Shown: piece by piece, positions 1-64,000 of the stretch
How positions within the stretch are numbered: position 1 is the first letter of the stretch
Layout: each line of letters opens with the position of its first letter
Assembly (NCBI GenBank): GCA_965249325.1
Contig: CBDFLP010000012.1
Location: 6,428 to 70,427, forward strand
Source of the DNA: Dehalococcoidia bacterium
GTDB lineage: Bacteria > Chloroflexota > Dehalococcoidia > Lucifugimonadales > Australimonadaceae
Length of the DNA: 64,000 nucleotides
Direction: 5' to 3'
Program-made: the position numbers and the translations under genes
The notes under the pieces: generated by a model
Database searches by the model: none
The model's input: the letters and a program-made list of their open reading frames with translations, nothing else
Told to the model about the DNA's origin: nothing

Positions 1-1
1 C

Positions 2-1315
2 CGCATTGAAGAGGCGGCGCGCCTCTACGCAGAGGCCGTCGCGGGCGCGATTCTGCTTGGCGGCGACAACTCAGTGGGCGGCACGCGGCGCACCATCTCC
101 CGCATGGCCGCCGCGCTCGCCCTCGCCACCGGCAACGTGGGCAAGCCCGGCGCCGGCGTTATGCCGGTCTACCACGGGGCCAATGAGCAGGGCGCGTGGG
201 ACATGGGCGTGTGGTCGAACTCCATACCGGGCCACCACCTCCTGAGCGAGCAGTCAGCTGTCGAGTCGCTGGGAGAGTCCTGGGGCGCTCAGCTATCCGG
301 CGAGCCCGGCGTCGGCAACCGGCACGTCTTCGACAACGCGCGCGACGGCCAAGTGAAGGCCATGGTCGTCCTCGGCGACCACGTCCACTATGAGGACGGC
401 GGCCTAGGCGACACGCTGGCGGGCTTGGACAAGCTCGATTTCCTCGTCGTCAGCGATGCGTTCATGTCCGCGGCGGCAGAAAGGGCTGACGTTGTCTTCC
501 CGGCCGAGGTATGGGCTGAGAAGACTGGCACGTACACGAACATCGAACGCCGCGTCCAGCCGTTGCGCAAGGTGCTCAAGAACAAGCGGACTGAGTCCAG
601 GAGCGACCTCGAAGTCATTGCGGGCATCGCGCGCGCCATGGGCGGGGACGGGTTCGACTACGAGGGGCCGGAGCAAGCGCTTGACGAAATCGCGCGGGTA
701 GTCCCGGAGTATGCCGGGATCTCTTACCGGCGGCTGCTGCGCGAGCGAATCGAGGTCGCGACGCCGCCGGACAACGAGCCGCAACCGACCCAGGTTATGT
801 ACACGGGCAACGTCCTGTCCGGGATTCAATGGCCGTGCAAGGACGAGAACGATGCCGGCGCGCCCGTGATGTATGCGAACGGCTTTCGTCACGGCAAGGC
901 GGCGCTTCAACCGGTTGCGTGGCATCCCCGCCCGGCGCGGAACTCGCAGTTTCCGATGATGCTCGCCCACGGACGCGTGCTGATCCAATCGGGGCGCAAG
1001 CCGGAAGTGGTCAGCGACGGTAAGCGCAACCGTGTCGAGCGCGAGGAGATGCTCGTCCTGAACCCGGCTGACGCCGCAGCCGTGGGCCTCGTCGACGGAC
1101 AGCAGGCGGTCGTGGTCACGGAGCAAGGCTTCGAGAAGCGCGGTATGGTCGCGGCGTCGGATGCCGTCCCAGCAGGCGTCGTGTCCTTGACCACTTTGTT
1201 TGGAGAGCTTGCGGTTGAGGTTGACTCCTCGGACCGCCCGGACCCGACGAACCATATCCCCAGACTCAATGCGGCACCGGCCAGAATCGGCCCCGCACAG
1301 CCGGAGCAAGCATGA
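2..1315 (+). CDS. Molybdopterin-dependent oxidoreductase, C-terminal portion (formate dehydrogenase alpha / NuoG-like); 5' end outside window
   Basis: The frame stays open upstream of the listed 74..1315 ORF back to nt 2 (RIEEAARLYAEAVAGAILLGGDN...). It has a GANEQGAWDMG-type motif and a C-terminal molybdopterin-dinucleotide-binding-like segment (LVLNPADAAAVGLVDGQQAVVVTEQG). The stop overlaps the next start (ATGA 1312-1315). Confidence 0.8.
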   Translation, partial: RIEEAARLYAEAVAGAILLGGDNSVGGTRRTISRMAAALALATGNVGKPGAGVMPVYHGANEQGAWDMGVWSNSIPGHHLLSEQSAVESLGESWGAQLSGEPGVGNRHVFDNARDGQVKAMVVLGDHVHYEDGGLGDTLAGLDKLDFLVVSDAFMSAAAERADVVFPAEVWAEKTGTYTNIERRVQPLRKVLKNKRTESRSDLEVIAGIARAMGGDGFDYEGPEQALDEIARVVPEYAGISYRRLLRERIEVATPPDNEPQPTQVMYTGNVLSGIQWPCKDENDAGAPVMYANGFRHGKAALQPVAWHPRPARNSQFPMMLAHGRVLIQSGRKPEVVSDGKRNRVEREEMLVLNPADAAAVGLVDGQQAVVVTEQGFEKRGMVAASDAVPAGVVSLTTLFGELAVEVDSSDRPDPTNHIPRLNAAPARIGPAQPEQA

Positions 1316-2064
1316 CCCAACAACAAGACCGTTTGGCGCATCTGCCACGCGCATACGTGGCCAAGAAGCAGGAGGTGGCGGAGGACCTCTTCCTCCTCTG
1401 GCTGCGGCCCGACGAGCCCTTCCGGTTCAAGCCGGGCCAGTACATCACCATCGGGACCGGCGGGATCGAGCGTCCCTACTCGATAGCGTCAGCGCCCTAC
1501 GAGAATCTCATCGAACTGTTCGTCGAGTACGTCTTGCCTGAGTATGGAGGGAAGCTCACGCCGCTGCTGTGGAACCTCCACGTTGGGGACTCGGTGTCGA
1601 TGCGGCCCCGCGCGAAGGGCCTGTTCGTCTTTCAGCCGCAGTTCCACCATCACCTGATGCTGGGCACGGTTACGGGCGTGGCACCCTACGTGAGCATGAT
1701 CCGGCAGGCGTTGAAGGACAACACTCGTGGGCACCACTTCTACGTGATGGAGGGCGCGAGCCACCAGGACGAGTTCGTCTACGACTCTGAACTGAACCGT
1801 CTGGCGGAGCGCCTCCCGGAGATGGTCACGTTCGTGACGACGGTGAGCCGCCCGCAGGCCGAGCGCAACCGCAGCTGGAACGGGCCGACCGGGCGGGTGA
1901 ACACGCTCGTAGAGGAGTACGCCCAGCGCTGGAGTCTGCCCAAGGAGGACACTGCCGTCTACCTTTGCGGCAACCCCGGCATGATCGAGGACGTGAAGGA
2001 GCGCCTCGCGGGGAATGGCTGGAACGTCTACGAAGAGCGGTTCTGGAAGGAAGACGAGGCTTAG
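1312..2064 (+). CDS. Ferredoxin-NADP reductase-like FAD/NAD(P)-binding oxidoreductase
   Basis: 250 aa with the FNR-family R-x-Y-S motif (ERPYSIAS) and a GTGVAP nucleotide-binding loop (LGTVTGVAPYVSM). It is translationally coupled to the upstream oxidoreductase. Confidence 0.8.
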   Translation: MTQQQDRLAHLPRAYVAKKQEVAEDLFLLWLRPDEPFRFKPGQYITIGTGGIERPYSIASAPYENLIELFVEYVLPEYGGKLTPLLWNLHVGDSVSMRPRAKGLFVFQPQFHHHLMLGTVTGVAPYVSMIRQALKDNTRGHHFYVMEGASHQDEFVYDSELNRLAERLPEMVTFVTTVSRPQAERNRSWNGPTGRVNTLVEEYAQRWSLPKEDTAVYLCGNPGMIEDVKERLAGNGWNVYEERFWKEDEA

Positions 2065-2090
2065 GGGACAAGCCCCGCGGGAGGTCGCTG

Positions 2091-2531
2091 ATGGAAGTCA
2101 AAGAGTTGGGCCATGTCGTTCTATTCGTTAGCGACGTCGAACGCTCGCGCCATTTCTACACCGATATCCTGGGCTGGCGCGAGCTGCGCCGTGAGGGCGC
2201 GCGTCCGGGCACGGCCACGTATTCCACCGGACGAACGCACCACGAACTGTACCTGATGCAGGTTAGCGAGGATGCGCAGCCCATCCCCCAAGGCCCTCGC
2301 TTGGGCCTGTATCACATCGGCGTGAAGATCGGGACGACGGACGAGGAGCTTCAGGCAGCGCTTGCCGAGCTGCATGAAGCGGGAGTGCGTGTGATCGGCT
2401 CGTCAGATCACGGCCATACCCACAGCCTGTACATCCTCGACCCCGACGGCAATGAGGTTGAGCTGTACATCGACGTGCAGCCCGAGACGTGGAGGGAAGA
2501 CTTCGCGTCGGCCAAGCAACTTGCGCTCTAA
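2091..2531 (+). CDS. VOC/glyoxalase-bleomycin resistance-dioxygenase family protein
   Basis: ATG 2091 lies behind a GGGAGG RBS inside ORF 1965..2531. The sequence MEVKELGHVVLFVSDVERSRHFYTDILGW ... HIGVKI ... SLYILDPDGNEVELY is the typical paired beta-alpha-beta-beta-beta VOC pattern. Confidence 0.8.
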   Translation: MEVKELGHVVLFVSDVERSRHFYTDILGWRELRREGARPGTATYSTGRTHHELYLMQVSEDAQPIPQGPRLGLYHIGVKIGTTDEELQAALAELHEAGVRVIGSSDHGHTHSLYILDPDGNEVELYIDVQPETWREDFASAKQLAL

Positions 2532-2583
2532 GGCCGGCTGCCTCCACTTTCCGTTCCACGCCCCGCCTGGCTAGAATCTCCGG

Positions 2584-5169
2584 GTGGCGAGCCCCGTTCG
2601 TAAGCAATACCTCGAGATCAAGTCGCGCTATCCCGATGCGTTGCTCTTGTATCGCATGGGCGACTTCTACGAGACGTTCGATGAGGATGCCCGCCTAGCT
2701 GCGCGAGACTTGGAAATTGTGCTGACGCAGCGCGACATGGGGGAGGGGGAGGTCGTGCCCCTCGCGGGGATCCCGTTCCATGCGCTGGACGGCTACCTCG
2801 CCAAGCTTATTCGCAAGGGTCACCGGGTCGCGATAGCCGAGCAGACCAGTGAGCCCGACGGCAAGCGGCTCGTCGACCGCGGCGTCCTACGCGTAGTTAC
2901 GCCGGGCACGGTGATCGAGCCGGGCCTGCTCGACTCCGGCGCGAACAACTACCTGGCGGCCGTCGCCCTCGGCGGCGCGGAGTCCGGAGTCGCCTACGTC
3001 GACATCACGACGGGAGAGTTCGCCGTAACCCAGCTTGCGTCAGGCGCCGTTGCCGAGGAGCTTGCGCGGCTTGCTCCGTCCGAGGTCATCGTATCCGAGA
3101 GCGGGGCGTCCAGCTTGGATACGCAGTCGGCCCAATACAGCGTTACTAGGCTGAACGGCGCGAGCTTCGCGCCGAACGCGGCCCGCCGGCGTGTGCTGGA
3201 CCATTTCGGAGTGCGCTCTCTGGACGCTTTCGGATGCGAGTCGCTGGCCCTGGCGACGAGCGCCGCGGGCGCAATTATCGAGTACCTGGGCAAGACCCAC
3301 CAGGCTACGCTTCCTCAGCTGACAGGACTGCGGACCTACTCGACGGAGTCGTTCATGACGCTCGACCCGCAGACGCGGCGCAACCTCGAGTTATTCGAGG
3401 GCGGACGTTGGGGAGGGCGCGACCAGTCGCTCCTGAAAGTGCTCGACCTCACGGTAACGTCCATGGGGGCGCGGCTGCTGCGGCGATGGCTTGGCCAGCC
3501 GCTGCTTGACATCCCGGCTCTGGAGCAACGGCTCGACGCCGTGGCGTGGCTGCACGAGTCCGATGCCCGCCGCCAGCGGGTGCGCGCGCAGCTGGCGGAG
3601 GTCTCGGATATCGAGCGGGCGGTGCAGCGCATCGGGGCCGGGGCTGCGTTCCCGCGGGAAGTCGTGGGATTGCGTCACTCCCTGGAGCGCGTTCCTGCGC
3701 TCAGGACCCTCGCCGAAGAGGTCGGCGAGGGGTTGGGCTGGCTCGCAGGCGCCCTGGAGCCCTGTGCTCAGATCGTCGATCTGATCAGGACGACGATCGC
3801 CGACGACCCCCAGGGCGACGTGGGGCAGGGCAGGGTGGTCCGGGAGGGCTACTCAGCGGAGATGGACGAAGTGCGCTCCGCGGCCCAGGACGCCCGCTCC
3901 TACATCGCGGGGCTCGAACGCAAGGAACGCGAGCGCACCGGCATATCGAATCTGAGGGTCGGGTACAACAAAGTCTTTGGCTACTACCTCGAAGTGTCGA
4001 ACGCCAATCTAGCCAACGTGCCGGACGACTATGTCCGCCGTCAGACGCTGGTCAACGCGGAGCGCTTCTACACGCCGGAGCTCAAGGAACACGAGAATCG
4101 CGTCTTGAATGCGGGCGACCGCCTACAAGAGCTTGAGTCGGCAGTCTTCCGCCAGCTTTGCCGCCAGGTGACGGGCCAAGCGGCGCAGGCGTTGGCGACG
4201 GCCCAGGGGCTGGCGACGCTGGATGCGCTGCTGTCCTTGGCGGAGGCGGCCGTGCGCTACGGCTACGTTCGACCGACGCTGGACGAGGGCGAGCGGCTCT
4301 TCCTGCGCAAGGCGCGTCACCCGGTCGTCGAGCGCTTCCTGCCCAGCGGCTCGTTCGTCCCAAACGACACCGACCTCTCGACCGACAAGGACCAGCTCGT
4401 AATTCTCACGGGGCCGAACATGGCCGGCAAGTCGACGTATCTTCGGCAGGTGGCGACGGCAGCGCTGATGGCGCAGATCGGCTCCTTCGTGCCGGCGGAT
4501 GAGGCGCACGTGGGGCTGGTGGACCGAATCTTCACGCGGGTCGGCCTGCAGGACGACCTCGCCGCGGGGCAGTCCACATTCATGGTCGAGATGGTCGAGA
4601 CGGCCGCCATTCTCCACCACGCCACGCGCCGCTCCCTGGTCATCCTGGACGAGATTGGCCGGGGCACATCGACCTTCGACGGTCTCTCCATCGCCCAAGC
4701 GGTCGCCGAGCATATCCACAATGCCCCCATGCTCGGCTGCCGTACGCTGTTCGCGACCCACTACCACGAGCTGACGGCCCTCGCCAACCGGCTGCCGCGC
4801 GTCAGCAACCACAGCGTCGCGGTGTCCGACGAGGGAGGCGAGGTGGTCTTCCTGCATCGCATCACGCAGGGCGGAGCGGACAAGAGCTACGGCGTGCACG
4901 TAGCGCAGCTCGCGGGCCTTCCGAGGCCTCTCATCGACCGCGCCAGGGAGTTGTTGATCGAGCATGAGGCGGGAGGACCGACGAGGGCCAGAGGCAGGCG
5001 CGCGCTCCCAGGTGCGCCCGCGCAGGGCGAGTTGTCGCTGTTCGGTGGTCTGTCGCCCAAAGCCAGGGCGCTCCTCGACGAGCTGCGCGAGCTGGACGTG
5101 GACAATCTCACTCCCCGTCAGGCCCTCGACAAGCTTGCCGAGTTGCGGGGGCAGGCGGCGGAGGGTTGA
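2584..5169 (+). CDS. mutS: DNA mismatch repair protein MutS
   Basis: 861 aa with a GTG start. The N-terminal mismatch-binding motif is YRMGDFYETF, Walker A is GPNMAGKST, and the ABC region is STFMVEM...LDEIGRGTST. Confidence 0.96.
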   Translation: MASPVRKQYLEIKSRYPDALLLYRMGDFYETFDEDARLAARDLEIVLTQRDMGEGEVVPLAGIPFHALDGYLAKLIRKGHRVAIAEQTSEPDGKRLVDRGVLRVVTPGTVIEPGLLDSGANNYLAAVALGGAESGVAYVDITTGEFAVTQLASGAVAEELARLAPSEVIVSESGASSLDTQSAQYSVTRLNGASFAPNAARRRVLDHFGVRSLDAFGCESLALATSAAGAIIEYLGKTHQATLPQLTGLRTYSTESFMTLDPQTRRNLELFEGGRWGGRDQSLLKVLDLTVTSMGARLLRRWLGQPLLDIPALEQRLDAVAWLHESDARRQRVRAQLAEVSDIERAVQRIGAGAAFPREVVGLRHSLERVPALRTLAEEVGEGLGWLAGALEPCAQIVDLIRTTIADDPQGDVGQGRVVREGYSAEMDEVRSAAQDARSYIAGLERKERERTGISNLRVGYNKVFGYYLEVSNANLANVPDDYVRRQTLVNAERFYTPELKEHENRVLNAGDRLQELESAVFRQLCRQVTGQAAQALATAQGLATLDALLSLAEAAVRYGYVRPTLDEGERLFLRKARHPVVERFLPSGSFVPNDTDLSTDKDQLVILTGPNMAGKSTYLRQVATAALMAQIGSFVPADEAHVGLVDRIFTRVGLQDDLAAGQSTFMVEMVETAAILHHATRRSLVILDEIGRGTSTFDGLSIAQAVAEHIHNAPMLGCRTLFATHYHELTALANRLPRVSNHSVAVSDEGGEVVFLHRITQGGADKSYGVHVAQLAGLPRPLIDRARELLIEHEAGGPTRARGRRALPGAPAQGELSLFGGLSPKARALLDELRELDVDNLTPRQALDKLAELRGQAAEG

Positions 5170-5170
5170 G

Positions 5171-5593
5171 GTGCATCTAGGCGCGCATGTATTCGTGGAC
5201 GGCAACAACTTGATGGGCTCGCGCCCGGACGGGTGGTGGCGCGGCCGCGCGGCAGCGGAGCGGCGACTGGTCGAGCAGCTGGCGAGCGTCGCCCTGGATT
5301 TGGGCGGGCAGTGGACCGTCGTGTTCGACGGCGCGCCGCCAAGGGGCGAGCTTACGCCTCCGGCGCACGCGCTCAGCGTGGAGTACGCCGAACGTCGAGG
5401 CCCCGACGCTGCGGACGACCACATCGTGGGCCTCCTTGCCTCGCTGCCCAACGGAGCCGATGCGCTTGTCTACACATCGGACCGGCGGCTGCGCGAGCGA
5501 GCGTCCGCGCTGGCTGCGCGAGTGAAGGGCGTGAGCGCGTTGCTCAGGGAGATTGACGGCGGCGGGGAACGTCGGCGCGAGGAGCCACGATGA
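5171..5593 (+). CDS. NYN/YacP-like (PIN-fold) predicted RNA-binding protein
   Basis: GTG 5171 lies directly after the mutS stop. The sequence HLGAHVFVDGNNLMGSRPDGWW ... VVFDG ... VEYA..ADDHIV is the YacP/NYN pattern. Only the 3' part of ORF 4964..5593 is taken as real. Confidence 0.6.
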   Translation: MHLGAHVFVDGNNLMGSRPDGWWRGRAAAERRLVEQLASVALDLGGQWTVVFDGAPPRGELTPPAHALSVEYAERRGPDAADDHIVGLLASLPNGADALVYTSDRRLRERASALAARVKGVSALLREIDGGGERRREEPR

Positions 5594-6057
5594 CGAGTTG
5601 GGGCGACTTCGAGGCGGCGGACCCCGAGCTCGCGGCGTTAGGGCGGGCGCTGTTCTTGGAGACCCAGCTCACGCTCCTAGGTTCGCTGCGGAAGGACGGC
5701 TGGCCGCGCATCAGCCCCGTCGAGCCGCTCTTCCTCTCCGGGGAGCTCTACCTTGGCATGATGTGGCAGTCGCGCAAAGCCCTCGATCTCCTGCGGGATT
5801 CTCGCTGCACGGTTATGAACACGGTCCATGACCGCATGATCCCGGACGGCGAGTTCAAGCTATTCGGTCGCGCCGTCGAGGTCACGGACCCCGACGAGCG
5901 CGCGGCCTACGAGTCCGCACTCTACGAGCAATTAGGTTTCTCACCTACGGATACGGGCGACGAGGACTACCATCTATTCAAGATCGACGTCGCCAGCGCG
6001 TCCTTCGCCAAGATCCAGAACGACGAATGGGTGCGGAGGTTCTGGCGGGCGGGGTGA
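5590..6057 (+). CDS. Pyridoxamine 5'-phosphate oxidase (PPOX) family protein
   Basis: 155 aa with an ATGA overlap to the upstream gene. The GSLRKDGWPRISPVEP...GELYLG pattern is typical of split-barrel PPOX-like proteins. Confidence 0.65.
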   Translation: MTSWGDFEAADPELAALGRALFLETQLTLLGSLRKDGWPRISPVEPLFLSGELYLGMMWQSRKALDLLRDSRCTVMNTVHDRMIPDGEFKLFGRAVEVTDPDERAAYESALYEQLGFSPTDTGDEDYHLFKIDVASASFAKIQNDEWVRRFWRAG

Positions 6058-6127
6058 CCTCATCTCGTCGGAGTATGGCCTTTGGCCTGCTGAGAGCGGG
6101 TGAACCTGGACAGCGGCGTTACAATCA

Positions 6128-6937
6128 TTGCAGAGGTGGGCCATGGTCGATGAGCTGGTGAGGGAGCAAACCGAGACGGCGACGACGCAAGACCTCGCGG
6201 AGCAGTTCGCCCTGCGCCCCGACCTCGACGAGTCGCCTGAGTTCCTCGGCGGCCTATACAACCTGTCGGTCTGGAAGCCTAAGGACGCCGAGCACCGGTA
6301 CTTTCAGGAGCATGCTCCGAAGGCTGGCGAAGTCGCGCCGGACTTCACCCTCCCGCTCCTGGACGGCGGAGAGATTACTCTTTCGTCGCTGCGCGGGAAG
6401 CCGGTGATGATTGAGTTCGGCTCCGTCACCTGACCGCCGTGCGTAGCGGAGTCTCCGCTAATGGAACAGCTGGCCAAGCGGTATGCGGACGACGCGCACT
6501 TCCTGTTCGTCTACGTCCGCGAAGCACACCCCGGCGAGGCCTACCCGCCGCACCAGTACTACGAGCAGAAGACGCTGCACGCGAGGTCGTTCAGGGAGCG
6601 TCTGGGCATCGAGCGCACGATCGCAATCGATTCCCTGCAAGGCAAAGTGCACAGGGTGTACGGCGGCGTGTCGAACATGTCTTGGATCGTTGATCACACG
6701 GGCCGCGTCGCCTACCGGGCGGCATGGACAGTCGCGGACGACATAGAGTGGGCGCTCACGGAGATCATCGCGTCGCGGGAGCTGAAGCGCAGCGGGAAGT
6801 CCACCGCCACGTTCTACCGCGAGATCGTGGGGCTCCGGCCGCAACGCGCGCCGCTGGAGGGACTGCCGCGCTTCATGGGAGGCGCGGTGGCGGCGCGGCA
6901 GTTCGAAGCAGCCAAAGGGCGGACGGATCGGGGCTGA
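6128..6937 (+). CDS. Thioredoxin-fold, iodothyronine-deiodinase-like protein with in-frame UGA (probable selenocysteine at 6431-6433)
   Basis: ORFs 6128..6433 and 6461..6937 share one frame and are separated only by TGA. The context FGSVT-TGA-PPC puts the TGA at the nucleophile position of the GSxT[C/U]PP motif, and VYVREAHPGE follows downstream. A hairpin begins 10 nt after the TGA. Confidence 0.7.
6444..6460 (+). other. Putative bacterial SECIS hairpin
   Basis: Perfect 7-bp stem tagcgga / tccgcta with loop gtc, starting 10 nt after TGA 6431-6433. Confidence 0.55.
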
Positions 6938-7013
6938 TTGGCATATCCTGATAGCGATAGCTCCGCCGGGCGTAGTCACGGCGGCCTGATTCCGGAGGAG
7001 GACGTAGCCGATC

Positions 7014-7394
7014 GTGCCTATTTATGAGTTCAGATGCAATGCGTGCGGGGCCAAGTCCGCTCTCTTCTTCCGGCACATGACGACCGATGCGAAAGGGGAG
7101 TGCAGCCGGTGCGGCAGTCCCGACACGCGACGGCTCTTCTCGACCTTCCGCGTTCTCAAGCCCGCCGCCGACCCTAGCAAGCTGAACAAGGCGGAGCTGT
7201 TGGATGGCGTCGACTATACGAACCCGGGCTCTATGGCGCAGTTCTTCCGCCGCATGGGCGATTCGTTTGGCGACGCGCCCAACGAGCACATGGAAGAGAT
7301 AGTCGGAAGGCTCGACCACGGCGAGCCGGTGCACGAGGCGCTGGGGCTCGACATGGGCCACGATCACTCTGCCCCCGCTGCCGACGGCGACTGA
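7014..7394 (+). CDS. FmdB-family zinc-ribbon protein (CxxC...CxxC)
   Basis: MPIYEFRCNACGAKS...ECSRCGSPDTRRLFS is the canonical FmdB/CxxC_CxxC_SSSS N-terminus. Confidence 0.8.
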   Translation: MPIYEFRCNACGAKSALFFRHMTTDAKGECSRCGSPDTRRLFSTFRVLKPAADPSKLNKAELLDGVDYTNPGSMAQFFRRMGDSFGDAPNEHMEEIVGRLDHGEPVHEALGLDMGHDHSAPAADGD

Positions 7395-7421
7395 GCCAGG
7401 GGCCTACTCGCCTGCAATGCA

Positions 7422-7452
7422 AGAGGGGCGGGAGTATATCTCCCGCCCCTCT
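7422..7452. terminator. Bidirectional intrinsic-terminator-like hairpin between convergent genes
   Basis: 13-bp perfect inverted repeat agaggggcgggag / ctcccgcccctct with loop tatat. It lies between the + strand stop at 7394 and the - strand stop at 7482. Confidence 0.6.
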
Positions 7453-7481
7453 GCTCGTTCGCGTGTCAGCGTCGGAGCCGT

Positions 7482-8522
7482 CTAGTCGGGGACGTTGGCG
7501 AATGCCGGGAAGACCTTCAACGGGTTGGTGTTGATGATCGTGATCTTGTCCTCTTCCGAGAGCGAAGGCAGGTAGTCGATGACCGGGAGCAGGTTGTCGG
7601 AGGTGAGGCCGACTGCGGTCTGGGACGGGTGGTCGCTTTCCTTACGCACGTTGCGGCCAGAGCCGGGGGCTTCGGTGCCGAAGGCAATGTTCGCTGGGCC
7701 CCACTGCTTGATGGCAAGCTCGAGGTAGTCGATGTCGTACGTGCAGGTGTCGAAGAAGAGGTTGTCGCCCTTCCACTTGCCCCGGTGGCCGGAGGAAGCG
7801 ATGAAGCGGTCCAGCGCGCCTCCCGCGTGGGCGATGCAGATGCGGAGGCCGGGGAACTTCTCGAAGATGTCGCTGTAGGCGAGGATGCGCGTTGCGAGGA
7901 ACGTTTCGACGACGAACCCGACCTGGTAGTTGCCGGGGATGTGGCCGATGCGCGGATCTAGGCAGTTGGTGCCGTGGATGAACACCGGCACGTCCCACTC
8001 CTGGCACTTCTCATACACGGGGTGCCAGTAGGGCTCGTGCATGCCGGGTGAGTTGTGGCGGCCGTCCGGGTCCGGGCTCAGGTACGTGCCGACGAACCCG
8101 TAGTCCTTCACGTTCATCTCGAACTCGGGGATGCAGTTGCTGAGGTCCGGGGCCTCGGCAATCTGGGGCAGCATGGACGCGCCGAGGAAGCGGGTGGGGT
8201 GGTTCTGCACCTGCTTGCGGATGGTGTCATTTGTGAACTCGCACCATGGGTCGTAGAGGTTGCGGGGCATCCAGCCCATCATCGTGAACGGGCGCGGGCC
8301 GATGACTTGCACGTCGATGTTCCGCTCGTCCATGTACTCCGCGTGCATCTTGTTCGTCGCGGCGAACGCGTCGTCGCTGAGGTCGCCGCCCGCCGAGCCG
8401 GTCGCCCGCAGCGGGCTTGCGCCTACGTGCCCGGAGGAGAACCCTCCAACGATCCACGAGCGGACCGAATTCGGCGCCGATACGTGGCCGTGCACATCAA
8501 GAACCTTCGTGCCTTTGAACAT
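7482..8522 (-). CDS. Amidohydrolase_2 family metal-dependent hydrolase/decarboxylase (ACMSD-like)
   Basis: 346 aa. The N-terminal VLDVHGHV metal-binding HxH motif, a later HGT..., and IAHAGG are typical of this family. Confidence 0.85.
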   Translation of the reverse strand: MFKGTKVLDVHGHVSAPNSVRSWIVGGFSSGHVGASPLRATGSAGGDLSDDAFAATNKMHAEYMDERNIDVQVIGPRPFTMMGWMPRNLYDPWCEFTNDTIRKQVQNHPTRFLGASMLPQIAEAPDLSNCIPEFEMNVKDYGFVGTYLSPDPDGRHNSPGMHEPYWHPVYEKCQEWDVPVFIHGTNCLDPRIGHIPGNYQVGFVVETFLATRILAYSDIFEKFPGLRICIAHAGGALDRFIASSGHRGKWKGDNLFFDTCTYDIDYLELAIKQWGPANIAFGTEAPGSGRNVRKESDHPSQTAVGLTSDNLLPVIDYLPSLSEEDKITIINTNPLKVFPAFANVPD

Positions 8523-8607
8523 AGTCTCTCCCTTTTGCGCCTATCGGATCCTCCGCGGCGCGGTGTGTTGGTATCGAGAAGCGGGAGTCCCGCTTCAGAA
8601 GTCGATT

Positions 8608-9885
8608 CTATCCTACGAGCTCCCCTGCCTCTGCGGGAAGCTGGTCGAATATCTTCGCGTTCGAGTACTCCTCATGGACCGGCACCTGATGCTGCAGGTC
8701 AATCAGTTTGCCGGTCTTGGCCGATTCGATCACGGCGAGGGTGGCTTCGAGGGTCGCCATGCCCCACTCGGGCGTGTGGTAAACGGGCGCGCCTTCGACG
8801 ACCGCCTCGTAGAGCTCCTTGAGCTCGGCGCGGCGGTTCATCGCCCAGCCGTTGGGGGGCTTGAGGTCGATGGTGTGGTGGCCGTTGTTGTCGTAGATGG
8901 TGATGCCGTAGGGGGAGCGCGTGATGTCGCCACGGTCGCAGGACACGACGACGAAGCCCGGCTCAGCGGGGACCCAAGGTTCGCCGCCTGGATCGCGGTT
9001 CTGGCCCTCGCGCTTGAAGATTTCGACCTCTCTCTCGCCGCCGATGCGGATGGCCTGCTTATCGGACTCTTCGTCGCGGCTGCCGGTGATCATCCCGTTG
9101 CGGACGAGCATACGTTCAGGCTCGTCGTAGCGCTGGCGGTCGTGGCCCCAGGGCACCATCTGGGCACCCATGAAGTAGCCGTGGGCGTTATGGACGATGG
9201 TGGAAAAAGCGCCGTTCTCAAACTCGAATATCGCCGAGTAGTAGCCGGGGATGGGCCGTTCGGGCATCCACTGCCCGACGACGCCCCGCACGTTCTTTAT
9301 CATGCCGCCGCCCAGGAGACGGACCGTATCTATCTGGTGGGGCCCCTGGCGGTAGACGAGCCCGCCGCCCTGCGCCAGGTCCAACTCCTCGGCGACGCGG
9401 GGGCGGAGGAGCCAGTCGGTGTAGGCCATGAAGTTGATGGACCGGACCGCTCCAAGCTGGCCGGACTGGATGATGCTGTACATCTTGCGGAAGGGAGGGA
9501 TGAACGACCGGGTGTGGCCGGCGATGAGCACGTTGCCGGTGCGCTTGGCGGCGTCGCACATGGCCTGGGCTTCAGCGAGGTTCAGGGCCATCGGCTTCTC
9601 GACGACGACGTGCTTGCCATGCTCGAGGGCGTAGATGGTCATGGGAGCGTGGAAGCGGTTGGGAGTGGAGATCCAGACGGCCTCGACCTCCGGGTCCTCG
9701 CACAGCTCTTCGATGCTGGGGTAGACCTTGGCCTCGTAGCGGGCCTGGAAGCGCTCTCTGGTAAGGGGGTTGATGTCGGCGCCGGCGATGAGGTCGATCT
9801 CTTCCATCTGCTCAAAGGCCGGCAGCATCTCCGTGCCTCCTACGCCGATGCCGGCCATCGCGACGCCAAGGGTTCTCTTCGCCAT
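8608..9885 (-). CDS. Gfo/Idh/MocA family oxidoreductase
   Basis: 425 aa with an N-terminal Rossmann motif (LGVAMAGIGVGG) and the EKP motif (HVVVEKPMAL). Confidence 0.85.
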   Translation of the reverse strand: MAKRTLGVAMAGIGVGGTEMLPAFEQMEEIDLIAGADINPLTRERFQARYEAKVYPSIEELCEDPEVEAVWISTPNRFHAPMTIYALEHGKHVVVEKPMALNLAEAQAMCDAAKRTGNVLIAGHTRSFIPPFRKMYSIIQSGQLGAVRSINFMAYTDWLLRPRVAEELDLAQGGGLVYRQGPHQIDTVRLLGGGMIKNVRGVVGQWMPERPIPGYYSAIFEFENGAFSTIVHNAHGYFMGAQMVPWGHDRQRYDEPERMLVRNGMITGSRDEESDKQAIRIGGEREVEIFKREGQNRDPGGEPWVPAEPGFVVVSCDRGDITRSPYGITIYDNNGHHTIDLKPPNGWAMNRRAELKELYEAVVEGAPVYHTPEWGMATLEATLAVIESAKTGKLIDLQHQVPVHEEYSNAKIFDQLPAEAGELVG

Positions 9886-9965
9886 CTACAGCTCCTCCGC
9901 AGAATCCGTGAGGTGGGTGTATCACCGAGTGGCGGGCGTGTCAAACCCGCAGGCGTTAACAATGC

Positions 9966-10385
9966 TTAAACGAGAGTCTTCTCCATGAAGACGAGTTCGT
10001 CGCGGATGTAGCCGATGCCGTCGTAGAAGCGCTGGACGCCGCTGTTATCCGGCTCGATGAGAAGGTTGACCTTCACGCATCCAATCGCCCGAAAGCGCGC
10101 TTCGAGCTCCGCCATGAGCATCGTGCCGAGACCGTTCCGCTGTCGGCGCGGAGCGACAGCGAGGTGGTTCACCCACCCGCGACGTCCGTCGTAGCAGCCC
10201 AACACCGCGCCCACGACTTGGCCATCGACCTCGCCAACGATGAACAGTTCAGGGTCGCGTTCGAGCTTCTGCTGGATGCTTTGAGCGTCGTCCGATAGGT
10301 GTAGCGTCAGCCCGGCGGCGCGCCAAAGGGCTGCGACCTGCTCGTAGTCGCGCATCTCGAACGTTCTGATGAGTACGTCGGCCAT
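9966..10385 (-). CDS. GNAT family N-acetyltransferase
   Basis: 139 aa. The acetyl-CoA binding motif is HLAVAPRRQRNGLGTMLM (Q/RxxGxG/A). Confidence 0.85.
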   Translation of the reverse strand: MADVLIRTFEMRDYEQVAALWRAAGLTLHLSDDAQSIQQKLERDPELFIVGEVDGQVVGAVLGCYDGRRGWVNHLAVAPRRQRNGLGTMLMAELEARFRAIGCVKVNLLIEPDNSGVQRFYDGIGYIRDELVFMEKTLV

Positions 10386-10415
10386 GGTCAGCGTACTAGG
10401 GCCTTACCTGCGAGT

Positions 10416-10634
10416 TCAAAGAGACTCCCACTCAGCCTTGCTTACGCCAGCTTCCCGCAGAATGCTCATTAGAAGAGAGGTGTGGATGGCGCCTCTGTGG
10501 GGGTTGGGCAGTGGAACGCGAGTCCGGCCACGCTTCATGAATCCGTGAGGTGCGCCAGATCGCGGGCCGGTAAAACCTGCACGGCGTAAGGCTGCAATCA
10601 ACTCGCGCCGGTCGATAGGCCCCAGGCGCGGCAT
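10416..10634 (-). CDS. hicA: HicA-family toxin (mRNA interferase)
   Basis: 72 aa. The pattern ...RELIAALRRAGF....SG..HGFMKR......VPLPNPH.G.I....L..IL...G... is the YcfA/HicA pattern. It overlaps the upstream antitoxin gene by 1 nt. Confidence 0.8.
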   Translation of the reverse strand: MPRLGPIDRRELIAALRRAGFTGPRSGAPHGFMKRGRTRVPLPNPHRGAIHTSLLMSILREAGVSKAEWESL

Positions 10635-10873
10635 CAGGCCGTCTGTGCGAGGTTCAGGCTGATGCCGTCCATGGTGGGCAGGTCATCTCCCTCGCGTAGG
10701 GCAAGGAGGAGCCAGTCCTCGAATACACTCCGCAATTCCTCGCGGCAGGCTTCGAGGGTATTCTCGTTGGCCCATAGGCCTTGAAAGCCCTCGATTGTTC
10801 CGAAGAACGAGCCATCATCCAGCGCCTCGTAGCGCGCTTTGCGCATGCTGGCTCGTATGTATGCTGTCAGCAT
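10634..10873 (-). CDS. hicB: HicB-like antitoxin (UPF0150 fold)
   Basis: Start is taken at MLTAYIR (10873) inside ORF 10634..10936. FFGTIEGFQGLWANENTLEACREELRSVFEDWL matches the HicB N-terminal domain pattern. Confidence 0.7.
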   Translation of the reverse strand: MLTAYIRASMRKARYEALDDGSFFGTIEGFQGLWANENTLEACREELRSVFEDWLLLALREGDDLPTMDGISLNLAQTA

Positions 10874-10949
10874 GTCCGTCTCCTTTGAGCGGTACTCCTC
10901 GCTGCGATTATGGCACACCCCGCTTGGACCGCGCACAAGACCGTCGCCG

Positions 10950-12257
10950 CTACTCCCCCCGCGCGGCGAGATCTTCCTGCAGCAGGCGCTCTGCGTAGGC
11001 GACGAGGGACTGCTCCCGGTCGGCGGGGGTGGACTTGGCCTTGAAGTACCGGCGCAGCGCGTCGATGGGGCCGAGCCGCTCCGCGTCGTCGGTTGCGAGG
11101 CGGGTGCGGCGGTCGCGATGCACTCGGCGCTCGACGCCCGCGATGTGGAAGGCCGACGTTAGCGCCTGGCGCACAGCGGACTCGCGGAACGCCGGCTCCT
11201 GTTCCGCGGTCATCTCGACCCGGAGCCGGACGATGGAGCGTTCGAGTCCCTCGCCCGAGTGCTTGCCGACGGCCTCCAGCGCAGCGTCGGTGGGGTCCTC
11301 GGCAGCGCGCGTTGGCACGTCGATGGTGAGCATGGGCCGGGTGTCGACGGCCACGAACTCGTAGCTCACGAGCCGTTCGCCCTGGGGCTTGGCGGGGTCG
11401 ATATCGACGATGACGAAGCCCTTGTCCTCGCGCTCCTCGCTGAAGTCGACACGCTCGATGCTGCCTGCGTAGACGACCGGGGGGTTCTGGGTCAGCGTCT
11501 GGTGCTTGTGGATGTTGCCCAAGGCGACATAGTCGAACTGGGGCAGCGCAACGGTTCCCAGGCCGATGACGTGGTCGTTGCCGAGCATCATGGATTGCTC
11601 GGAGGCAGTCTTCGCGCCGGAGACGTTGACGTGGGCGCAGAGCACTGCGGGGGTGTTGGGGTCGAGGGCGGCGACCTCCTCCCGGAGATGGTCGGTGAGG
11701 CGCGCCTCGACCGCCAGTTTGATCTGTTCGAGGGTGAGTCCGCGCGTCTCCTCGCGGGCCATGAAGTGGCCGATGCGTATCCAAGGCAGGGCGACGACTT
11801 GAATGTCGCCTGCGTTCGTGTGGACGCGGCGCGTCTCCAAGGTCTGGCTGACGATGACGTTGTCGACGTTCAGCGTGGGGAATATCTCAAGGGCGGAGGC
11901 CCGGTTCGCGACGTGGGGCAGGTCGTGGTTGCCTACGGTGAGGAGCGCAGGGACGCCCGCGGCGGACAGGCGGGCGATGCGGCGCGCGAACTCGCGCTGG
12001 TGGGTCTGGGACGGGTCGCGCGACTTGTAGGCGTCGCCCGCGAAGAGGAAGAGGTCGACGCCGTGGTTGATGGCGTAGTCGACGGCGTAGTCCAGGGCGG
12101 TGAGGAAGTCGAGCAGGCGCGTGCTGACGCCGACGTACTGGGACCGCTCTTGGTCGGGGGCGAAGTAGGCCGGCAGCGCGGCGATGTCCTCCTCGGTCGC
12201 GGGTCGGCCGTAGGACTCAACGCCTATGTGGATGTCGGAGATGTGGAGGAGGCGCAT
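10950..12257 (-). CDS. SbcD/Mre11-type metallophosphoesterase (DNA repair exonuclease)
   Basis: 435 aa with calcineurin-like motifs ISDIHIG, AGDAYK, GNHD and HV. No SbcC-like ATPase is adjacent. Confidence 0.8.
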   Translation of the reverse strand: MRLLHISDIHIGVESYGRPATEEDIAALPAYFAPDQERSQYVGVSTRLLDFLTALDYAVDYAINHGVDLFLFAGDAYKSRDPSQTHQREFARRIARLSAAGVPALLTVGNHDLPHVANRASALEIFPTLNVDNVIVSQTLETRRVHTNAGDIQVVALPWIRIGHFMAREETRGLTLEQIKLAVEARLTDHLREEVAALDPNTPAVLCAHVNVSGAKTASEQSMMLGNDHVIGLGTVALPQFDYVALGNIHKHQTLTQNPPVVYAGSIERVDFSEEREDKGFVIVDIDPAKPQGERLVSYEFVAVDTRPMLTIDVPTRAAEDPTDAALEAVGKHSGEGLERSIVRLRVEMTAEQEPAFRESAVRQALTSAFHIAGVERRVHRDRRTRLATDDAERLGPIDALRRYFKAKSTPADREQSLVAYAERLLQEDLAARGE

Positions 12258-12615
12258 GGATTTCTCTTAGAAGTGAGACATTTCGGGACATTCTGGGACA
12301 TTTCACTCGTAAGGGACGGGCGCGCCGAACGTCGGCGACCGCACGCCATCCATGGTAGGAGGAGCGGGGGCGGCGGGGCAATGGGCAGTTGTCAGTGGGG
12401 GAGGATGGCAGAGGGAGGGTGTGGGGTTACATCGTTAGCAGGAGCAATCCTTCATGCGGGCCTGTCGGCCCACACCACAACCGACGAAAATGGGCGGGAG
12501 GAGGACGCGTCTCTAACTCTCCCCCCGCTGGTTTGGCTCACCACCTCTGGGAAGGGCCTATTTTCGAAGCAATGTCATCGCGCTCCGCCACGGGTGACGC
12601 CTGTGGCGGGGCGTC

Positions 12616-12913
12616 CTAGTATTCGATCGCCGTTCTAGGTTCGAGCCGTTCGGTGATGGTGTCGACTTTGAATCCGAGATACTCGAGGGTCGTCACTCCG
12701 ATGAGCGTTTGCGAGGGCCAGGCTCTTAGGGACCACGCGACCGTCGGACAGCTCGACCTGCACTTCACGGACGACCTCCAAGCCAAGCCGTTGCCCCAGT
12801 GACAGTGGAATCTTCGTGAAGGTCGCGCCGGTATCGATGAGGCATCGCAAAGTGTCCGTCGCGGACGCCCCGGAGATGGTCAGGTCTGCGTAAGTCCCGC
12901 TCATGTGAACCAA
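12616..12913 (-). pseudogene. Retropepsin-like (clan AA) aspartic protease, frameshifted
   Basis: The N-terminal frame has the catalytic LIDTGAT. The expected C-terminus (LIGVTTLEYLGFKVDTITERLEPR...) is encoded in another frame from about 12700 and ends at TAG 12616-12618. Confidence 0.6.
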
Positions 12914-12914
12914 T

Positions 12915-14252
12915 CTACCCTCGTCCGCCCATCGACCGGAGCTGCTCCCGTACCGCGTCGTCGAGTTCCGCTATGGGGACGCGGACTTGGGCCATGGTGT
13001 CGCGGTTGCGGATGGTGACGGCCTGGTCCTCTTCGACGGTCTGGAAGTCGATGGTCACGCAGAGCGGAGTGCCGATCTCGTCCTGGCGGCGGTACCGGCG
13101 GCCGATGGACTGGGCGTCGTCGTACTGGCAGCGGAAGGAGCGGAGCATCTGCGCGTATACCTCGTGGGCAGTGGGGGCGAGCTTCTGGTTGCGACTAAGA
13201 GGCAGGACGGCGACCTGGAGGGGGGCGATGTCCGGGTGGAAGCGGAGTACGGTGCGCGCCTCCTCCTTGCCGTCTCCGGTAGGGACCATCTCCTCGTCGT
13301 AGGCGTCGAACATGAAGGTGAGGGCGGCGCGGTCCACACCGGCGGCGGGCTCGATGACGTAGGGGAAGTAGTGCTCGTTCAGCTCCTGGTCAAAGTACGT
13401 CATGGTCTTGCCGGAGGAGGCCTGGTGCTGGCTGAGGTCGAAATCGGTGCGGTTAGCAATGCCTTCGAGCTCGCCCCAGCCCCATGGGAAGCGGTACTCG
13501 ACGTCGGAGGTCGCCTTGGCGTAGTGGGCCAGCTCGTCGGGGTCGTGGGGGCGTAGACGGAGGTTCTCCTCCTTGATGCCGAGGGCCGTATACCAGCCGA
13601 ACCGCTGCTGGATCCAGTGCTCGTGCCACTCGTCGTCGTCGCCTGGCTTGACGAAGAATTCCATCTCCATCTGCTCGAACTCGCGGGTGCGGAAGATGAA
13701 GTTGCCGGGAGTGATCTCGTTCCGGAAGGACTTGCCGATCTGGGCGATGCCGAAGGGCAGCTTCAGGCGTGTCGCGGTCACGACGTTGTCGAAGTTGATG
13801 AAGATGCCTTGGGCGGTCTCGGGGCGCAGGTAGACCTGATTGGCCGAGTCCTCGACGGGGCCGACGAAAGTCTTGAACATGAGGTTGAACATGCGCGGGT
13901 CGGAGAGCGTCGCTCCGTCGTCGGGACATCGTGAGGGGTCGTCGAGCTGGTCGGCGCGGTAGCGCTTGCGACAGTTGGGGCACTCGACGAGGGGGTCGGT
14001 GAAGTTGGCGGCGTGACCGCTGGCGACCCAGACCTGCGGGTTCTGGATGATGGCGCTGTCGAGGCCCACCACGTCGGGGCGTTCGTAGACCATCGCCCGC
14101 CACCAGGCCTCCTTGACGTTGCGCTTGAGCTCGACGCCGAGGGGGCCGTAGTCCCAGCTGGAGCCGATGCCCCCGTAAATCTCGCTCGACGGAAAAACAA
14201 ACCCTCGCCGTTTAGCGAGGGAGACGATCTTACTCAGATCCACACCAGTCAT
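12915..14252 (-). CDS. glyQS: Glycine--tRNA ligase (dimeric class II, GlyQS type)
   Basis: Start is at [28 protein letters not shown] (ATG 14252 behind GGAGG). Class II motifs are present, including [21 protein letters not shown]. Confidence 0.95.
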
Positions 14253-14387
14253 GGCGCCTCCATGGCCTGCGCAACTGGCCGTTACGCGGTACGAGTAAGT
14301 ATAGCCGACGCGCACCGACTCCCGGCGGACGCCCGCGCCCGGCGGACGGGAGAGGAACTGATGGCCTCTCTTCGGATGCAGGGAGGG

Positions 14388-16490
14388 TTAGGCGGTTGGG
14401 GCGCTCGGGGCGCTTTGGAGTCGAGCCAGCTCTTCGAGAGGGATGTGGCAGTGGATTTCGTGCGTTGGCGAGTCTGCGCCGGTCTGCACCGGGGGTGGGG
14501 ATTCGTCGCAGATGGCCCCAATCTTGCGCGGGCAGCGGGCGGCGAAGAAGCAGCCCACGAACTCCTCGTGCTGCGTCGGCACTGCGCCGCTGAGACGGAT
14601 GGTCGGGGGGATGGCGTCCGGGTCGGGAATGGGTGCTGCGGACAACAAGGCTTCCGTGTACGGGTGCGACGGCGTGGCGAGGACATCCTGGGCAGGGCCC
14701 GATTCCGCAACATGGCCCGCGTAGAGCACGACAATCTCGTCGGACACGTAGCGCACGACTCCCAAATCGTGGGAGATGAAAACGAATGACGTTCCCTTCT
14801 CGCGCTGGTGGTCCTCCAGCAGGTTGAGCACTTGCGCTTGGACGGAGACGTCGAGCGCGGAGACAGGCTCGTCGGCGACGATGAGCTCCGGGTCGCCGGC
14901 GAACGCGGCCGCGAGCGCTACTCGCTGCTGCTGCCCCCCGCTCAGCTCGAGCGGGGGGCGGTCCATGTAAGAGGCGTCGAGGCCGACGGCCTCCAGCAGC
15001 CTAATAGCTCGGTCTTCCCGTTCCCTCGAATCCAGGTCAGTGAACTTCTGCAGCGGCCGGAGGATGGTGTGGCGCACGGGGAGTTTCGGGTTCAAGGAAG
15101 AGGTCGGGTTCTGGAAGACCATCCTGAGCGACGCCTTCTGTTCGGAGTCGCGGTCCTCGGCGCCCGGCGGCAGGTCTTCTCCCTTCAGCTCTAGGTCTCC
15201 GCTGTCTCGCGGCACGAGGCCGGCGATGCTGCGAGCTACGGTTGTCTTGCCTGAGCCGCTCTCGCCGACGATACCGACGGTCCGCCCGGCGCCAACGTTG
15301 AAGTCGATGTTCTCCACGGCTCGGACGGGTGGTTTCACCCTTGGGCCGAAGAAGAGGTACTTCCGCTGCCATCGACCGTAGACGTGTTGAAGTCCCTTGA
15401 CTGTCAAGGTTGACTCGCCAGTGGTCTGCTGCGTCGCCGCCTGCTCCACGGCCTCGCCCCAGAGGTCCAGGCGGACATCGTCGGGAAAGAAGCATCGAGA
15501 CTGGTGGCCTTCGCCCACGGAAACCGGCTCGGGGGCGTCGCTGCGGCAGTGGTCCTGGACCATGGGGCACCGGTCGGCGAACAGGCATGCGCCGGAGTCC
15601 GCTAGGGCGCTGTCGTAAACGGACCCCTGGATACTCTGTAGCCTCGTGACCGCCCCGGCGTCGGCAATCGACCTGGGGATGCAGCTCAGCAGACCGACGG
15701 TGTATGGGTGCCGGGGGTTCTTGAACAGATCGTGGACCGACGCTTGCTCCACTGTCTGCCCCGCGTACATGACCACCACACGGTCGGCCACACGGGCGAT
15801 GACGCCGAGGTTATGGCTGACGTACAGGATACCGGCGTTCACCCGGCCTTTGAGGTCTGCGACGAGGTCGAGGATGGTTGCTTCGGTCGTAACGTCCAAC
15901 CCGGTAGTAGGCTCGTCCATCAGGAGGAGGTCGGGGTCGCACGCCAAGGCCATGGCGATGACGATGCGCTGCTGTTGACCTCCGCTGAGCTGGTGAGGGT
16001 AGCTCTGAGCAATCCGCTCGAAGTCGGGCAGGCCGACGCTCACGATGAGCTCCGCCGCTCGGTCGACGACCTGCGAAGCGTCGAGGCTCAGATGCTCCTG
16101 GAGGACCTCCTGGATCTGAAGGCCGACCTTCATGGTCGGGTTCAGCGCGAGCGCCGGGTCCTGGTAGACCATAGCGATACGGTTTCCTCGCAGCTTACGG
16201 AGTTCGGCAGACCCAAGTTGCACCATGTCCTGTCCCTCGAACAGGACCGAGCCCCCAACCGTCGCCGTCTCGGGCAGATAGCCCATGATGGCGAACGCCG
16301 TCGTCGACTTTCCGCACCCCGACTCGCCGACGATGCCGACAACCTCGCCGCGATGCACCTCGAGCGTGGCTTCGCGAACGGCATGCACCAGCGCGGACGG
16401 CGTGTGGAAGGTGACAGACAGCCCGTCAATCTTCAGAAGGGGAGCGTTCTCGTCATGGTGGGGAACGTCGCCGTTGCCGTTATAGCTCAT
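14388..16490 (-). CDS. Oligopeptide/dipeptide ABC transporter ATP-binding protein, fused double NBD (DppD-DppF type)
   Basis: Two Walker A sites (GESGCGKST, GESGSGKTT) and two LSGGQQQR signatures. Start MSYNG (16490) makes an ATGA overlap with the upstream permease stop. Confidence 0.9.
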   Translation of the reverse strand: MSYNGNGDVPHHDENAPLLKIDGLSVTFHTPSALVHAVREATLEVHRGEVVGIVGESGCGKSTTAFAIMGYLPETATVGGSVLFEGQDMVQLGSAELRKLRGNRIAMVYQDPALALNPTMKVGLQIQEVLQEHLSLDASQVVDRAAELIVSVGLPDFERIAQSYPHQLSGGQQQRIVIAMALACDPDLLLMDEPTTGLDVTTEATILDLVADLKGRVNAGILYVSHNLGVIARVADRVVVMYAGQTVEQASVHDLFKNPRHPYTVGLLSCIPRSIADAGAVTRLQSIQGSVYDSALADSGACLFADRCPMVQDHCRSDAPEPVSVGEGHQSRCFFPDDVRLDLWGEAVEQAATQQTTGESTLTVKGLQHVYGRWQRKYLFFGPRVKPPVRAVENIDFNVGAGRTVGIVGESGSGKTTVARSIAGLVPRDSGDLELKGEDLPPGAEDRDSEQKASLRMVFQNPTSSLNPKLPVRHTILRPLQKFTDLDSREREDRAIRLLEAVGLDASYMDRPPLELSGGQQQRVALAAAFAGDPELIVADEPVSALDVSVQAQVLNLLEDHQREKGTSFVFISHDLGVVRYVSDEIVVLYAGHVAESGPAQDVLATPSHPYTEALLSAAPIPDPDAIPPTIRLSGAVPTQHEEFVGCFFAARCPRKIGAICDESPPPVQTGADSPTHEIHCHIPLEELARLQSAPSAPTA

Positions 16491-17413
16491 GCATCGTCCC
16501 CTTTCAGGGGCAACTGCTTGGCCTGCCGAATGCCATCGGCTAATAGGTTGACGCCGGTCACCAGCGACGCCACCGCGACTCCGGGCGCAAGCGCGACCCA
16601 AGGCGCAGCGACGATGTAGATGCGGCTCTCACTGATCATCAGCCCCCAGTCAGAGGAGGGCGGCTGCACGCCCAGCCCGAGGAACCCCAGTGAGGCGACC
16701 AGCAGGATTGCGTAGCTGAACCGCACCGAAGCCTCGACGGCGAGGACCGGCAGGATGTTGGGCAATATCTCGCGGAAGACGATGTAGATATCCGGCTCTC
16801 CGCGCAGGCGTGCGGCATCGATGAACTCTAGGCCTTTCACCGCCAATGTCGAGGAACGCATCACGCGCGCAACAGGCGCGATGGACACGACGCCGATCGT
16901 CCCTGCGATGTTGATTGGGTTGGGGCCCAGGCTCGTGAGAGCCAGCAGCGCAATCAGCAGGGACGGGAAGGACATCATGCCGTCCATGATGCGCATGACG
17001 ATATCGTCGGTCCGGCCGCCCTTATAGGCGCTGCTCATCCCCACCACGGTGCCCAGGATGATGCCGAGCAGAGCGCCCGCCACGGACACTGATATCAGCG
17101 ACGTGGCGCCTGACATAACCCGGCTGAGCACGTCCCGGCCGAACTGATCGGTGCCCAGCAGGAACTGGAGAGACGGAGGTTCCAGTTGGTGTTCCTCAAT
17201 GTGGAACTCGGTCGGAGAATACGGCGCCACCGCCGACCCGAATAGCGCCAGCGCCATGTGCAGCGCCACCAGCGGCAGGCCGATTCTGCCTGCGGGCGTC
17301 TTGAGAGCAAGCCGAAACCACGACTTGAGCGTCCGCAGGATAGCCACGACCGGGCCCGCTGCACCCAGAGGATTCGGTTGCACTCTTGGGGAAAGCGCGG
17401 GTGCTGCCATCAC
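16487..17413 (-). CDS. Peptide ABC transporter permease (DppC/OppC-like)
   Basis: 308 aa multi-TM protein with an EAA-loop-like motif (IDAARLRGEPDIYIVFREILPN). Confidence 0.9.
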   Translation of the reverse strand: MMAAPALSPRVQPNPLGAAGPVVAILRTLKSWFRLALKTPAGRIGLPLVALHMALALFGSAVAPYSPTEFHIEEHQLEPPSLQFLLGTDQFGRDVLSRVMSGATSLISVSVAGALLGIILGTVVGMSSAYKGGRTDDIVMRIMDGMMSFPSLLIALLALTSLGPNPINIAGTIGVVSIAPVARVMRSSTLAVKGLEFIDAARLRGEPDIYIVFREILPNILPVLAVEASVRFSYAILLVASLGFLGLGVQPPSSDWGLMISESRIYIVAAPWVALAPGVAVASLVTGVNLLADGIRQAKQLPLKGDDA

Positions 17414-18354
17414 GCAAGCCTTATTCGCGGATTGAGAGCGCCATAGCTCAGATCCGCTAAGAGATTACTCAGCGCATACGTCCCCGCGATGATAAGCGAG
17501 AGGCTTTGCAGCAGGGGAACATCGCGCGTGTTGATGGAGGTCAGCAGCAGTTGCCCCAGGCCGGGGTAGGCGAAGACATTCTCAACGATGATCAGTCCGC
17601 CGAGCATCCAGCCCATGTTCACGGCGATCACACTGATCGTCGGGAGCATGGCGTTCGGTATGATGTGGCTCCTCAGCACACGCCGCATCGGCAGTCCCTT
17701 GAGCACCGCCGTACGAACGTAGTCCGTATCCAGGACCTCGATCACGTTGGCGCGCGTCATCCGCATGATGTAGGCAAACAGCACACCGGTCAGCGTCAGA
17801 GTCGGCAGCACGAGTATCAGCGGTCTCGTCAGAGGACTTGTCCCAGGCAAGATCGCACTCGAGGATGGGAGCCAGCCGAGGAACGACGAGAACACAACAA
17901 TCAGCAGCACGCCCGTCACAAACTCAGGAAGCGAGATGGCCACAAGGCTCGCGGCGGACACGGCGTGGTCCGATTTCGAGCCATGACGCACTCCCGCCCA
18001 CACTCCTACGGCGATGGCAGAAGGCACCGCGACGAAGAAGGCGAAGACCGCGAGGATCAACGAATTCGCCAGCCGCGGCGTAATCACCTCCGATACCGGC
18101 CTCTTCTGCACGAAGGAGTCCCCCATATCGCCTTGGACGACCCCGCCGATCCAGTCCAGATATCTGACCACAGCGGGGCGGTCCAGGCCGAGCGTCTCCC
18201 GGATATTCTTCAGGTTCTGCTCGGTGGCGCCCTGCCCCATGATCATCGTCGCGACATCACCCGGTAGGATTTCGGTTATTGCGAAGATTGCCAGCGAGAC
18301 CACTAGAAGGGTCACGACGATTAGGCTGATCCGCCTCACCAAGAATCGTGTCAT
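17410..18354 (-). CDS. Peptide ABC transporter permease (DppB/OppB-like)
   Basis: 314 aa. MTRFLVRRISLIVVTLLVVSLAIFAI..LPGD is the canonical N-terminus, and the EAA loop is DYVRTAVLKGLPMRRVL. Confidence 0.9.
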   Translation of the reverse strand: MTRFLVRRISLIVVTLLVVSLAIFAITEILPGDVATMIMGQGATEQNLKNIRETLGLDRPAVVRYLDWIGGVVQGDMGDSFVQKRPVSEVITPRLANSLILAVFAFFVAVPSAIAVGVWAGVRHGSKSDHAVSAASLVAISLPEFVTGVLLIVVFSSFLGWLPSSSAILPGTSPLTRPLILVLPTLTLTGVLFAYIMRMTRANVIEVLDTDYVRTAVLKGLPMRRVLRSHIIPNAMLPTISVIAVNMGWMLGGLIIVENVFAYPGLGQLLLTSINTRDVPLLQSLSLIIAGTYALSNLLADLSYGALNPRIRLA

Positions 18355-18374
18355 GGCGCTTACCTACCTTTTGC

Positions 18375-19964
18375 TTACCTGTCGAGCCACGCTTCGTTCA
18401 GGATGAGCCAGCCTAACGGGTGCGGAAGCACATTGCGGACATCGTCCCGCTCGCCGTAGAGCACCGGCTGGAAGGCGGTGACCAGACGCGGCACGTCTTC
18501 CACCAGGATGCACTGGATCTGCTTGTACGTCTCTGCGCGCTCAGCTTCGTCCACCTGCCCGCGGGCCTTGACGATCAACGCGTCGAGTTCGTCGTTGTAG
18601 TAACGCGGGGCGTTCCAGGAGGAGTCGCTCATGTACTGGATGCTCAGCGCCTGGTCAGGCGTCCGGCCGAACCAGTACACCACGGTGAACGTCTCCACCA
18701 GCCAGGTGTTCGCCCAGAACTGGTCCTCGGGTCTTTGCACGAGGTTCACGGTGATGCCTGCCGGTGCCGCCCGCTCCTTGAAGGCGACCGATTGCTCCAG
18801 CATGCCCGGGCCGACGTTGCCGGTGTACAGGGTGACCTCTATCCCGTCCGGATAGCCGGCCTCCGCCAGCAACTGCTTCGCGAGCTCGGGGTCGTAGTCC
18901 GGAGGAGCGCACTCCGTAGTGAACACTGGGTCGTTGGGCGCTATCGGGTGATCGTAGGCGATGCTGCCTCTTCCGAAGAGCGCAGCCTGGCGTATGGCTT
19001 CGCGGTCGGTCGCGGCCTGGAAGGCCTGCCGCACCAGTTTGTTGTTGAACGGGGCCTCCCAGTTGCCGAGGTCCAGCCCGATGTGCGAAGAGCTGGCCGT
19101 TTCCAGCACCACGGTTCCGGGGTTAGCCTCGATGCTGGGAGCGGTGGGCGGTTCGAGTTGGTAGATGACATCCACGTCGCCGCTCTTGAGCGCTTCCGCC
19201 CGCGTCGATGGATCCGGGATAAGCTGGAACACCACCCCGTCCAAGTACGGCTTGCCATCGTCCCAGTAGTCGGGGTTCTTCGTGAGCACGGTCCGTTGGC
19301 CGGGCAGGTACTCCTCCAGGATGAAGGGGCCCGTCCCCACGCCTCCCAATGCCAACGATTCCAGGTCGACGTTCGACGGCAGGATCCTCGCCTGGTAGAT
19401 GGAGAGCACCTCTGGGAAGAATGCGCTCGGGCTGACGAGGTCGAACCGGATGGTGTAGTCGTCGATGATCTCCATGCTCTCGATGACCTCGAACGTGGAC
19501 CGGGCAGGGGAGTCGAGCACCGGGTCCAACAGGCGCTCGAACGAGAACACGACGTCCTCTGCCTTGAACTCCTTGCCGTTGTGGAACTCCACTCCCTCCC
19601 GCAGGTGGAAGGTGTAGGACGAAAGGTCCTCACTGGGTTCCCACGACGTGGCCAACTCAGGGTTCATGGAGAGATCAGGCTGGATCATCAGCAGGTTGTC
19701 GTACATCTGCTGGGTGATGATGGTGTCCGCCGTGCCCAACGTGAACAGCGGGTCAAGCGTGTTGTTCTCCGACACCAGCGTCACAGTGAGAGTTCCGCCG
19801 GTCTTCGGCTCGCCAGAGCCTGTACTGCCATCATCACCATCGTCATTGCCGCAGGCGCCGATTATGAAGAGCGCCCCGATAGCCAGCGCGATGAGCGCTG
19901 CCATGCGCAGCCACCTGGCCCTGCTGGTCTCGATGCCGGTTGCTTCTGCCATCTCTTCTGCCAT
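18375..19964 (-). CDS. ABC transporter substrate-binding protein, family 5 (peptide/nickel)
   Basis: 529 aa with a signal/lipobox-like N-terminus (LFIIGACGNDD) and an SBP_bac_5-type body. It is the first gene of the 4-gene operon. Confidence 0.9.
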   Translation of the reverse strand: MAEEMAEATGIETSRARWLRMAALIALAIGALFIIGACGNDDGDDGSTGSGEPKTGGTLTVTLVSENNTLDPLFTLGTADTIITQQMYDNLLMIQPDLSMNPELATSWEPSEDLSSYTFHLREGVEFHNGKEFKAEDVVFSFERLLDPVLDSPARSTFEVIESMEIIDDYTIRFDLVSPSAFFPEVLSIYQARILPSNVDLESLALGGVGTGPFILEEYLPGQRTVLTKNPDYWDDGKPYLDGVVFQLIPDPSTRAEALKSGDVDVIYQLEPPTAPSIEANPGTVVLETASSSHIGLDLGNWEAPFNNKLVRQAFQAATDREAIRQAALFGRGSIAYDHPIAPNDPVFTTECAPPDYDPELAKQLLAEAGYPDGIEVTLYTGNVGPGMLEQSVAFKERAAPAGITVNLVQRPEDQFWANTWLVETFTVVYWFGRTPDQALSIQYMSDSSWNAPRYYNDELDALIVKARGQVDEAERAETYKQIQCILVEDVPRLVTAFQPVLYGERDDVRNVLPHPLGWLILNEAWLDR

Positions 19965-20689
19965 CTATTGCACCTCATCCATAGTCCCAAGCGGCGGGTT
20001 GTCCTTCGCATGGGAGCCGTAGTCCTGAGCTTGTATTTGCCGCCCCTGCGAGGCGCGTCAAAATCCTCCGCGCCGCGCCTTCTGTTTTGAGGTGTCAGGG
20101 GGCGAGGGCAGTACGGATAATCTGCTTCGGGAATACCGAAAAGGGGGGTAGCTCGCCTGTTGCCGGCCTTTTGTTCGGCTACGGGGGAAGCGGTCCGTTT
20201 TACCTCGGAGTGGCTTGCAGCCAGCCGATCGGCGGCGAGTTCGCGTTAGAGTAGGCAGAGTTTCAGAGGGTGTCAATCTCGCGATTCCGTCAGCGATTGC
20301 GGCGATAACGTCACAAACCGGCATCGCAGTGAAGCCTGTGCCGCAATGGGCGTGGGCAAGGCCGTGGCCATGCTTTTACCCAATCAGACCGGGCTGGGGC
20401 AGTCGCAAGCGAGGCGCCGCCAAGAACCCTCTGCTCCTCACCACCGTCTAGGGAATGCCGTTTACCAAGGCTGTGCTGCGTCCGTTTCGGCGTCGTGCTA
20501 CTAGAATCCCGAATTTCGTCTGAGCGGCGCCAATCCGCGGCCTTATCCGCCATATTTCAAGCGGCAGGCAATCTTGCAGGGAAATCTTGGCCCCCTCGTC
20601 ATGCCCGTGAACACGCGTGCCAGCCGGGGCGAGGCTACGGCGCTTCGATGCGGTGCTATAGTTGGCGCATCTCTAGCTCCGGAGCACCG

Positions 20690-21919
20690 ATGAGGCTTGG
20701 GCCGACGACTCGCGGACTCACTACGCTGTACTCGACGACCATCCTGCTTGGCTCCGGTCACGGGATGCTGTTCCCCATCATTCCGCTGATAGCCAGCGAG
20801 TTCGGAATCTCCGGCGGCATCAGCGCGCAGACGGTGACGGCGTTCGCCGCGGGCCGTCTCCTCGGCCAGCCCCTCGGCGGCGTCCTGATAGACCGTTTCG
20901 GCACCCGCCCGGCGGTGACGGTCGGGCCCCTGGTGATAGGCGTGTCCGTGCTCATTGGCGCGGTGACGCCGTGGTTCTGGCCGTTGCTGGTCGCGTTGTT
21001 CATTGCGGGGGCGGCGGACAGCGGGTGGATGCTGGGGCGCGAGGTGGCCGGGGTCGACCTCGTGCGTCCGGAGCAACGGGGCAGACTGATGAGCGGGTTC
21101 ATGGGGTTCCACGGCGTCGGCATGGGACTCGGCGCGCTGCTGAGCGGCGTGCTCGGAGACGAGATCGGCTTCCGACCGGTGTTCTACGTCTACACGGGCC
21201 TGGCGGCGGGGGTCTTCCTGCTGGGACTGTTCATTCCGAGCGGCCACCGGCATCACCGCCCCCAAGCCGACGTGGCCCCCGCCCTTCAACGCGAAAGCTG
21301 GTTCGCCCGGTTGAGGGGCCTGATTCTGCAGATCGACCCGCAGTTGCGGTCGACCTACGTTGTGCTGGTGTTCGCGACGGCGAGCATGATGCTGTACCGC
21401 ATGGCGTACCAAGGCATCCTGCCGGTCTACTCCGCCGAAATCGGCATGTCGGCGGCGGACATCGGGAGGCTCTTCTTCGTGGTGTCGATGGGGTCGCTGG
21501 TGATGATTGTTCCCGCCGGGTTCATCGTGGACAAGGTGGGCAGGAAGTGGGCGACGGTCCCGAGCACGGCGATACCGGGCGTTGCGTTCCTGCTGATTCC
21601 GTTCATGGACTCTTTCGGCCCGTTGATGGTGATAGCGGTCCTGATGGGTTTCTCTAATGGCTTGTCGCTCGGTTCCGTGGCGACGTCGACGTACGACGTC
21701 GCGCCGGAGGCGGTGCGGGCGCGTCTGCAGGCGTTGCGGCGGACGTTTGCGGAGGTCGGGGCGATAACGGGCCCGCTGCTGGGCGGTTACCTGTCGATTC
21801 AGTTCGGGGCGGGGGTGGTGTTCCTCGTGTACGCGCCGGCGCTGCTCATCGCGGCGTTCCTGCTCCTGTTCGTCGCCCGCGAGACGCTAGTGAAGCAGCG
21901 CGCGCCGGCCTCGGCGTAG
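20690..21919 (+). CDS. MFS transporter
   Basis: Start is at MRLGPTT (20690, behind GGAGC). There are about 12 hydrophobic segments, and G..IDRFGTRP is the MFS loop 2-3 motif. Confidence 0.8.
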   Translation: MRLGPTTRGLTTLYSTTILLGSGHGMLFPIIPLIASEFGISGGISAQTVTAFAAGRLLGQPLGGVLIDRFGTRPAVTVGPLVIGVSVLIGAVTPWFWPLLVALFIAGAADSGWMLGREVAGVDLVRPEQRGRLMSGFMGFHGVGMGLGALLSGVLGDEIGFRPVFYVYTGLAAGVFLLGLFIPSGHRHHRPQADVAPALQRESWFARLRGLILQIDPQLRSTYVVLVFATASMMLYRMAYQGILPVYSAEIGMSAADIGRLFFVVSMGSLVMIVPAGFIVDKVGRKWATVPSTAIPGVAFLLIPFMDSFGPLMVIAVLMGFSNGLSLGSVATSTYDVAPEAVRARLQALRRTFAEVGAITGPLLGGYLSIQFGAGVVFLVYAPALLIAAFLLLFVARETLVKQRAPASA

Positions 21920-21925
21920 GGGCGC

Positions 21926-23242
21926 GTGCCCCTTTTCAGCGGCCTAGCGCATCGGACGCCGTTCTACTACGGGTGGGTGGTCGCGGGGGCGGTGTCCGTC
22001 ACCATGATGCTGAGCGGCACGCTTGCCGCCCCCATCTTCGGCATATTCATTCCGGCGTGGACTGAGGAGTTCGGGTGGTCGCGCACCGCTATCGCCGGCG
22101 CGTTCAGCTTCGCGACGGTGATGGCCGGGCTGGCGGGGCCCCTCGTGGGCCGCGCGTTGGACAAGTACGGCGGCCGGCTGGTGATGGGGGGCGGCGCACT
22201 GATGATGGGGGCGTCGCTCATCGGCATGGGATTCGTCGGAAGCCTAGTCGCGCTCTATCTGGTCTTCTCAGTGGGCCGGGCTGCCACGATGAGCATCCAG
22301 AACCTGGCGGCCCATACGGTCATAGCGAACTGGTTCATCCGGCGCCGGGCCTTCGCGACCGCGGTCGCCGTGAATGGCAGCAGGATAGGGCTGGGCATCT
22401 GGCCGGTGCTTGCCGCGCTGGTGATAGCGAACGTGGGCTGGCGGGAAGCGTTCTGGGCGCTGGGGGCGGTGGTGACCTTGATTGCGGCCGCGCCTCTCTT
22501 GACGATCATCGCGCGCAGGCCAGAGGAGGTCGGCCTGCACCCCGACGGCCGCCCGCGCCCGGCGACGTCGCCGGCTGGGTCGCGCATCAGTCCCGCCGAA
22601 CGCGCTTGGGCCGAGCGCAACTGGACGGCGCGCGAGGCGGTCCGTACGTCATCGTTCTGGTTCCTCATGCTGACGCACATGGGCGTGATGCTCGTCGGCG
22701 GAGGGTTCGGCGTGCATCGCATTCCCTTCTTCTTGGATAGGGGCCTCGCCGACGCATGGGTTGGGCCGGTGCTGTTGCTTCACGCGATAGGGATGCTCAT
22801 CGGCGGGTTCCTTGCGGCGTGGCTGATGGGATTCATGCCGCGCCGCGTCGTAATCTCCGTATCGATGGCTGCGGGGGCGGCGGCGATGCTCGTCGCCCTT
22901 GTCGTGCCGCCGGACGCGCCTATCGCGGTCTTCACGTTCTTGGAGTCGATGGCGTTCGGGGGCATCTTCGCGATGCTGCCCGTGGTCTACGCAGACTACT
23001 TTGGCCGTGAGTCGATAGGGACGATCAGGGGCCTGACGCACCCGATTGTGGTGGGGTCGAATGCGGCGGGCCCGCTGTTCGCTGGCCTGGTGTTCGACGC
23101 GACGGGCGGGGAGCACACATGGGCGTTCGTGAGTTTCAGTGTCGTCCTGGCGTTGGGCGCAATCAGCGCGCTCCTGGCCCGTCCGCCGTCGATTGCGGTT
23201 GACAGAAGCAACGCCCTTGGGGACACTCCCGCCGACCCATAA
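21926..23242 (+). CDS. MFS transporter (oxalate/formate antiporter-like)
   Basis: 438 aa, multi-TM, with the loop motif GRALDKYGGR. Confidence 0.85.
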   Translation: MPLFSGLAHRTPFYYGWVVAGAVSVTMMLSGTLAAPIFGIFIPAWTEEFGWSRTAIAGAFSFATVMAGLAGPLVGRALDKYGGRLVMGGGALMMGASLIGMGFVGSLVALYLVFSVGRAATMSIQNLAAHTVIANWFIRRRAFATAVAVNGSRIGLGIWPVLAALVIANVGWREAFWALGAVVTLIAAAPLLTIIARRPEEVGLHPDGRPRPATSPAGSRISPAERAWAERNWTAREAVRTSSFWFLMLTHMGVMLVGGGFGVHRIPFFLDRGLADAWVGPVLLLHAIGMLIGGFLAAWLMGFMPRRVVISVSMAAGAAAMLVALVVPPDAPIAVFTFLESMAFGGIFAMLPVVYADYFGRESIGTIRGLTHPIVVGSNAAGPLFAGLVFDATGGEHTWAFVSFSVVLALGAISALLARPPSIAVDRSNALGDTPADP

Positions 23243-23258
23243 CGCTTCGGAGGACGAC

Positions 23259-24080
23259 ATGGCCGACTACGCTCGCGCAGACCTGCTCGTCGAGACTGAT
23301 TGGCTCGCCGACCACCTCGGCGACCCCAACGTCCGAGTGGTTGAGATGGCCCAGGAAGGCGGCGACTTCGAGGCAGGGCATATCCCCGGCGCCGCGCTCT
23401 CTCCCACCTGGCAGATTAAAGGAACGGAGAACACGCGGCTGGTCGCGCCCCCGGACGAGGCCAAAGCCTGGTTTGAGTCCGTCGGCATCGGCGACGATAC
23501 GCTGGTGGTCGGCTACGACCGCTTCCACAGTCGCGACGCTGGGCGCTTGTGGTGGGTGCTCAACTACTACGGGCACACGAACGTGAAGGTGCTCAACGGC
23601 GGATGGACCAAGTGGCTGGCGGAGGGGAGGGCGGTCGCGTCGGGCCCTTCGACGGTCGCCGCCGGTGGCGCGTTCACCCCCAAGGGGCCGGACCACGAGA
23701 TCGAGTCCACCGTGGAGAAGCTCAAGGACGCGATCGGACGAGACGACGTCGTTATCTGGGACGTCCGCTCGGACGCCGAGTACAGCGGAGAGAACGCTCG
23801 GGGCAATGCCCGCTTCGGTCACGTGCCGGGCGCGGTTCATCTGGAATGGACGCATCTGATGGCCGCCGACGATACGTTCAAGCCCCCGGAGGAGCTGGAG
23901 GCCCTCACGCGCGGTCTCGGGATAACGCCTGAGAAGACCGTACATATCTACTGACAGGGCGGAGTGCGTGCGGCGCACGCAGCATTCGTCCTGGCGTTGA
24001 TCGGCCACCCTCGAGCCTGCATGTACGACGGCTCGATGGGCGAATGGGCCAACCGCGACGACACGCCATTGGAGACGTAG
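23259..24080 (+). CDS. Two-domain rhodanese (thiosulfate/3-mercaptopyruvate sulfurtransferase-like) with in-frame UGA at the catalytic Cys position (probable selenocysteine, 23952-23954)
   Basis: Start is MADYARADLLVETDWLADHL. The frame continues through TGA: ...KTVHIY-TGA-QGGVRAAHAAFVLALIGHP.ACMYDGSMGEWANRDDTPLET, ending at TAG 24078-24080. The TGA replaces the Cys of the rhodanese active-site loop Y-C-x-x-G-x-R. Confidence 0.7.
23965..23981 (+). other. Putative bacterial SECIS hairpin
   Basis: Perfect 7-bp stem tgcgtgc / gcacgca with loop ggc, starting 10 nt after TGA 23952-23954. The spacing is the same as at 6444. Confidence 0.55.
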
Positions 24081-24120
24081 CGGGGAAGCGACTGTCGGTC
24101 GAACGAACGAGCCGACGCGC

Positions 24121-24156
24121 AGGGGGAGCGCCGCGATTGTCACGGGCGCTCCCCCT
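24121..24156. terminator. Bidirectional terminator-like hairpin
   Basis: 12-bp inverted repeat agggggagcgcc / ggcgctccccct between convergent genes ending at 24080 (+) and 24181 (-). Confidence 0.55.
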
Positions 24157-24180
24157 ATCTTTAACGGGCGACCGAGGCCG

Positions 24181-24987
24181 CTACTCGATGGCGAATACGG
24201 CTTGCACTTCCACGCTAACCTCTAGCTCGCCGGCGAAGAACTGCGTCGGCGGGCCTGCTGAGTCCGAGGCCGCCATCGCGAATCGCGCCTCAGCGAAGGG
24301 GAAGGAGTCGGCGCTGCCCTCCGATACGGAGATGAGCGTGCCGCGAGTGACCTCCAGTTGCGTAGCGTAGAGGTCCGCCTTCTCCACGGCGTCCTGTATC
24401 GCGCTGATGCGGGCTTCGCGCTTCAGTGCGGTAGTGTCTTCTATGCGGAAGACGATGCTGTTGACGCGCGTTAGGTCGCCGCCCGCCTCAACGGCGCGGT
24501 CCACGACGTCGCCGGTGGCGTTGAGGTCGCGGAGCGTAACGTTCAGGGTATTCGTTACCTGGAAGCCGAGTAGTTGCTGCTCGCCCTCGCGCAAGTACTG
24601 GTAGCGTGGATTGATGGAGAAGTACGACGTCCGTATGTCATCCTCCGCCACGCCTGCCGCGCGCAGCTCGGCCACGATGGCCGTGAGGGCGCTTGCGGCA
24701 TCGGCTCGCGCCTCGCTCACGCTGTCGCGCAGCGCCTCGACGCCGAGCGAAAGGACCGCGATGTCCGGCGTGCCGGATGCGACTCCGTAGCCGGATGCGT
24801 GGATGCCGACCTGCGTCGTGTTATAGATGGATACGTCTCCGCTGACTGCTGAAGCCGGCAACGGGGCGTCGCTATCGCCGTTTTCCTCGGAGCCCGAGCA
24901 CGCCGCGAACAGCGCCATCGCCGCCAGCGCGCTTGCCAGGAGCAGCAGTCCCCTCGACCGCCGCCGTACCACGTCCGAAATAGTCAT
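24181..24987 (-). CDS. SIMPL-domain (DUF541) secreted/lipoprotein
   Basis: 268 aa with signal peptide and lipobox (LFAACSG). The body pattern (GYGVASGTPDIAVLSLGVE...RADAASAL...) is typical of the SIMPL / 26-kDa periplasmic immunogenic protein family. Confidence 0.75.
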   Translation of the reverse strand: MTISDVVRRRSRGLLLLASALAAMALFAACSGSEENGDSDAPLPASAVSGDVSIYNTTQVGIHASGYGVASGTPDIAVLSLGVEALRDSVSEARADAASALTAIVAELRAAGVAEDDIRTSYFSINPRYQYLREGEQQLLGFQVTNTLNVTLRDLNATGDVVDRAVEAGGDLTRVNSIVFRIEDTTALKREARISAIQDAVEKADLYATQLEVTRGTLISVSEGSADSFPFAEARFAMAASDSAGPPTQFFAGELEVSVEVQAVFAIE

Positions 24988-25113
24988 TTCATGCCTCCTG
25001 AGTCCCGCCCCTGGTCCTTTCCCCTCTCGTTGGAATTGCCCACAGGAGGAAAGGGGAAATGGCGTCCAGTCACTGGGTAGACGGAACGATACGTGAAAAA
25101 GTTCCCATCGCTA

Positions 25114-25821
25114 CTAGGTCTCGGTGCGCGAGGCGCGGTGCCTGAGAGCGACGACTCCGAGGGCGAGGACCACCATGGTAAGTCCCAGGGCCAGCTGCGC
25201 CCAGCGAAGGGCCGATGGACCGGTGGCTTCGCCATCGCCGCCGAGCTCGGCTTCGTCGCTGGCCTCGAGGGCGAGCGGGGCCGTAGCCGCCTCGGAAGCC
25301 GCATCCGGCGCGGACGCGAACCGCTCGCTCGCCTGGCGCATGCTCTCGGGAATCGGGTCGGCTGCTCCGACCGGCGCGGCCTCCGACGTGAGGGACTCGC
25401 CCTGCATCACCATGCTGTCCGACGCTAGGCCCTCCGTTTCCATCAAGTCGGCTGAGTCGGCGGAGAAGCGCTCGGCGTCGCGGCCGACGCCTCCGATGTC
25501 CGCGCCGATGAGGGCGACGAGCAAGACGGCCGTGGCTGCTGTTGCGGTCTGCATCCACCGCAGCAGCCCGCGCCCCTCGTTCGCCGTAGTCGGCCTTGGG
25601 GCGTAGGGCAGCGCGAAGGACCGGGGCGCCGGGACATCCGGCTGCACCCTCAGGAGCGCCGTCACGCCTTCGAGCTCGGCGATCTCTTGGGCCAGGGCCG
25701 GGTCTGTCCGAGCTGCGTCCGAAAGCTCCCGCTCGCCTGCCGCGTCGAGGGAGCCGTCGAGGCGCCGCATGAGCAGCTCCTCGCGTCTGCGCCGCTTCTT
25801 GCTGAACAGTCCGCCTATCAT
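25114..25821 (-). CDS. Putative membrane anti-sigma factor
   Basis: It overlaps the ECF sigma gene stop by 4 nt. It has an N-terminal cytoplasmic helix region, a central TM segment (TATAATAVLLVALIGA) and a second C-terminal TM segment. Confidence 0.55.
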   Translation of the reverse strand: MIGGLFSKKRRRREELLMRRLDGSLDAAGERELSDAARTDPALAQEIAELEGVTALLRVQPDVPAPRSFALPYAPRPTTANEGRGLLRWMQTATAATAVLLVALIGADIGGVGRDAERFSADSADLMETEGLASDSMVMQGESLTSEAAPVGAADPIPESMRQASERFASAPDAASEAATAPLALEASDEAELGGDGEATGPSALRWAQLALGLTMVVLALGVVALRHRASRTET

Positions 25822-26447
25822 TCCGCCTCTCCGTTCTGACGGGAGTGCTCGCTGGAAAGTTCCACCTGGTCTCGCAGGAGCTCGCGGAGGCGCTGGCGCG
25901 CGCGAAACAGCCGCGACTTGACCGTGCCGATATTCACGCCCGTCGCCAGGGACGCTTCCTGATAGTCCAGGCCTTGCAGGTCCACGAGCGTCACGACGAG
26001 GCGCTGGTCGTCGGGCAGGCGGGCGACGGCGTCGCGAACGAGCCGTACGGTCTCGGCGCGCTCGGCGGACTCGTCAGGTTGCGGGCCGGGGTCGGGCCAG
26101 GGGTCTGCTGGATCGCCGCCTTCCGTGTACTGCTCCAGCGATGAGGCGCGCCGGTGGGCGGGAGAGCGCAGGACGTCGCGGGCGCGGTTCGTCACGATGG
26201 CCAGCAGCCACGCTCGCAGGCTGCCGCCCCGGTAACGGCTGATGTTCCGGTACGCGGAAAAGAACGCCTCTTGAGTGACATCCTCAGCCGATGCGGGGTC
26301 CCGCAGCATCCGGAGCGCGACGTTATAGGCGAGGGACTGGTGGCGCTCGACGATGGCGTTGAACGCGACGAGGTCGCCGGCTTGGGAGCGGGCGACCCAT
26401 TCCTGTTCGTCGGCGTTCGAAATGGTCTGTTCGGGTTGGTTCCGCAA
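25818..26447 (-). CDS. ECF-type RNA polymerase sigma-70 factor
   Basis: 209 aa. Region 2 reads FNAIVERHQSLAYNVALRML.D...AEDVTQEAF, and the region 4 HTH reads LDYQEASLATGVNIGTVKSRLFRARQRL. Confidence 0.9.
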   Translation of the reverse strand: MRNQPEQTISNADEQEWVARSQAGDLVAFNAIVERHQSLAYNVALRMLRDPASAEDVTQEAFFSAYRNISRYRGGSLRAWLLAIVTNRARDVLRSPAHRRASSLEQYTEGGDPADPWPDPGPQPDESAERAETVRLVRDAVARLPDDQRLVVTLVDLQGLDYQEASLATGVNIGTVKSRLFRARQRLRELLRDQVELSSEHSRQNGEAE

Positions 26448-26532
26448 GAGGCTCCAGCGCCGCTCCGAGGGGGCATTCTATCGCCCGCGAGTATAATGAA
26501 GGGGCGCGGCTGCTCCGGGCCGCCCTCTCCTT

Positions 26533-27138
26533 ATGCAATCCGTCCTCCGCGAAACAATCGAGACGGTCGCCCTGGCGGTCTTCCTCGTCCTTCTGCTCCA
26601 ATCGGCGGTCCAGAACTACCGGGTTGAGGGTCCGAGCATGCTCCCGCTGCTGGAGAACTTCGACCGGGTGCTGGTCAATAAGCTGGCCTACACGGAGGTT
26701 GATGCGCAGCGAGCGGCCCGTTGGATCCCGGGACTGGAGGCGGGCGACAAAGAGTCGTGGCATCCGGTGGGAGGGCCGGGATACGGCGACGTAGTCGTCT
26801 TCCGCTGGCCGCGGGACGAGCGCCAGAACTTCGTGAAGCGCATCATCGGCCTGCCGGGCGACAACATTCGCATCCAGCGGGGCAATGTCTATCGCAACGG
26901 AGCCGTGATCGACGAACCCTACGTCGAGAGGGAGTCTGGGGAAACCATTGCGGAACGGACGGTCCCGGATGGCGAGTATTACGTGATGGGCGACAATCGC
27001 CGACAGAGTGACGACTCCCGTCACTGGGGGAACGTGCCGGCGGAAAATATCGTCGGCAAGATATGGGTGGCCTATTGGCCGCTCAATCGCTTCAGCGCGC
27101 TGTTCGCCCGCCCTCTCCTAACGGGCGCCATCCGCTAA
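26533..27138 (+). CDS. lepB: Signal peptidase I
   Basis: 201 aa with the catalytic boxes GPSMLP, KRIIGLPGD and GDNRRQSDDSRHWG. Confidence 0.9.
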   Translation: MQSVLRETIETVALAVFLVLLLQSAVQNYRVEGPSMLPLLENFDRVLVNKLAYTEVDAQRAARWIPGLEAGDKESWHPVGGPGYGDVVVFRWPRDERQNFVKRIIGLPGDNIRIQRGNVYRNGAVIDEPYVERESGETIAERTVPDGEYYVMGDNRRQSDDSRHWGNVPAENIVGKIWVAYWPLNRFSALFARPLLTGAIR

Positions 27139-27149
27139 GCTAGTCCTGT

Positions 27150-27225
27150 GCCCCTGTAGCTCAAATGGCAGAGCGCCGGGCTTTTAACCCGGGCGTTGCA
27201 GGTTCGAGTCCTGTCGGGGGCACCA
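27150..27225 (+). tRNA. tRNA-Lys (anticodon UUU), CCA encoded
   Basis: Hand-folded cloverleaf. Acceptor is gcccctg/cgggggc, D stem gctc/gagc, anticodon stem ccggg/cccgg with loop cTTTTaa, T arm gcagg-ttcgagt-cctgt, discriminator A, then CCA. Confidence 0.85.
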
Positions 27226-27957
27226 TACTGAATCAATATCAAGAGTAAATACTGGTGGTCTGCGGACGTATGCCGTGATGGCAGCTGCCGCTGAGACAGC
27301 CCCGGCGCTATCAGGGCGACCAACCCTAGTGGCGGGCCTTCCTCCGTTTCAGGGGCCGGAGGCGGAGGGGGAGCCGACGTGGGGGTGGGCTTCACTCGCC
27401 TCCCTGGCGCGGTAGTCGTCCAGCCTCGCCTGCAGACTCTCGAGCCGCTCGGTGATGAACTTCCGCTGCCGGTCAAACTGCGCCTCGGTGAACTTACGGC
27501 CCGGGTGCGGGCGGACGCGTGCGACTCGCGCCTGATCTATTCGGCCGTGAACTCGATCACTGAACTGCGCAACCAACGGTCAACTCTCGCATTCGCCGGG
27601 AAGTAGCGCGAGCTTGGCAACAGCCGTTCGCCGTCGGCCGGGATGAAGCCGAACTCGACGCGTCCATCTTCGAGGCGCTGCGCCGTGATTCGCCCGAGTG
27701 TCTCACCGCCATGCTCCACTGGAGATGAAACCAGCCAGCGACCGACCGACTCGACCGGGAAGTAGCGAGAGCTCGGCAGAATGCGCTCGCCGCCCACGGG
27801 CTGGAATCCGAATTCGATTCGTCCATCATCCAACAGTCGCGCAACGATCCGGCCCTCCACAACGGCTTCCGTCATCAGATCCCCGTCCGCTACGGGTTCA
27901 GGCGTCCCTTCGTCGGGCGGCTCCTCCGTTGGGTCTTCGGCAGTGCCGCCGGACCGG

Positions 27958-28548
27958 GCGGGGTTGGCGCTGTCGATCTCGGAGCAGCCATAGTTGTTGC
28001 AGGCGACGACCCAGTAGTAGTTGTGGCTGTCGTCGGGGTCGGTGTGCGTGTAACTGGTGACGGTAAGCTCGGTCGCAAGCTCGTCGCAGAAGCTCGGTCC
28101 GCTGCTACCCAGCCGGCAACTCGAGTCGAAGAAGTCGTCGTAGTAGACGGTGTAGGACTCCGCATCCGCGGAGGCGTCCCAGGTGAGGACGATGGCCGAG
28201 CCGTCGTACTCGTAACGCTGGTTGGCGGGCGCAACGGGCGGAGAGCCGCCGAGCTGGGCGGGGTTGGCGCTGTCGATCTCGGAGCAGCCATAGTTGTTGC
28301 AGGCGACGACCCAATAGTAGTTGCGGCTGGTGTCGGGGTCGGTGTGTGTAACTGGTGGCGGTAAGCTCGGTCGCAAGCTCGTCGCAGAAGCTCGGTCCGC
28401 TGCTACCCAGCCGGCAACTCGAGTCGAAGAAGTTGTCGTAGTAGACGGTGTAGGAGGCGGCATCCGCGGAGGCGTCCCAGGTGAGGACGATGGCCGAGCC
28501 GTCGTACTCGTAACGCTGGTTGGCAGGCGCAACGGGCGGAGGGCCGCC
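27958..28548 (-). repeat. About 300-bp tandem duplication inside the LRR gene (FN3-like module x2)
   Basis: 27958-28250 and 28258-28548 are near-identical by eye. The upstream (5') copy has gtgtgtgta where the other has gtgtgcgtgta, a 2-nt deletion that causes the frame change. Confidence 0.85.
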
Positions 28549-28954
28549 GGTGGTCGGAGTCGGGACCGGAGTTGGAGTCGGGACTGGAGTCGGGGTCGGC
28601 ATCGGGGTCGCCGTCACCGTCGCCGTCACCGTCGCCCTGGCGGTATCGGTGGCAGGGGCGGCCCCTCTTGCGTTGTCTCCGATGCCGCGCCCGCTTACGG
28701 CGAGGGTGAAAGTAAGTTCGACTCCCGCCGCCAGCGCCGGAATCGTCACCACCGGAGTGGCGCTCCCGTGATTGTCAAACCTTACCGTCACTCCGCTTGC
28801 GGGGCTGGTCAGCGCCCAGGAGTAAATGACATTCGCGCCCCACGGCCCGCCATCGCTGCCGCTGCCGTCGAGCGTCACATCGCCCCCCGCAGTCGGAACC
28901 GCTCCGTCATCCGGCCGGGCATCCGCCGTGGGGGCGAAGGGTGCGCCTGGATTA

Positions 28955-29545
28955 TCCCCCAGGTACAGATTCGCCAGCCCGGTCAGATCGTTGAAGACGC
29001 CGTCGGGAAGCGTGGTTAGCGCGTTGCTGTTCAGACTCAGATCCGTCAGCGCGGTCAGCCCGTCGAACACCCTGGCGCGAAGCGTGGTCAGGCCATTGTT
29101 GCCCAGAAGCAAAATCCTCACCCCGGTCAGATCGTCGAACACCCCGGCGGGAAGCGTGGTCAGACGGTTGTTGCCCAGGGCCAGAGTCTCCAGCGCGGTC
29201 AGGTTGTCGAACACCCCGTCGGGAAGCGTGGTCAGACGGTTGTTGCCCAGGACCAGAGTCTCCAGCGCGGTCAGGTTGTCGAACACCCCGTCGGGAAGCG
29301 TGGTCAGCGCGTTGCTGTTCAGGTTCAGTTCCGTCAGCATGGTCAGGTCGTCGAACACCCCGTCGGGAAGCGTGGTCAGCGCGTTGCTGTACAGCTGCAG
29401 TTCCGTCAGCGCCGTCAAATCGTCGAACACCTCGTCGGGAAGCGTGGTCAGCGCGTTATATGACAGGTCCAACTCCCTCAGCGAGGTCAGCCCGTCGAAG
29501 TCCCCTTCGGCGAGCGCAGCTATGCGCTGGTTGCTGAGATCCAGC
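28955..29545 (-). repeat. 72-bp tandem coding repeats (LRR units)
   Basis: The unit gtcgaacaccccgtcgggaagcgtggtcag(a/c)g(c/g)gtt(g)... recurs, encoding ...LTTLPDGVFD.LT.L..L.L..N. Confidence 0.85.
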
Positions 29546-30170
29546 TGACGGGTGATGGCGGCGAGATGGGCGTCGGTGACGTCGGCGCAGTCGATGGCCA
29601 CGCCCTGATCAGCCTCGATCAGGCGCAGCAACTCGACGCGCACCTCAGTTGTGCGCCCGCAGATGCCAGAGCTTGCGCTACGAAGTTGTAGACCACACCG
29701 TTGATGGTCGCATCCGTGATGTTGATGCTGCTCCTGCTGGTGAAGAACAGGAAACTCCCGCGACCGGACGAGTCGACCGAGAACTCGACGCTGCGCCGGG
29801 ATACGTACAGCTCTCCCCGGAGCCAACAATCAACCCCGGGCGGCACACGTCCGTGCCCTGCGCGCCCACGGGGGCAAGGGCCGCAAGGGCAGACGCCGCG
29901 ACTGCAAGCACCAGCGCGGCTGCCATCAGGAGCTTCCGCCGTGGGCGGCGTCCCGTAGCCTGCGCGGGCCGGTTGTCCAGAGCCCTCGCTTGACCCGCTT
30001 GCTTGAAGAACTGCATGAACATCCACTCCACGACTGCAAGCGACTATGTCATCGTTCCCGATGTTTAGGTCCACTCCCAGTGCCTTAGCGCCACGAGAGA
30101 GGAAGTCGTGGCTCGCGTTGTGGGCGAAAGACTTGTCCTTCATCCTCTTGGGCACGGCCGACAGGCGCGG

Positions 30171-31640
30171 CTACGCCCAGCTGCTTAGGTCGACGGACGG
30201 GAGCGCCGTGGCGCCCATGAGGTAGGCGTCGATGCCGTGGGCGGCCTGCCGCCCTTCCGCGATTGCCCACACGACGAGCGACTGGCCTCGCGCCATGTCT
30301 CCTGCTGCGAACACGCCGGGCACGCTGGTCATCTTGGACACGTCTGTCTTGACGTTGCCTCGTCCGTCGAGCTCAACGCCAAGCTGCTCCAGCATCCCCT
30401 CATGCTGGGGGTGCAGGAAACCCAACGCGAGCAGCACCAGCGACGCTTCCAACTCGAACTCGCTGCCGGGCGTCTCGGTCATTGTGGGCCGGCCCGTCTC
30501 ATCCGGCGGACCCCATTCGATGCGGGCTGCGTGGAGCCGCTCGACGCGACCGTTGCTGCCCGATAGACGCTTCGTGAGGATGGAGTAGTCGCGCACGCCG
30601 CCTTCCTCGTGGGCCGCGGAGCTGCGCAGGATGAGGGGCCACAGGGGCCACGGATTGTTCTTCGACCTCGATGCGGGCGGCTCCGGAAGGATCTCCCATT
30701 GCACGACCATCTCCGCGCCCTGGCGGTGCGCGGTGCCCAGGCAGTCGGCGCCGGTGTCGCCGCCGCCCAGGATAATGACCCGCTTGCCCTCGGCCGTGAT
30801 GCGCTGCTCGGGAGGCACTTCCAGACCGCGGTTGATCCTGTTCTGTTGCGTTAGGTAGTCAACTGCGGGGTGTACGCCCTCGAGCTCCTCGCCCGGGACA
30901 TTCAGCCGACGAGCAATCGTCGAGCCCCCAGTCAGACAGACGGCGTCGTATTCGTGCAGCAGGCTGTCCGCGGGAATGTCCACGCCAACGTTGCAGCTCG
31001 TGCGGAACTCGATTCCCTCCGCGGCCATCAAATCGACGCGTCGATTGACAACGCTCTTGTCCAGCTTGAAGTCGGGGATGCCGAGCGTGAGCAGCCCGCC
31101 CACGTACTCGTCACGCTCGAAAACCGTGACCAGATGCCCGGCGCGGTTCAGCTGGACGGCGGCGGCTAGGCCGGCAGGACCGGACCCAACGACGGCGACG
31201 CGCTTGCCGGTCCGCTTCTCGGGCGGGTGCGGCGCCATCCATCCCTCGTCGAAGCCGCGGTCCACGATGGCCTTCTCGATGTACTCAATCGTGACGGGCT
31301 CCTCGTTGATGGAGAGCACGCAGGAGGCCTCGCAGGGCGCGGGGCATATCCGGCCCGTGAACTCGGGAAAATTGTTGGTTGCGTGCAGCGCCGCCAGCGC
31401 GTCCTGCCAACGTCCCTTGTACACCAGGTCGTTCCAGTCGGGGATGAGATTGCCCAGTGGACAACCCTTGTGGCAGAAAGGAAGCGCGCAGTTCATGCAG
31501 CGCGCGGCTTGGACCCGAGACTTGTCGTCGGACCACGCCTCGTAGATCTCGCGGTAGTCCTTCGTTCGCTCTCCGGCGGGCCGGCGCTCAGGAGGCTCGC
31601 GCTCGAATTCTAGGAATCCGGTCGCCTTACCCACTGCCAA
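30171..31640 (-). CDS. gltD: Glutamate synthase (NADPH) small subunit
   Basis: 489 aa with the Fe-S Cys cluster (CMNCALPFCHKGCPLGNLIP), FAD/NAD GxGxxG sites (VVGSGPAGLAAA; ILGGGDTGADC) and AAGDMARGQSLVVWAI. Confidence 0.95.
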   Translation of the reverse strand: MAVGKATGFLEFEREPPERRPAGERTKDYREIYEAWSDDKSRVQAARCMNCALPFCHKGCPLGNLIPDWNDLVYKGRWQDALAALHATNNFPEFTGRICPAPCEASCVLSINEEPVTIEYIEKAIVDRGFDEGWMAPHPPEKRTGKRVAVVGSGPAGLAAAVQLNRAGHLVTVFERDEYVGGLLTLGIPDFKLDKSVVNRRVDLMAAEGIEFRTSCNVGVDIPADSLLHEYDAVCLTGGSTIARRLNVPGEELEGVHPAVDYLTQQNRINRGLEVPPEQRITAEGKRVIILGGGDTGADCLGTAHRQGAEMVVQWEILPEPPASRSKNNPWPLWPLILRSSAAHEEGGVRDYSILTKRLSGSNGRVERLHAARIEWGPPDETGRPTMTETPGSEFELEASLVLLALGFLHPQHEGMLEQLGVELDGRGNVKTDVSKMTSVPGVFAAGDMARGQSLVVWAIAEGRQAAHGIDAYLMGATALPSVDLSSWA

Positions 31641-34600
31641 CCGCTTGGAGCGCTGATTGCTTGCCCGCTTCGATCACGCGACGGTAGTCCCTCGGGTAGA
31701 CCTTGACGAACTTTGTCAGGAATGCGTCCCAGTCGTCCAAGACGCGCGCCGCGTTGGCGCTGCCCGTGTACTTGCGGTGCTTCTGGACCATCGCGCGGAG
31801 CTCCTCGATGTCCTCTGGCTCGACCACCGGCTCGAGGTCCACGAGCTCCTGGTTGCAGCGCATGTCGAAGTCGCCCGCCTCGTCGAGGACGTACGCGATG
31901 CCGCCGCTCATCCCGGCGGCGAAGTTCCGCCCTGTCGGGCCCAGCACTATCACGCGCCCGTTGGTCATGTACTCGCAGCCGTGGTCGCCCACGCCATCGA
32001 CGACGGCGTGCGCGCCGCTGTTGCGGACACCGAAGCGTTCGCCCGCTAGGCCGCGGATGAACACCTCGCCGCCGGTGGCGCCGTAGAGGGCCACGTTGCC
32101 GACGATGATGTTCTCCTCGGCCACGAACGTCGACTGCCGGGGAGGGACCACCACCAGCCGCCCGCCGGAGACGCCCTTGCCGAAATAGTCGTTGGAGTCG
32201 CCCTCCAGCGTGAACGCGACGCCCTTGGCGAGGAACGCCCCGAAGCTCTGGCCCGCGGAGCCGGTGAACGTGACGTTGATCGTATCGTCGGGCAACCCGT
32301 CCTCGCCGTAGCGCTGGGCTATCTCGCCGCTGAGCATCGTGCCGACGGTCCGGTTGGCGTTGCGGATCGGCGACTCAAAGGTGACCGGCTCGCGGTGTGA
32401 GAGCGCCCGTTGCGAATGCGCAATCAGTTCGTGGTCGAGCGCCCGCTCGAGGCCGTGGTCCTGGTCCTCGCAGTGGCAACGGGCGACGGAGTCCGGCGCC
32501 TCGGGCTTCGCGAGCAGGTCGGTCAGGTCGATGCCCTTCGTCTTCCGCCAATGGTCGATAACGGAGCCGGTCTTGAGCTTGTCGACTCGGCCCACCATCT
32601 CGTTGACCGTGCGGAACCCGAGCTGGGCCATGATCTCGCGCAAGTCCTCCGCCACGAAGAAGAAATAGTTGATGAGGTGCTCGGGTTGGCCCGCGAACCG
32701 CTTCCGTAGCTCCGGGTCCTGCGTCGCGACGCCTACCGAGCAGGTGTTGAGGTGACACTTGCGCAACATGATGCAGCCCTGCGTCACCAGGGAGGCGGTC
32801 GCGATGCCGAATTCGTCGGCCCCGAGGAGACAGGCGATCGCGACGTCGCGGCCCGTCTTAATCTGGCCGTCGGTCTGCACCACGATTCGGCCGCGGAGGT
32901 TGTTCCGGACGAGCACCTGCTGCGTCTCGGCGATGCCAAGCTCCCACGGCAACCCGGCATGTTTGATCGACGACTCGGGCGACGCCCCAGTGCCTCCGGT
33001 GTCGCCGCTGATGAGCACGACGTCTCCGTGCGCCTTCGATACTCCCGCGGCGATGGTCCCGACGCCAACCTCGGCCACCAGCTTCACGTGGATGCGGGCG
33101 CGCGGGTTGGCGTTCTTCAAGTCGTGAATCAGCTGCGCCAGATCCTCGATGGAGTAGATGTCGTGGTGGGGCGGAGGCGAGATCAGCTCTACACCCGGCG
33201 TGGAGTTGCGTATCCAGCCGATGTATTCGTCCACCTTGTAGCCCGGCAACTGTCCACCCTCGCCCGGCTTGGCCCCCTGCGCAATCTTGATCTGCAGGTC
33301 GGACGCGTTGACCAAGTAGTTCGTGGTGACGCCGAACCGGCCCGACGCCACCTGTTTGATGGCGCTGTGCCGCCGGTCTCCGTTCGAGTCGGGGGTGTAG
33401 CGGCGATAGTCTTCGCCTCCCTCGCCGCTGTTGCTGCGCGCGCCTATGCGGTTCATCGCGATCGCCAGCGATTCGTGCGCCTCGCGGCTGATGGAGCCGA
33501 GGGAGATTGCGCCCGACGCGAACCGCTTGACGATTTCGACGGCGGGCTCGACCTCGTCGATCGGAATAGGCTGGGGCAGGGTCTCGAAATCGAGCAAGCC
33601 GCGCAGCGTGCAGAGGCGGCGCTCGTAGCCGTTGGCGAGCTCCGCGAAATCGCGGTACGCGCGGGCGTCGTTGGTCCTGCTGGCGAATTGCAGCTTCGCG
33701 ATGGTGTCAGGGTTCCACATGTGGTACTCCCCGTCGCGGCGCCAGTAGTAGAACCCGCCTGGGTCCAGGTCGAGCGCCGCGTCGATCGCGACCTCGGGGA
33801 ACGCGCGCGCGTGGCGTGCCAGCACGTCCGCCTCGATGGCGTCGGTGTCGATGCCGCCGATCCGTGAAGCCGTCCATGTGAAGTACTCGTCCACCAGCCG
33901 CTGGCTCAGCCCGACCGCCTCGAAAATCTGAGCCCCGTGGTAGCTGTGTATCGTGGAGATCCCCATCTTGGAGATCACCTTCAGCAGACCCTTGGTTGTC
34001 GCCTTGATGTAGTTGTACGCCGCCTCCGCCGCGTCTGGGAAGAGGCCCTGACGGCGCATATGCTCCAGTGTTTCCAACGTGAGATATGGGCAGACCGCCC
34101 CCGCGCCATAACCGATCAGCAAGGCCAGGTGGGCCACCTCGCGCGGCTCAGCGCTCTCTACGACGATTCCCACTTTCGTGCGCTCGCCCTCGCGAATGAG
34201 GTGGTGATGCACGCCGGCGGTCGCCAGCAGGCTGGGGATAGCCGCGTGATGCGGGTCCACGCCCCGGTCGGAGAGGACGAGGATCGTACAGCCCGCTTCG
34301 ATAGCCTCCGACGCGCCGCGGCGCAGAGCGTCCATCGCGCGGTCCATCGCGCCCGGCCCTTCGTCGGCCGGGAAGAGCAGCGACAGCGTCGCCGCCTTAA
34401 TGCCGGGCCGGTCGACCGCCTTGATCTTCTCGAGGTCGCGCTCCGTGAGGACAGGGTTGGGCAGCCGGAGTTGACGAGCGTGAAGGGGGGTCTCCTCGAA
34501 CAGATTGCGCTGAGCGCCGAGGTTGATGTTGACCGACGTCACGAGCTCCTCGCGGATCGCGTCGAGCGGCGGGTTGCTCACCTGGGCGAACAGCTGCTTG

Positions 34601-36171
34601 AAGTAGGTGAACAGAAGTTGCGGGCGATCGGAGAGCACGGCCAAGGGGGCGTCGTTGCCCATGGAGCCGGTGGGCTCCGCGCCGTTGACCGCCATCGGCT
34701 CCAGCAGGATGCGGAGGTCCTCTTGTGTATACCCGAACGCCTGCTGCAGGTCGACCAACGACTCCTCGTCGAGCTCATGGCGACCGTTGCGGCCGGGCTC
34801 GGGGTCCGGAAGCGCGTCCAAGTGCACCAAGTTGTCCCGCAGCCACTCGCCATAGGGCTGGCTCGCCGACAACTCCGACTTGATCGTGGCGTCGTCGACG
34901 ATGCCGCCGCGCTCCGGGTCCATCAGGAACATCCGTCCGGGGTGAATGCGCTCCTTGAACAGCACCTTCTCAGGCGGGATGTCGAGAACGCCCACCTCCG
35001 AGGCCATGACCAACGTGTCGTCGGTCGTCACGAGGTAGCGGAAGGGACGCAGTCCGTTGCGGTCGAGCACCGCGCCAACGCGGTCTCCGTCGGTGAAGGC
35101 GATGAGGGCCGGCCCATCCCAGGGCTCGACGAGGCAGGCGTGGTAGTCGTAGAAGTCGCGCTTGTCCTGCGACATCTGGACCTTCGGGCCGGTGGCCTCC
35201 GGGATCAGCGCCATCATCGCGTGGTGCAGCGGGCGCCCAGTGTGCAGCATGAGCTCGTAGGCGTTGTCGATACAAGCGGTGTCGCTCTGGCCCGGCCAGA
35301 TGATGGGGAACAGCTTGTCGAGATCGTCGCCGAATTCCGGCGAGGCCATGGCGTTCTGGCGCGCCGCCATCCAGTTGATGTTGCCCCGCAGCGTGTTGAT
35401 CTCGCCGTTGTGGACGATGTAGCGGTAGGGGTGCGCCAGCTTCCATGAGCCCAGGGTGTTGGTGCTGAAGCGCGAGTGCACAAGCGCGAATGAGCTCACC
35501 ACGAGCGGGTCAGCCAGGTCCTTGTAGAAGCCCTCGAGCTGGGTGCCTATGAGCAAGCCTTTGTAGACGACCAGCTTCGAGGACAGGCTGCAGACGTAGA
35601 ACTCGCCTCCGCCGGAGAGTCCCGCATCGAGGACTTCGCGCTCAGCGACCTTGCGAATGACGAACAGCTTGCGCTCGAACGCCGCGGAGTCCGACCCGGG
35701 GCCCATGCCGATGAATAACTGGCGAATCACCGGCTGACACTCCCGGGCGACGTAGCCGATGACGGACGGGTCCACCGGAACGTCGCGCCAGCCGAGGAAC
35801 CGCTGCCCCTCCTGTTCAGTGGCGCGGACGACGATTGCCTCGCACGCCTCGCGCTCTGCGCTGTCTTGCGGCAGAAACACGATGCCGGTCGCGTAGCCGC
35901 CCGGTCCCGGAAGGTCGATCCCCAGCTTCGCCGTTTCGCGGCGCAGGAAGTCGTGCGGCATCTGGAGCAATATGCCGGCGCCGTCGCCGGTTTCGGGGTC
36001 GCTACCCGCCGCGCCACGGTGCGCGAGGTTGGTCAGCACCTCGAGCCCGTTCCGAACGACCTCGTTGGACTTCACGCCGCGGACATTCGCCACGACGCCT
36101 ACTCCGCAGGCGCTGTGCTCGAACTCGGGACGATACAGCCCAAAGGGCTCACCTTTCCAAACGTTTGCCAC
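31627..36171 (-). CDS. gltB: Glutamate synthase large subunit
   Basis: 1514 aa. It has the N-terminal amidotransferase Cys (EHSACGVG), an FMN/3Fe-4S central domain and the C-terminal GXGXG domain (GNVALYGATGGEVFIRGLAGERFGVRNSG). Confidence 0.97.
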   Translation of the reverse strand: MANVWKGEPFGLYRPEFEHSACGVGVVANVRGVKSNEVVRNGLEVLTNLAHRGAAGSDPETGDGAGILLQMPHDFLRRETAKLGIDLPGPGGYATGIVFLPQDSAEREACEAIVVRATEQEGQRFLGWRDVPVDPSVIGYVARECQPVIRQLFIGMGPGSDSAAFERKLFVIRKVAEREVLDAGLSGGGEFYVCSLSSKLVVYKGLLIGTQLEGFYKDLADPLVVSSFALVHSRFSTNTLGSWKLAHPYRYIVHNGEINTLRGNINWMAARQNAMASPEFGDDLDKLFPIIWPGQSDTACIDNAYELMLHTGRPLHHAMMALIPEATGPKVQMSQDKRDFYDYHACLVEPWDGPALIAFTDGDRVGAVLDRNGLRPFRYLVTTDDTLVMASEVGVLDIPPEKVLFKERIHPGRMFLMDPERGGIVDDATIKSELSASQPYGEWLRDNLVHLDALPDPEPGRNGRHELDEESLVDLQQAFGYTQEDLRILLEPMAVNGAEPTGSMGNDAPLAVLSDRPQLLFTYFKQLFAQVSNPPLDAIREELVTSVNINLGAQRNLFEETPLHARQLRLPNPVLTERDLEKIKAVDRPGIKAATLSLLFPADEGPGAMDRAMDALRRGASEAIEAGCTILVLSDRGVDPHHAAIPSLLATAGVHHHLIREGERTKVGIVVESAEPREVAHLALLIGYGAGAVCPYLTLETLEHMRRQGLFPDAAEAAYNYIKATTKGLLKVISKMGISTIHSYHGAQIFEAVGLSQRLVDEYFTWTASRIGGIDTDAIEADVLARHARAFPEVAIDAALDLDPGGFYYWRRDGEYHMWNPDTIAKLQFASRTNDARAYRDFAELANGYERRLCTLRGLLDFETLPQPIPIDEVEPAVEIVKRFASGAISLGSISREAHESLAIAMNRIGARSNSGEGGEDYRRYTPDSNGDRRHSAIKQVASGRFGVTTNYLVNASDLQIKIAQGAKPGEGGQLPGYKVDEYIGWIRNSTPGVELISPPPHHDIYSIEDLAQLIHDLKNANPRARIHVKLVAEVGVGTIAAGVSKAHGDVVLISGDTGGTGASPESSIKHAGLPWELGIAETQQVLVRNNLRGRIVVQTDGQIKTGRDVAIACLLGADEFGIATASLVTQGCIMLRKCHLNTCSVGVATQDPELRKRFAGQPEHLINYFFFVAEDLREIMAQLGFRTVNEMVGRVDKLKTGSVIDHWRKTKGIDLTDLLAKPEAPDSVARCHCEDQDHGLERALDHELIAHSQRALSHREPVTFESPIRNANRTVGTMLSGEIAQRYGEDGLPDDTINVTFTGSAGQSFGAFLAKGVAFTLEGDSNDYFGKGVSGGRLVVVPPRQSTFVAEENIIVGNVALYGATGGEVFIRGLAGERFGVRNSGAHAVVDGVGDHGCEYMTNGRVIVLGPTGRNFAAGMSGGIAYVLDEAGDFDMRCNQELVDLEPVVEPEDIEELRAMVQKHRKYTGSANAARVLDDWDAFLTKFVKVYPRDYRRVIEAGKQSALQAVGSG

Positions 36172-36402
36172 CGATTACTCCTCGGCCTCACGGCGTTGAA
36201 TGCAAAAGCGCGCCTCTCCTGCTCTTGACGTGGGAGCCTAGGAGAGAACGCTGCTCGACCTTACAGGTATATGCTTTTCAAGAATAGCAGATTCCGCCTC
36301 GTAGTAAAAGGCTGTACTCGTTCGGTACAAGCTGTCCATCGGGTGAGGAACTGGGCGGGAGTGAGATAGCCGAAGGCTTTGCCCGTCTGCGGAGAGGTCC
36401 CC

Positions 36403-37632
36403 CTAGGCCTGGAGGGCCTGGATGAGCTGGAGGAGGGCCGCGGTGACGGCGCGGTTGCGGACGAGGGGGCGGCGCGACGGGAACTCGTGGCGGGCGACCG
36501 TCACGGAGTCCGGCGTGGCGACGCCGATGTACACGGTGCCCGCCTTGACGCCGTCCTGGTCGCCCGGCCCCGCGACGCCGGTGACGCTGATGGCGCAGTC
36601 GGCGCCGTAGGCGAGGCACGCGGCCTCCGCCATGGCCCGCGCCGTTTGGTCGCTGACCGCCCCGTGTTCGCGCAGGACCTCGACAGGCACGCCCGCGGCG
36701 ACCTTGCCCTCGTTCGTGTAGGTGATGCCCCCGCCCACGAAGTAGTCGGAGGAGCCGGGAATCTCGGTGAGGGCGGCGCCGACCATGCCTCCGGTGCACG
36801 ATTCGAGCACGGCGAGGGTGAGCTTCTTCTCCCGGAGCAGCTCGCCGACCCGTTGGGGCGGGTACTCTTCGTCGGAGCCCCAGATGTAGTCGCCGAGGGC
36901 GTCCCTGATCATCGCCTCGGCGCGGAGCAGCGTATTGAGCGCCTCGGTCTCGGTGTCGGCCTTTGCGATGGCGCGGACGTAGATGCCGTCCTGCTTTGCG
37001 TACACCCCGAAGTCCATGCCGTCGAGGTCGTAGACGTCGCGCACGGCCTCGTCGACGGCGGCCTCGCTCAGGCCGATGGTCTTGAAGGTGCGGGACATGA
37101 TCTTCTGTCCCGGCAGGCGCTCCTTCAGACGGGGGGCGATCTCCGTGGACCACATATTGGTCAGCTCGCGGGGCGGGCCGGGCAGGGTGAGCAGGATCTT
37201 TGCTCCGGTGTCGATCCACCAGCTCGGCGCGGTGCCCATGGCGTTCCGGATCGCCTTGGCCGACGGGATGATCCCCGCCTGACGGAGGTTCTGCTGGGGC
37301 ATCGGCTGGGCGCCGCGGCGGGCGAAGTTCTCCTCCAGCCACCGCTTGAGCTCGGGGTCGGTCGTGATCTCCTCGCCGAGCATATTGGCGATGCCATCGC
37401 GGGTGAGGTCGTCGAGGGTTGGGCCCAGGCCGCCCATCGCGATCACGACGTCAGAGCGGCGCCAGGCGCGGTCGAGGGTGTCGGTGAGCCGGGTGAGGTC
37501 GTCGCCGACGATGGTGACGAACTGGAGCTCGAGGCCGAACTCCGGGAGGCGCTGGCCGATCCAGGAGGAGTTGGTGTCCTGGGTCTCGCCCATGAGGAGC
37601 TCGGTGCCGACAGCGATGATCTCAGCCTTCAT
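36403..37632 (-). CDS. cinA: CinA-family protein (MoCF-binding domain + nicotinamide-nucleotide amidohydrolase PncC domain)
   Basis: 409 aa. The N-terminus MKAEIIAVGTELLMGETQDTNSSWIG is canonical, and the C-terminal CinA domain carries ESCTGG. Confidence 0.9.
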   Translation of the reverse strand: MKAEIIAVGTELLMGETQDTNSSWIGQRLPEFGLELQFVTIVGDDLTRLTDTLDRAWRRSDVVIAMGGLGPTLDDLTRDGIANMLGEEITTDPELKRWLEENFARRGAQPMPQQNLRQAGIIPSAKAIRNAMGTAPSWWIDTGAKILLTLPGPPRELTNMWSTEIAPRLKERLPGQKIMSRTFKTIGLSEAAVDEAVRDVYDLDGMDFGVYAKQDGIYVRAIAKADTETEALNTLLRAEAMIRDALGDYIWGSDEEYPPQRVGELLREKKLTLAVLESCTGGMVGAALTEIPGSSDYFVGGGITYTNEGKVAAGVPVEVLREHGAVSDQTARAMAEAACLAYGADCAISVTGVAGPGDQDGVKAGTVYIGVATPDSVTVARHEFPSRRPLVRNRAVTAALLQLIQALQA

Positions 37633-37684
37633 AGCGAGCGCGAGTATAGCACCGGCCCGGACGCTCCCTCGCTGTGGGGGCTCT

Positions 37685-37748
37685 CACCCGTCATCGCCCA
37701 GGCGCAAAATCCTCTCTCCCGTCTGCGGGGGAGAGCTAGAGAGGGGGC
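37685..37748. repeat. Dispersed palindromic element (type B: ctctcccccgtctgcgggggagag-tagagaggggg) with degenerate type A arm
   Basis: The same core recurs at 38470-38506, 40056-40093 (inverted) and 40288-40326. Diverged variants sit near 41986-42034, 56900-56935 and 62330-62650. Confidence 0.7.
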
Positions 37749-37765
37749 GTCAGCCCAGGCGGGCG

Positions 37766-38062
37766 CTATGCGCTTCTCGGCGCGACAGGCAATCTCCGCA
37801 CGGCTGCTCCGGCGTGTTCCTCGGCGACGGCGAGATCGAACTGCGTCTGAAGGTTCAGCCAGAACTGGGGGTCGACGTCGAACCAGTGTCCCAGGCGGAG
37901 GGCCGTGTCGCCGGTCACTGAGCGCTTGCCCGCGATAATCTGACTGATGCGGTTGGGCGGGACATCGATTGCGCGCGCGAACGCCGTCGGGCTGACGCCC
38001 AGCTCGTCGAGCTCATCCTTCAGCACCTCTCCGGGGTGAACAGCGCGCCTGAACATTCCCAT
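37766..38062 (-). CDS. higA: HigA-type antitoxin (XRE-family HTH)
   Basis: Start is at MGMFRRAVHPGEVLKDELDELGVSPTAFARAIDVPPNRISQIIAGKRSVTGDTALRLGHWF, the canonical HigA/VapI HTH_3 pattern. Confidence 0.8.
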   Translation of the reverse strand: MGMFRRAVHPGEVLKDELDELGVSPTAFARAIDVPPNRISQIIAGKRSVTGDTALRLGHWFDVDPQFWLNLQTQFDLAVAEEHAGAAVRRLPVAPRSA

Positions 38063-38072
38063 CGTCTCCTCT

Positions 38073-38357
38073 CTAATGGTAGTCGACAATCTCGACTTCG
38101 GTTGGACCAGCGTGGCCGCTAGGCCAGCTGAAGCAGATACGCCATTGCCGGTTGATGCGGATGGCATACAGTCCTTCCCGATCACCCCTGAGCGTCTCCA
38201 GGCGGTTGCTGGGCAACGCTCGCAAAGTATCCAGCGACGGCGCAGCGTTCAGGACTGAGAGCCGCTTGGCCGCCTGCTGCTCGAATCCTTGGAATGCTGC
38301 AACGAACGCGCCGCCGGCGAATAATTCGGTCCGCTTGCCCCCGTACCCGAGAATCAT
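38073..38357 (-). CDS. higB: HigB-type toxin (RelE/ParE superfamily, plasmid maintenance killer-like)
   Basis: Start is at MILGYGGKRTELF. ...LRALPSNRLETLRGDREGLYAIRINRQWRICFSW..G...EVEIVDYH matches the HigB C-terminal signature. It lies 10 nt upstream of higA. Confidence 0.75.
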   Translation of the reverse strand: MILGYGGKRTELFAGGAFVAAFQGFEQQAAKRLSVLNAAPSLDTLRALPSNRLETLRGDREGLYAIRINRQWRICFSWPSGHAGPTEVEIVDYH

Positions 38358-38442
38358 GGTAAGAAGATAGCACATCGTGTGACGATGTACGTCAATCGTA
38401 CATGCAAGCGCCAGGTATAGCAAGGACGATTCACACGTCTCC

Positions 38443-38583
38443 GCTCATTCCCGCGCAGGCGGGAAAATCCTCTCCACCGTCTGCGGGGGAGAGTTAGGGT
38501 GGGGGCTGTCTGCGGAGGCGCAGCCCACGCCACCCGTCATTCCCGCGCCCCCTCCGTCATTCCCGCGAAAGCGGGAATCCAGG
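38443..38583. repeat. Cluster of REP-like palindromic elements (type A gtcattcccgcg-N3-5-cgggaatcc x3, type B x1)
   Basis: Type A copies are at 38443-38470, 38535-38548 (half) and 38556-38583. Inverted or diverged copies are at 39891-39920, 40031-40055, 40531-40557 and 53488-53515. Confidence 0.75.
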
Positions 38584-38763
38584 CGGCATGACCTTCCCAG
38601 CCAGGAAATCAAGAGGTCTCTTCACGCAAACGGATGACAGTTGGCCCTTGCCTGTTCGCCGCGCCCATCCTTAGCCTGTCTTCACAGCCTCTATCCCGGC
38701 GTATCGTGAGGGGGCGAAATAGGGGAGGACGCCGTGGGCGACGCTATGCTGGTTCCAGTAAGC

Positions 38764-39270
38764 ATGAAGCGAATGATGAGTGTGATGGTGATGGCTCTGG
38801 TGTTGTTCGTCTCTTGCCAAGATGCAACACCGGAACCACTTCCCACACCTGTTTCATACAACTGGCTATACTAAACCTATCAGCGAGAACGTGAAGCTAA
38901 CCCCACACGACTAGAGCAGAGAATAAAAGTCAGGCCACTTCATGTTGTCGAAGGACCGATTACCAGCATTCAGGGTTCGAAAATTCAATTCCATATTCGG
39001 CAAGTAATGCTGGGGAAAGACAAGTATGTTGAGTGTGTCTTCCCAGAGGACCGTTACGTGTTGGCTCTAAATATTGGGGAGACGGTATTAGTTGCAGGTA
39101 GACTAGATAGGGCCGATGAGGTTGTCAGGTTGACTGGCTGCATCCTGGTTCCTAAAGGCTACTTTTCCAATGAGCTGCTAAAGTTGACTCCTACTGCAGG
39201 GCCAACTCCAACCCCCACTGCGACACCACTCCCAACTCCCACTGCGGGGCCAACTCCAACCCCCCTGTGA
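38764..39270 (+). pseudogene. OB-fold (tRNA_anti-like) lipoprotein interrupted by in-frame TAA at 38872-38874
   Basis: MKRMMSVMVMALVLFVSC (lipobox) ...SYNWLY-TAA-TYQREREANPTRLEQRIKVRPLHVVEGPITSIQ... continues in the same frame into listed ORF 39007..39270, and a PT-rich tail follows. The region is visibly low in GC. Confidence 0.5.
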
Positions 39271-39410
39271 CACCGACCCCCCAGAACGTGACACTACCCC
39301 GCTGACCCCACCCGCCCCGCCTGCTACGATGACCCTTGCAATGGTCTTCCACGGGACAGAGCATCTATGCCGGCAGAGGCCAAGCAGGTGAAGGAGGAGA
39401 GAGAGGAACG

Positions 39411-39839
39411 ATGAAAGTCCTAGGCGTAGGTTTGCTCACCGTGCTCTGTGTGGCAGTTGGATGCGGCGGCGATCCAGGTCCCACGGCTACGCCCGTCGTG
39501 TGCGAGACAGACTTTTCGGCATTCGAGAAAAAGGGCATCGTCCACGATGACTATCAGGGCATCTGTGTTGAAGACGGCGGCTACTACCTGTACTTGACAT
39601 TGAGAAACAATACGGATGAACCCTTTCGCCTAAGTCTATTGCAAGGGGACAAAGACCCAAAAATCTTATACGAAGTGGGCAGGAAGTCCCTCAATGATGC
39701 CGCAGTCTATTTGTTGAAGGTGTGCCCATCCGACTGTGATGCAACGCAGGGGCAGGTGCAGATAGAAGTTGACGCTCCCGATGCCCCAGCCGATGTTGAG
39801 TGGGCAGTGCGAGTGGAAAAGAAAATAGACTCAACATGA
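39411..39839 (+). CDS. Hypothetical Cys-rich lipoprotein
   Basis: ATG 39411 lies behind AGGAGGAGAGAGAGG. The lipobox is MKVLGVGLLTVLCVAVGCGG. There is no recognisable domain, and composition is low GC like the preceding gene. Confidence 0.55.
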   Translation: MKVLGVGLLTVLCVAVGCGGDPGPTATPVVCETDFSAFEKKGIVHDDYQGICVEDGGYYLYLTLRNNTDEPFRLSLLQGDKDPKILYEVGRKSLNDAAVYLLKVCPSDCDATQGQVQIEVDAPDAPADVEWAVRVEKKIDST

Positions 39840-39890
39840 ACGGCAGCGCCATTCACTACAGCCCACGTTTGCTGCGGCGATACGGCGATT

Positions 39891-40093
39891 CCTGGATTCC
39901 CGCATGCGCGGGAATGACGGAGCGCCCGCCCCCTATGCGGCATTGTGGACGTTGAGGGGGCCTCTTCCTCGCTAGATATCCGCCGTCTGTGGGGGAGGGA
40001 CTTCGGGGTAGTGACGAATGGGAGGGGCTGCGAGGTTCCCGCCCGCGCGGGAATGCCCCCTCTCTAGCTCTCCCCCGCAGTTGGTGGAGAGGA
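39891..40093. repeat. Cluster of REP-like elements (type A inverted x2, type B inverted x1)
   Basis: 39891-39920 reads cctggattcccgcatgcgcgggaatgacgg. 40031-40055 reads cgaggttcccgcccgcgcgggaatg. 40056-40093 reads ccccctctctagctctcccccgcagttggtggagagga. Confidence 0.7.
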
Positions 40094-40251
40094 CTTTCGG
40101 ACGCAGGCGGCGCCCTTTGCGCAACACCTCACCACCACTACGACACTTGCCCCTTACGCCAACCCGCCTCCATCGCGTACCGTGGAATCCCATCATGCCT
40201 ATCCCCGCGCTACCCCTGATACCCCAACCCTGCCGCGCTGCCGATGCCCCC

Positions 40252-40326
40252 GAAAATCCTCCCCCCTGTCTACGGGAGGGTGTTTGGTCCTCTCCCCCGT
40301 CTGCGGGGGAGAGTTAGAGAGGGGGG
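40252..40326. repeat. Type B palindromic element pair
   Basis: A diverged hairpin gaaaatcctcccccctgtctacgggaggg is followed by cctctcccccgtctgcgggggagagttagagagggggg. Confidence 0.7.
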
Positions 40327-40653
40327 CCCTGGAACAAAGTGTTTTCACATTTATTTCGCACTCTTGATCGTGGGAAGCAGGCCGTGGCCTGCTAAACAGC
40401 CCTGATCAAGAAGGCGAAAGTACCCCTTTCAGCGACACTGCTCACCAATTCTTACGAGTGAAAATCCCATCAAGAAGCAGATTTGCTCCCTCGAAACACA
40501 CGTTTCTTCCCCGCGCGCCGGCAGAGGGGGCGAGGTTCCCGCCTTCGCGGGAATGGCGGGCGGACACGGCGCGGTTGTGAGCGTGCGTGGGGGGTGCTAT
40601 CCTTACGCCCGCGTCCCGGTGAGCCGGGGCGCTTCTGCGTGTAGGCGGCAACG

Positions 40654-41067
40654 ATGCATCTGGTAATCGACGGTCACAACTGCGAGCGGTCGCAGATCTC
40701 CGACCCGGAGGTCGTGCGGCGCTTCTTGGACGAGTTCCCCGACCGCATCTCCATGACCAAGATCACGCCGCCCGCGGTGTACACCTACCAGGGGCCCACT
40801 CCCGAGGACTGGGGCGTCTCGGGGTTCGTGATCATCGCGGAGAGCCACATCAGCGTTCACACCTTCCCGGACCGCGGCTACATCAACATCGATGTCTTCT
40901 CGTGCAAGGAGTTTGACGCCGATACGGCCCTGCGCGAGGTTACGGAGACGTTTGCGATCGAAGATGCGCAGAGCTGGGTGCTCGACCGCGGACTCGAACA
41001 TCTGCAGCCCGCTACGGCGAAGCAGGTCGTCGAATCCGAACGGGAAGCCGTTCGCCAGCGCGTCTAG
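40654..41067 (+). CDS. speH: S-adenosylmethionine decarboxylase proenzyme (class 1, SpeH type)
   Basis: 137 aa. The self-processing site is IIAESHISVHTFP, followed by YINIDVFSC. Confidence 0.9.
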   Translation: MHLVIDGHNCERSQISDPEVVRRFLDEFPDRISMTKITPPAVYTYQGPTPEDWGVSGFVIIAESHISVHTFPDRGYINIDVFSCKEFDADTALREVTETFAIEDAQSWVLDRGLEHLQPATAKQVVESEREAVRQRV

Positions 41068-41085
41068 CGCGTAGAGAGGGCGCCT

Positions 41086-41964
41086 GTGACCTCCGGCGCG
41101 TGGCCGACCATACCTCCTACGTTCCTTGCTCTCGACCCGAGCGAGCATTCCCTGGAGCGGTCGCGGTGGGTCATCCTGCCCGTGCCCTATGAGGCCACGA
41201 CGAGCTACCGGAAGGGAACGCAGGCGGGTCCTGCAGCCATCATCCGCGCGTCGGTTGAGATGGAGGACTACGACCCAGAGTTCGGGTACGACCCCTGCGA
41301 CGCCGGCATCTACACGGCCCCGCCCATCGAGCCCGCCCTCGCCGGTCCCGAGGCGATGGCCCGCCGAGTCGCGGAGGCCGTCGGCGCGTACGCGGACGCC
41401 GACAAGCTCGTGGGGATGCTTGGCGGCGAGCACTCCATCTCGTCGGGGGCGGTGGCGACCCTAGCGGAGCGGCGGCCCGGCCTGAGCGTCCTCGTGTTCG
41501 ACGCCCAAGCCGACCTGCGCGACGAGTATCAGGGCGCCGCGTACAGCCATGCGTGCGCTACGCGACGGATGCTCGATCACGCGGCGGCGACCATCGTCGG
41601 TGTCCGCAGCATGACAGGGGACGAGGCGGCGTTCGCGGCGGAGCGGGGCGTTCCTCTGTTCCTACGGGGCGCTGAGCCGATTACGGACGTGGGCGCAATC
41701 GTCGACACGCTCGCCGAGGACGTCTACGTGTCGTTCGACCTCGACGCCTTCGACCCGTCGTTCATGGCGGCGGTCGGCACGCCTGAGCCGGGGGGCATGG
41801 GCTGGTGGGAGGCGCTGCGGATACTTCGCGCCGTGGGGGAGCGTCGCCGCATAGTGGGCTTCGACGTCGTCGAGCTATCGCCCGGCGAGGGTCCCGAGGC
41901 GTGCGCATATACAGCCGCGAAGCTGGCGTACAAGCTTATCGCTTACGCGTCGCTTGGGGGGTAG
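41086..41964 (+). CDS. speB: Agmatinase / ureohydrolase family protein
   Basis: 292 aa with arginase-family Mn motifs GGEHSIS, VFDAQADL and SFDLDAFDPSFMAAVGTPEPGG. Confidence 0.85.
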   Translation: MTSGAWPTIPPTFLALDPSEHSLERSRWVILPVPYEATTSYRKGTQAGPAAIIRASVEMEDYDPEFGYDPCDAGIYTAPPIEPALAGPEAMARRVAEAVGAYADADKLVGMLGGEHSISSGAVATLAERRPGLSVLVFDAQADLRDEYQGAAYSHACATRRMLDHAAATIVGVRSMTGDEAAFAAERGVPLFLRGAEPITDVGAIVDTLAEDVYVSFDLDAFDPSFMAAVGTPEPGGMGWWEALRILRAVGERRRIVGFDVVELSPGEGPEACAYTAAKLAYKLIAYASLGG

Positions 41965-42040
41965 GCTTCCCTGGGGGCTCATGCCCACCCCTCCTCGGTC
42001 CTCCCCCGCGGATGGGGGAGGAAGAGATAGAGTGAGCGCC

Positions 42041-43234
42041 ATGGCGAGCAGGCCTGACCGCACCATCTATATGGATCACGCCGCGACCACGGCCATCGCG
42101 CCTGAAGTGGTCGAGGCGATGCGGCCCTACCTGACAGAGGGATACGGCAACCCGTCGAGCATCTACGCGCTTGGGCAGCAGGCGCGTCGCGCCATCGACG
42201 ACGCGCGGGAGCGGTGCGCCAAGGTCTTGGGCGCTCGGGCGGGGGAGATCGTCTTCACGAGCGGCGGGACCGAGTCGGACAACGCCGGCATCATGGGCCC
42301 AGCCCTGGCGCTGAAGGACCAAGGCCGTCACATCGTGACCACGAAGATCGAGCACCACGCGGTGCTGCACGCGGCCGCGCTGCTGGAAACGCTCGGCTGG
42401 GAAGCGTCCTACGTCGCGCCCAGCAAGGACGGCGTCGTGCGTGCGGGGGACGTGCTAGACGCGGTGCGGCGGGAGACGACCGTCGTGAGCGTGATGCTGG
42501 CGAACAACGAGATCGGGACGGTCCAGCCCGTCGCCGAGGTCGCGCGCCTCGTGAAGGAGCGCGCATCGGTGGAGCGCCGGTCGATTGTCGTACACACGGA
42601 CGCGGTGCAGGCTGCGGGAGCGATGCCGGTGGACGTGGACGCCCTAGGCGTCGACCTCCTCTCGCTCTCGGCCCACAAGTTCAACGGCCCCAAGGGAGTC
42701 GGACTGCTGTACGTCCGGCGCGGCACGCCATTCACGCCCACGCAGGTCGGCGGCGGACAGGAGCGCGACCGGCGCGCGGGCACGGAGAACACCGCGGGCA
42801 TCGTCGGCATGAGCGTTGCGCTCGAGAACGCGGAGCGCCGCCGCGCCCGGAACGCGGCGGCCTGCGCCGGGCTGCGCGACCGGTTGGTCAGCGGCATCCT
42901 CGAACGGGTGGAGCGCGTCGAGGTGAACGGAGACCTCGACGCGAGGCTGCCGGGCAACGTGAACGTCTCCTTCCCCGGGGTGGAGGCCGAGCCGCTGCTG
43001 ATGGGGCTCGACCTCGCGGGAATCGCGGCGTCGAGCGGCAGCGCGTGTACGGCGGGCTCGCTGGAGCCGTCGCATGTTCTGCTGGCGTTGGGGCGGTCGA
43101 CGGAGGCGGCGAGGACGAGCCTCCGGCTCACGGTCGGGCCGGAGAACACCGAGGAGGAGGTGGACTACGTGGTGGAGACGATAGCCCGCTTGGCGCCCAA
43201 GCTGCGGGCGCTCTCCCGAAATGGGAGAGGCTAG
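42041..43234 (+). CDS. Cysteine desulfurase (NifS/IscS class, PLP-dependent)
   Basis: Start is at MASRPDRTIYMDHAATT. The PLP lysine motif is SLSAHKFNGPKG and the catalytic loop is SSGSACTAGSLEPSHVL. Only the 3' part of ORF 41954..43234 upstream of this start is uncertain. Confidence 0.9.
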   Translation: MASRPDRTIYMDHAATTAIAPEVVEAMRPYLTEGYGNPSSIYALGQQARRAIDDARERCAKVLGARAGEIVFTSGGTESDNAGIMGPALALKDQGRHIVTTKIEHHAVLHAAALLETLGWEASYVAPSKDGVVRAGDVLDAVRRETTVVSVMLANNEIGTVQPVAEVARLVKERASVERRSIVVHTDAVQAAGAMPVDVDALGVDLLSLSAHKFNGPKGVGLLYVRRGTPFTPTQVGGGQERDRRAGTENTAGIVGMSVALENAERRRARNAAACAGLRDRLVSGILERVERVEVNGDLDARLPGNVNVSFPGVEAEPLLMGLDLAGIAASSGSACTAGSLEPSHVLLALGRSTEAARTSLRLTVGPENTEEEVDYVVETIARLAPKLRALSRNGRG

Positions 43235-43242
43235 GCAATCGC

Positions 43243-43869
43243 GTGAGGCTCCCACCGCCGCTCGAGGAGTTCCTGTACGAGCCGCCGGTCGCGCCGACGA
43301 TCTGGCCGCGGCGCGTCTTCCATCTGCTGGCCGGCTCGTCCATACCCGTCGTCATCCTCTTTCTGCCGAGGGACGTGGTCGAGTGGGGCTTGATTGCGGC
43401 GAGCGTGATTGCGGTGTTGTTCGAGCTCGTGCGGAGTCTGGCGCCCTCGATGAACGAGCTGGCGGTCCGACGTCTGCCGTTCTTCAAAGACTCGGAGCGC
43501 TGGCAGGTGACCGGCGCGACCTATATGACGCTGTCGGCGACGTTCATCGTGTTCGTATTCGACAAGGAGGTCGCGGTGCTCGCCCTGTTGTTCCTGTCCG
43601 TGGGCGACCCCTTCGCGGCCCTCATCGGCGTTCGGGACCACCGGACGCGCGTGTTCGGCAAGTCGCTGGCGGGAGCGGTCGCCTTCACGAGCGCCGCCAT
43701 CGGCGCCGGCCTGCTGGCGTCGCTCCATCCCGACGTTCCGCTGGCGTGGTGGATCGTCCCCGGCGCGGTCGTCGCCGCCGCCGCGGAGCTCGCGCCCCTG
43801 CCGATCGACGACAACATCACCGTGCCGCTGGCGGCGTCGGTGGCGATGGCGCTCCTGGCATTGGCGTAG
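43243..43869 (+). CDS. CTP-dependent phosphatidate cytidylyltransferase / dolichol(phytol)-kinase family membrane protein
   Basis: GTG 43243. The protein is multi-TM and carries SVGDPFAALIGVRDHRTRVFGKSLAGAVAF, resembling the CTP_transf_1 signature. It is only the tail of the 551-aa ORF 42214..43869. Confidence 0.55.
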   Translation: MRLPPPLEEFLYEPPVAPTIWPRRVFHLLAGSSIPVVILFLPRDVVEWGLIAASVIAVLFELVRSLAPSMNELAVRRLPFFKDSERWQVTGATYMTLSATFIVFVFDKEVAVLALLFLSVGDPFAALIGVRDHRTRVFGKSLAGAVAFTSAAIGAGLLASLHPDVPLAWWIVPGAVVAAAAELAPLPIDDNITVPLAASVAMALLALA

Positions 43870-43878
43870 ACTTTGCGC

Positions 43879-44751
43879 ATGCTGGAGATACGCGCCCCCC
43901 GGGACTTCCCCTTTCCCGGTTCATGGGGATGGTCTTTAGACCACGATCCTGTCTTGCAAGACCCGCGGGCGTCTGCGTTCGCCGAGGATGAAGTCGTTCT
44001 CGACCTACGCGAATGCGTCCGCGTGGACTTCCCCGCCGCGTTGTGGTGCGCGGTATATGCGTCCTTGGTGCGGAACGCAGGTGTCGCGTGTCGCCTGCTG
44101 GCTCCCAGGGATTTGAGCGCGGCCGCCTATCTCAGGGAGCTAGGACTGTTCTCCGCGTTGGGCGACAGGGGCGTTACGGTCGAGGCCGTGACAACTGAAT
44201 TCGCAATCGACCACGTCGTAGTGCTTCCGATCACGAATTTCTCGACTACCAATGGGGCCGAGGAGTTGGCCTATGAGGCTTTAGACCGGTGGAACCAAGG
44301 TCAGATTCCAGGCAATCTACGCAGCCAGGCGTCGGAGACGTTCGGCGAACTTGCGAACAATGCTGCTGAACACGCCCAGTCCCCCGTGGGGGCATTCGGC
44401 ATAATTCTGTTCTACCAGGATGGGCGGTCCCCTCAGAGCGCTCGGCATCTGGCCTGCGCCGTCGCCGACGGAGGGTTGGGAATCAGAGAAGCGCTTGGCC
44501 GCAATCCAACATTGCGGCGCACGACCGATAGCGAGGCCATTGAACTTGCGCTCCGCGAACGAAACAGCGGGACGGGACTGCCCTCCCGTGGGATAGGCCT
44601 GTCTTGGGTCACCCAATCGTCGCCCCTCTTGACCGTACACTCCGGCGGTGGAGTTGTCGTGATAGGCTCGGAGGAGGTTCCTCCACACAGTCGTGAGGAT
44701 GACATCGTGTTCCCGGGCACGTACGTTTCAGCGAGCGTCAACTTTGGTTAG
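43879..44751 (+). CDS. GHKL-type (histidine-kinase-like) ATPase with N-terminal STAS-like region
   Basis: N-box FGELANNAAEHA, G1 box AVADGGLGI and G2-like SGTGLPSRGIGLS are present. The N-terminal VVLDLRECVRVDFPAAL...YLRELGLFSAL resembles a STAS/anti-anti-sigma fold. Start is ATG 43879 (or TTG 43873). Confidence 0.6.
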   Translation: MLEIRAPRDFPFPGSWGWSLDHDPVLQDPRASAFAEDEVVLDLRECVRVDFPAALWCAVYASLVRNAGVACRLLAPRDLSAAAYLRELGLFSALGDRGVTVEAVTTEFAIDHVVVLPITNFSTTNGAEELAYEALDRWNQGQIPGNLRSQASETFGELANNAAEHAQSPVGAFGIILFYQDGRSPQSARHLACAVADGGLGIREALGRNPTLRRTTDSEAIELALRERNSGTGLPSRGIGLSWVTQSSPLLTVHSGGGVVVIGSEEVPPHSREDDIVFPGTYVSASVNFG

Positions 44752-44755
44752 CCCC

Positions 44756-45076
44756 ATGTCGCACATCGCTATTGGCAACTTAATCCACAAGCGGGTTCTG
44801 ACGGCGCGTGACTCGGTGAAGGCGGTTGCGCCGGAGATAGTTGACGCAGCTGCCAGGGGCAGCGGGGAGATTATTTTCGACTTCTCTGGCGTCGAGGCTG
44901 CGGGGCCGTCCGTGCTCGAACAGTTGCTATCGACCGTGGCGCATCTGTCCGGCGGCAGGGACATCCTGTTCTTGAACATGCCCGGCGATTCGCTCAAGGT
45001 TGAGATGGTCGCGCGCGCTCACAACCGCTCCGTCGTCGAGGATGAACGGGGGGGCTGGCGGCTTACTGCTGCGTAG
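44756..45076 (+). CDS. STAS-like small protein (DUF4325-like)
   Basis: 106 aa starting 4 nt after the ATPase stop. [25 protein letters not shown]...ILFLNMP has the layout of STAS-like DUF4325 proteins. Confidence 0.55.
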
Positions 45077-45081
45077 CGTCC

Positions 45082-47121
45082 ATGCCCAACCTCCTTATCA
45101 ACGAGACTTCTCCCTACCTGCTGCAGCACGCTCATAATCCGGTGGACTGGCGGCCGTGGGGCGAGGAAGCGTTCGCGAAGGCCAGGGCGGAGGACAAGCC
45201 CGTCCTCGTTTCCATCGGCTACGCGGCGTGTCACTGGTGCCATGTGATGGAGCGCGAGTCCTTCGAGGATGAGACGGTCGCGCAGAAGATGAACGACCTC
45301 CTTGTCCCCATCAAAGTCGACCGCGAGGAGCGGCCCGACATCGACGGCATCTATATGGAGGCAATCCAGCGCATGCACGGGCACGGCGGCTGGCCGCTCA
45401 ACGTGTTCCTCATGCCGGACGGAAGGCCGTTCTACGGGGGGACGTACTTTCCGCCGACCGACCGCGGTGGCATGCCCTCCTGGTCCAAGGTGATCGACGC
45501 GGTGGCGGACGCCTATTACACGCGCCGGGACGCAGTCCTGGAGAACGCGCGCATCCTGACCGAGGCGCTCAGGACGTCGTCGCAGATGGACTCGCCCGAT
45601 GAGGCGGTGCGGGAGTCGACGCTGGACCTGGCCTACCGGGGCCTGGCGTCGATGTTCGACCCAGAGCATGGAGGCTTCGGCGGCGCTCCCAAGTTTCCAC
45701 AGTCGATGCCCCAAGAGTTCCTCCTCCGGTACTACGCCAGGACCGGTGAGGAGCACCCGCGCGAAATGGTGGAGGTCTCGCTTCAGCGGATGGCGAACGG
45801 GGGCATCTACGATCACCTGGGCGGTGGGTTCGCCCGGTATTCAACGGACGGTTTCTGGCTCGTGCCGCACTTCGAGAAGATGCTGTACGACAACGGGCTT
45901 CTCGCCTCGCTCTACCTTCAGGGGTTCCAAATCACGGGCGACCAACGCTACCGGGTGGTAGTGGAAGAGACGCTGGACTATCTGCTGCGCGATCTCCGGC
46001 ATGCCGACGGCGGCTTCTTCTCGTCGCAGGACGCCGACAGCGAAGGCGTCGAGGGGAAGTACTACGTATGGGCGCAGAGCGAGGTCGAACGTCTCCTGGG
46101 CGATGATGCGGCCTTGTTCATCCGCTACTACGGGGTGACTTCGCACGGCAACTTCGAGGGCCGCAACATACTCAATGTCCCGGACAGCGCCGCCGCCGCG
46201 GCGGCCGACCTGGGCGTGAGCGTCGACGAGCTTACCGAGCGCCTAGCGCCGATGCGTCAGACGCTTCTGGAGGAGCGGACCAAGCGCATCCCGCCCGCGA
46301 CCGACGATAAGGTGCTGACGGGCTGGAACGGCCTTGCCTTGCGGACGCTGTCGGAGGCCGCTTTCGTGCTGGACCGGCCCGACTACCGCGAGGCGGCTGA
46401 ACGCAACGCCGAATTCCTGCTCCGCGAGCTGCGCCCGGACGGGCGTGTACTGCGGACCTGGAAGGACGGTCGGGCGCATCTCGCCGGTTATCTGGAAGAC
46501 TATGCGCTGCTCATCAACGGGCTGCTCTCTCTGCACGCCGCGACCTTCTCGCGCCGGTGGCTCGTGGAAGCCAAGCATCTGGTCGACGAGATGATCGGGC
46601 TGTTCTGGGATGCCACAGCGGAGGCGTTCTACGACGTGGGGACCGACCACGAGGAGCTGATTGTCCGGCCCCGCGACACGTTCGATAACGCGGTCCCGAG
46701 CGGCGGTTCCGCCGCGGGGGAGGCGCTTCTGCGGGTGGCTGCGCTCACTGGGGACGAAGAGTACGCCGCAAAGGCGGCCCGACTGCTCAGGGGCGTCGCG
46801 CCGCTTGCATCGAGGCATCCAATGGGGTTCGGGAACTGGCTTCGAGCAATCGACCTTCACCTAGCTTCTCCGACGGAAGTGGTCATCGTGGGAGACCCGT
46901 CCTCCGAGGCGACTCGTGCGCTCCTCGCCCCGCTGCGCGAACGGTTCATGCCCACGGCGGCGTTCTTGGGCGTCGCCCCGGGCGATCCTTACTCGTTCTC
47001 GACTCCGCTTATCGAGGGCCGAACGGAGTCCGCCGTTCCGACGGCCTACGTGTGCCACGGGTATTCGTGCGACTTGCCGACGAGCGACCCGAACGTGCTC
47101 GCCGGTCAGCTTGGAGGGTGA
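45082..47121 (+). CDS. Thioredoxin-domain (DUF255) / six-hairpin glycosidase-like protein, YyaL/SSP411 family
   Basis: 679 aa. The canonical N-terminus is [51 protein letters not shown]. Confidence 0.9.
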
Positions 47122-47201
47122 CGGGCTCACACGAACCGGCTCGCCAGACGCGGGCCTCGACTTGCCGCAGGCTGTAGGATTGGGACGCAGCGGGCGAGGC
47201 T

Positions 47202-48509
47202 ATGCAGGACCACCACGACGAGCCTAGAGTAGCGAATATGGTTGAACGCGGCTTTTGGTTCAGGACGGCCGTCGTGGCCGTGGCGCTCAGCGCCGTCGTT
47301 TTCCTTTTCAGCATCCTCGGGCGCATCTGGGGATTCCTGGGGGACCTCCTCCTCATCTTCTTCCTGGCGTATCTGGTTGGTTCGCTGGTGATTCACGTGG
47401 TGAACGCCGTTATGCGCGTGCCGCACATGACGCGGCCGGTAGCGATCTTCTTGGTATATGCCGTCTTTCTCATGCTCGTGGCCGTCTTTGGATTCCTGGT
47501 CATACCTTCGATCGTGAACCAGATCACCGAGCTGACGGAGGTCGTTCCCGAATACGTCGATCGGGCGCCGGAGCTCATTCAATGGGTTGAGGGGTCTTTG
47601 GCCCGCGCCGGCATTGAATTCGACCTCGAGAACCGGGTGCAGCTTGACTTCCTGAGCGACCTCGCCACCAGCACTGCCCAAGTTGTGGCGGACAACGCGG
47701 GCCAGATCCTTCAGAGCGTCGTGACCTTGATCTTTGGGGTCTCGTTGGTGGTGGTGATCTCGTTCTACATCGTGCTCGACGGGGGTCGCCGCCTGCATGA
47801 GTCGCTGAAGGTGCTGCCGCCCAGGGCCGAGCAGGAGGCGCGCTTCATCCTTCGGACCATCGACGACACCTTCTACGGGTACGTCCGGGGCATGCTGCTC
47901 GTGTCGATGATCTACGGCGTCGGCACCGCGGGAGTCATGATTGGGACGGGCTTGCCGGCGGCCCTGCCGGTGGCGTTGATATCCAGCATTCTGCTGGCGG
48001 TGCCATTCGTGGGAGACTGGCTTGCTCTCGCGCTGCCGCTGATCGTGGCCGCCGTGGCGGGCGACTTCCTCACGTTTATCATCGTGTTGGCGGTGCTGCT
48101 ATTCATACAGCAGGTGATGCTGAACCTGCTGACACCCAGGATTCTGGGCCGCGCCGTGCGGATGCCCGCCATGCTCGTCGTCGTTGCCGTGGTGGTTGGA
48201 GCGCGGCTCGCGGGTCTCGCGGGAGCGCTGCTCGGAGTGCCCACGATGGGCGTCATCCATGCATTGGCGGTCCACTACGGGCTCCGCATCCGGGAGCGGC
48301 GTGAACAGCGGGAGAACGCGGCTCGCGAGGCGGCGGAGCCCGTTGCCGTGGAGGCCGAGGCTGCCGGGAACGAGGCGACGGAAGAGGCCGAGCCCCGTCT
48401 CCTCGTCGCGGGAAGCTCTCCTTCAACGAATGGGGAGGGTGAAGAGCGCGCCCGGCTCAGGACGCAGGCCCCGCGCGCTCGGTTCGAGGGAGGCATGCCT
48501 CCCTGCTGA
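47202..48509 (+). CDS. AI-2E family transporter (PerM/UPF0118)
   Basis: 435 aa with about 8 TM segments and a charged C-terminal tail. The start could instead be MVERGF 36 nt downstream. Confidence 0.8.
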   Translation: MQDHHDEPRVANMVERGFWFRTAVVAVALSAVVFLFSILGRIWGFLGDLLLIFFLAYLVGSLVIHVVNAVMRVPHMTRPVAIFLVYAVFLMLVAVFGFLVIPSIVNQITELTEVVPEYVDRAPELIQWVEGSLARAGIEFDLENRVQLDFLSDLATSTAQVVADNAGQILQSVVTLIFGVSLVVVISFYIVLDGGRRLHESLKVLPPRAEQEARFILRTIDDTFYGYVRGMLLVSMIYGVGTAGVMIGTGLPAALPVALISSILLAVPFVGDWLALALPLIVAAVAGDFLTFIIVLAVLLFIQQVMLNLLTPRILGRAVRMPAMLVVVAVVVGARLAGLAGALLGVPTMGVIHALAVHYGLRIRERREQRENAAREAAEPVAVEAEAAGNEATEEAEPRLLVAGSSPSTNGEGEERARLRTQAPRARFEGGMPPC

Positions 48510-48538
48510 CCCTTTGTTCTCAGGGGGAGGGAGAGGGC

Positions 48539-49018
48539 TCAGGGGGCGAGCGAGGGCAAGCTGACGGGGAGCTGCGGCTGATCGGGGTCGAACTCCACCA
48601 GCGCCCAGCCCATAATATGGCCGTCCTTGACTGAGAGGAGGTCCGCCCCGAACGGCAACGGCTCCCAGCCGCCCGCTTTGTCGTTCGCGTTCTCATTCCA
48701 GATGAAGGCACCCCAGAACTCGCTTCCCTCGGGCGCGACGCCCAGGACTTCCTTCACGAAGTGGGCCCGGAACTCTGGGAACCAATCGGCCACGATGTCG
48801 CCCTCCGCCACCTCTTCGAGCAGCTCGTAGCCGTCGATGCCCTTCGGGACGGTGACGTCCCGGAACCACTGCGGCGAGGAGGCGTCGGCCTCGATCAGCA
48901 CGCTGGCGGCGATAGGCCCGGGCGTCGGGTTATTGTCGCTGCAGGCGGCGACGGCGACCGCCGCCGCAATCAGCAAGAGCAAGTAGAGCGCGGAGCGCGT
49001 GACGCTCGCTAGCGCCAT
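48539..49018 (-). CDS. DUF4430-like (transcobalamin beta-domain-like) lipoprotein
   Basis: Start is at MALASVTRSALYLLLLIAAAVAVAACSD (lipobox) inside ORF 48539..49420. ...GYELLEEV....IVADWFPEFRAHFVKEVLGV......FWGAFIWNEN.... follows the DUF4430 layout. It overlaps the upstream membrane gene by 10 nt. Confidence 0.65.
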   Translation of the reverse strand: MALASVTRSALYLLLLIAAAVAVAACSDNNPTPGPIAASVLIEADASSPQWFRDVTVPKGIDGYELLEEVAEGDIVADWFPEFRAHFVKEVLGVAPEGSEFWGAFIWNENANDKAGGWEPLPFGADLLSVKDGHIMGWALVEFDPDQPQLPVSLPSLAP

Positions 49019-49668
49019 CCAGTCCGCTCCCTCGCTCGTTGGGCCCCCTTGACGAACAGAGGGCCGAACACGGTGAAGAGCACGAGGTTTGCGCCGAGGT
49101 GGACGGCCATGAAGAAGAGCGCGCCTGGATTGAAGAGCGCGAGGCCCAGCCAGCGCGCGTATTCGCCGCTCCCCGCGACCGTCGCCCAGTAATAGCCCGT
49201 GTAGACGTTCGTCGCCAGGTCGTATGCCGGCGTGACGAGGAGCGCGGGGAGAAGGAACGCGAGCGAGACCATGCCGGGCCGGAGGGATAGACGCTCGGGG
49301 CTGACGAATCGCCGCACGGCGGCCCCGGCCACCGCGTATAGCGCCTCGGATGCCATCAAGGTCATCAGCAGCTGCGCATGCGCCACGCCCCACGGGTTGA
49401 TCTGTCCATAGACAAGCCACGCGGCGACGGCAACCGTGATCCCCCGTCGCAGGCCAAGCGTGTAGCCCGCCACGAAGACCAGCAGGTCGAAGAGCTTGAC
49501 GTTCGGCAGGGCCGACAGGGCGTAATTAGACGCCAGGATGAGGGCCACGAAAGCGCCTGGAACCGCCGCCTCTCGCAGGATGACGTCCGGGACCAAGGGC
49601 CGGCCCAGGACTCCCTCTCGCATGTTACGGGGGGCGCCCCCGCGCCAAGGCATCTGTGCTTGCTGCAT
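49009..49668 (-). CDS. ECF-transporter S-component-like membrane protein
   Basis: 219 aa with about 6 TM segments. ATG 49668 lies behind GGAGGGAACAA. It is paired with the DUF4430 gene and preceded by a riboswitch-like leader. Confidence 0.55.
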   Translation of the reverse strand: MQQAQMPWRGGAPRNMREGVLGRPLVPDVILREAAVPGAFVALILASNYALSALPNVKLFDLLVFVAGYTLGLRRGITVAVAAWLVYGQINPWGVAHAQLLMTLMASEALYAVAGAAVRRFVSPERLSLRPGMVSLAFLLPALLVTPAYDLATNVYTGYYWATVAGSGEYARWLGLALFNPGALFFMAVHLGANLVLFTVFGPLFVKGAQRARERTGWR

Positions 49669-49699
49669 TTGTTCCCTCCAACAAAAGACCCCCGTTCGT

Positions 49700-49865
49700 T
49701 AGGACAGGGGTTGCGCTCGCTCCTCGTCCCGTGCGTTCGCGGGGTTGGGACTCTTAGCGCTCCGGACCGGGCTCTCCCCCACTCGCGAGGGCCTACCGTT
49801 GCGTGCCAGCGCCGGACTTTGACCGGCTTCACGGATGCCTATTCGGCGCGCGCCAAGGGTCTGTA
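49700..49865 (-). ncRNA. Probable cobalamin riboswitch (leader of the 49668..48539 operon)
   Basis: The minus-strand core AAUAGGCAUCCGUGAAGCCGGUCAAAGUCCGGCGCUGGCACGCAACGGUAGG resembles the conserved B12-riboswitch core (compare E. coli btuB AAUAGGGAAUCCAGUGCGAAUCUGGAGCUGACGCGCAGCGGUAAGG). The B12-box region (GAGCCCGGUCCGGAGCGC) matches only partially. Confidence 0.5.
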
Positions 49866-49937
49866 TTCGGTTAGGGTGACTATAAGCGGCTGCGGGCCTC
49901 TTGGCTAGAGACAGGCTGACGGCGCTATGCTCCATCC

Positions 49938-50468
49938 ATGGACGCAGGCGATTTCATAGTGCTCGACGTCGAGACCGCGGGCGGCTCGATGAACAACTTT
50001 CCGGAAGGCTTTCAGCTGCTGCTCACCGGCACGCGCTGCGACATGTCCTACGGCATGTACACGTCCGACCCCGCGAGCCTGGCGCAGCTCCACGCGCTCC
50101 TCGCGGGCTTCGACGGTCCGGTCGTCACCTTCAACGGGGCGCACTTCGATATCCCGATGCTCGACCGCTGGATGCGCGACGTGCTGGGCGAGCCGGTCTC
50201 CGTGCGGCGGCACTACGATTTGATGGCCGAAATCGTAGTGGCCGCCGGGCGCCGCATCAGCCTGGACCGCCTCTGTCTGTACACCTTCGGCGAGGAGAAG
50301 GTGTAATGGGACCATCGGGAGAACGCTCGCGCCTGGCGACAGGCCCCGCAGCGGCTGATTGACTACAACCGCGTTGACCTCGACCTCACTCACGAGCTAT
50401 TCATGCGCGTGCTGAGGGGAGAGCACCTGTTCCTCGGCGACGCGTCGGTGCGCTTGCGGGCGCCGTGA
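49938..50468 (+). pseudogene. DEDD-type 3'-5' exonuclease (RNase H-like fold) interrupted by in-frame TAA at 50304-50306
   Basis: Exo I is FIVLDVETAG and Exo II is FNGAHFDIPML, both before the stop. An Exo III-like YNRVDLDLTHELF follows after the TAA in the same frame, and the frame ends at TGA 50466-50468. Confidence 0.6.
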
Positions 50469-50529
50469 GCCTGACCGGCTCGCTGCGCTATAGTGGCCCC
50501 GCATCCCGATCGGCCGGAGGGTTCCTCGT

Positions 50530-51519
50530 ATGCCTAAACACGTTGTCCACATCTCGCCCAACCACATGGACCCCGAGTACGCGATTGAGCGGCGGGAGCT
50601 CGGCGACGACGTAGACCTCCGCTCCTGGAGCGCGACGGAGGACGAGGCGCTTGGCCGGGAGCTGCGGGACGCTGAGGCCATAATGACCTGGCGCGTCCCC
50701 TTTCGCGCCCGCGTCATCGAACAGCTCGAATCCTGCCGCCTCATCATCCGTATCGGCGTTGGGTTCGACATCGTGGACATGGACGCGGCGAAGGCTCGCG
50801 GCATCGCGGTCTGCAACGTGCCCGACTACTGCACCGACGAGGTCGCCGACCACACGATCGGCCTGCTGCTGACGATCTCGCGCGGCATCGTCCGCTACAA
50901 CGACAACATGCGCGCGGGGAACGAGCGGTGGGGCTGGTCCGGCGCGGCTCCCCTCTACCGGCTGGCCGGAAAGAGGATTGGGATTATCGGGCTCGGCCGG
51001 ATAGGGACGGCCGTCGCGCGCAGGGCTGCCGCGCTCGGGTTGGACGTCGCTTTCCACGACCCGTACGTTCCCGACGGGACCGACAAGGCGCTTGGCCTGC
51101 GGCGCCTGGAGCTGCCGGAGCTGCTTGCGGGCTCGGACGTCGTCACGTTCCATACGCCGCTGACGGATGAGACGCGAAGGATGGCGAACGCCGACTTCTT
51201 CGCGGCGCTGAAGCCGGGAGCAATCGTGCTCAACACGTCGCGCGGCGCGGTGATCGACGTGGACGCACTGGAAGCCGCGATGCGGGAGGGTAGGGTGGCC
51301 GCCGCGGGTCTGGACGTGCTGCCCGTCGAGCCCCCGTCGCCGGAGCCAGGCCTGATTCGCGCCTGGCGGGCAGGGGAGGAGTGGGTGCGCGACCGCCTGG
51401 TGTACACGCCCCACTCGGCGTTCTACAGCGAGGAGTCGGAGACGGAGATGCGCGTCAAGGCCGCTCGCACGGTGCGCGAGGCGCTCGAGGGGAAGCCCAT
51501 TCGGAACAGGGTGAACTGA
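50530..51519 (+). CDS. D-isomer-specific 2-hydroxyacid dehydrogenase family protein
   Basis: 329 aa with the NAD site GIIGLGRIGTAVARRA, and the catalytic R/E/H context NTSRGAVID ... TPHSAFYS. Confidence 0.9.
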   Translation: MPKHVVHISPNHMDPEYAIERRELGDDVDLRSWSATEDEALGRELRDAEAIMTWRVPFRARVIEQLESCRLIIRIGVGFDIVDMDAAKARGIAVCNVPDYCTDEVADHTIGLLLTISRGIVRYNDNMRAGNERWGWSGAAPLYRLAGKRIGIIGLGRIGTAVARRAAALGLDVAFHDPYVPDGTDKALGLRRLELPELLAGSDVVTFHTPLTDETRRMANADFFAALKPGAIVLNTSRGAVIDVDALEAAMREGRVAAAGLDVLPVEPPSPEPGLIRAWRAGEEWVRDRLVYTPHSAFYSEESETEMRVKAARTVREALEGKPIRNRVN

Positions 51520-51574
51520 GGGCTAAGTCCGCGGCGCCGCCAAGGGCCGGGGTCGCTTTCGCCTGCACTAAGAA

Positions 51575-51606
51575 GCCGCCCCTTCGAAGGTCGAATGGGG
51601 GGCGGC
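51575..51606. terminator. Terminator-like hairpin between convergent genes
   Basis: Stem gccgcccc / ggggcggc with a 16-nt loop, followed by cctttgtgtg. It lies between stops at 51519 (+) and 51639 (-). Confidence 0.5.
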
Positions 51607-51638
51607 CCTTTGTGTGCGTTCCGTGCGCTAAGCAGGGG

Positions 51639-52306
51639 CTACTGCGGGCGTCCGGTCATCCCCCATCCGTAGAGGTCGACGCTGCGCTGGCCTGCCTTGA
51701 GCGAGGCGATGGTGCCGGCTTCTTTCTCCTCGCGGGCGATGGACTTCTCGGTGACCTCGGCGATGCGCGCTTGGGGCACGACCACCACCCCGTCGCGGTC
51801 GCCAACGACGAGATCGCCGGGGAAGACCCAGATCTCGCCGTTGCGGATGGGGATGTTGACGGCGCCGTAGGCGTCGAAGTCCTTGGTGGTGCCGCGCATG
51901 CAGAGTCCGGCGGAAAAGACGGGGATGCCCTGTCCGCTGGCGTGCAGGTCTTCGAGGAGCTGGCCGTCGCGGACGCAACCGTCGATGACGAGGCCGGCCA
52001 TGCCGACCTGCTTGGAGGCGTGCGTCATGATCTCGCCGAGTAGCCGGCCTCGTGGAAGTGGCCGGTGTCGACCACCATCACGTCGCCGGGCTGGGCGTGG
52101 TAGATGCCGCGGTGGAGCCAGAGATTGTCTTTGGGCGGGGAGAGGACGGTGAGGGCGGTCCCGCAGACGTACCAGCTGGGGGAGACGGGCTTGATGTACG
52201 AGGGGAGCGCGCCGATCTGGCCGCCGGCCTCGTGCAGGGTTGCTGTTCCTATGCCTTTCACCGCCTCGATCAGCGCGGTGTCCGGGCGTGTGACTGTCTG
52301 CGTCAT
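51639..52306 (-). pseudogene. RraA-family protein (HMG/CHA aldolase-like), split by a 1-nt frameshift near 52030-52040
   Basis: The N-terminal half (MTQTVTRPD...PGDVMVVDTGHFHEAGY) ends at a premature TGA. The C-terminal half (..EIMTHASKQVGMAGLVIDGCVRD...) continues in another frame (ORF 51639..52028). The combined length, about 222 aa, equals that of the intact paralogue next door. Confidence 0.65.
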
Positions 52307-52314
52307 TGCTTCTC

Positions 52315-52971
52315 CTAGCGCGCGAGCATCTGCTCGTAGTTGATACCCATCACTTCGACGACCGACTTGCCGGCCATCACGTCCGCCGCCATCGCCTGCT
52401 CGCGGGCGACGATATTCTCCGCCTCCGGGACGACCTCGGTCACGCGGTCCTGCGGGACGACGACCACGCCGCTGTTGTCGGCGATGATGTAGTCGCCCGG
52501 CGCGAGGGAGACGCCGCCGATTTCGATGGGCTCGTTCGTCGACTCCTCGACGATGCGGCCCCTCGCCGTCAGGGGGACGGCGGCCCTTGCGAAGAGCGGC
52601 AGCCCGAGGCCCTTGGCCTCGTCCACGTCCCGCGACGCGCCGTCGATGATGACGCCAACGACGCCCTTGGTCTTGGCGGCGGTCGAGAGGATGCCGCCCC
52701 ATCCCGCGACATCGGTCCTGCCCCGGTGGTCGCAGACGATGATGTCGCCGGGGTCGGCGGCTTCGACGGCGGCCGTGCCCAGGTGGCGGACAGTGGTCTC
52801 GTTGCCCTTGGTCTTGAGCTTGAAGGTCACCGCCCTACCGGCGATCCGGCCCGTCTCGTAGAGAGGGAGGATGCCGATGACCGTGCCCTTGATGCCCAGC
52901 TTGTCCTGCGCGTCGGAGACGGCGCAGGAGTCGAGCTTGCCTAGCCGCTCGACCCATTCGTCGACTGCCAT
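52315..52971 (-). CDS. RraA-family protein (4-hydroxy-4-methyl-2-oxoglutarate aldolase / RNase E regulator-like)
   Basis: Start is MAVDEWVERL (ATG 52971 behind GGGAGG) inside ORF 52315..53220. Motifs are PGDIIVCDHRG..DVAGWGGILSTAAKTKGVVGVIIDGASRD. Confidence 0.85.
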   Translation of the reverse strand: MAVDEWVERLGKLDSCAVSDAQDKLGIKGTVIGILPLYETGRIAGRAVTFKLKTKGNETTVRHLGTAAVEAADPGDIIVCDHRGRTDVAGWGGILSTAAKTKGVVGVIIDGASRDVDEAKGLGLPLFARAAVPLTARGRIVEESTNEPIEIGGVSLAPGDYIIADNSGVVVVPQDRVTEVVPEAENIVAREQAMAADVMAGKSVVEVMGINYEQMLAR

Positions 52972-52985
52972 GATTGCCTCCCGGC

Positions 52986-53375
52986 CTAGCCTTCCACGTA
53001 AGCGGTGAACTGGATCTGCAGCTCCATCCCGCCCGCGAGCGCGTCGTACTGGATGGTGTGGCGGGTGGGGCGGCTCTCCTCGTCCGGGAACATGGCGACC
53101 CACTGCTCGTTGATCAGGGGGCGCATGTCGCGGCTCTTCACGTAGACGTTCATGTGCGCGATGTCGTCGGTCGTGCCGCCGGCCTCCGCCACGATGCGCC
53201 GGACGTGCTCGAAGGCCCACTGGGCCTGCTCAGTCAGGTCAGAGGGCATCTCGTTGGTCTCCGGGTTCAGGCCGCTGACGCCTCCGGACGTAACGAGTGG
53301 GCCGGTCTTGGACGCGGGGGGGATGGGCTGTCCGCCGTGCCAGTTGCCCGGGATGTGCAGCACTCTCCTTGCCAT
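52986..53375 (-). CDS. RidA/YjgF/UK114 family protein
   Basis: Start is MARRVLHIPG (ATG 53375) inside ORF 52986..53627. The 129-aa protein shows the RidA pattern ...LVTSGGVSG.....E.P.D...Q...AFEHVRRIV..AGGT.DDI...... Confidence 0.8.
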   Translation of the reverse strand: MARRVLHIPGNWHGGQPIPPASKTGPLVTSGGVSGLNPETNEMPSDLTEQAQWAFEHVRRIVAEAGGTTDDIAHMNVYVKSRDMRPLINEQWVAMFPDEESRPTRHTIQYDALAGGMELQIQFTAYVEG

Positions 53376-53542
53376 GGACTCACCTCTAGAAGGGGATATT
53401 GGATGCAGTTGAGTATCGCCCGCGCCTCGGAAGTCCGCAAGCGCGGGGGCCCGTCCGTCTACCTTCCGTAATACCCGCCCACCTCCCGTCATACCCGCGC
53501 AGGCGGGTATCCAGGTACCGGCCTCCCTCCCCCAGCGCCGCC

Positions 53543-53617
53543 CCAATAGGTTCGTGGTGGCTGCCAACGGGTTTGTGGTCGCTGCCAATAGGTTCGTGGT
53601 GAGCCTGTCGAACCACG
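53543..53617. repeat. 21-bp tandem repeat (about 3 units) ending in a hairpin
   Basis: Units are ccaataggttcgtggtggctg, ccaacgggtttgtggtcgctg and ccaataggttcgtggtgagcctg. The last unit forms cgtggtgagcctgtcgaaccacg. A related gttcgacaggctcaccacgaa occurs at 62481-62501. Confidence 0.7.
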
Positions 53618-54145
53618 CCGCCCGCAATCAACGTTCTCCTCCCCTTCCGCTCTAGGTCCCCCCGTCTGCGACGCATGATGCCCGGTGAGGCCGGAATCGG
53701 CTCCGGCCCGGCGCATCGCACGACCGTTGGGGCTTGCTTTGTCCGAAGATGCCTCCGCCATCTCACTCGTAACGTTCCCCGGCCTACGAGTGCGCGAGGG
53801 CTGCCTCTCGAAAAAAGCGTGCCATTTCGTGCCATTAAGTGCCATTTACTCCTGGCGGATCCTTCCCTAGCCCCTCCTTGGTAAGGAGGGGAACAGGGCC
53901 TAAACCAGTGTCGCGTAACCAGTGTAGGGAGAGCAGGGGTGTTCGGGGATGGGGCAAATGTCAGTCTTGCGCCGCTTCAGCAATGTTGTGTCACGCGTCG
54001 TCTGCGGAGGGGGAGCTAGGGAAGGGGAGCCAAAGAGAGAGGAGAGGGACATGGGACTCCCGCCGCCTGGATGCCCAGGCTGGTTAGGCGTGGCGACGTG
54101 AGGAGGTGATACTGTGAGCAATGGATCGGATCAGGGGGACAAGCG

Positions 54146-54547
54146 ATGGCGCGCAAGAAGCGGGTGTTTATCAGTTTCGATTACGCTGACCGGGGCCTGA
54201 AGAACGACTTTGTCTGTCAGTCGGAGCAGCGTGATGTCCAAATTGCCATCACCGACGCATCGCTAGTCGAAGCGGAACCGGAGTCCCAGTGGGTCGCAGA
54301 AACCAATCGCCGAATCCAGAGTTGCGACGTGTTCATGGTTATCATGGGTCCGAACGCCCACCAAGCTCCCGGTGTGCTTCGTGAAGTAAGCATTGCCGTA
54401 GGGTTGAACAAGCCTCGGTTCCAGCTCAAGCCAAAGCGCAGGTACGGGTCTCCTGTGAAGAACGCAGGGGCAATAGTGCGGTGGCCGTGGAAGACACTGG
54501 AACCGTGGTTCACCATAGACTCCGGTCGAGCGGGCTGGCAGGCGTAG
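54146..54547 (+). CDS. TIR-like domain protein (DUF1863/MTH538-like)
   Basis: 133 aa. MARKKRVFISFDYADR..., then W....N.RI..CDVFMVIMGPNAHQAPGVLREVSIAV follows the TIR-like layout. The gene is lower in GC than its neighbours. Confidence 0.7.
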   Translation: MARKKRVFISFDYADRGLKNDFVCQSEQRDVQIAITDASLVEAEPESQWVAETNRRIQSCDVFMVIMGPNAHQAPGVLREVSIAVGLNKPRFQLKPKRRYGSPVKNAGAIVRWPWKTLEPWFTIDSGRAGWQA

Positions 54548-54548
54548 C

Positions 54549-54965
54549 GTGGACAAGGAAGCCGCCAGGATTGAGCACCTGAAGCTGATTCAGCAGGTAA
54601 TCGAACGTCTCGCTAGGAGTTCGTTCGTGATCAAAACTGCTGCGTCAACGGTTACCGCAGCCATCGTGGCAGCGACGGTCGCGGCTTCAACTCCGGCAAT
54701 CGGTTTGGGGGGCGTGGCGTTGCTTAGCCTATGGGGGCTCGATGCCTTCTACCTGCCGAGGGAACGTCGATTCCGGGCCCTCTTCAACCAAGTGCGCACA
54801 GGGGCGGCCTCAGAGTTCAGCACCAAATCCTACTTCACGATGACAACCCACCCTGGCCCGTCCGGGAGTGTATGGAGAGCAGCTTGCTCATCGACGCTGG
54901 TGACTCTCTACCCGTCTCTTCTTCTGGTAATCGGGGCACTGGCCGCAGCAACGGAGGTTGCCTAG
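54549..54965 (+). CDS. Small membrane protein (about 3 hydrophobic helices), candidate effector partner of the TIR-like protein
   Basis: GTG 54549 lies 1 nt after the TIR gene stop. It has an N-terminal amphipathic helix (EHLKLIQQVIERLARSSF), two adjacent hydrophobic segments and a C-terminal hydrophobic segment. Confidence 0.6.
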   Translation: MDKEAARIEHLKLIQQVIERLARSSFVIKTAASTVTAAIVAATVAASTPAIGLGGVALLSLWGLDAFYLPRERRFRALFNQVRTGAASEFSTKSYFTMTTHPGPSGSVWRAACSSTLVTLYPSLLLVIGALAAATEVA

Positions 54966-55357
54966 CACCCCCTCGCCCGAAATCCGCCACGGAGCCGCGT
55001 TGAGGGGAGCTTCCTGAGCGTCTCGTTGTGCGGGTCCACCTCGATGCCTATGGACTCCAGAACAGTCAGGCCCAGCAGCGGCTCGGCGTCCTCCTCTGCG
55101 AATACGATGTTCGCAGCAGTAACCTCCCCCATGAGTTCCACCTGAGCGACTGCAATCTCCCTCCTCACCTCGCTGCCGTCGGCGAGGCCGTACACGCGTG
55201 CTCCCTTGGGCGCGAGGCCGATTGCCTCCAGGTATTGCCTGGGCGCGAGACAGTCCATTGCTCCCGTGTCGACCAGAAACAGGCCCTCCCAGGTTTTCTC
55301 GGGGTCGGCGGGGTTTCGGACGGTAACGGTTACGTGTGTTGCTCCTATTGTCGCATC
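54962..55357 (-). CDS. Retropepsin-like (clan AA) aspartic protease; start codon unclear
   Basis: The listed ORF starts at MDCLAP (55258), but the frame is open upstream through the catalytic LFLVDTGAM to a TGA near 55440. There is no ATG/GTG/TTG in that stretch, so the 5' end is approximate. The stop shares the CTAG tetranucleotide with the convergent TM gene stop. Confidence 0.55.
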   Translation of the reverse strand, partial: DATIGATHVTVTVRNPADPEKTWEGLFLVDTGAMDCLAPRQYLEAIGLAPKGARVYGLADGSEVRREIAVAQVELMGEVTAANIVFAEEDAEPLLGLTVLESIGIEVDPHNETLRKLPSTRLRGGFRARGC

Positions 55358-55471
55358 CTCTCGTGGCGCCCAGCGTCCTAGGAACGTGCCTACGCGTCCA
55401 ATGTAGGTTTGGCCTGCGTACGTGTCAATCAGACATTGTCACGGACGACCTGCGCAGCCTCATCCCACTCC

Positions 55472-56779
55472 TCACCCTGTCGCCGCCGCCTCGCGGGCGT
55501 TCGCTTCTTCGACGAGGCGGTGTATCGCCCTTATCTGGCCGCTGAAGATGAACGCGAGGGCGGTGACGGCGATGACGGCGGCACCTCCCACGGCTATGGC
55601 GAAGGGCGTGCTGGTGAACGAGGCGACGAAGCCCGCTTGCAGCGCGCCGAGGGGCGCGAGGCTCCACATGACGCCCCGAAGCCCCATCACGCGCCCGCGG
55701 TACTCCGTCGGGACCAGCAGGTTGAGCAGCGTGTTGGAAGCCGTCTGGAACACCGAGTAGAGCCCGCCGCTCGCCGCGGCCATGGCGAGGGCGAGCCAAT
55801 ACCACTGCATGATCCCGTTGACGCCGAACAGCACCACGGACAGGCCGAGCAGCCCCGCGCCGCCGCCGAGCATGAGCGCCCTGCTCTGGTGCTGTCCGTA
55901 CGAAGCGGAGAGGAAGATGCCGATGAGGCCTCCGACGCCGCTTGCGGTCTGCAGCAGGCCGAGGCCCTCGGGGCCCAGTCCCAGCACGTCCGTCGCGTAG
56001 GCGGGCAGCAGCCATTGATAGGAGAGCCCGAAGTAACCGATGGAGAAGCTCATCATGAGCAGCAGAAGGAAGATGCGATGCCTCGCGACGAACTTGAGGC
56101 CGTCCGCGATGTCGTGCAGCATGGTCTTGCCGGTCGCGCGCCGCATCCCTTCAGGCAGCTTGATGGTTACGATGGCGATGGCCATGGCGGCGAACCCCGC
56201 CGCGATCAGGTAGAAGGCGACAGCAGCCCCGAGACGGAAGTCGCCCGTGACTGCGCCGACGATGGCGATCGGCCCCGCCGCGATCATGGGCGCGAACACC
56301 CGCGTTCCGTTCCACACGCTCTGGTTCAGAGCTGTCGCGAACATGAACTGGTTCCGCTGGATGAGCGCGGGCCAGACCACGCGGCGCGCGGGCTGGTCCA
56401 GCGACGTCGAGATGCCGATGAGGAACGACGAGAAGACGATGTGCCAGACCTCGACGCGTTCGATCAATACGAGGGTGGCCAGCGCCGCGATGATGATGGC
56501 CGAGAAGCCCTCGCCCAAGAGGATGAGGCGCCGGGGATCGATCCGGTCCGCGAGGGCGCCCGCGACGAGGTTGAAGATGATTGCGGGGATGGCCTGGGCA
56601 GCCGCCACGAGGCCCAGGGCGACCTCTTCGCCGGTCATGTCGTAGACGAGCCATCCTTGGGCGGTGAGCAGCGCCTGATGCGACGTGACGCTCGCGACGA
56701 GGCCCAGCCAGTAGCGGCGGTAGTACCTCGTGCGGAGGACGGAGAGGAACTCGAAGCGTCGGGCCAGAGCGTTGCGCAC
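55472..56779 (-). CDS. MFS transporter (MFS_3 / enterobactin-exporter-like)
   Basis: 435 aa with about 12 TM segments and the motif GALADRIDPRRL. Confidence 0.85.
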   Translation of the reverse strand: MRNALARRFEFLSVLRTRYYRRYWLGLVASVTSHQALLTAQGWLVYDMTGEEVALGLVAAAQAIPAIIFNLVAGALADRIDPRRLILLGEGFSAIIIAALATLVLIERVEVWHIVFSSFLIGISTSLDQPARRVVWPALIQRNQFMFATALNQSVWNGTRVFAPMIAAGPIAIVGAVTGDFRLGAAVAFYLIAAGFAAMAIAIVTIKLPEGMRRATGKTMLHDIADGLKFVARHRIFLLLLMMSFSIGYFGLSYQWLLPAYATDVLGLGPEGLGLLQTASGVGGLIGIFLSASYGQHQSRALMLGGGAGLLGLSVVLFGVNGIMQWYWLALAMAAASGGLYSVFQTASNTLLNLLVPTEYRGRVMGLRGVMWSLAPLGALQAGFVASFTSTPFAIAVGGAAVIAVTALAFIFSGQIRAIHRLVEEANAREAAATG

Positions 56780-57150
56780 CGGGTTACGTTACCCTTGTTC
56801 GGCCCCCTCCTCAATCCTCTGTTGCCTGCGAGCAGTGTCGGCGAGACCCTTGCCTAGGCAACCCTCTGAGCAAATGGCTGATGCCTCCAACCCCCCCTGC
56901 AGGACCCCTCTCCCGTCTGGAGACCTTTGCGTAACACGCGTCGGAGGCGAACGGCGGCATTTGCCCATTGCCCAGTTCTTCGCAATGCCCTACAATGAAG
57001 TGTCATAATGTCGTCATTCCCAGGGCCGCAGGCCCCCAACCACCGGCGGTGGAGACTGAGAGGGGGCAGGCCGCATGAAATAAAAAAACATTATCGGTCA
57101 GGTTGTAGCCCTAACCCAGGAAGCAGGCCACGGCCATGAAAACGCCCCCC

Positions 57151-57276
57151 GAAAAGCTGACCGGTCCCTGTTTTCCGGTAGGGTTTTTACTCGTAACGAA
57201 ATGTGCAACCGGTCAGCTTTTTACTCGTAACGAAAATGCAAACGGTCAGCTTTAATGTGCAAACGGTCAGCTTTTC
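57151..57276. mobile_element. MITE-like element: 13-bp terminal inverted repeats enclosing tandem direct repeats
   Basis: gaaaagctgaccg (57151-57163) is the exact reverse complement of cggtcagcttttc (57264-57276). Inside are three direct repeats ending in (a/c)cggtcagc (57184-57218, 57219-57250, 57251-57271). Confidence 0.5.
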
Positions 57277-57295
57277 GGAAGTGATAGGGGTGTAG

Positions 57296-58552
57296 GTGGC
57301 CATTTTTAGCTCCACGATCCGGCGCGCCCGGTCTGGCTTCTACGGTTGGCGCATCGTCGCCCTCATGCTCGGGCCCCGGTCGGTCGGGAACGGCGTGTAC
57401 GTCTTCGGCAACACGCTGTTCGTCATCCCCCTCGAAGAGACGCTGGGGTTGAACCGCAGCCTGTCGTCGCTGATGTTCGCCATAGGGGGCGTGATAGGCG
57501 GGCTGTCGGCGCCCGTCAGCGGAATGCTCATGGACCGGTGGGGCCCGCGGCGGGTGCTGATATGGAGCGTGCTGATCGGCGCGGCGGGCTACGGTCTGTT
57601 CGCAGGCTCGCCGAACCTGATGGTCGCCTTCATCATCTTTCTTGGCCCGATCAGCCTCGTCATGCTGAACATCGCGTTCAATGCCTCGTCAGGGATCATC
57701 AACAACTGGTTCAATCGCTACAAGTCCACGGCGTTCGCGCTCATGCAAGGAGGCTCCGGGCTGGGGTCGCTTGCGATCATCACGGCGCTGGCGTTCGCCA
57801 TCGATGCGTGGGGATGGAGACAGGCGTCGCTCCTCGCAGGCGCAATCATCCTGGCGGTGGGGCTTCCCACTGCTCTCGCCACGCGGGATACGCCGGAGGA
57901 GATGGGGCTGCACCCGGACGGCGAGGCGCCGGTCAGGTGGGCGTCGGTCCCGCCCGGCGCCCTGGCCGGGCCGTCGGCCGGCGCGGCGTTGCGCACGCCG
58001 AGCTTCTGGATGATGGTGGCGACGACCACCCTGTTCGGCGGTGCGATGACGGCCCTGGGCATCCACTTCGTGCCGGTGATGGTATGGAAGGGGCTGACCG
58101 AGGTGGAGGGAGCGTTGATGCTCACGGTCTGGGCGCTGGGCAGCGTCGTGACGATAGCGGCGGTCGGGGCGCTTGCGGACCGGCTAGGCCGATTCCGTGT
58201 CGGGGGCGGGGCGTGCCTGTTCGTGGGGACTGGCGTCTTACTGCTGAACGTCGGCGGCGCTGGGGTGGGGTTGTGGGTCGCGGTCCTACTGCTGTCGGGG
58301 TCGAGCAGCCTCTACCCGTTGATGTGGTCGATTCTTGGCGAGCTGTTCGGCCGCCGAGCTTACTCCACGATCCGGGGCTACGTGATGGCGGCGCAAGCCG
58401 ACGGCTCCCTGGGAGCCCCCATCATGGCCGGCGCGGTGTTCGAGGCGACGGGCAGCTACGTGTTCCCGCTGTGGGTCCTCGCCGGCATGTGGGCCGGGGC
58501 CGCGCTGCTGATGTTCGTTACCCCGAACCGGACCTATGTGAGGCTGACGTAG
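57296..58552 (+). CDS. MFS transporter (oxalate/formate antiporter-like)
   Basis: 418 aa with a GTG start, about 12 TM segments and the motif GMLMDRWGPRRV. Confidence 0.85.
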   Translation: MAIFSSTIRRARSGFYGWRIVALMLGPRSVGNGVYVFGNTLFVIPLEETLGLNRSLSSLMFAIGGVIGGLSAPVSGMLMDRWGPRRVLIWSVLIGAAGYGLFAGSPNLMVAFIIFLGPISLVMLNIAFNASSGIINNWFNRYKSTAFALMQGGSGLGSLAIITALAFAIDAWGWRQASLLAGAIILAVGLPTALATRDTPEEMGLHPDGEAPVRWASVPPGALAGPSAGAALRTPSFWMMVATTTLFGGAMTALGIHFVPVMVWKGLTEVEGALMLTVWALGSVVTIAAVGALADRLGRFRVGGGACLFVGTGVLLLNVGGAGVGLWVAVLLLSGSSSLYPLMWSILGELFGRRAYSTIRGYVMAAQADGSLGAPIMAGAVFEATGSYVFPLWVLAGMWAGAALLMFVTPNRTYVRLT

Positions 58553-58573
58553 GACGTCTAGTCCACCGTTCGG

Positions 58574-59617
58574 CTAGTGGCCGGGCTGGGAGGAGCGCTC
58601 CTCGCGGTAGAAGACTTCTTCGGGGAAGATCTCGTCCCAGGGCTGCTTGGCGGGGCTGAGGCCCTGCTCGACCGAGAACTGCTGCGCCATGTCGAACGCC
58701 TTGGCGTTGGGCTCGATGCCGTAGGCGAAGGGGTCGGGGCCGAACACGTCGTCGACCTCCTTCTGGAACTGCGCGCCGAACACATAGAGCGTCGGGGGCA
58801 GAGAGCGGAGGCGCTCCATGGCGATGCGCTTCGAGGACTCGAACGCCTCCATGAGGCTTACGGCGACCCAAGGGCGCTCTTCGAGGATGCTCTCTCGGAT
58901 AACAGTGACGTGGTGGGGCGGGAAGACGCCGTGCTTCTTGAAGAAGCGGACCGATTCGGCTTTGGGGTCGGAGAAGAGAGGAGGGAAGTCGGGGCTGTTG
59001 CGGAGGTCGCGGCTCTGCTGGCGGTCGATGCCGGAGCCGCGGACGGAGCCGATACCGATGGAGGCGTCGAGCTCGCCGTTCGAGTACATCGAACTGAAGT
59101 CGGTCGTCGCGTGGCGGAGATCCAACCCCTCGGGGAGGCCGAGGCCCGCGTCCTTGGAGGCGCCGGTGTGGCTGTAGTGCTCGCTGCGCTCCATGAACCA
59201 GGTCATGTCCTCGGGCTCGACGCCCCACTCGAGCTTGAGGATGCCGCGTGTCCATAGCCCGACGGACTGCTGGTAGTCGCCGATGCCGAAGCGCTTGCCC
59301 TTGAGGTCCTCCGGGTGGTCCTGGCGAATGCCGGCCGCCTTCCGGATGTAGACGTTGGTGTAGGAGAAAGTCCGGTTGTGGAAGACGGGGAGCATGCGGT
59401 AGGGGAAGCCGAGGGGCCGCATCCGCAGGTACGACGACATGGACATCTCGGAGACGTCGTAGCGCTGGAACTTGATTTGCTCGTAGAACACGCGGGGCAC
59501 GGCTCCCGGCATGCCCTTGTAGTCGAGCTCGATGCCGTCCGGCTTCACCTCGCCGGAGATCATGGGCACGACGCGGTCGTAGGCAGTGATGGCGAAGGAG
59601 AGTTCGAGGTTGGACAT
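58574..59617 (-). CDS. PhtD-like (4,5-dihydroxyphthalate decarboxylase family) / NMT1-THI5-like periplasmic-binding-fold protein
   Basis: 347 aa. MSNLELSFAITAYDRVVPMISGEVKPDGIELDY...FYEQIKFQRYDVSEMSMSSYL matches my recollection of the PhtD-family N-terminus. Confidence 0.7.
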   Translation of the reverse strand: MSNLELSFAITAYDRVVPMISGEVKPDGIELDYKGMPGAVPRVFYEQIKFQRYDVSEMSMSSYLRMRPLGFPYRMLPVFHNRTFSYTNVYIRKAAGIRQDHPEDLKGKRFGIGDYQQSVGLWTRGILKLEWGVEPEDMTWFMERSEHYSHTGASKDAGLGLPEGLDLRHATTDFSSMYSNGELDASIGIGSVRGSGIDRQQSRDLRNSPDFPPLFSDPKAESVRFFKKHGVFPPHHVTVIRESILEERPWVAVSLMEAFESSKRIAMERLRSLPPTLYVFGAQFQKEVDDVFGPDPFAYGIEPNAKAFDMAQQFSVEQGLSPAKQPWDEIFPEEVFYREERSSQPGH

Positions 59618-59707
59618 GAGGGCGACCTCCGGGCGGGGTGTTCGATGTGGGGATGATACGCGATGGCGAGGTGGGGGCGTGTGGGGTGGCCCTCAGTAAT
59701 CGGTGTC

Positions 59708-60340
59708 CTAGGTAGCCAGCACTGCTTCCACATCTTTCCGTAGCTCGGCGAATGCAGGCAATTGTGAGAGATTGGCGAAGGTCTTGGTTTCCTCAGCGAT
59801 CCTAATCCAAGTACGCGCCGTGAAGAGATTGCGTTCCCGCCGGCGATGGCGGGTGGTGGCCTCGGCTGCCAAGGAGACTAAGTCGCGGAGTGTCTTCTTT
59901 GGGTCGGGTAGGTCCTCCAAGTGGGTGGTTGTGGGCAGACTCAGGAGAGTCGCGCCGTTGGGGTTCCGGGCTGCGTTCCGAATAGCCTGCTCGTCGGTAA
60001 GCAGCCACGTTTCCGTCATCTTGACAGGGATGACGGGAATGTGCTTGGCGACTGACGTGACTCTGTCCACAGCAACCTGAATCTCGGCTCGGCGGGCATG
60101 GGGAGATTGACTCTCAGCATCACGATGGACGAAGAGAATGTCACAGGGGAAGAGACTTAGGGCCATCGCAATCCGGCCATCAAGGAGGCTCGGCGGGCGA
60201 GGAACCCCTCGAAGATCGGCGAATGCTGGGACAAGCGTTAGGTTAGGTTCGATATCCGTTAGGAGCCAATTGATAATCGGCTTAAGTGCCTCATCGGATG
60301 GCCCGTCAGTTAAAAGCGTGTAGTGGAGTTCGCGCGCCAT
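59708..60340 (-). CDS. DUF4276-like protein (possible TOPRIM-like partner of the upstream ATPase)
   Basis: 210 aa. LLTDGPSDEALKPII (acidic motif 1), LFVHRDAES (motif 2) and VIPVKMTETWLLTD (DUF4276-like E-x-WLL-x-D). It starts 5 nt after the ATPase stop. Confidence 0.6.
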   Translation of the reverse strand: MARELHYTLLTDGPSDEALKPIINWLLTDIEPNLTLVPAFADLRGVPRPPSLLDGRIAMALSLFPCDILFVHRDAESQSPHARRAEIQVAVDRVTSVAKHIPVIPVKMTETWLLTDEQAIRNAARNPNGATLLSLPTTTHLEDLPDPKKTLRDLVSLAAEATTRHRRRERNLFTARTWIRIAEETKTFANLSQLPAFAELRKDVEAVLAT

Positions 60341-60345
60341 GCTGT

Positions 60346-61872
60346 CTAAACGGGGAGGGGCAGCATGAGCTGAACGTCGCTACGCTGTGCGACAAGTTTT
60401 TCGCGCCGGCGTGTGGAGGGTTGGTCAGAGTCCTGAGGCTCCTCTTCGTCATCTGGAACGCCTGCGGGGTTGAGGTAGGACATGAGCGTCCCAAGAGCGA
60501 TTGGGTTAGGAGGCCGACCCTCCTTTGTATCGAGTTCCTCTCTCCAGGTGTAGGGGAGATATCCGAACCGTACGTACGCTGCGCGGCCATCCCCAGAGGG
60601 AGCAGGCCTGTTGACTGATTGGGAGACCAGCAGACTTGATTCCGGCACGTGAGTAACCACCACCGGAGAGTGAGTGTTAACCATGACCTGCCGCAGGGGG
60701 CTGCTTTGCGGGAAGTCGTTCTTTGGGTCCGTTGTGATGTCGTTCAAGAGACGCAGCATTGCGGGGACACGCGCCGGGTGTATGCCGTTCTCGGGCTCCT
60801 CCAGGCAGATTAGTCCTCCGGAGTCCTCCTCCATTTCTAGGATGGCGAGAGCTAGGAACCGGAGCGTCCCGTCTGATAGCGAACGGGCGTCATGTGGCGT
60901 GCCGTCGCTAAGGCGCACCTGAAGGGTCAGGAGCTCTCGTTGGTCGTCCCGATGCACCACAACTTTGCCGACGTCATCAATCAGTTGAGCGAGTCGATTG
61001 GAAATGTCAGTGTAGACGGCCTCTTCATCAACTGCGGAAGGGATGCCGGACTCAACTTGCGGGACTGTCGCCATGTAGTGGAGTGTTGCGGCTGCGTGAG
61101 CGCCATCCATCCCAAGGTGGATGGGCGACGTGAACTCATCGGGCTTACGCAGTGCAGAAGGCTCTAGTTGTAGACGCTTCCAGGATGACATTTCATTCTT
61201 CGCAAGAAGGGCAGTTGGACTCTCCGCGGCATTGACTGCCGATAGGACTGTTCGCGGAAGGTCACGAGCCGATCGATTGAGGGTTCGGCCTGAACGCCCA
61301 TCTTGATGGAGCCGTATGACGCGGCTTTCACCGTCTCCTACGGTGGTGATGTAAGGTGCGGCACGCTGTCCTGTGACAACTGATCTTCGCCAGGTAGGGG
61401 TATGGTGAAACCCCAATCGTCGTGGGGCCTCCGTCTTATTGATGTGAGACAGCGTCTCCTCTGTAATCTCAATGCTGTTGGGGCCTGTTCTAGTTCTCTC
61501 TCGGTAGGCGAGCTCCAGCGAGTACCGGAGGTACGTGCTGGTCGCGTGAGCGTCTTGCCCGAGGTCGTCTCTCCCCGTCCCGGGCACAATCATTTCGGCC
61601 TCAAAGCCCATCGTAGACGCCTGGCTATCGCCTGATCGGTGGAAAAGGCTTCGGACATCAGCTGACCTACCGCCCTCCTCACGGACGGTCGTCGCTGCTT
61701 CGAGGAGTGGGCGGCTGGCCAAGAGGCTGAGGAAGTGGATTGCGTCGAATAGGTTCGATTTGCCAGTCGCATTCGGGCCCGCGATGCAAGTGAACGGGCC
61801 AAAGGCGATATCCACGTCAACGAGATTCTTGAAACCCGAGATTTTTAGACGAGTAAGCATAACGCTCCTCAA
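60346..61872 (-). CDS. ABC/SMC-like AAA ATPase (AAA_21/AAA_15, OLD/AriA/RecF-like)
   Basis: MLTRLKISGFKNL, Walker A GPNATGKSNLFDAI, signature-like LSDGTLRFLAL and Walker B/D-loop LICLEEPENGIHP are present. The start is 61872 or ATG 61860. Confidence 0.8.
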   Translation of the reverse strand: MRSVMLTRLKISGFKNLVDVDIAFGPFTCIAGPNATGKSNLFDAIHFLSLLASRPLLEAATTVREEGGRSADVRSLFHRSGDSQASTMGFEAEMIVPGTGRDDLGQDAHATSTYLRYSLELAYRERTRTGPNSIEITEETLSHINKTEAPRRLGFHHTPTWRRSVVTGQRAAPYITTVGDGESRVIRLHQDGRSGRTLNRSARDLPRTVLSAVNAAESPTALLAKNEMSSWKRLQLEPSALRKPDEFTSPIHLGMDGAHAAATLHYMATVPQVESGIPSAVDEEAVYTDISNRLAQLIDDVGKVVVHRDDQRELLTLQVRLSDGTPHDARSLSDGTLRFLALAILEMEEDSGGLICLEEPENGIHPARVPAMLRLLNDITTDPKNDFPQSSPLRQVMVNTHSPVVVTHVPESSLLVSQSVNRPAPSGDGRAAYVRFGYLPYTWREELDTKEGRPPNPIALGTLMSYLNPAGVPDDEEEPQDSDQPSTRRREKLVAQRSDVQLMLPLPV

Positions 61873-61940
61873 CTGACCCGGACCGGTGTTTGTACGTCCA
61901 CCCCAATTCTATCTCGCCCCAATCGTACCCGCTGCCTAGC

Positions 61941-62396
61941 CTAGCCAATCTCCAAAGTGTTGAAGACGCCGCGTTGGAGGGCGGCGGTGGAGAGGAGTTG
62001 TTCTAGGACTACGTGGGCCTCGGGGCGGCGAAGGTCTAGGGACGAGACGCCGATAGCCCGATAGAGGACGCCTGAGCCGACCTTCGTGGTCGTCTCTCCG
62101 CCGATTTCGGTGGGGAGTTCTATGCCGAGGGCAAGAGCCATCGCCTGCGCTTGCATCTCGCCGACGCCCGAGGCGTGGGTCTTGGTGAGGACGCGGCCGT
62201 TATAGAGCAGCGAATAGCCGTTCTTGTTGCGCCGGATGGCGACGGGCGTCTCCCCGCGCGGACGGTTGATGAGGCGCTCCGCGTAGTCGAGCGCCTTGAT
62301 CCGTGAGATTGCGATGGCTTCCTTCTCAGTCCTTCCCTGTCTGCGAGGCCTTTGCGTAACTCTTTCCGGCGGCCGTAGCTCTTCCCACCCGCCCAC
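61941..62396 (-). CDS. Hypothetical protein (possibly first gene of the ATPase cassette)
   Basis: The 151-aa ORF is co-directional and 68 nt upstream of the ATPase gene. Its N-terminal codons overlap a dispersed repeat, so the true start is uncertain. No motif was recognised. Confidence 0.3.
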   Translation of the reverse strand: MGGWEELRPPERVTQRPRRQGRTEKEAIAISRIKALDYAERLINRPRGETPVAIRRNKNGYSLLYNGRVLTKTHASGVGEMQAQAMALALGIELPTEIGGETTTKVGSGVLYRAIGVSSLDLRRPEAHVVLEQLLSTAALQRGVFNTLEIG

Positions 62397-62657
62397 CCGT
62401 TATGCTGTGGGGGACACCCCCACGCCCCCGGCAGAGGGGCTTGGCCCCTCTGCACTCCCTGGTATTCCAGGCCGGTTCATAGTTCGACAGGCTCACCACG
62501 AATCAGTCGATGCCGCGCTCGTTCATGTCTGCGAGTCGCTGGTCGGACATGCTGTTGCGTCGAGGTTACGCAAGGGTCTTTTTGCGGAGGAGTGGGGGAA
62601 TAAATTCTCCCCCGCCGTTGCACAAGGGCCTGCGGCGGGGGAGAAGGATGAAGGAGG

Positions 62658-64000
62658 TTAGACGGCGCACTCGCCTTCGCCGCGCTCCAGCTTGTAGAGG
62701 ATGGTCTTGCCCCAGTCCACGTAGGTGTCGAGGTTCTCCTTGTTGAGGGCGCCGACTTCGCGGTACTGGTTGGCGAGCTGCTCGAAGGGAGTTGTGCCGA
62801 CGCGATCGACGAAGTCGTTGAAGGGCTCGCCTTCGTTTCGCTCGCTCCGGTAGTGGGCGATGATGTCGTCCATGAAGGCCGGAACGCGCTTGGCGGGCAC
62901 CTTGGCCTTGACGCGATGGCCGAAGCGCACGGGGTCCTGGTTGCCGTAGTTGCCGGCGAGGAAGACCTCGTAGGCCGGCGCTTGCTGCCCGCCTTCGCCC
63001 TTGGCCGCCGCGCCGTGGAAGCCAATGTTGGCGATGTGGTGACGCGAGCAGCCGTTCGGGCAGCCGCTCACCTTGACGTGCAAGCTGTTCACCAACGGGT
63101 CCTCGATCTCCTTCTCGCGGATCGTCTCACGCAGCGCCTCGGCGACGCCCATGGACGAGGTGATTCCCATCTTGCAGCTGTCGGTGCCGGGGCAGGAGAC
63201 GACGTCGGTAATCTTGTTCGCGCCGTCTTCCGCCAGGCCGATGGCCTTGAGGTCGGACCAGAATGCGTGGAGATGGCCCTCCGGCACCCATCGGTAGAGG
63301 AGGTTTTGCTCGGTCGTGGTGCGAATGCGCCCGCCGGCGTACTTCCGCGCAATCTCGGCCAGCGCCGGGAACTGACGCTCGTAGATGTCGCCGAGGGGCA
63401 GGGTGACGTAGACGGCGTAGTAGCCGTCCTGCTGTTGCGCGAGGGCGTTGGTGGCCTTCCACTTGAGGAAGGCGGGTTCGGAGTGATTCCCGGTTACAGG
63501 GACGAGCGGGGGAGGCTCGTCGATCATCTCGGGCGGGAGCTCCATCCATGGAGTGGGGTCGAAGTCGGCCTTTGCCCAATCGCCCTCCATCTCCTTCTCG
63601 ACCTCGGCCCTGAAGGCCTCGATGCCGATGCGGTCGACGTAGAACTTGATGCGGGCGCGCATCTTGTTCTTACGCAGCTCGCTCGTGCGGTGGAAGACGC
63701 GGATGGCGGCTTCGGCCACCTTGAGGTACTCGGTGACGGGCACGAAGTCGGAGAGGACCCACGCGATGCGGGGCATGATGGACGTGCCGCCGCCCACGCG
63801 CATCTCGAATCCCTTGACGCCGTCCTGAACCTTGGGGATGAAGGCGAGGTCGTGGATGTCGGCGACGACCTCGTCGTCCCCCCCGCTGGAGAAGGAGGTC
63901 TTCCACTTGCGGGGAAGAGTCTGGGTGTACTCGTGGCGCACGAAGTAGCGGGCGTAGGCGGTGAGGTAGGGCGCGACGAAGAAGGGCTCCTCAGGCTTCA
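62658..64000 (-). CDS. Ferredoxin-dependent sulfite/nitrite reductase (siroheme + 4Fe-4S), 5' end outside window
   Basis: Cluster/siroheme Cys motifs are CPGTDSCKMGI and SGCPNGCSRHHIANIGFHG. The frame stays open beyond the listed start (63941) to the window edge (...EEPFFVAPYLTAYARYFVRHEYTQ). Confidence 0.9.
   Translation of the reverse strand, partial: KPEEPFFVAPYLTAYARYFVRHEYTQTLPRKWKTSFSSGGDDEVVADIHDLAFIPKVQDGVKGFEMRVGGGTSIMPRIAWVLSDFVPVTEYLKVAEAAIRVFHRTSELRKNKMRARIKFYVDRIGIEAFRAEVEKEMEGDWAKADFDPTPWMELPPEMIDEPPPLVPVTGNHSEPAFLKWKATNALAQQQDGYYAVYVTLPLGDIYERQFPALAEIARKYAGGRIRTTTEQNLLYRWVPEGHLHAFWSDLKAIGLAEDGANKITDVVSCPGTDSCKMGITSSMGVAEALRETIREKEIEDPLVNSLHVKVSGCPNGCSRHHIANIGFHGAAAKGEGGQQAPAYEVFLAGNYGNQDPVRFGHRVKAKVPAKRVPAFMDDIIAHYRSERNEGEPFNDFVDRVGTTPFEQLANQYREVGALNKENLDTYVDWGKTILYKLERGEGECAV

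What the first reader, a model, noticed from the sequence alone, without database searches (positions are those of the whole stretch)
54146..54965. Minimal TIR-like + small multi-TM protein cassette: candidate uncharacterised abortive-infection/signalling module
54146..54547 encodes a 133-aa protein that opens with MARKKRVFISFDYADR. Later it shows the W...I..CDVFMVIMG...GVLREVSIA arrangement typical of the TIR-like DUF1863/MTH538 branch, with a candidate catalytic Glu in LREVS. Its TAG stop is followed after a single nucleotide by GTG 54549, which suggests translational coupling. That second gene encodes a 138-aa protein with an N-terminal amphipathic helix (EHLKLIQQVIERLARSSF). It has about three hydrophobic segments (KTAASTVTAAIVAATVAAS; AIGLGGVALLSLWGLDAFYL; STLVTLYPSLLLVIGALAAA) and no enzymatic motif. 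A TIR enzyme paired with a small pore-like membrane effector follows the logic of Thoeris/CBASS/Pycsar-type suicide defence, and of the computationally predicted SLATT 2TM effectors. This bare two-gene form, with no SIR2, Macro or sensor domain, is not one of the experimentally characterised systems I can name. By eye the cassette is A/T-richer than the flanking metabolic genes, especially at third codon positions. It sits beside about 770 bp of repeat-laden non-coding DNA (53376-54145) and a retropepsin-like gene, which is an accessory-islet context.
Basis: partly seen in the sequence, partly recalled or inferred. Interest (0 to 1): 0.85.

Follow-up and report, generated by a model that had tools for sequence, protein, structure and literature searches.

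The report
Type V Thoeris anti-phage gene pair
This is a real two-gene anti-virus module, a small TIR signalling enzyme followed by a three-helix membrane 'suicide' protein, but it belongs to the recently described type V Thoeris family (PADLOC candidate PDC-M50), so it is a new example in an uncultured Dehalococcoidia genome, not a new kind of system.

Summary
Window 54146-54547 encodes a 133-aa TIR-fold protein with an invariant Glu80. One nucleotide later, 54549-54965 encodes a 138-aa protein with three membrane helices. Both genes are under purifying selection, and their GC3 (0.66-0.69) is far below that of the flanking genes (0.88-0.93).

The cassette is not uncharacterised. The membrane protein matches PADLOC PDC-M50A (E=2.8e-24). 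I link that family to ThsF, the effector labelled 'DUF2270' in type V Thoeris (Yirmiya et al., bioRxiv, Dec 2025, validated in Bacillus). Close homologues of catalogued type V ThsB proteins (79% and 67% identical) sit directly beside members of this family (hhalign E=4.5e-51). The window's TIR aligns full-length at 34-40% identity with three ThsBs catalogued as type V.

The TIR/ThsF pairing recurs in 20/24 reference-genome loci, 12/16 viral contigs and 4/4 sampled contigs. The effector is not SLATT, and the flanking genes are metabolic, so this is not a defence island.

Likely mechanism: ThsB senses phage and makes an NAD-derived signal, ThsF oligomers bind it and breach the membrane, and the infection aborts.

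Still open: which signal is used (this ThsB is closest to a type IV ThsB; that type signals with N7-cADPR), and the meaning of a natural ThsB-ThsF fusion in related MAGs.

Verdict: new member of a known kind.

The parts
53874..54145 (+). Conserved 272-bp leader upstream of the TIR gene (presumed promoter/5'UTR; travels with the cassette)
   Evidence: 92% identical over 272 bp to the stretch immediately upstream of the TIR gene in L001-L003/L007. There it abuts the 3' end of a serine-recombinase gene instead of the window's 53376-53873. No sigma-70-like promoter, terminator or Rfam hit was found, so the promoter role is inferred only.
54146..54547 (+). thsB-like gene: 133-aa minimal TIR-domain protein, candidate catalytic Glu80
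   Evidence: Pfam TIR_2 28.2 bits (cutoff 28), E=2.9e-6. AF2 pLDDT 80.8; Foldseek top hits are TIR domains. 34-40% identity over residues 4-119 to three 'DUF2270 - Type V' ThsBs of Table S1. Glu80 is invariant and aligned with the Glu of WVRYEI (BcThsB) and KWEIQ (type IV PsTIR, E79 by my count). dN/dS 0.17-0.23.
54545..54551 (+). TAG-c-GTG junction (stop of thsB, 1 nt, start of thsF): likely translational coupling
   Evidence: Read directly in the sequence. The TAGCGTG junction is identical in L002, L005, L006 and L007. L009 has a 4-nt overlap and L011/L012 are fused in frame.
54549..54965 (+). thsF-like gene: 138-aa three-TM effector (PADLOC PDC-M50A family)
   Evidence: PDC-M50A E=2.8e-24. 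The family holds 4,215 clusters at 50% identity. AF2 pLDDT 90.2 with helices 3-46, 49-84 and 115-137. Hydropathy and the charge distribution fit an N-in/C-out 3-TM topology. The effector next to a ThsB 67% identical to the validated Bacillus sp. 1NLA3E type V ThsB aligns to this family at hhalign probability 100%, E=4.5e-51. dN/dS 0.195 vs L005.

Best explanation
The cassette is a type V Thoeris-family anti-phage system: a minimal ThsB (TIR) sensor/synthase followed by a ThsF membrane effector, probably acquired horizontally by a Dehalococcoidia bacterium.

Proposed mechanism, inferred by homology to the characterised systems:
1. On phage infection the 133-aa TIR protein uses Glu80 to convert NAD+ into a cyclic ADP-ribose-type second messenger.
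2. The messenger binds conserved basic residues in the cytoplasmic helices of ThsF (R20, K29, R73, R76, R83). ThsF is a three-TM protein expected to form a ring-shaped homo-oligomer.
3. Binding opens or disrupts the membrane, which kills or arrests the infected cell before phage progeny are released (abortive infection).

Shown here: the fold and family of both proteins, the conserved Glu, three TM helices, conserved gene pairing, purifying selection and foreign base composition.

Inferred: the defence phenotype, the identity of the signal, oligomerisation and membrane disruption.
For: Effector family:
- Protein 2 matches PADLOC PDC-M50A at E=2.8e-24.
- Table S1 of Yirmiya et al. labels IMG 2620964761 'DUF2270 - Type V'. 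Its TIR is 79% identical to the TIR on Klebsiella plasmid NZ_AP022022.1, whose immediate downstream gene is a PDC-M50A member at E=1.8e-46.
- A ThsB 67% identical to the experimentally validated Bacillus sp. 1NLA3E type V ThsB is followed 3 bp later by a 135-aa protein. That protein aligns to the window's family at hhalign probability 100%, E=4.5e-51.

TIR protein:
- Pfam TIR_2 at threshold. The AF2 model matches TIR structures.
- Full-length 34-40% identity to three catalogued type V ThsBs.
- Glu80 is invariant and aligned with known catalytic Glu positions. E79Q abolishes defence in the related type IV PsTIR.

Pairing: a TIR gene is adjacent in 20/24 reference-genome loci across at least 7 phyla, 12/16 viral contigs and 4/4 sampled contigs. 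The two genes are fused into one ORF in L011/L012.

Topology: three TM helices, as the preprint describes for ThsF.

Selection and origin: dN/dS about 0.2 for both genes. GC3 is 0.66-0.69 against 0.88-0.93 in the flanks.

Function of the type: type V systems from B. thuringiensis DAR 81934 and Bacillus sp. 1NLA3E protect B. subtilis. The former is triggered by 3'cADPR.
Against: - No experiment exists for this cassette or for any member of its short-ThsB subfamily. Cluster 2635319349 entries are not marked as tested in Table S1.
- The window's ThsF does not match Pfam DUF2270 (PF10028), the label the preprint uses. Only 19/89 relatives give sub-threshold hits (best E=0.004), confined to the TM1-TM2 hairpin. 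The link to ThsF therefore rests on neighbours of close ThsB homologues, not on a direct ThsF sequence comparison.
- The window's TIR does not hit PADLOC's PDC-M50B or any ThsB model at E<=1.
- The two validated type V ThsBs are not detectably similar to it beyond the fold (E=0.24 and 1.3).
- One tested type V system (V. cholerae) gave no defence. The 1NLA3E effector was not triggered by 3'cADPR.
- The preprint itself warns that effector labels in Table S1 are noisy, and that TIRs in unverified configurations might act as NADase effectors.
- No neighbouring defence genes.
Confidence: 0.75

Rival explanations
1. Same two proteins but reversed or direct wiring. The TIR would be the toxic NAD+-depleting effector, and the membrane protein a sensor or anchor that activates it by protein-protein contact, with no diffusible second messenger.
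For: The natural in-frame TIR-ThsF fusion in L011/L012 shows the two can work on one polypeptide. The preprint concedes that TIRs in unverified configurations may be NADase effectors. The TIR has no separate sensor domain (133 aa).
Against: In the validated type V system, externally added 3'cADPR alone makes ThsF-expressing cells sick, and the sponge Tad1 blocks defence, so a diffusible signal acts on ThsF. ThsF homologues pair with at least four unrelated ThsB clusters, often with 2-3 TIR genes around one effector. That fits a shared small-molecule interface better than co-evolved protein contacts. ThsF has invariant basic and acidic residues in its cytoplasmic helices.
Confidence: 0.1
2. The pair is a decaying or domesticated remnant with no current anti-phage role in this genome, for example a membrane-stress or housekeeping function, or a silent cargo gene pair.
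For: There are no adjacent defence genes and the flanks are metabolic. No recognisable promoter or terminator. Some relatives carry damaged copies: a frameshifted TIR in L004, a degenerate ThsF C-terminus in L027 and a truncated P0019. Four ThsF homologues have no TIR neighbour (L020, L023-L025).
Against: Both ORFs are intact with dN/dS about 0.2 against a 72-79% identical relative. The catalytic Glu and all family-invariant ThsF residues are retained. The junction and the 272-bp leader are conserved. PADLOC's PDC set was noted to associate less with other defence systems than island-derived systems do, so a solo location is not unusual.
Confidence: 0.08
3. One reading: the effector is a SLATT-type 2TM pore protein, as in CBASS or type VII Thoeris.
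For: General resemblance only: small, membrane-embedded, TIR-associated. Type VII Thoeris does pair TIR with SLATT.
Against: No SLATT Pfam hit at E<=1 for the window protein, and none among the 25 listed families for 89 family members. Three, not two, TM helices. The family is separately modelled as PDC-M50A. No solved-structure relative by sequence or fold.
Confidence: 0.02

Closest known systems
Type V Thoeris (ThsB + ThsF 'DUF2270'), e.g. B. thuringiensis DAR 81934 and Bacillus sp. 1NLA3E (Yirmiya et al., bioRxiv 10.64898/2025.12.03.692087)
   Same: Two-gene operon of a TIR protein and a roughly 135-aa three-TM effector. The effector family is the same, by linkage through 79%- and 67%-identical ThsB homologues. 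The window's TIR resembles three ThsBs listed as type V.
   Different: The window's ThsB is a minimal 133-aa TIR of a cluster (2635319349) not tested experimentally. It is not detectably similar to the two validated type V ThsBs. The host is Dehalococcoidia (Chloroflexota), a solo locus among metabolic genes. The signal is unknown.
PADLOC-DB v2 candidate PDC-M50 (Payne et al., 10.1101/2024.01.29.577857)
   Same: Gene A is this effector family (E=2.8e-24). Gene B is a 162-aa ThsB-like TIR that partners ThsF homologues in L010, L016 and L026 (E=1e-53 to 1e-58).
   Different: The window's TIR does not match the PDC-M50B model, so PADLOC would probably not call the system here. PDC-M50 is one of 145 candidates left untested in that study.
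Type IV Thoeris ThsB (Pseudomonas sp. 1-7 PsTIR; Rousset et al., 10.1101/2024.10.24.620036)
   Same: The closest experimentally characterised TIR to the window's ThsB by profile (E=1.3e-12). Both are short stand-alone TIRs, and Table S1 places type IV TIRs in the same cluster, 2635319349. The catalytic Glu aligns.
   Different: The partner there is a caspase-like protease activated by N7-cADPR. Here the partner is a membrane protein.
Type VII Thoeris (ThsB + SLATT ThsH) and type II Thoeris (ThsB + TM-Macro)
   Same: It works the same way: a TIR-made nucleotide signal activates a membrane-disrupting effector.
   Different: No SLATT or Macro domain here. Different effector family. Those types use other signals (canonical cADPR, His-ADPR).

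Membership tests
Type V Thoeris (ThsB + ThsF) | TIR-domain ThsB with catalytic glutamate | tested here: met
   Pfam TIR_2 28.2 bits vs cutoff 28. TIR fold by AF2 and Foldseek. Glu80 invariant and aligned to the BcThsB and PsTIR catalytic Glu positions.
Type V Thoeris (ThsB + ThsF) | Effector belongs to the ThsF family as used in the defining preprint | tested here: met
   Indirect but strong. Neighbours of ThsBs 79% and 67% identical to catalogued or validated type V ThsBs are members of the window's effector family (PDC-M50A E=1.8e-46; hhalign E=4.5e-51). The actual ThsF sequences of the tested systems were not available.
Type V Thoeris (ThsB + ThsF) | Effector annotated Pfam PF10028 (DUF2270) | tested here: not met
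   No PF10028 hit at E<=1 for the window protein, nor at E<=10 for the Priestia effector. 19/89 relatives give sub-threshold hits (best E=0.004, 14 bits or less vs cutoff 25) limited to profile positions 22-66 of 184. The preprint's label is evidently looser than Pfam's gathering threshold.
Type V Thoeris (ThsB + ThsF) | Effector has three membrane-spanning helices | tested here: met
   AF2 helices 3-46, 49-84 and 115-137 (pLDDT 90.2). Hydropathy peaks at about 26-46, 49-69 and 113-137.
Type V Thoeris (ThsB + ThsF) | thsB and thsF adjacent and co-oriented as an operon | tested here: met
   1-nt gap in the window. Pairing found in 20/24, 12/16 and 4/4 loci elsewhere.
Type V Thoeris (ThsB + ThsF) | ThsF forms a ring homo-oligomer with positively charged inter-protomer pockets | not tested
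   No multimer modelling was available. Invariant or near-invariant R20, K29, R73 and R76 in the cytoplasmic helices are consistent with it.
Type V Thoeris (ThsB + ThsF) | Protects against phage; signal is 3'cADPR | not testable with these tools
   Needs cloning, phage challenge and LC-MS. In the preprint only the B. thuringiensis system was shown to respond to 3'cADPR.
PADLOC PDC-M50 | Gene A matches PDC-M50A models | tested here: met
   Four models hit, best E=2.8e-24.
PADLOC PDC-M50 | Gene B matches the PDC-M50B model (PDLC04688) | tested here: not met
   No PADLOC hit at E<=1 for the window TIR. Relatives L009 and L011 hit only weakly (3e-4, 5e-4).
SLATT 2TM effectors (CBASS, type VII Thoeris) | Match to a SLATT-clan profile; two TM helices | tested here: not met
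   No SLATT family among the Pfam hits for the window protein or among the 25 families listed for 89 relatives. Three TM helices.
Type II Thoeris | Effector carries a Macro domain after the TM helices | tested here: not met
   The 138-aa effector has no Macro hit. One of 89 relatives gave E=0.061, which is negligible.
Type I Thoeris | SIR2-SLOG ThsA next to ThsB | tested here: not met
   The neighbours are RidA, RraA-like, a retropepsin-like ORF and MFS transporters.

The most novel reading that the evidence does not exclude
The short-ThsB/ThsF subtype seen here may signal with a molecule other than 3'cADPR. Its ThsB is closest to a ThsB of type IV Thoeris, the type that signals with N7-cADPR (demonstrated with the E. 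coli 328 TIR), not to the validated type V ThsBs. One validated type V effector already fails to respond to 3'cADPR. If so, ThsF would be a versatile membrane receptor scaffold that different lineages have retuned to different TIR products. The in-frame ThsB-ThsF fusion in related Dehalococcoidia (L011/L012) would then be a single-polypeptide Thoeris in which the signal is made and sensed in cis at the membrane.
Probability: 0.3. Interest if true: 0.55.

Novelty: new member of a known kind. Interest (0 to 1): 0.3.

Why it matters
The result puts a name and a testable mechanism on a pair of 'hypothetical proteins'. It also shows that PADLOC's untested candidate PDC-M50 and the experimentally supported type V Thoeris share the same effector family, an equivalence I did not find stated in the papers I read. 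The ThsF family is large (about 4,200 clusters at 50% identity), has no Pfam or NCBIfam model that reaches threshold, and is named 'hypothetical protein' by NCBI, so many genomes carry unannotated copies. The Dehalococcoidia examples extend the system to an uncultured, phage-poorly-studied lineage. They also offer natural variants (a minimal ThsB, a fused ThsB-ThsF) that could help define which TIR product ThsF recognises. None of this changes the known framework, so the finding's value lies in annotation and comparative material.

Tried and rejected
- SLATT membership: no hits.
- NCBIfam for both proteins: nothing.
- Solved-structure relatives of the effector: none by sequence or by fold (best E=0.94).
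- Rfam on 52900-55500: nothing.
- Sigma-70 promoter and intrinsic terminator scan of 53376-55300: 0 sites, as expected by chance.
- Literature search for 'PDC-M50': 0 papers.
- Exact-motif search of the preprint's supplements with window and partner TIR peptides: no hits at first. It succeeded only with a Klebsiella TIR peptide.
- tblastn of the V. cholerae type V ThsB against plasmids: no match.
- Plasmid hits H1, H2, H23 and H43 turned out to be other Thoeris contexts (SIR2, Macro, multi-TIR/TPR) and gave no ThsF.
- Further TIR-ThsF fusions among the 18 longest family representatives: none, only low-complexity tails or mis-called starts.
- The idea that the 770-bp upstream stretch is a repeat element or ncRNA: only minor repeats. 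The 17-mer recurs just once elsewhere in the window, with 3 mismatches.
- Direct proof that the family is Pfam DUF2270: not obtained, only weak TM-hairpin similarity.
Full report
**1. Observation**

One is at 54146-54547 (+, ATG, 133 aa) and the other at 54549-54965 (+, GTG, 138 aa), separated by TAG, one nucleotide, then GTG. That junction (TAGCGTG) is identical in four related contigs.

The cassette is compositionally foreign. Its GC is 0.587 against a window mean of 0.649, which is the 4th percentile of 820-bp windows. Its GC3 is 0.66-0.69 against 0.88-0.93 in the six flanking genes. The low-GC tract runs from about 53600 to 55400.

Both genes are under purifying selection against a 72-79% identical relative, with dN/dS of 0.23 and 0.20. 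They are real genes, not chance ORFs of a GC-rich genome.

The 'repeat-laden 770 bp' description is overstated. The region holds a 3x21-bp tandem, a 2x14-nt pair and one 18-nt inverted repeat, and has no Rfam, promoter or terminator hits. Only its last 272 bp (53874-54145) are conserved in relatives, at 92%.

**2. Protein 1 is a minimal TIR**

Pfam TIR_2 is reached only at threshold (28.2 vs 28.0 bits), and ThsB_TIR/DUF1863 is sub-threshold at E=0.042. Relatives in other Dehalococcoidia do pass ThsB_TIR.

An AlphaFold2 model (pLDDT 80.8, pTM 0.77) has the alternating beta/alpha TIR layout. Its best solved-structure matches are a B. cereus TIR protein (8fz9, E=3e-6, TM 0.68-0.70), SPARTA TIR-APAZ, plant RPS4 TIR and E. 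coli ThsB. The related nucleoside 2-deoxyribosyltransferase/DNPH1 fold ranks lower.

Glu80 (LREV) is one of a handful of invariant columns. It aligns with the Glu of WVRYEI in B. cereus MSX-D12 ThsB and of KWEIQ in the type IV Pseudomonas sp. 1-7 TIR. In the latter protein E79Q abolishes defence (10.1101/2024.10.24.620036). Matching the aligned Glu to E79 rests on my residue count.

**3. Protein 2 is a three-TM protein of a large, unnamed family**

It has no Pfam or NCBIfam hit. It does match four PADLOC models called PDC-M50A, best E=2.8e-24.

An exhaustive profile search finds 4,215 clusters (at 50% identity) with E<=1e-3. Nearly all are stand-alone proteins of 130-145 aa. None of the top 120 in the indexed search carries a Pfam annotation, and NCBI calls them 'hypothetical protein'.

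The AF2 model (pLDDT 90.2) has a long helix at 3-46 (amphipathic N-terminus running into TM1). A second helix spans 49-84 (TM2 running into a cytoplasmic helix that bears the DAxYLxxERxFRxLY motif). A loop follows, then TM3 at 115-137. Hydropathy and the distribution of Lys/Arg fit an N-in, C-out topology.

Invariant or near-invariant residues are H10, R20, S25, K29, W62, D65, E72, R73 and R76.

There is no SLATT hit for the window protein, and no SLATT family among those listed for 89 diverse members. The only recurrent weak hit is DUF2270, in 19/89 members with best E=0.004. It is confined to the TM1-TM2 hairpin, profile positions 22-66 of 184. No solved structure is related by sequence or by fold.

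**4. The pairing is conserved far beyond this lineage**

The nearest relative is a Dehalococcoidia MAG at 96% identity. In the same lineage the pair is syntenic: 2-Hacid_dh, RraA x2, RidA, the pair, then MFS_3 in L005.

Across 24 reference-genome loci holding a ThsF homologue, 20 have an adjacent TIR gene. These loci come from Chloroflexota, Alpha- and Gammaproteobacteria, Planctomycetota, Acidobacteriota, Actinomycetota, Bdellovibrionota and Mycoplasmatota.

The partner TIRs come from several unrelated TIR subfamilies:
- the short type seen in the window;
- a 162-aa type that is PADLOC PDC-M50B (E=1e-53 to 1e-58);
- 220-aa ThsB types;
- 470-527-aa multi-domain TIR proteins.

The TIR gene may lie upstream, downstream or on both sides of the effector. 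Twelve of 16 viral contigs and 4 of 4 contigs sampled from the broad search also show the pairing, often with two or three TIR genes around one effector.

In two Dehalococcoidia assemblies the TIR and the effector are fused in one 263-aa ORF (L011/L012).

**5. What it is**

PADLOC's PDC systems are 145 untested candidates found by 'guilt-by-embedding' in BREX, DISARM and type I RM loci (10.1101/2024.01.29.577857).

The decisive literature is Yirmiya et al. (bioRxiv 10.64898/2025.12.03.692087, Dec 2025). They define type V Thoeris as ThsB plus 'ThsF'. ThsF is an effector annotated DUF2270, with three membrane helices, modelled as a homo-heptameric ring with positively charged inter-protomer pockets.

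Systems from B. thuringiensis DAR 81934 and Bacillus sp. 1NLA3E protect B. subtilis. The former is triggered by 3'cADPR and blocked by the sponge Tad1.

I could not obtain the ThsF sequences, so I tested the link through ThsB:
- (a) tblastn with the B. thuringiensis type V ThsB finds a 39.5%-identical TIR on Klebsiella plasmid NZ_AP022022.1. Its downstream neighbour, 16 bp away, is a PDC-M50A member at E=1.8e-46. The window's effector finds the same gene independently.
- (b) That Klebsiella TIR is 79% identical to IMG 2620964761, which Table S1 lists as 'DUF2270 - Type V'.
- (c) A Priestia plasmid ThsB 67% identical to the validated 1NLA3E ThsB is followed 3 bp later by a 135-aa protein. That protein aligns to the window's family at hhalign probability 100%, E=4.5e-51.
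- (d) Three 'DUF2270 - Type V' ThsBs of cluster 2635319349 align to the window's TIR over residues 4-119 at 34-40% identity.

Hence PDC-M50A is the ThsF family, and both genes of the window cassette fall inside the catalogued type V Thoeris space.

**6. Mechanism**

By homology, ThsB senses infection and uses Glu80 to make an NAD-derived cyclic ADPR-type signal. ThsF oligomers bind it through the conserved basic residues of their cytoplasmic helices and compromise the membrane, which aborts the infection.

Shown here: folds, families, the Glu, three TM helices, pairing, selection and foreign composition. Inferred: the phenotype, the ligand, oligomerisation and membrane damage.

The signal is genuinely uncertain. 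By profile, the window's ThsB is nearest to the type IV Pseudomonas sp. 1-7 ThsB (E=1.3e-12). The two validated type V ThsBs score only E=0.24 and 1.3. The N7-cADPR signal of type IV was determined with the E. coli 328 TIR. Cluster 2635319349 contains both type IV and type V entries. The 1NLA3E type V effector was not triggered by 3'cADPR.

**7. Rivals**

- Reversed or direct wiring (TIR as NADase effector) is made conceivable by the fusion and by the preprint's own caveat. It is disfavoured by the exogenous-signal and sponge experiments in type V, and by one effector family pairing with many unrelated TIRs.
- A relic or non-defence role is disfavoured by intact motifs and dN/dS of about 0.2.
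- SLATT membership was tested and not met.

**8. Context**

The flanks are ordinary metabolic and transport genes, so this is a solo cassette and not a defence island.

The immediate flanks are nevertheless variable. In the closest relatives a roughly 7-kb integrase/IstB/serine-recombinase island abuts the conserved leader. Window 53376-53873 and the retropepsin region 54966-55480 have no counterpart in relatives.

**9. Verdict**

This is a correct and careful observation, and its Thoeris-like reading is right in outline. However, it describes a member of an already catalogued family (PADLOC 2023-24), and other members of that family have been experimentally validated (Dec 2025 preprint). Novelty: new member of a known kind. 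Interest: about 0.3. The residual interest lies in the untested short-ThsB subtype, its unknown signal and the natural ThsB-ThsF fusion.

Noticed in passing
window 54146-54965 vs L007 5598-6417: Against the nearest relative, synonymous divergence is about ten times higher in the TIR gene (dS 0.255, 90% aa identity) than in the adjacent effector gene (dS 0.027, 96% aa identity), across a 1-nt junction. This suggests a recombination breakpoint or sensor-gene replacement inside the cassette.
   Followed up: partly
L011 5629-6420 and L012 5629-6420: In two Dehalococcoidia assemblies the TIR and the ThsF-like protein are fused in frame into one 263-aa ORF (...KWKAINKKTGRT-MNSEAARIEHLK...). No other fusion was found among the 18 longest family representatives.
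   Followed up: partly
window 54965-55399 (- strand): The retropepsin-like ORF overlaps the 3' end of the effector gene by 4 nt, in convergent orientation. Its reading frame continues upstream of the first ATG and encodes the catalytic LVDTGA motif, but there is no ATG/GTG/TTG before it. So it either uses a non-canonical start or is a start-less pseudogene. It passes Pfam gag-asp_proteas and Asp_protease_2 only with the extension. It is absent at this position in L005 and L006.
   Followed up: partly
window 53376-53873: A 498-bp non-coding stretch between RidA and the conserved leader has no match in related contigs. It contains three 21-bp tandem units (53543-53601). No Rfam family matches.
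   Followed up: partly
L001-L003 about 838-7744: In the closest relatives a roughly 7-kb block sits immediately upstream of the conserved 272-bp leader, replacing the window's upstream DNA. It encodes a tyrosine integrase, an IstB-like ATPase, an Excalibur-domain protein and a large serine recombinase. This is a mobile element or integration hot spot next to the cassette.
   Followed up: no
L018 (Candidatus Lucifugimonas marina JH545, NZ_CP046146.1): A named strain with a complete genome (per the record title) carries a ThsF homologue flanked by two window-type TIR genes, one on each side (E=6e-28 and 1e-24 to the A2 profile). It is a possible experimental handle.
   Followed up: no
L017 6439-7848: In a Phycisphaerae MAG the ThsF homologue is followed by a 470-aa TIR protein that matches PADLOC 'Aga_TIR-PNTD1-PNTD2' at E=1.8e-120. 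That is an unusual partner architecture.
   Followed up: no
L020, L023, L024, L025: Four ThsF homologues (Arenicellales, Gaiellaceae, an alphaproteobacterium, Mycobacteriaceae) are solid PDC-M50A members with no TIR gene detected within about 900 bp. They may be orphan effectors, or their partners may lie elsewhere.
   Followed up: partly
L031 (Klebsiella plasmid NZ_AP022022.1): A ThsB+ThsF operon sits on a conjugative MOBF/MPF_F plasmid beside a DNA methylase, a DUF1380 protein, a Pol III theta homologue and ParM. Homologues of this ThsB occur on 43 Klebsiella and 36 Escherichia plasmid records, so type V Thoeris appears common on enterobacterial plasmids.
   Followed up: no
window 56800-57400: A second low-GC dip (0.565-0.59) lies in the divergent intergenic region between the two MFS transporter genes.
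   Followed up: no
family-wide: The ThsF/PDC-M50A family has about 4,200 clusters at 50% identity but no Pfam or NCBIfam model that reaches threshold. The preprint's 'DUF2270' label corresponds only to sub-threshold similarity over the TM1-TM2 hairpin.
   Followed up: yes

Follow-up and report, generated by a model that had tools for sequence, protein, structure and literature searches.

Gene content of the locus

Two adjacent genes on the minus strand of the window, the whole 64,000-nucleotide stretch of Dehalococcoidia DNA that was analysed, make up a strain-variable cassette of 2,251 bp (59688..61938), which was delimited by same-species comparison with contig L083, with boundaries taken from BLAST and from the junction sequences. 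The cassette consists of a 78-nt leader, a gene for an ABC ATPase (gene A), a 5-nt spacer (60341..60345), a gene for a small protein (gene B) and a 20-nt tail. On its flanks lie a gene of the nitrite/sulfite reductase family, a small host gene, an unassigned 347-aa gene and genes for MFS transporters. The initial annotation had listed three minus-strand open reading frames, the third being the small host gene as a 151-aa ORF, and a 5-nt gap between the two core genes, and all of these were recovered. The flank that it called a sulfite reductase encodes a NirA/Sir-type hemoprotein, while its "PhtD-like" flank label found no Pfam or NCBIfam support.

The leader (61861..61938, minus strand) has its ribosome-binding site, GAGGAG, 4 nt ahead of the start codon of gene A. 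A scan between the upstream small gene and gene A revealed no sigma-70-like promoter or terminator, nor was a promoter predicted for the cassette; co-transcription from upstream is therefore possible. The sole minus-strand terminator-like site lies after the sulfite reductase gene (62628..62609).

HEC-01A is an ABC ATPase

Gene A (60346..61860, minus strand) encodes HEC-01A, a 504-aa SMC/Rad50/PtuA-like ABC ATPase, as identified by PADLOC (PDLC04184), Pfam, motifs and Foldseek. It had first been read as a 508-aa protein with a TTG start. The start codon is almost certainly the ATG at 61860 instead, since the GAGGAG Shine-Dalgarno sequence lies 4 nt upstream, homologues begin with MLTRL and the public gene call (P0193) is 504 aa long. 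The AAA_21/AAA_15 identity proposed for the protein was borne out by Pfam (4.7e-25 and 5.4e-15, respectively), and the motifs quoted for it (GPNATGKS, LSDGTLRFLAL and LICLEEPENGIHP) are all present. Numbered from the ATG, the protein contains a Walker A motif (A27-G-P-N-A-T-G-K34-S35), a Q-loop (Q231-L-E-P), an ABC signature (L328-S-D-G-T-x-R-F), a Walker B motif (C352-L-E-E-P-E-N-G-I-H-P) and an H-loop (N395-T-H-S-P), and conservation of these motifs was scored in 42-77 homologues. The C-terminal tail is conserved as well (R489, V490, R493, D495 and P501) and follows a low-confidence acidic linker (466-488). The best Foldseek matches were to PtuA, a defence ABC ATPase, and then to SMC and Rad50 heads (E ~1e-8).

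Those SMC and Rad50 heads, together with matches of the N-terminal Walker A region to RecF, SMC, RecN and Rad50, could point to a housekeeping enzyme for DNA repair or the maintenance of chromosomes, a RecF/RecN/SbcC-like ATPase accompanied by an accessory protein. The matches, however, span only ~45-80 residues. RecF, for which the cutoff is 172 bits, scored 41 and covered only the N-terminal 80 residues (6-85), and SMC and RecN reached at most 21 bits, which places the ATPase outside RecF/RecN, the grouping that would have undone the original reading. The genes are also strain-variable, compositionally foreign and patchy in distribution, and a housekeeping role is very improbable.

HEC-01B is a divergent DUF4276-like protein

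Gene B (59708..60340, minus strand) encodes HEC-01B, a 210-aa divergent DUF4276-like protein and putative metal-dependent (TOPRIM-like) nuclease effector. The public gene call for B (P0001, 152 aa) is truncated; homologues of ~200-220 aa cover 97-99% of the 210-aa reading, which was the length given originally and is right. The AlphaFold model of the protein (pLDDT 93.4, pTM 0.89) was assigned by DSSP a strand-helix core (b1 4-10, b2 35-40, b3 68-72, b4 99-103) and a helical C-terminal half. Strands 1, 3 and 4 are each closely followed by conserved acids, in D12-G13-x-x-D16, H72-R73-D74-x-E76 and E110-x-W112, and E86 and P147-K148 are also conserved. Invariant columns were read from the family alignment A1, in which conservation at the D12 and D74-x-E76 positions is either complete or at least 90%. 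The motifs first noticed by eye in this protein, TDGPSDE, HRDAE and MTETWLLTD, are all present.

The suggested likeness to DUF4276 held for the family more firmly than for the protein itself. Pfam DUF4276 (PF14103) was matched by 29 of 41 relatives at E <= 0.01 (best 3e-6), whereas B scored 18.2 bits (E 0.0031) over residues 79-156 only, below the gathering threshold of 30.2, with a match that misses the N-terminal motifs. Alignment of B to canonical DUF4276 by hhalign gave a probability of 39% (E 3e-4). The canonical DUF4276 motifs VEGGGD, LLVDSED and METWLLAD occur in the same order and with the same spacing as the acidic motifs of B after b1, b3 and b4; where the canonical DUF4276 protein of locus L001 has EGxxD and DSED, B has DGxSD and D74-x-E76. 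By these sequence comparisons, HEC-01B is here a divergent relative of DUF4276 and no formal member of the Pfam family.

A TOPRIM-like fold, which the initial annotation thought plausible, fits the order of the motifs and of the secondary structure elements, but was not confirmed by Foldseek, by the PDB profile search or by hhalign. A TOPRIM core is expected to have four parallel strands in the order 2-1-3-4, and the model of B has four strands alternating with helices (DSSP); where TOPRIM proteins have a conserved Glu following strand 1 and DxD following strand 3, B has Asp and DxE, which are acidic but non-canonical. Foldseek searches of PDB and BFVD with the B model returned no match at E <= 0.001 and no TOPRIM protein in the top 50; the best E values were 0.044 in PDB and 0.023 in BFVD (TM <= 0.37), and the weak neighbours had generic folds of the Rossmann-like type, among them KaiC, RpiB and transcarbamylases. 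The B profile matched nothing among PDB sequences, the hhalign probability for B with a shallow P2 Old alignment was 0.06%, and the PADLOC models for AriB, GajA and Old did not match B. No similarity of B to TOPRIM was detected by sequence or profile.

One reading of these results is that B is no nuclease but an adaptor, a regulator or another enzyme, for instance a nucleotide- or NAD-related hydrolase, and that the ATPase is the effector. The lack of a significant structural or profile match to TOPRIM or nuclease proteins and the generic Rossmann-like neighbours fit such a protein, as does the invariant His-Arg (H72-R73) before the acidic motif, which is atypical for TOPRIM. Against it stand the shared order and spacing of the acidic motifs in B and canonical DUF4276, the assignment of DUF4276 to Toprim by two independent papers (PMC12065111; 10.1101/2024.01.29.577857) and the fact that the partners of related ABC ATPases (AriB, OLD and GajA) are nucleases. 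For HEC-01B itself, a TOPRIM-like character and a metal site resembling that of OLD have been reported (10.1101/2024.01.29.577857), and DUF4276 was placed in the Toprim superfamily alongside RloB, the two being presented together as new members (PMC12065111). We consider a non-nuclease B unlikely, though the strongest of the alternatives, and retain the putative nuclease. More speculatively, the HEC-01B subfamily with DGxSD, VHRDAE and MTEtWLL motifs might contain a TOPRIM that has been heavily altered, its active site being Asp/His-Arg-Asp-x-Glu, or might use another catalytic fold altogether.

The pair belongs to the HEC-01 family

HEC-01, a candidate anti-phage system listed by PADLOC as "Hma-embedded candidate 01", comprises the ABC ATPase HEC-01A and the TOPRIM-like HEC-01B. 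The HEC-01A model PDLC04184 matched the ATPase over residues 5-412 (profile 1-397/464; 348 bits, E 1.9e-104), and the HEC-01B model PDLC04210 matched the 210-aa protein over residues 5-209 (profile 4-210/217; E 2.1e-23). Both genes lie on the same strand, next to each other, in the order and with the sizes typical of HEC-01, and the ATPase is of the ABC type with a beta-rich insert, as in other HEC-01 loci. The pair is therefore of a kind already catalogued (10.1101/2024.01.29.577857), and no new type of system is present here.

Gene linkage was conserved well beyond this genome. Of 81 loci, which come from many phyla, 80 have gene A directly upstream of gene B, a strict synteny, and the A stop overlaps the B start by 4 nt in 36/76 pairs and by 8 nt in 9/76. 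Both cassette genes are under purifying selection (dN/dS 0.13 for A and 0.31 for B), and the cassette is intact, with every catalytic motif of the ATPase and every invariant residue of B retained. Relatives of the ATPase fall into at least 7,655 clusters at E <= 1e-20, and 544 relatives of HEC-01B were found among species-representative genomes. The family was found in 2 of 72,556 plasmids, and no member was found in either the phage or the viral-contig collection.

The cassette differs from other HEC-01 pairs in its setting and its subcluster. Hma systems were the setting in which HEC-01 was first recognised (10.1101/2024.01.29.577857); here no Hma, BREX or R-M system surrounds the cassette, which has metabolic genes on either side. 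Its subcluster is PDLC04184/PDLC04210, in which B mostly falls under the Pfam DUF4276 threshold and which is distinct from the canonical-DUF4276 subcluster PDLC04177/PDLC04201, seen 4 kb away in L001. Two phage tests have been published for other HEC-01 representatives, and their outcomes were opposite (negative in 10.1101/2024.01.29.577857, positive in PMC12881386). No defence-gene enrichment was found among the immediate neighbours of 80 HEC-01 loci, so guilt by association gives no support outside this lineage.

Comparison with other ATPase-plus-effector systems

The initial annotation likened the pair to PARIS, OLD/Gabija and AbiL. The analogy of an ATPase sensor with a small nuclease is one that the literature itself uses (PMC11464382, in which MADS3-4 and AbiL are listed beside PARIS), but the pair is a member of none of these systems. 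PARIS combines the ABC ATPase AriA with AriB, a DUF4435 TOPRIM tRNase, whereas B has no similarity to AriB or DUF4435. The AriA models matched gene A in part (residues 290-406, the C-terminal lobe; 4.2e-27), far below HEC-01A, and AriA was absent from the top 50 Foldseek neighbours of the ATPase. PARIS is also typically borne by phages or satellites, whereas the phage and viral collections yielded no HEC-01 member. OLD and Gabija GajA resemble the pair in joining an ABC ATPase to a TOPRIM-type metal-dependent nuclease, putative in our case, and the N-terminal region of the ATPase matched the class 2 OLD structure 6P74 (5.5e-6). In OLD and GajA, however, both domains reside in one polypeptide, and GajA requires the helicase GajB; here the ATPase and its partner are separate genes, the GajA and Old matches were weak and confined to the ATPase, and no UvrD-like neighbour is present.

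AbiL (AbiLi ATPase with the RloB-like AbiLii) and Menshen (NsnB with NsnC-DUF4276) likewise pair an AAA_21-type ATPase with a small Toprim-superfamily partner. The AbiLi match (2.4e-17) was weaker than that of HEC-01A, and B matched neither AbiLii nor RloB. For Menshen, the NsnB match was weak (1.9e-12), B did not match NsnC, and no NsnA-like third gene was present. The nearest solved structures to the ATPase were Septu and retron-associated PtuA proteins (8eea, 8sux, 9n6c and 9l7p; E ~1e-8), although TM was ~0.2 and the PtuA model match was weak (2.8e-12); the partner of PtuA is the HNH nuclease PtuB, in contrast to the DUF4276-like protein here.

The Mad3-Mad4 module of MADS in P. aeruginosa also places an AAA_15/21 ABC ATPase beside a DUF4276-type protein, and it has been grouped with ATPase+TOPRIM systems (PMC11464382). 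Deletion of mad3 or mad4 weakens MADS defence (10.1101/2023.03.30.534895). The ATPase matched NCBIfam MAD3 over its full length (131 bits, E 5e-38), and PADLOC mad3 was matched as well. These matches, the need of MADS for both proteins and the discovery of HEC-01 within Hma would suit an orphan Mad3/Mad4-type module of a MADS/Hma or restriction-modification system with its partners encoded elsewhere. Yet the MAD3 score is far under the equivalog cutoff of 420, and none of the PADLOC mad4 models matched B. MADS has mandatory mad6-8 and a methyltransferase; no mad1, mad2 or mad5-8 gene was found near the cassette, and its flanks are metabolic and transport genes. Among the 142 nearest neighbours of the 80 loci no recurrent methyltransferase or helicase was found, and the segment swapped between strains holds just two genes. 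An orphan module is accordingly a distant prospect, and the pair here differs from Mad3-Mad4 as a self-contained mobile unit.

The cassette is foreign and occupies a variable slot

Comparison with the same-species contig L083 defined the cassette to the nucleotide. Window positions 64000..61939 are 96.8% identical to L083 6466..8528, and 59687..55479 are 96.2% identical to L083 12130..16341. Between those flanks the two share no sequence, and in place of the cassette L083 has unrelated genes that span 3.6 kb. The cassette has a GC content of 0.581 compared to 0.652 for the rest, and GC3 of its genes is 0.622 and 0.630 compared to a host mean of 0.853 (sd 0.043; z = -5.3 and -5.1), in agreement with the A/T-richness that had been judged by eye. 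In comparison with L001, synonymous sites have diverged to saturation in the cassette but by only ~0.5 in the flanks, and a 74%-identical cassette lies at an unrelated site in L097. Low GC3, other cargo in the exact interval in L083, the saturated divergence and the copy elsewhere together indicate that the cassette is foreign.

The proximal edge of the slot is the small host gene (61941..62396, minus strand; core 61941..62315), which we term the anchor gene. It encodes a conserved lineage-specific protein with a family length of 122-125 aa, and dN/dS of 0.09-0.18 indicates a real gene. Its start here is uncertain because the conserved ATG position reads ATC, and the candidates are a GTG at 62396 or a non-canonical start at 62315. 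Relatives form 67 clusters, many on Mb-scale contigs, with one named match, to Chloroflexi; Pfam, PADLOC and NCBIfam gave no match to the protein. In four genomes the variable DNA starts 0-2 nt past the stop codon of the anchor gene. The distal boundary is the conserved upstream region of the 347-aa host gene (59618..59687, minus strand), marked by a shared GTATCATC box, where the junction was compared across the window, L083, L086 and L001 with boundaries taken from BLAST.

The 151-aa ORF had been put forward as a possible third component of the system. It lies on the same strand, 80 nt upstream of gene A with no terminator predicted between them, and it also precedes the cassette in L001. 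It is nevertheless absent from the other 79 loci, stands before unrelated cargo in sister genomes and falls outside the strain-variable segment, with host-like GC3 (0.81, z = -1.0) and host-like divergence. A three-gene system is effectively refuted, and the module comprises genes A and B.

The cargo that related genomes carry in the slot is defence-like. The alternative cargo includes a match to the candidate PDC-M33A, and a TIR and PDC-M50A pair lies 5 kb from the cassette. The cassette of L001 is flanked by a perfect 77-bp direct repeat, and in two related genomes divergent HEC-01 alleles have arrived independently at one and the same nucleotide. Based on the repeat and on these arrivals, it is a speculative possibility that cassettes lacking their own recombinase are exchanged here by recombination of the Campbell type, for which the anchor gene would provide its 3' end.

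The movement of the cassette between sites would also fit a selfish addiction or toxin-antitoxin-like module, a toxic nuclease with an ATPase antidote kept by post-segregational killing or hitch-hiking and having no real anti-phage role. AAA_21 carries the Pfam label "putative AbiEii toxin, Type IV TA system", HEC-01 neighbourhoods lack defence enrichment, and HEC-01 showed no defence in its founding test with the phage panel chosen there (10.1101/2024.01.29.577857). In E. coli B, however, another HEC-01 representative gave protection from one or more of the phages T4, T5 and T7 (PMC12881386), the other occupants of the slot are defence candidates, and the family is essentially absent from the plasmids, phages and viral contigs where such modules thrive. 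An addiction module is thus improbable, more so than a non-nuclease B. We conclude that the two minus-strand genes probably represent an intact HEC-01-type module, gained horizontally as a 2.25-kb cassette in a cargo-variable chromosomal slot.

Proposed mechanism

AriB and OLD are tRNases under the control of ABC ATPases (PMC11464382; 10.64898/2026.07.10.737580). By analogy with PARIS, P2 OLD and MADS Mad3/Mad4, we infer an anti-phage role for the pair in this host, in which the ATPase would likely act as a sensor that controls a metal-dependent nuclease. The ATPase would oligomerise via its ABC heads and keep B inactive. Recognition of a phage cue, with ATP binding or hydrolysis, may then free or activate B, whose acidic cluster (D12/D16, D74/E76 and E110) would hold a divalent metal for the cleavage of nucleic acid. 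The target might be tRNA or other RNA if B is AriB/OLD-like, or DNA if it is Gabija-like, and either cleavage would halt the replication of the phage, with a probable cost to the host cell.

Significance

Pairs of an ABC ATPase and a nuclease, such as OLD, Gabija, PARIS, Septu and MADS, are among the commonest designs in bacterial immunity, and the DUF4276 branch of this kind of defence is large. The corrected gene call for B restores the first putative catalytic motif (DGxSD after strand 1), which is lost from the public call. A more speculative suggestion joins two possibilities, that the HEC-01B subfamily represents an effector without a recognisable solved neighbour and that cassettes are exchanged at the slot in a recombinase-free manner. 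The locus is a clean natural example, in which comparators from the same species and from a sister species show another candidate system replacing the minimal 2,251-bp cassette at identical nucleotide boundaries. Being intact and minimal, with precise limits and such comparators, the cassette is a convenient and well-defined construct for studying HEC-01 function, and the locus provides a small case study of defence-cargo turnover at one slot of the chromosome, in a phylum that has received little study.

Gene models and composition

Three minus-strand open reading frames lie within 59708..62396, and these, together with the motifs quoted for them, were all found as the initial annotation described. 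The ABC ATPase gene, HEC-01A (hereafter A), occupies 60346..61860 (-), and the gene for its DUF4276-like partner, HEC-01B (hereafter B), occupies 59708..60340 (-). The start of A was assigned to the ATG at 61860, giving a protein of 504 aa, because a GAGGAG ribosome-binding site precedes it by 4 nt, the closest homologue begins with MLTRL, and the public call for an identical sequence (P0193) is also 504 aa. B starts 5 nt past the stop codon of A. The public call for B (P0001) is only 152 aa; it starts at the internal Met59 (100% identity over 72% of the 210-aa reading) and thereby loses strand 1 and the conserved DGxSD motif. The 210-aa reading of the initial annotation is correct, since 97-99% of its length is covered by homologues of about 200-220 aa. 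Neither the 210-aa protein nor the 152-aa call led to a contig when looked up by exact match. The two genes had also appeared A/T-rich by eye. This was confirmed for the strain-variable 2,251-bp segment that holds them (59688..61938, hereafter the cassette), in which GC is 0.581 versus 0.652, and for A and B individually, with GC3 values of 0.62 and 0.63 compared to 0.853 +/- 0.043 in 30 host genes (z = -5.3 and -5.1).

Assignment to HEC-01

PADLOC identified A as HEC-01A (PDLC04184, 1.9e-104) and B as HEC-01B (PDLC04210, 2.1e-23), both at full length. Judged at the sequence level, the locus has every feature that defines HEC-01, a kind of system that is already known and catalogued. [quoted passage not shown] According to a later study, a cold-seep representative of HEC-01 made E. 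coli B resistant to one or more of T4, T5 and T7 (PMC12881386).

The initial annotation had compared the pair to PARIS, OLD/Gabija and AbiL. The locus belongs to none of these: PADLOC matches of A to AriA, mad3, AbiLi, NsnB, PtuA and GajA were far weaker or partial, and B matched no PADLOC family other than HEC-01B. Septu, MADS and RecF-type systems were also considered and rejected. A aligned over its full length with NCBIfam MAD3, but scored 131 bits against a cutoff of 420. Nor is A a RecF/RecN-type protein, its NCBIfam matches to RecF, RecN and SMC being limited to the Walker A region. The PARIS paper counts 'MADS3-4' and AbiL among the ATPase and TOPRIM systems (PMC11464382). In MADS, deletion of mad3 or mad4 reduced defence, and the lethal deletion of mad5 was tolerated only with an additional deletion of mad2 or mad3 (10.1101/2023.03.30.534895).

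A and B form a two-gene unit

A word-indexed search recovered 245 relatives of B at E <= 1e-3, and a genome scan confirmed at least 544 in species-representative genomes. Their hosts include Planctomycetota, Chloroflexota, Cyanobacteria, Acidobacteriota, Desulfobacterota, Spirochaetia, Bacteroidota and others. The A family comprises at least 7,655 clusters at E <= 1e-20. The B family was found on plasmids in 2 of 72,556 cases, in none of 50,697 phage genomes, and not at all in IMG/VR. The pair is syntenic elsewhere: of 81 loci, 80 have A immediately 5' of B in the same orientation, and the sole exception had no room on its contig. Among 76 pairs, 36 show a 4-nt overlap between the stop of A and the start of B, and 9 show one of 8 nt; 53 of the 76 have a spacing of zero or less, a sign of translational coupling. 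Relative to a cassette of 74-76% identity on contig L097, dN/dS was 0.13 for A and 0.31 for B.

The 151-aa ORF upstream of the cassette (61941..62396, -; hereafter the anchor gene) had been proposed as a possible third component. This proposal was not borne out, as the anchor gene is a host gene that occurs without HEC-01 in most relatives. Its family is narrow (67 clusters, 122-125 aa, sole named match Chloroflexi), and many members are carried on Mb-scale, partly circular contigs. It is under purifying selection, with divergence like that of host genes and a host-like GC3 (z = -1.0). A conserved third gene was rejected on the basis of a synteny script and a Pfam and PADLOC census of 142 nearest-neighbour ORFs, in which no third gene, methyltransferase, helicase or recombinase recurred. 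Integrases and transposases were likewise not recurrent among the nearest neighbours of other HEC-01 loci. Because no Pfam or PADLOC family was present in more than three of the 142 ORFs, A and B are a self-contained two-gene unit.

The 5' end of the anchor gene (62313..62396, -) is unusual in that the ATG start of the family is ATC in the window, with a Shine-Dalgarno-like run, GAAGGAAG, immediately before it. A canonical start is offered only by a GTG 27 codons farther upstream, the one used in the public call of 151 aa (P0192). Translation either begins at a non-canonical codon or yields a protein with an extended N-terminus. Homology to L001, a contig from a related organism, begins exactly at the ATC codon, and the DNA upstream of it differs.

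Conserved features of the ATPase

As anticipated, A matched Pfam AAA_21 (4.7e-25) and AAA_15 (5.4e-15), along with short N-terminal matches to SMC_N/AAA_23. The Walker A, Q-loop, signature, Walker B (E-E-P-E) and H-loop motifs were invariant or nearly so in an alignment of homologues. The C-terminal tail (residues ~466-504; 60346..60435, -) consists of a low-confidence acidic linker followed by the near-invariant residues R489, V490, R493, D495 and P501, and this motif may act as a docking peptide, either towards B or in oligomerisation. Because the predicted model of A was only moderate (pLDDT 70, pTM 0.49), the ranking of its structural matches is approximate. The best Foldseek matches were PtuA of Septu and retron Ec78/Eco7 complexes, with SMC, cohesin and Rad50 heads next (E ~1e-8 to 1e-6, low TM); AriA and GajA were not among the top 50.

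Relationship of B to DUF4276 and TOPRIM proteins

The sole Pfam match of B was to DUF4276, the family named in the initial annotation, although this weak match (residues 79-156, E 0.0031) fell below the cutoff, at 18.2 bits versus 30.2. Four kb from the L001 cassette is a canonical DUF4276 protein (Pfam 61.9 bits) whose VEGGGD, LLVDSED and METWLLAD motifs parallel TDGPSD, VHRDAE and MTETWLLTD of B in the same order and with similar spacing. An hhalign comparison of the B profile with one canonical DUF4276 protein gave a partial match around METWLL only (probability 39%). B is outside formal Pfam membership, yet it is clearly a divergent relative of DUF4276.

The predicted model of B was confident (pLDDT 93.4, pTM 0.89), with a four-strand core of alternating strands and helices followed by a helical C-terminal half. 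In this model the conserved acidic motifs lie directly after strands 1, 3 and 4. Across the family, D12, G13, D16, C66, F70, H72, R73, D74, E76, E86, E110, W112, P147 and K148 are invariant or nearly so.

That the second protein is of the TOPRIM type, as the initial annotation suggested, gained no positive support from any of the independent computational tests run, and what stands is the literature assignment. Foldseek searches with the B model returned nothing significant from the PDB (best E 0.044, generic Rossmann-like matches) or from BFVD (best E 0.023, with an RloB-like protein ranked 41st at E 0.79), and a B-family HMM profile matched PDB sequences only once, by chance, to cytochrome c2. 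Alignment of B by hhalign with an OLD/TOPRIM comparator gave a probability of 0.06%, a test of little power because the comparator, phage P2 Old and its viral-contig relatives, held only close relatives (Neff ~1.4). One paper places DUF4276 among Toprim superfamily members and names Mad4 as a homologue (PMC12065111). Since our own tests were negative or inconclusive, it is from the literature that we infer B to be a putative TOPRIM-like nuclease.

The cassette occupies a variable slot

Contig L083, from the same species, matches the window at 96-97% identity on either side of 59688..61938; that interval is exactly replaced there by 3.6 kb of small, unrelated genes. In four genomes the variable DNA begins 0-2 nt past the anchor stop codon and ends ~70 nt upstream of a 347-aa gene (58574..59617, -), the distal anchor of the slot, which has 86-88% aa identity in sister genomes. 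This gene had been labelled PhtD-like; at the thresholds applied, neither Pfam nor NCBIfam returned a match for it. A search for repeats, att-like sites and target duplications around the window cassette found nothing more than a chance match of 5 nt, and no tRNA gene is near the cassette. tRNA-Lys(TTT) at 27150..27225 (+), the sole RNA gene detected in the window, is far away and is not an integration site for it. A promoter and terminator scan of the cassette was uninformative.

In the sister genomes L084-86 and L098, the slot holds a minus-strand cluster of 3-4 genes. This alternative cargo lies at 8401..11897 (-) of L086, 7372..10877 (-) of L098 and 8531..12063 (-) of L083. Its ~660-aa protein has no Pfam domains and matched the PADLOC candidate PDC-M33A (8.5e-16). 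The L083 version appears to be split into six small ORFs, reflecting either decay or assembly errors.

L001 carries a HEC-01 cassette at the same position, with A 75% and B 61% identical to those of the window. Because synonymous divergence is saturated in the cassette, compared to a dS of ~0.5 in the flanking host genes, the two cassettes were not inherited together with their flanks and independently arrived or were replaced. On either side of the L001 cassette is one copy of a perfect 77-bp direct repeat, which consists of the anchor 3' end with its stop codon (8316..8392 and 10644..10720); no second copy was found in the window or in L082-L086. The repeat is consistent with single-crossover (Campbell-type) insertion of circular DNA carrying the anchor segment.

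A second HEC-01 of another subcluster was observed in L001 only about 3 kb from the first (PDLC04177, 5.9e-132; canonical DUF4276 PDLC04201, 5.4e-65), with a SocA_Panacea-domain gene nearby; the L001 coordinates concerned are 13846..15656 and 18748..19293. The related cassette of L097 (8001..10276; HEC-01A 74-76% identical) lies elsewhere in the chromosome, in an unrelated neighbourhood (dnaA-obg-nadD ... gyrB), with a B gene annotated as 262 aa.

Other defence-like genes and features of the region

A gene pair at 54146..54965 (+), in a low-GC patch (~53750-54750, GC ~0.59), encodes a 133-aa TIR_2-domain protein (28.2 bits versus GA 28) and an adjoining 138-aa protein that matched PDC-M50A (PADLOC, 2.8e-24). 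Both genes have foreign GC3 (z = -3.8 and -4.4), and the pair, ~5 kb away from the HEC-01 cassette, is a probable second defence insert. Further defence-like genes occur close to the sulfite reductase and the anchor in other genomes that have the anchor gene: a ThsB_TIR-like gene and an Nmad3 gene in L082 (4756..5949), and a cluster of TnsA-like, ResIII and N6_N4_Mtase genes in L099 (9843..14026). Their presence suggests that the variable region is broader than the slot.

The lowest-GC stretch of the window (38300..40650, ~0.57-0.58) has no ORF above ~170 aa and no Rfam matches. It contains five REP-like hairpins, TTCCCGC-N4-GCGGGAA, at 38448, 38560, 39897, 40036 and 40536 (0 expected by shuffling), and a 24-nt tandem repeat at 39202..39274.

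Proposed mechanism and significance

The best-supported mechanism is drawn by analogy. Like other ABC ATPases, A would form ATP-dependent, head-engaged oligomers and control B; a phage-derived cue would alter the ATPase state of A, and B would be freed or activated. B would then bind metal through its acidic cluster and cleave nucleic acid. Because AriB of PARIS and P2 OLD have both been reported as tRNases (PMC11464382; 10.64898/2026.07.10.737580), tRNA or other RNA would be at least as likely as DNA to be the putative substrate.

What is new here is modest: the exact limits of a minimal 2,251-bp cassette, the correction of a public gene model, and the apparent alternation of divergent HEC-01 alleles and a different candidate system at one slot with no associated recombinase. 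The significance would be greater if the B subfamily is a structurally or catalytically distinct effector, or if repeat-mediated exchange of such cassettes is general.
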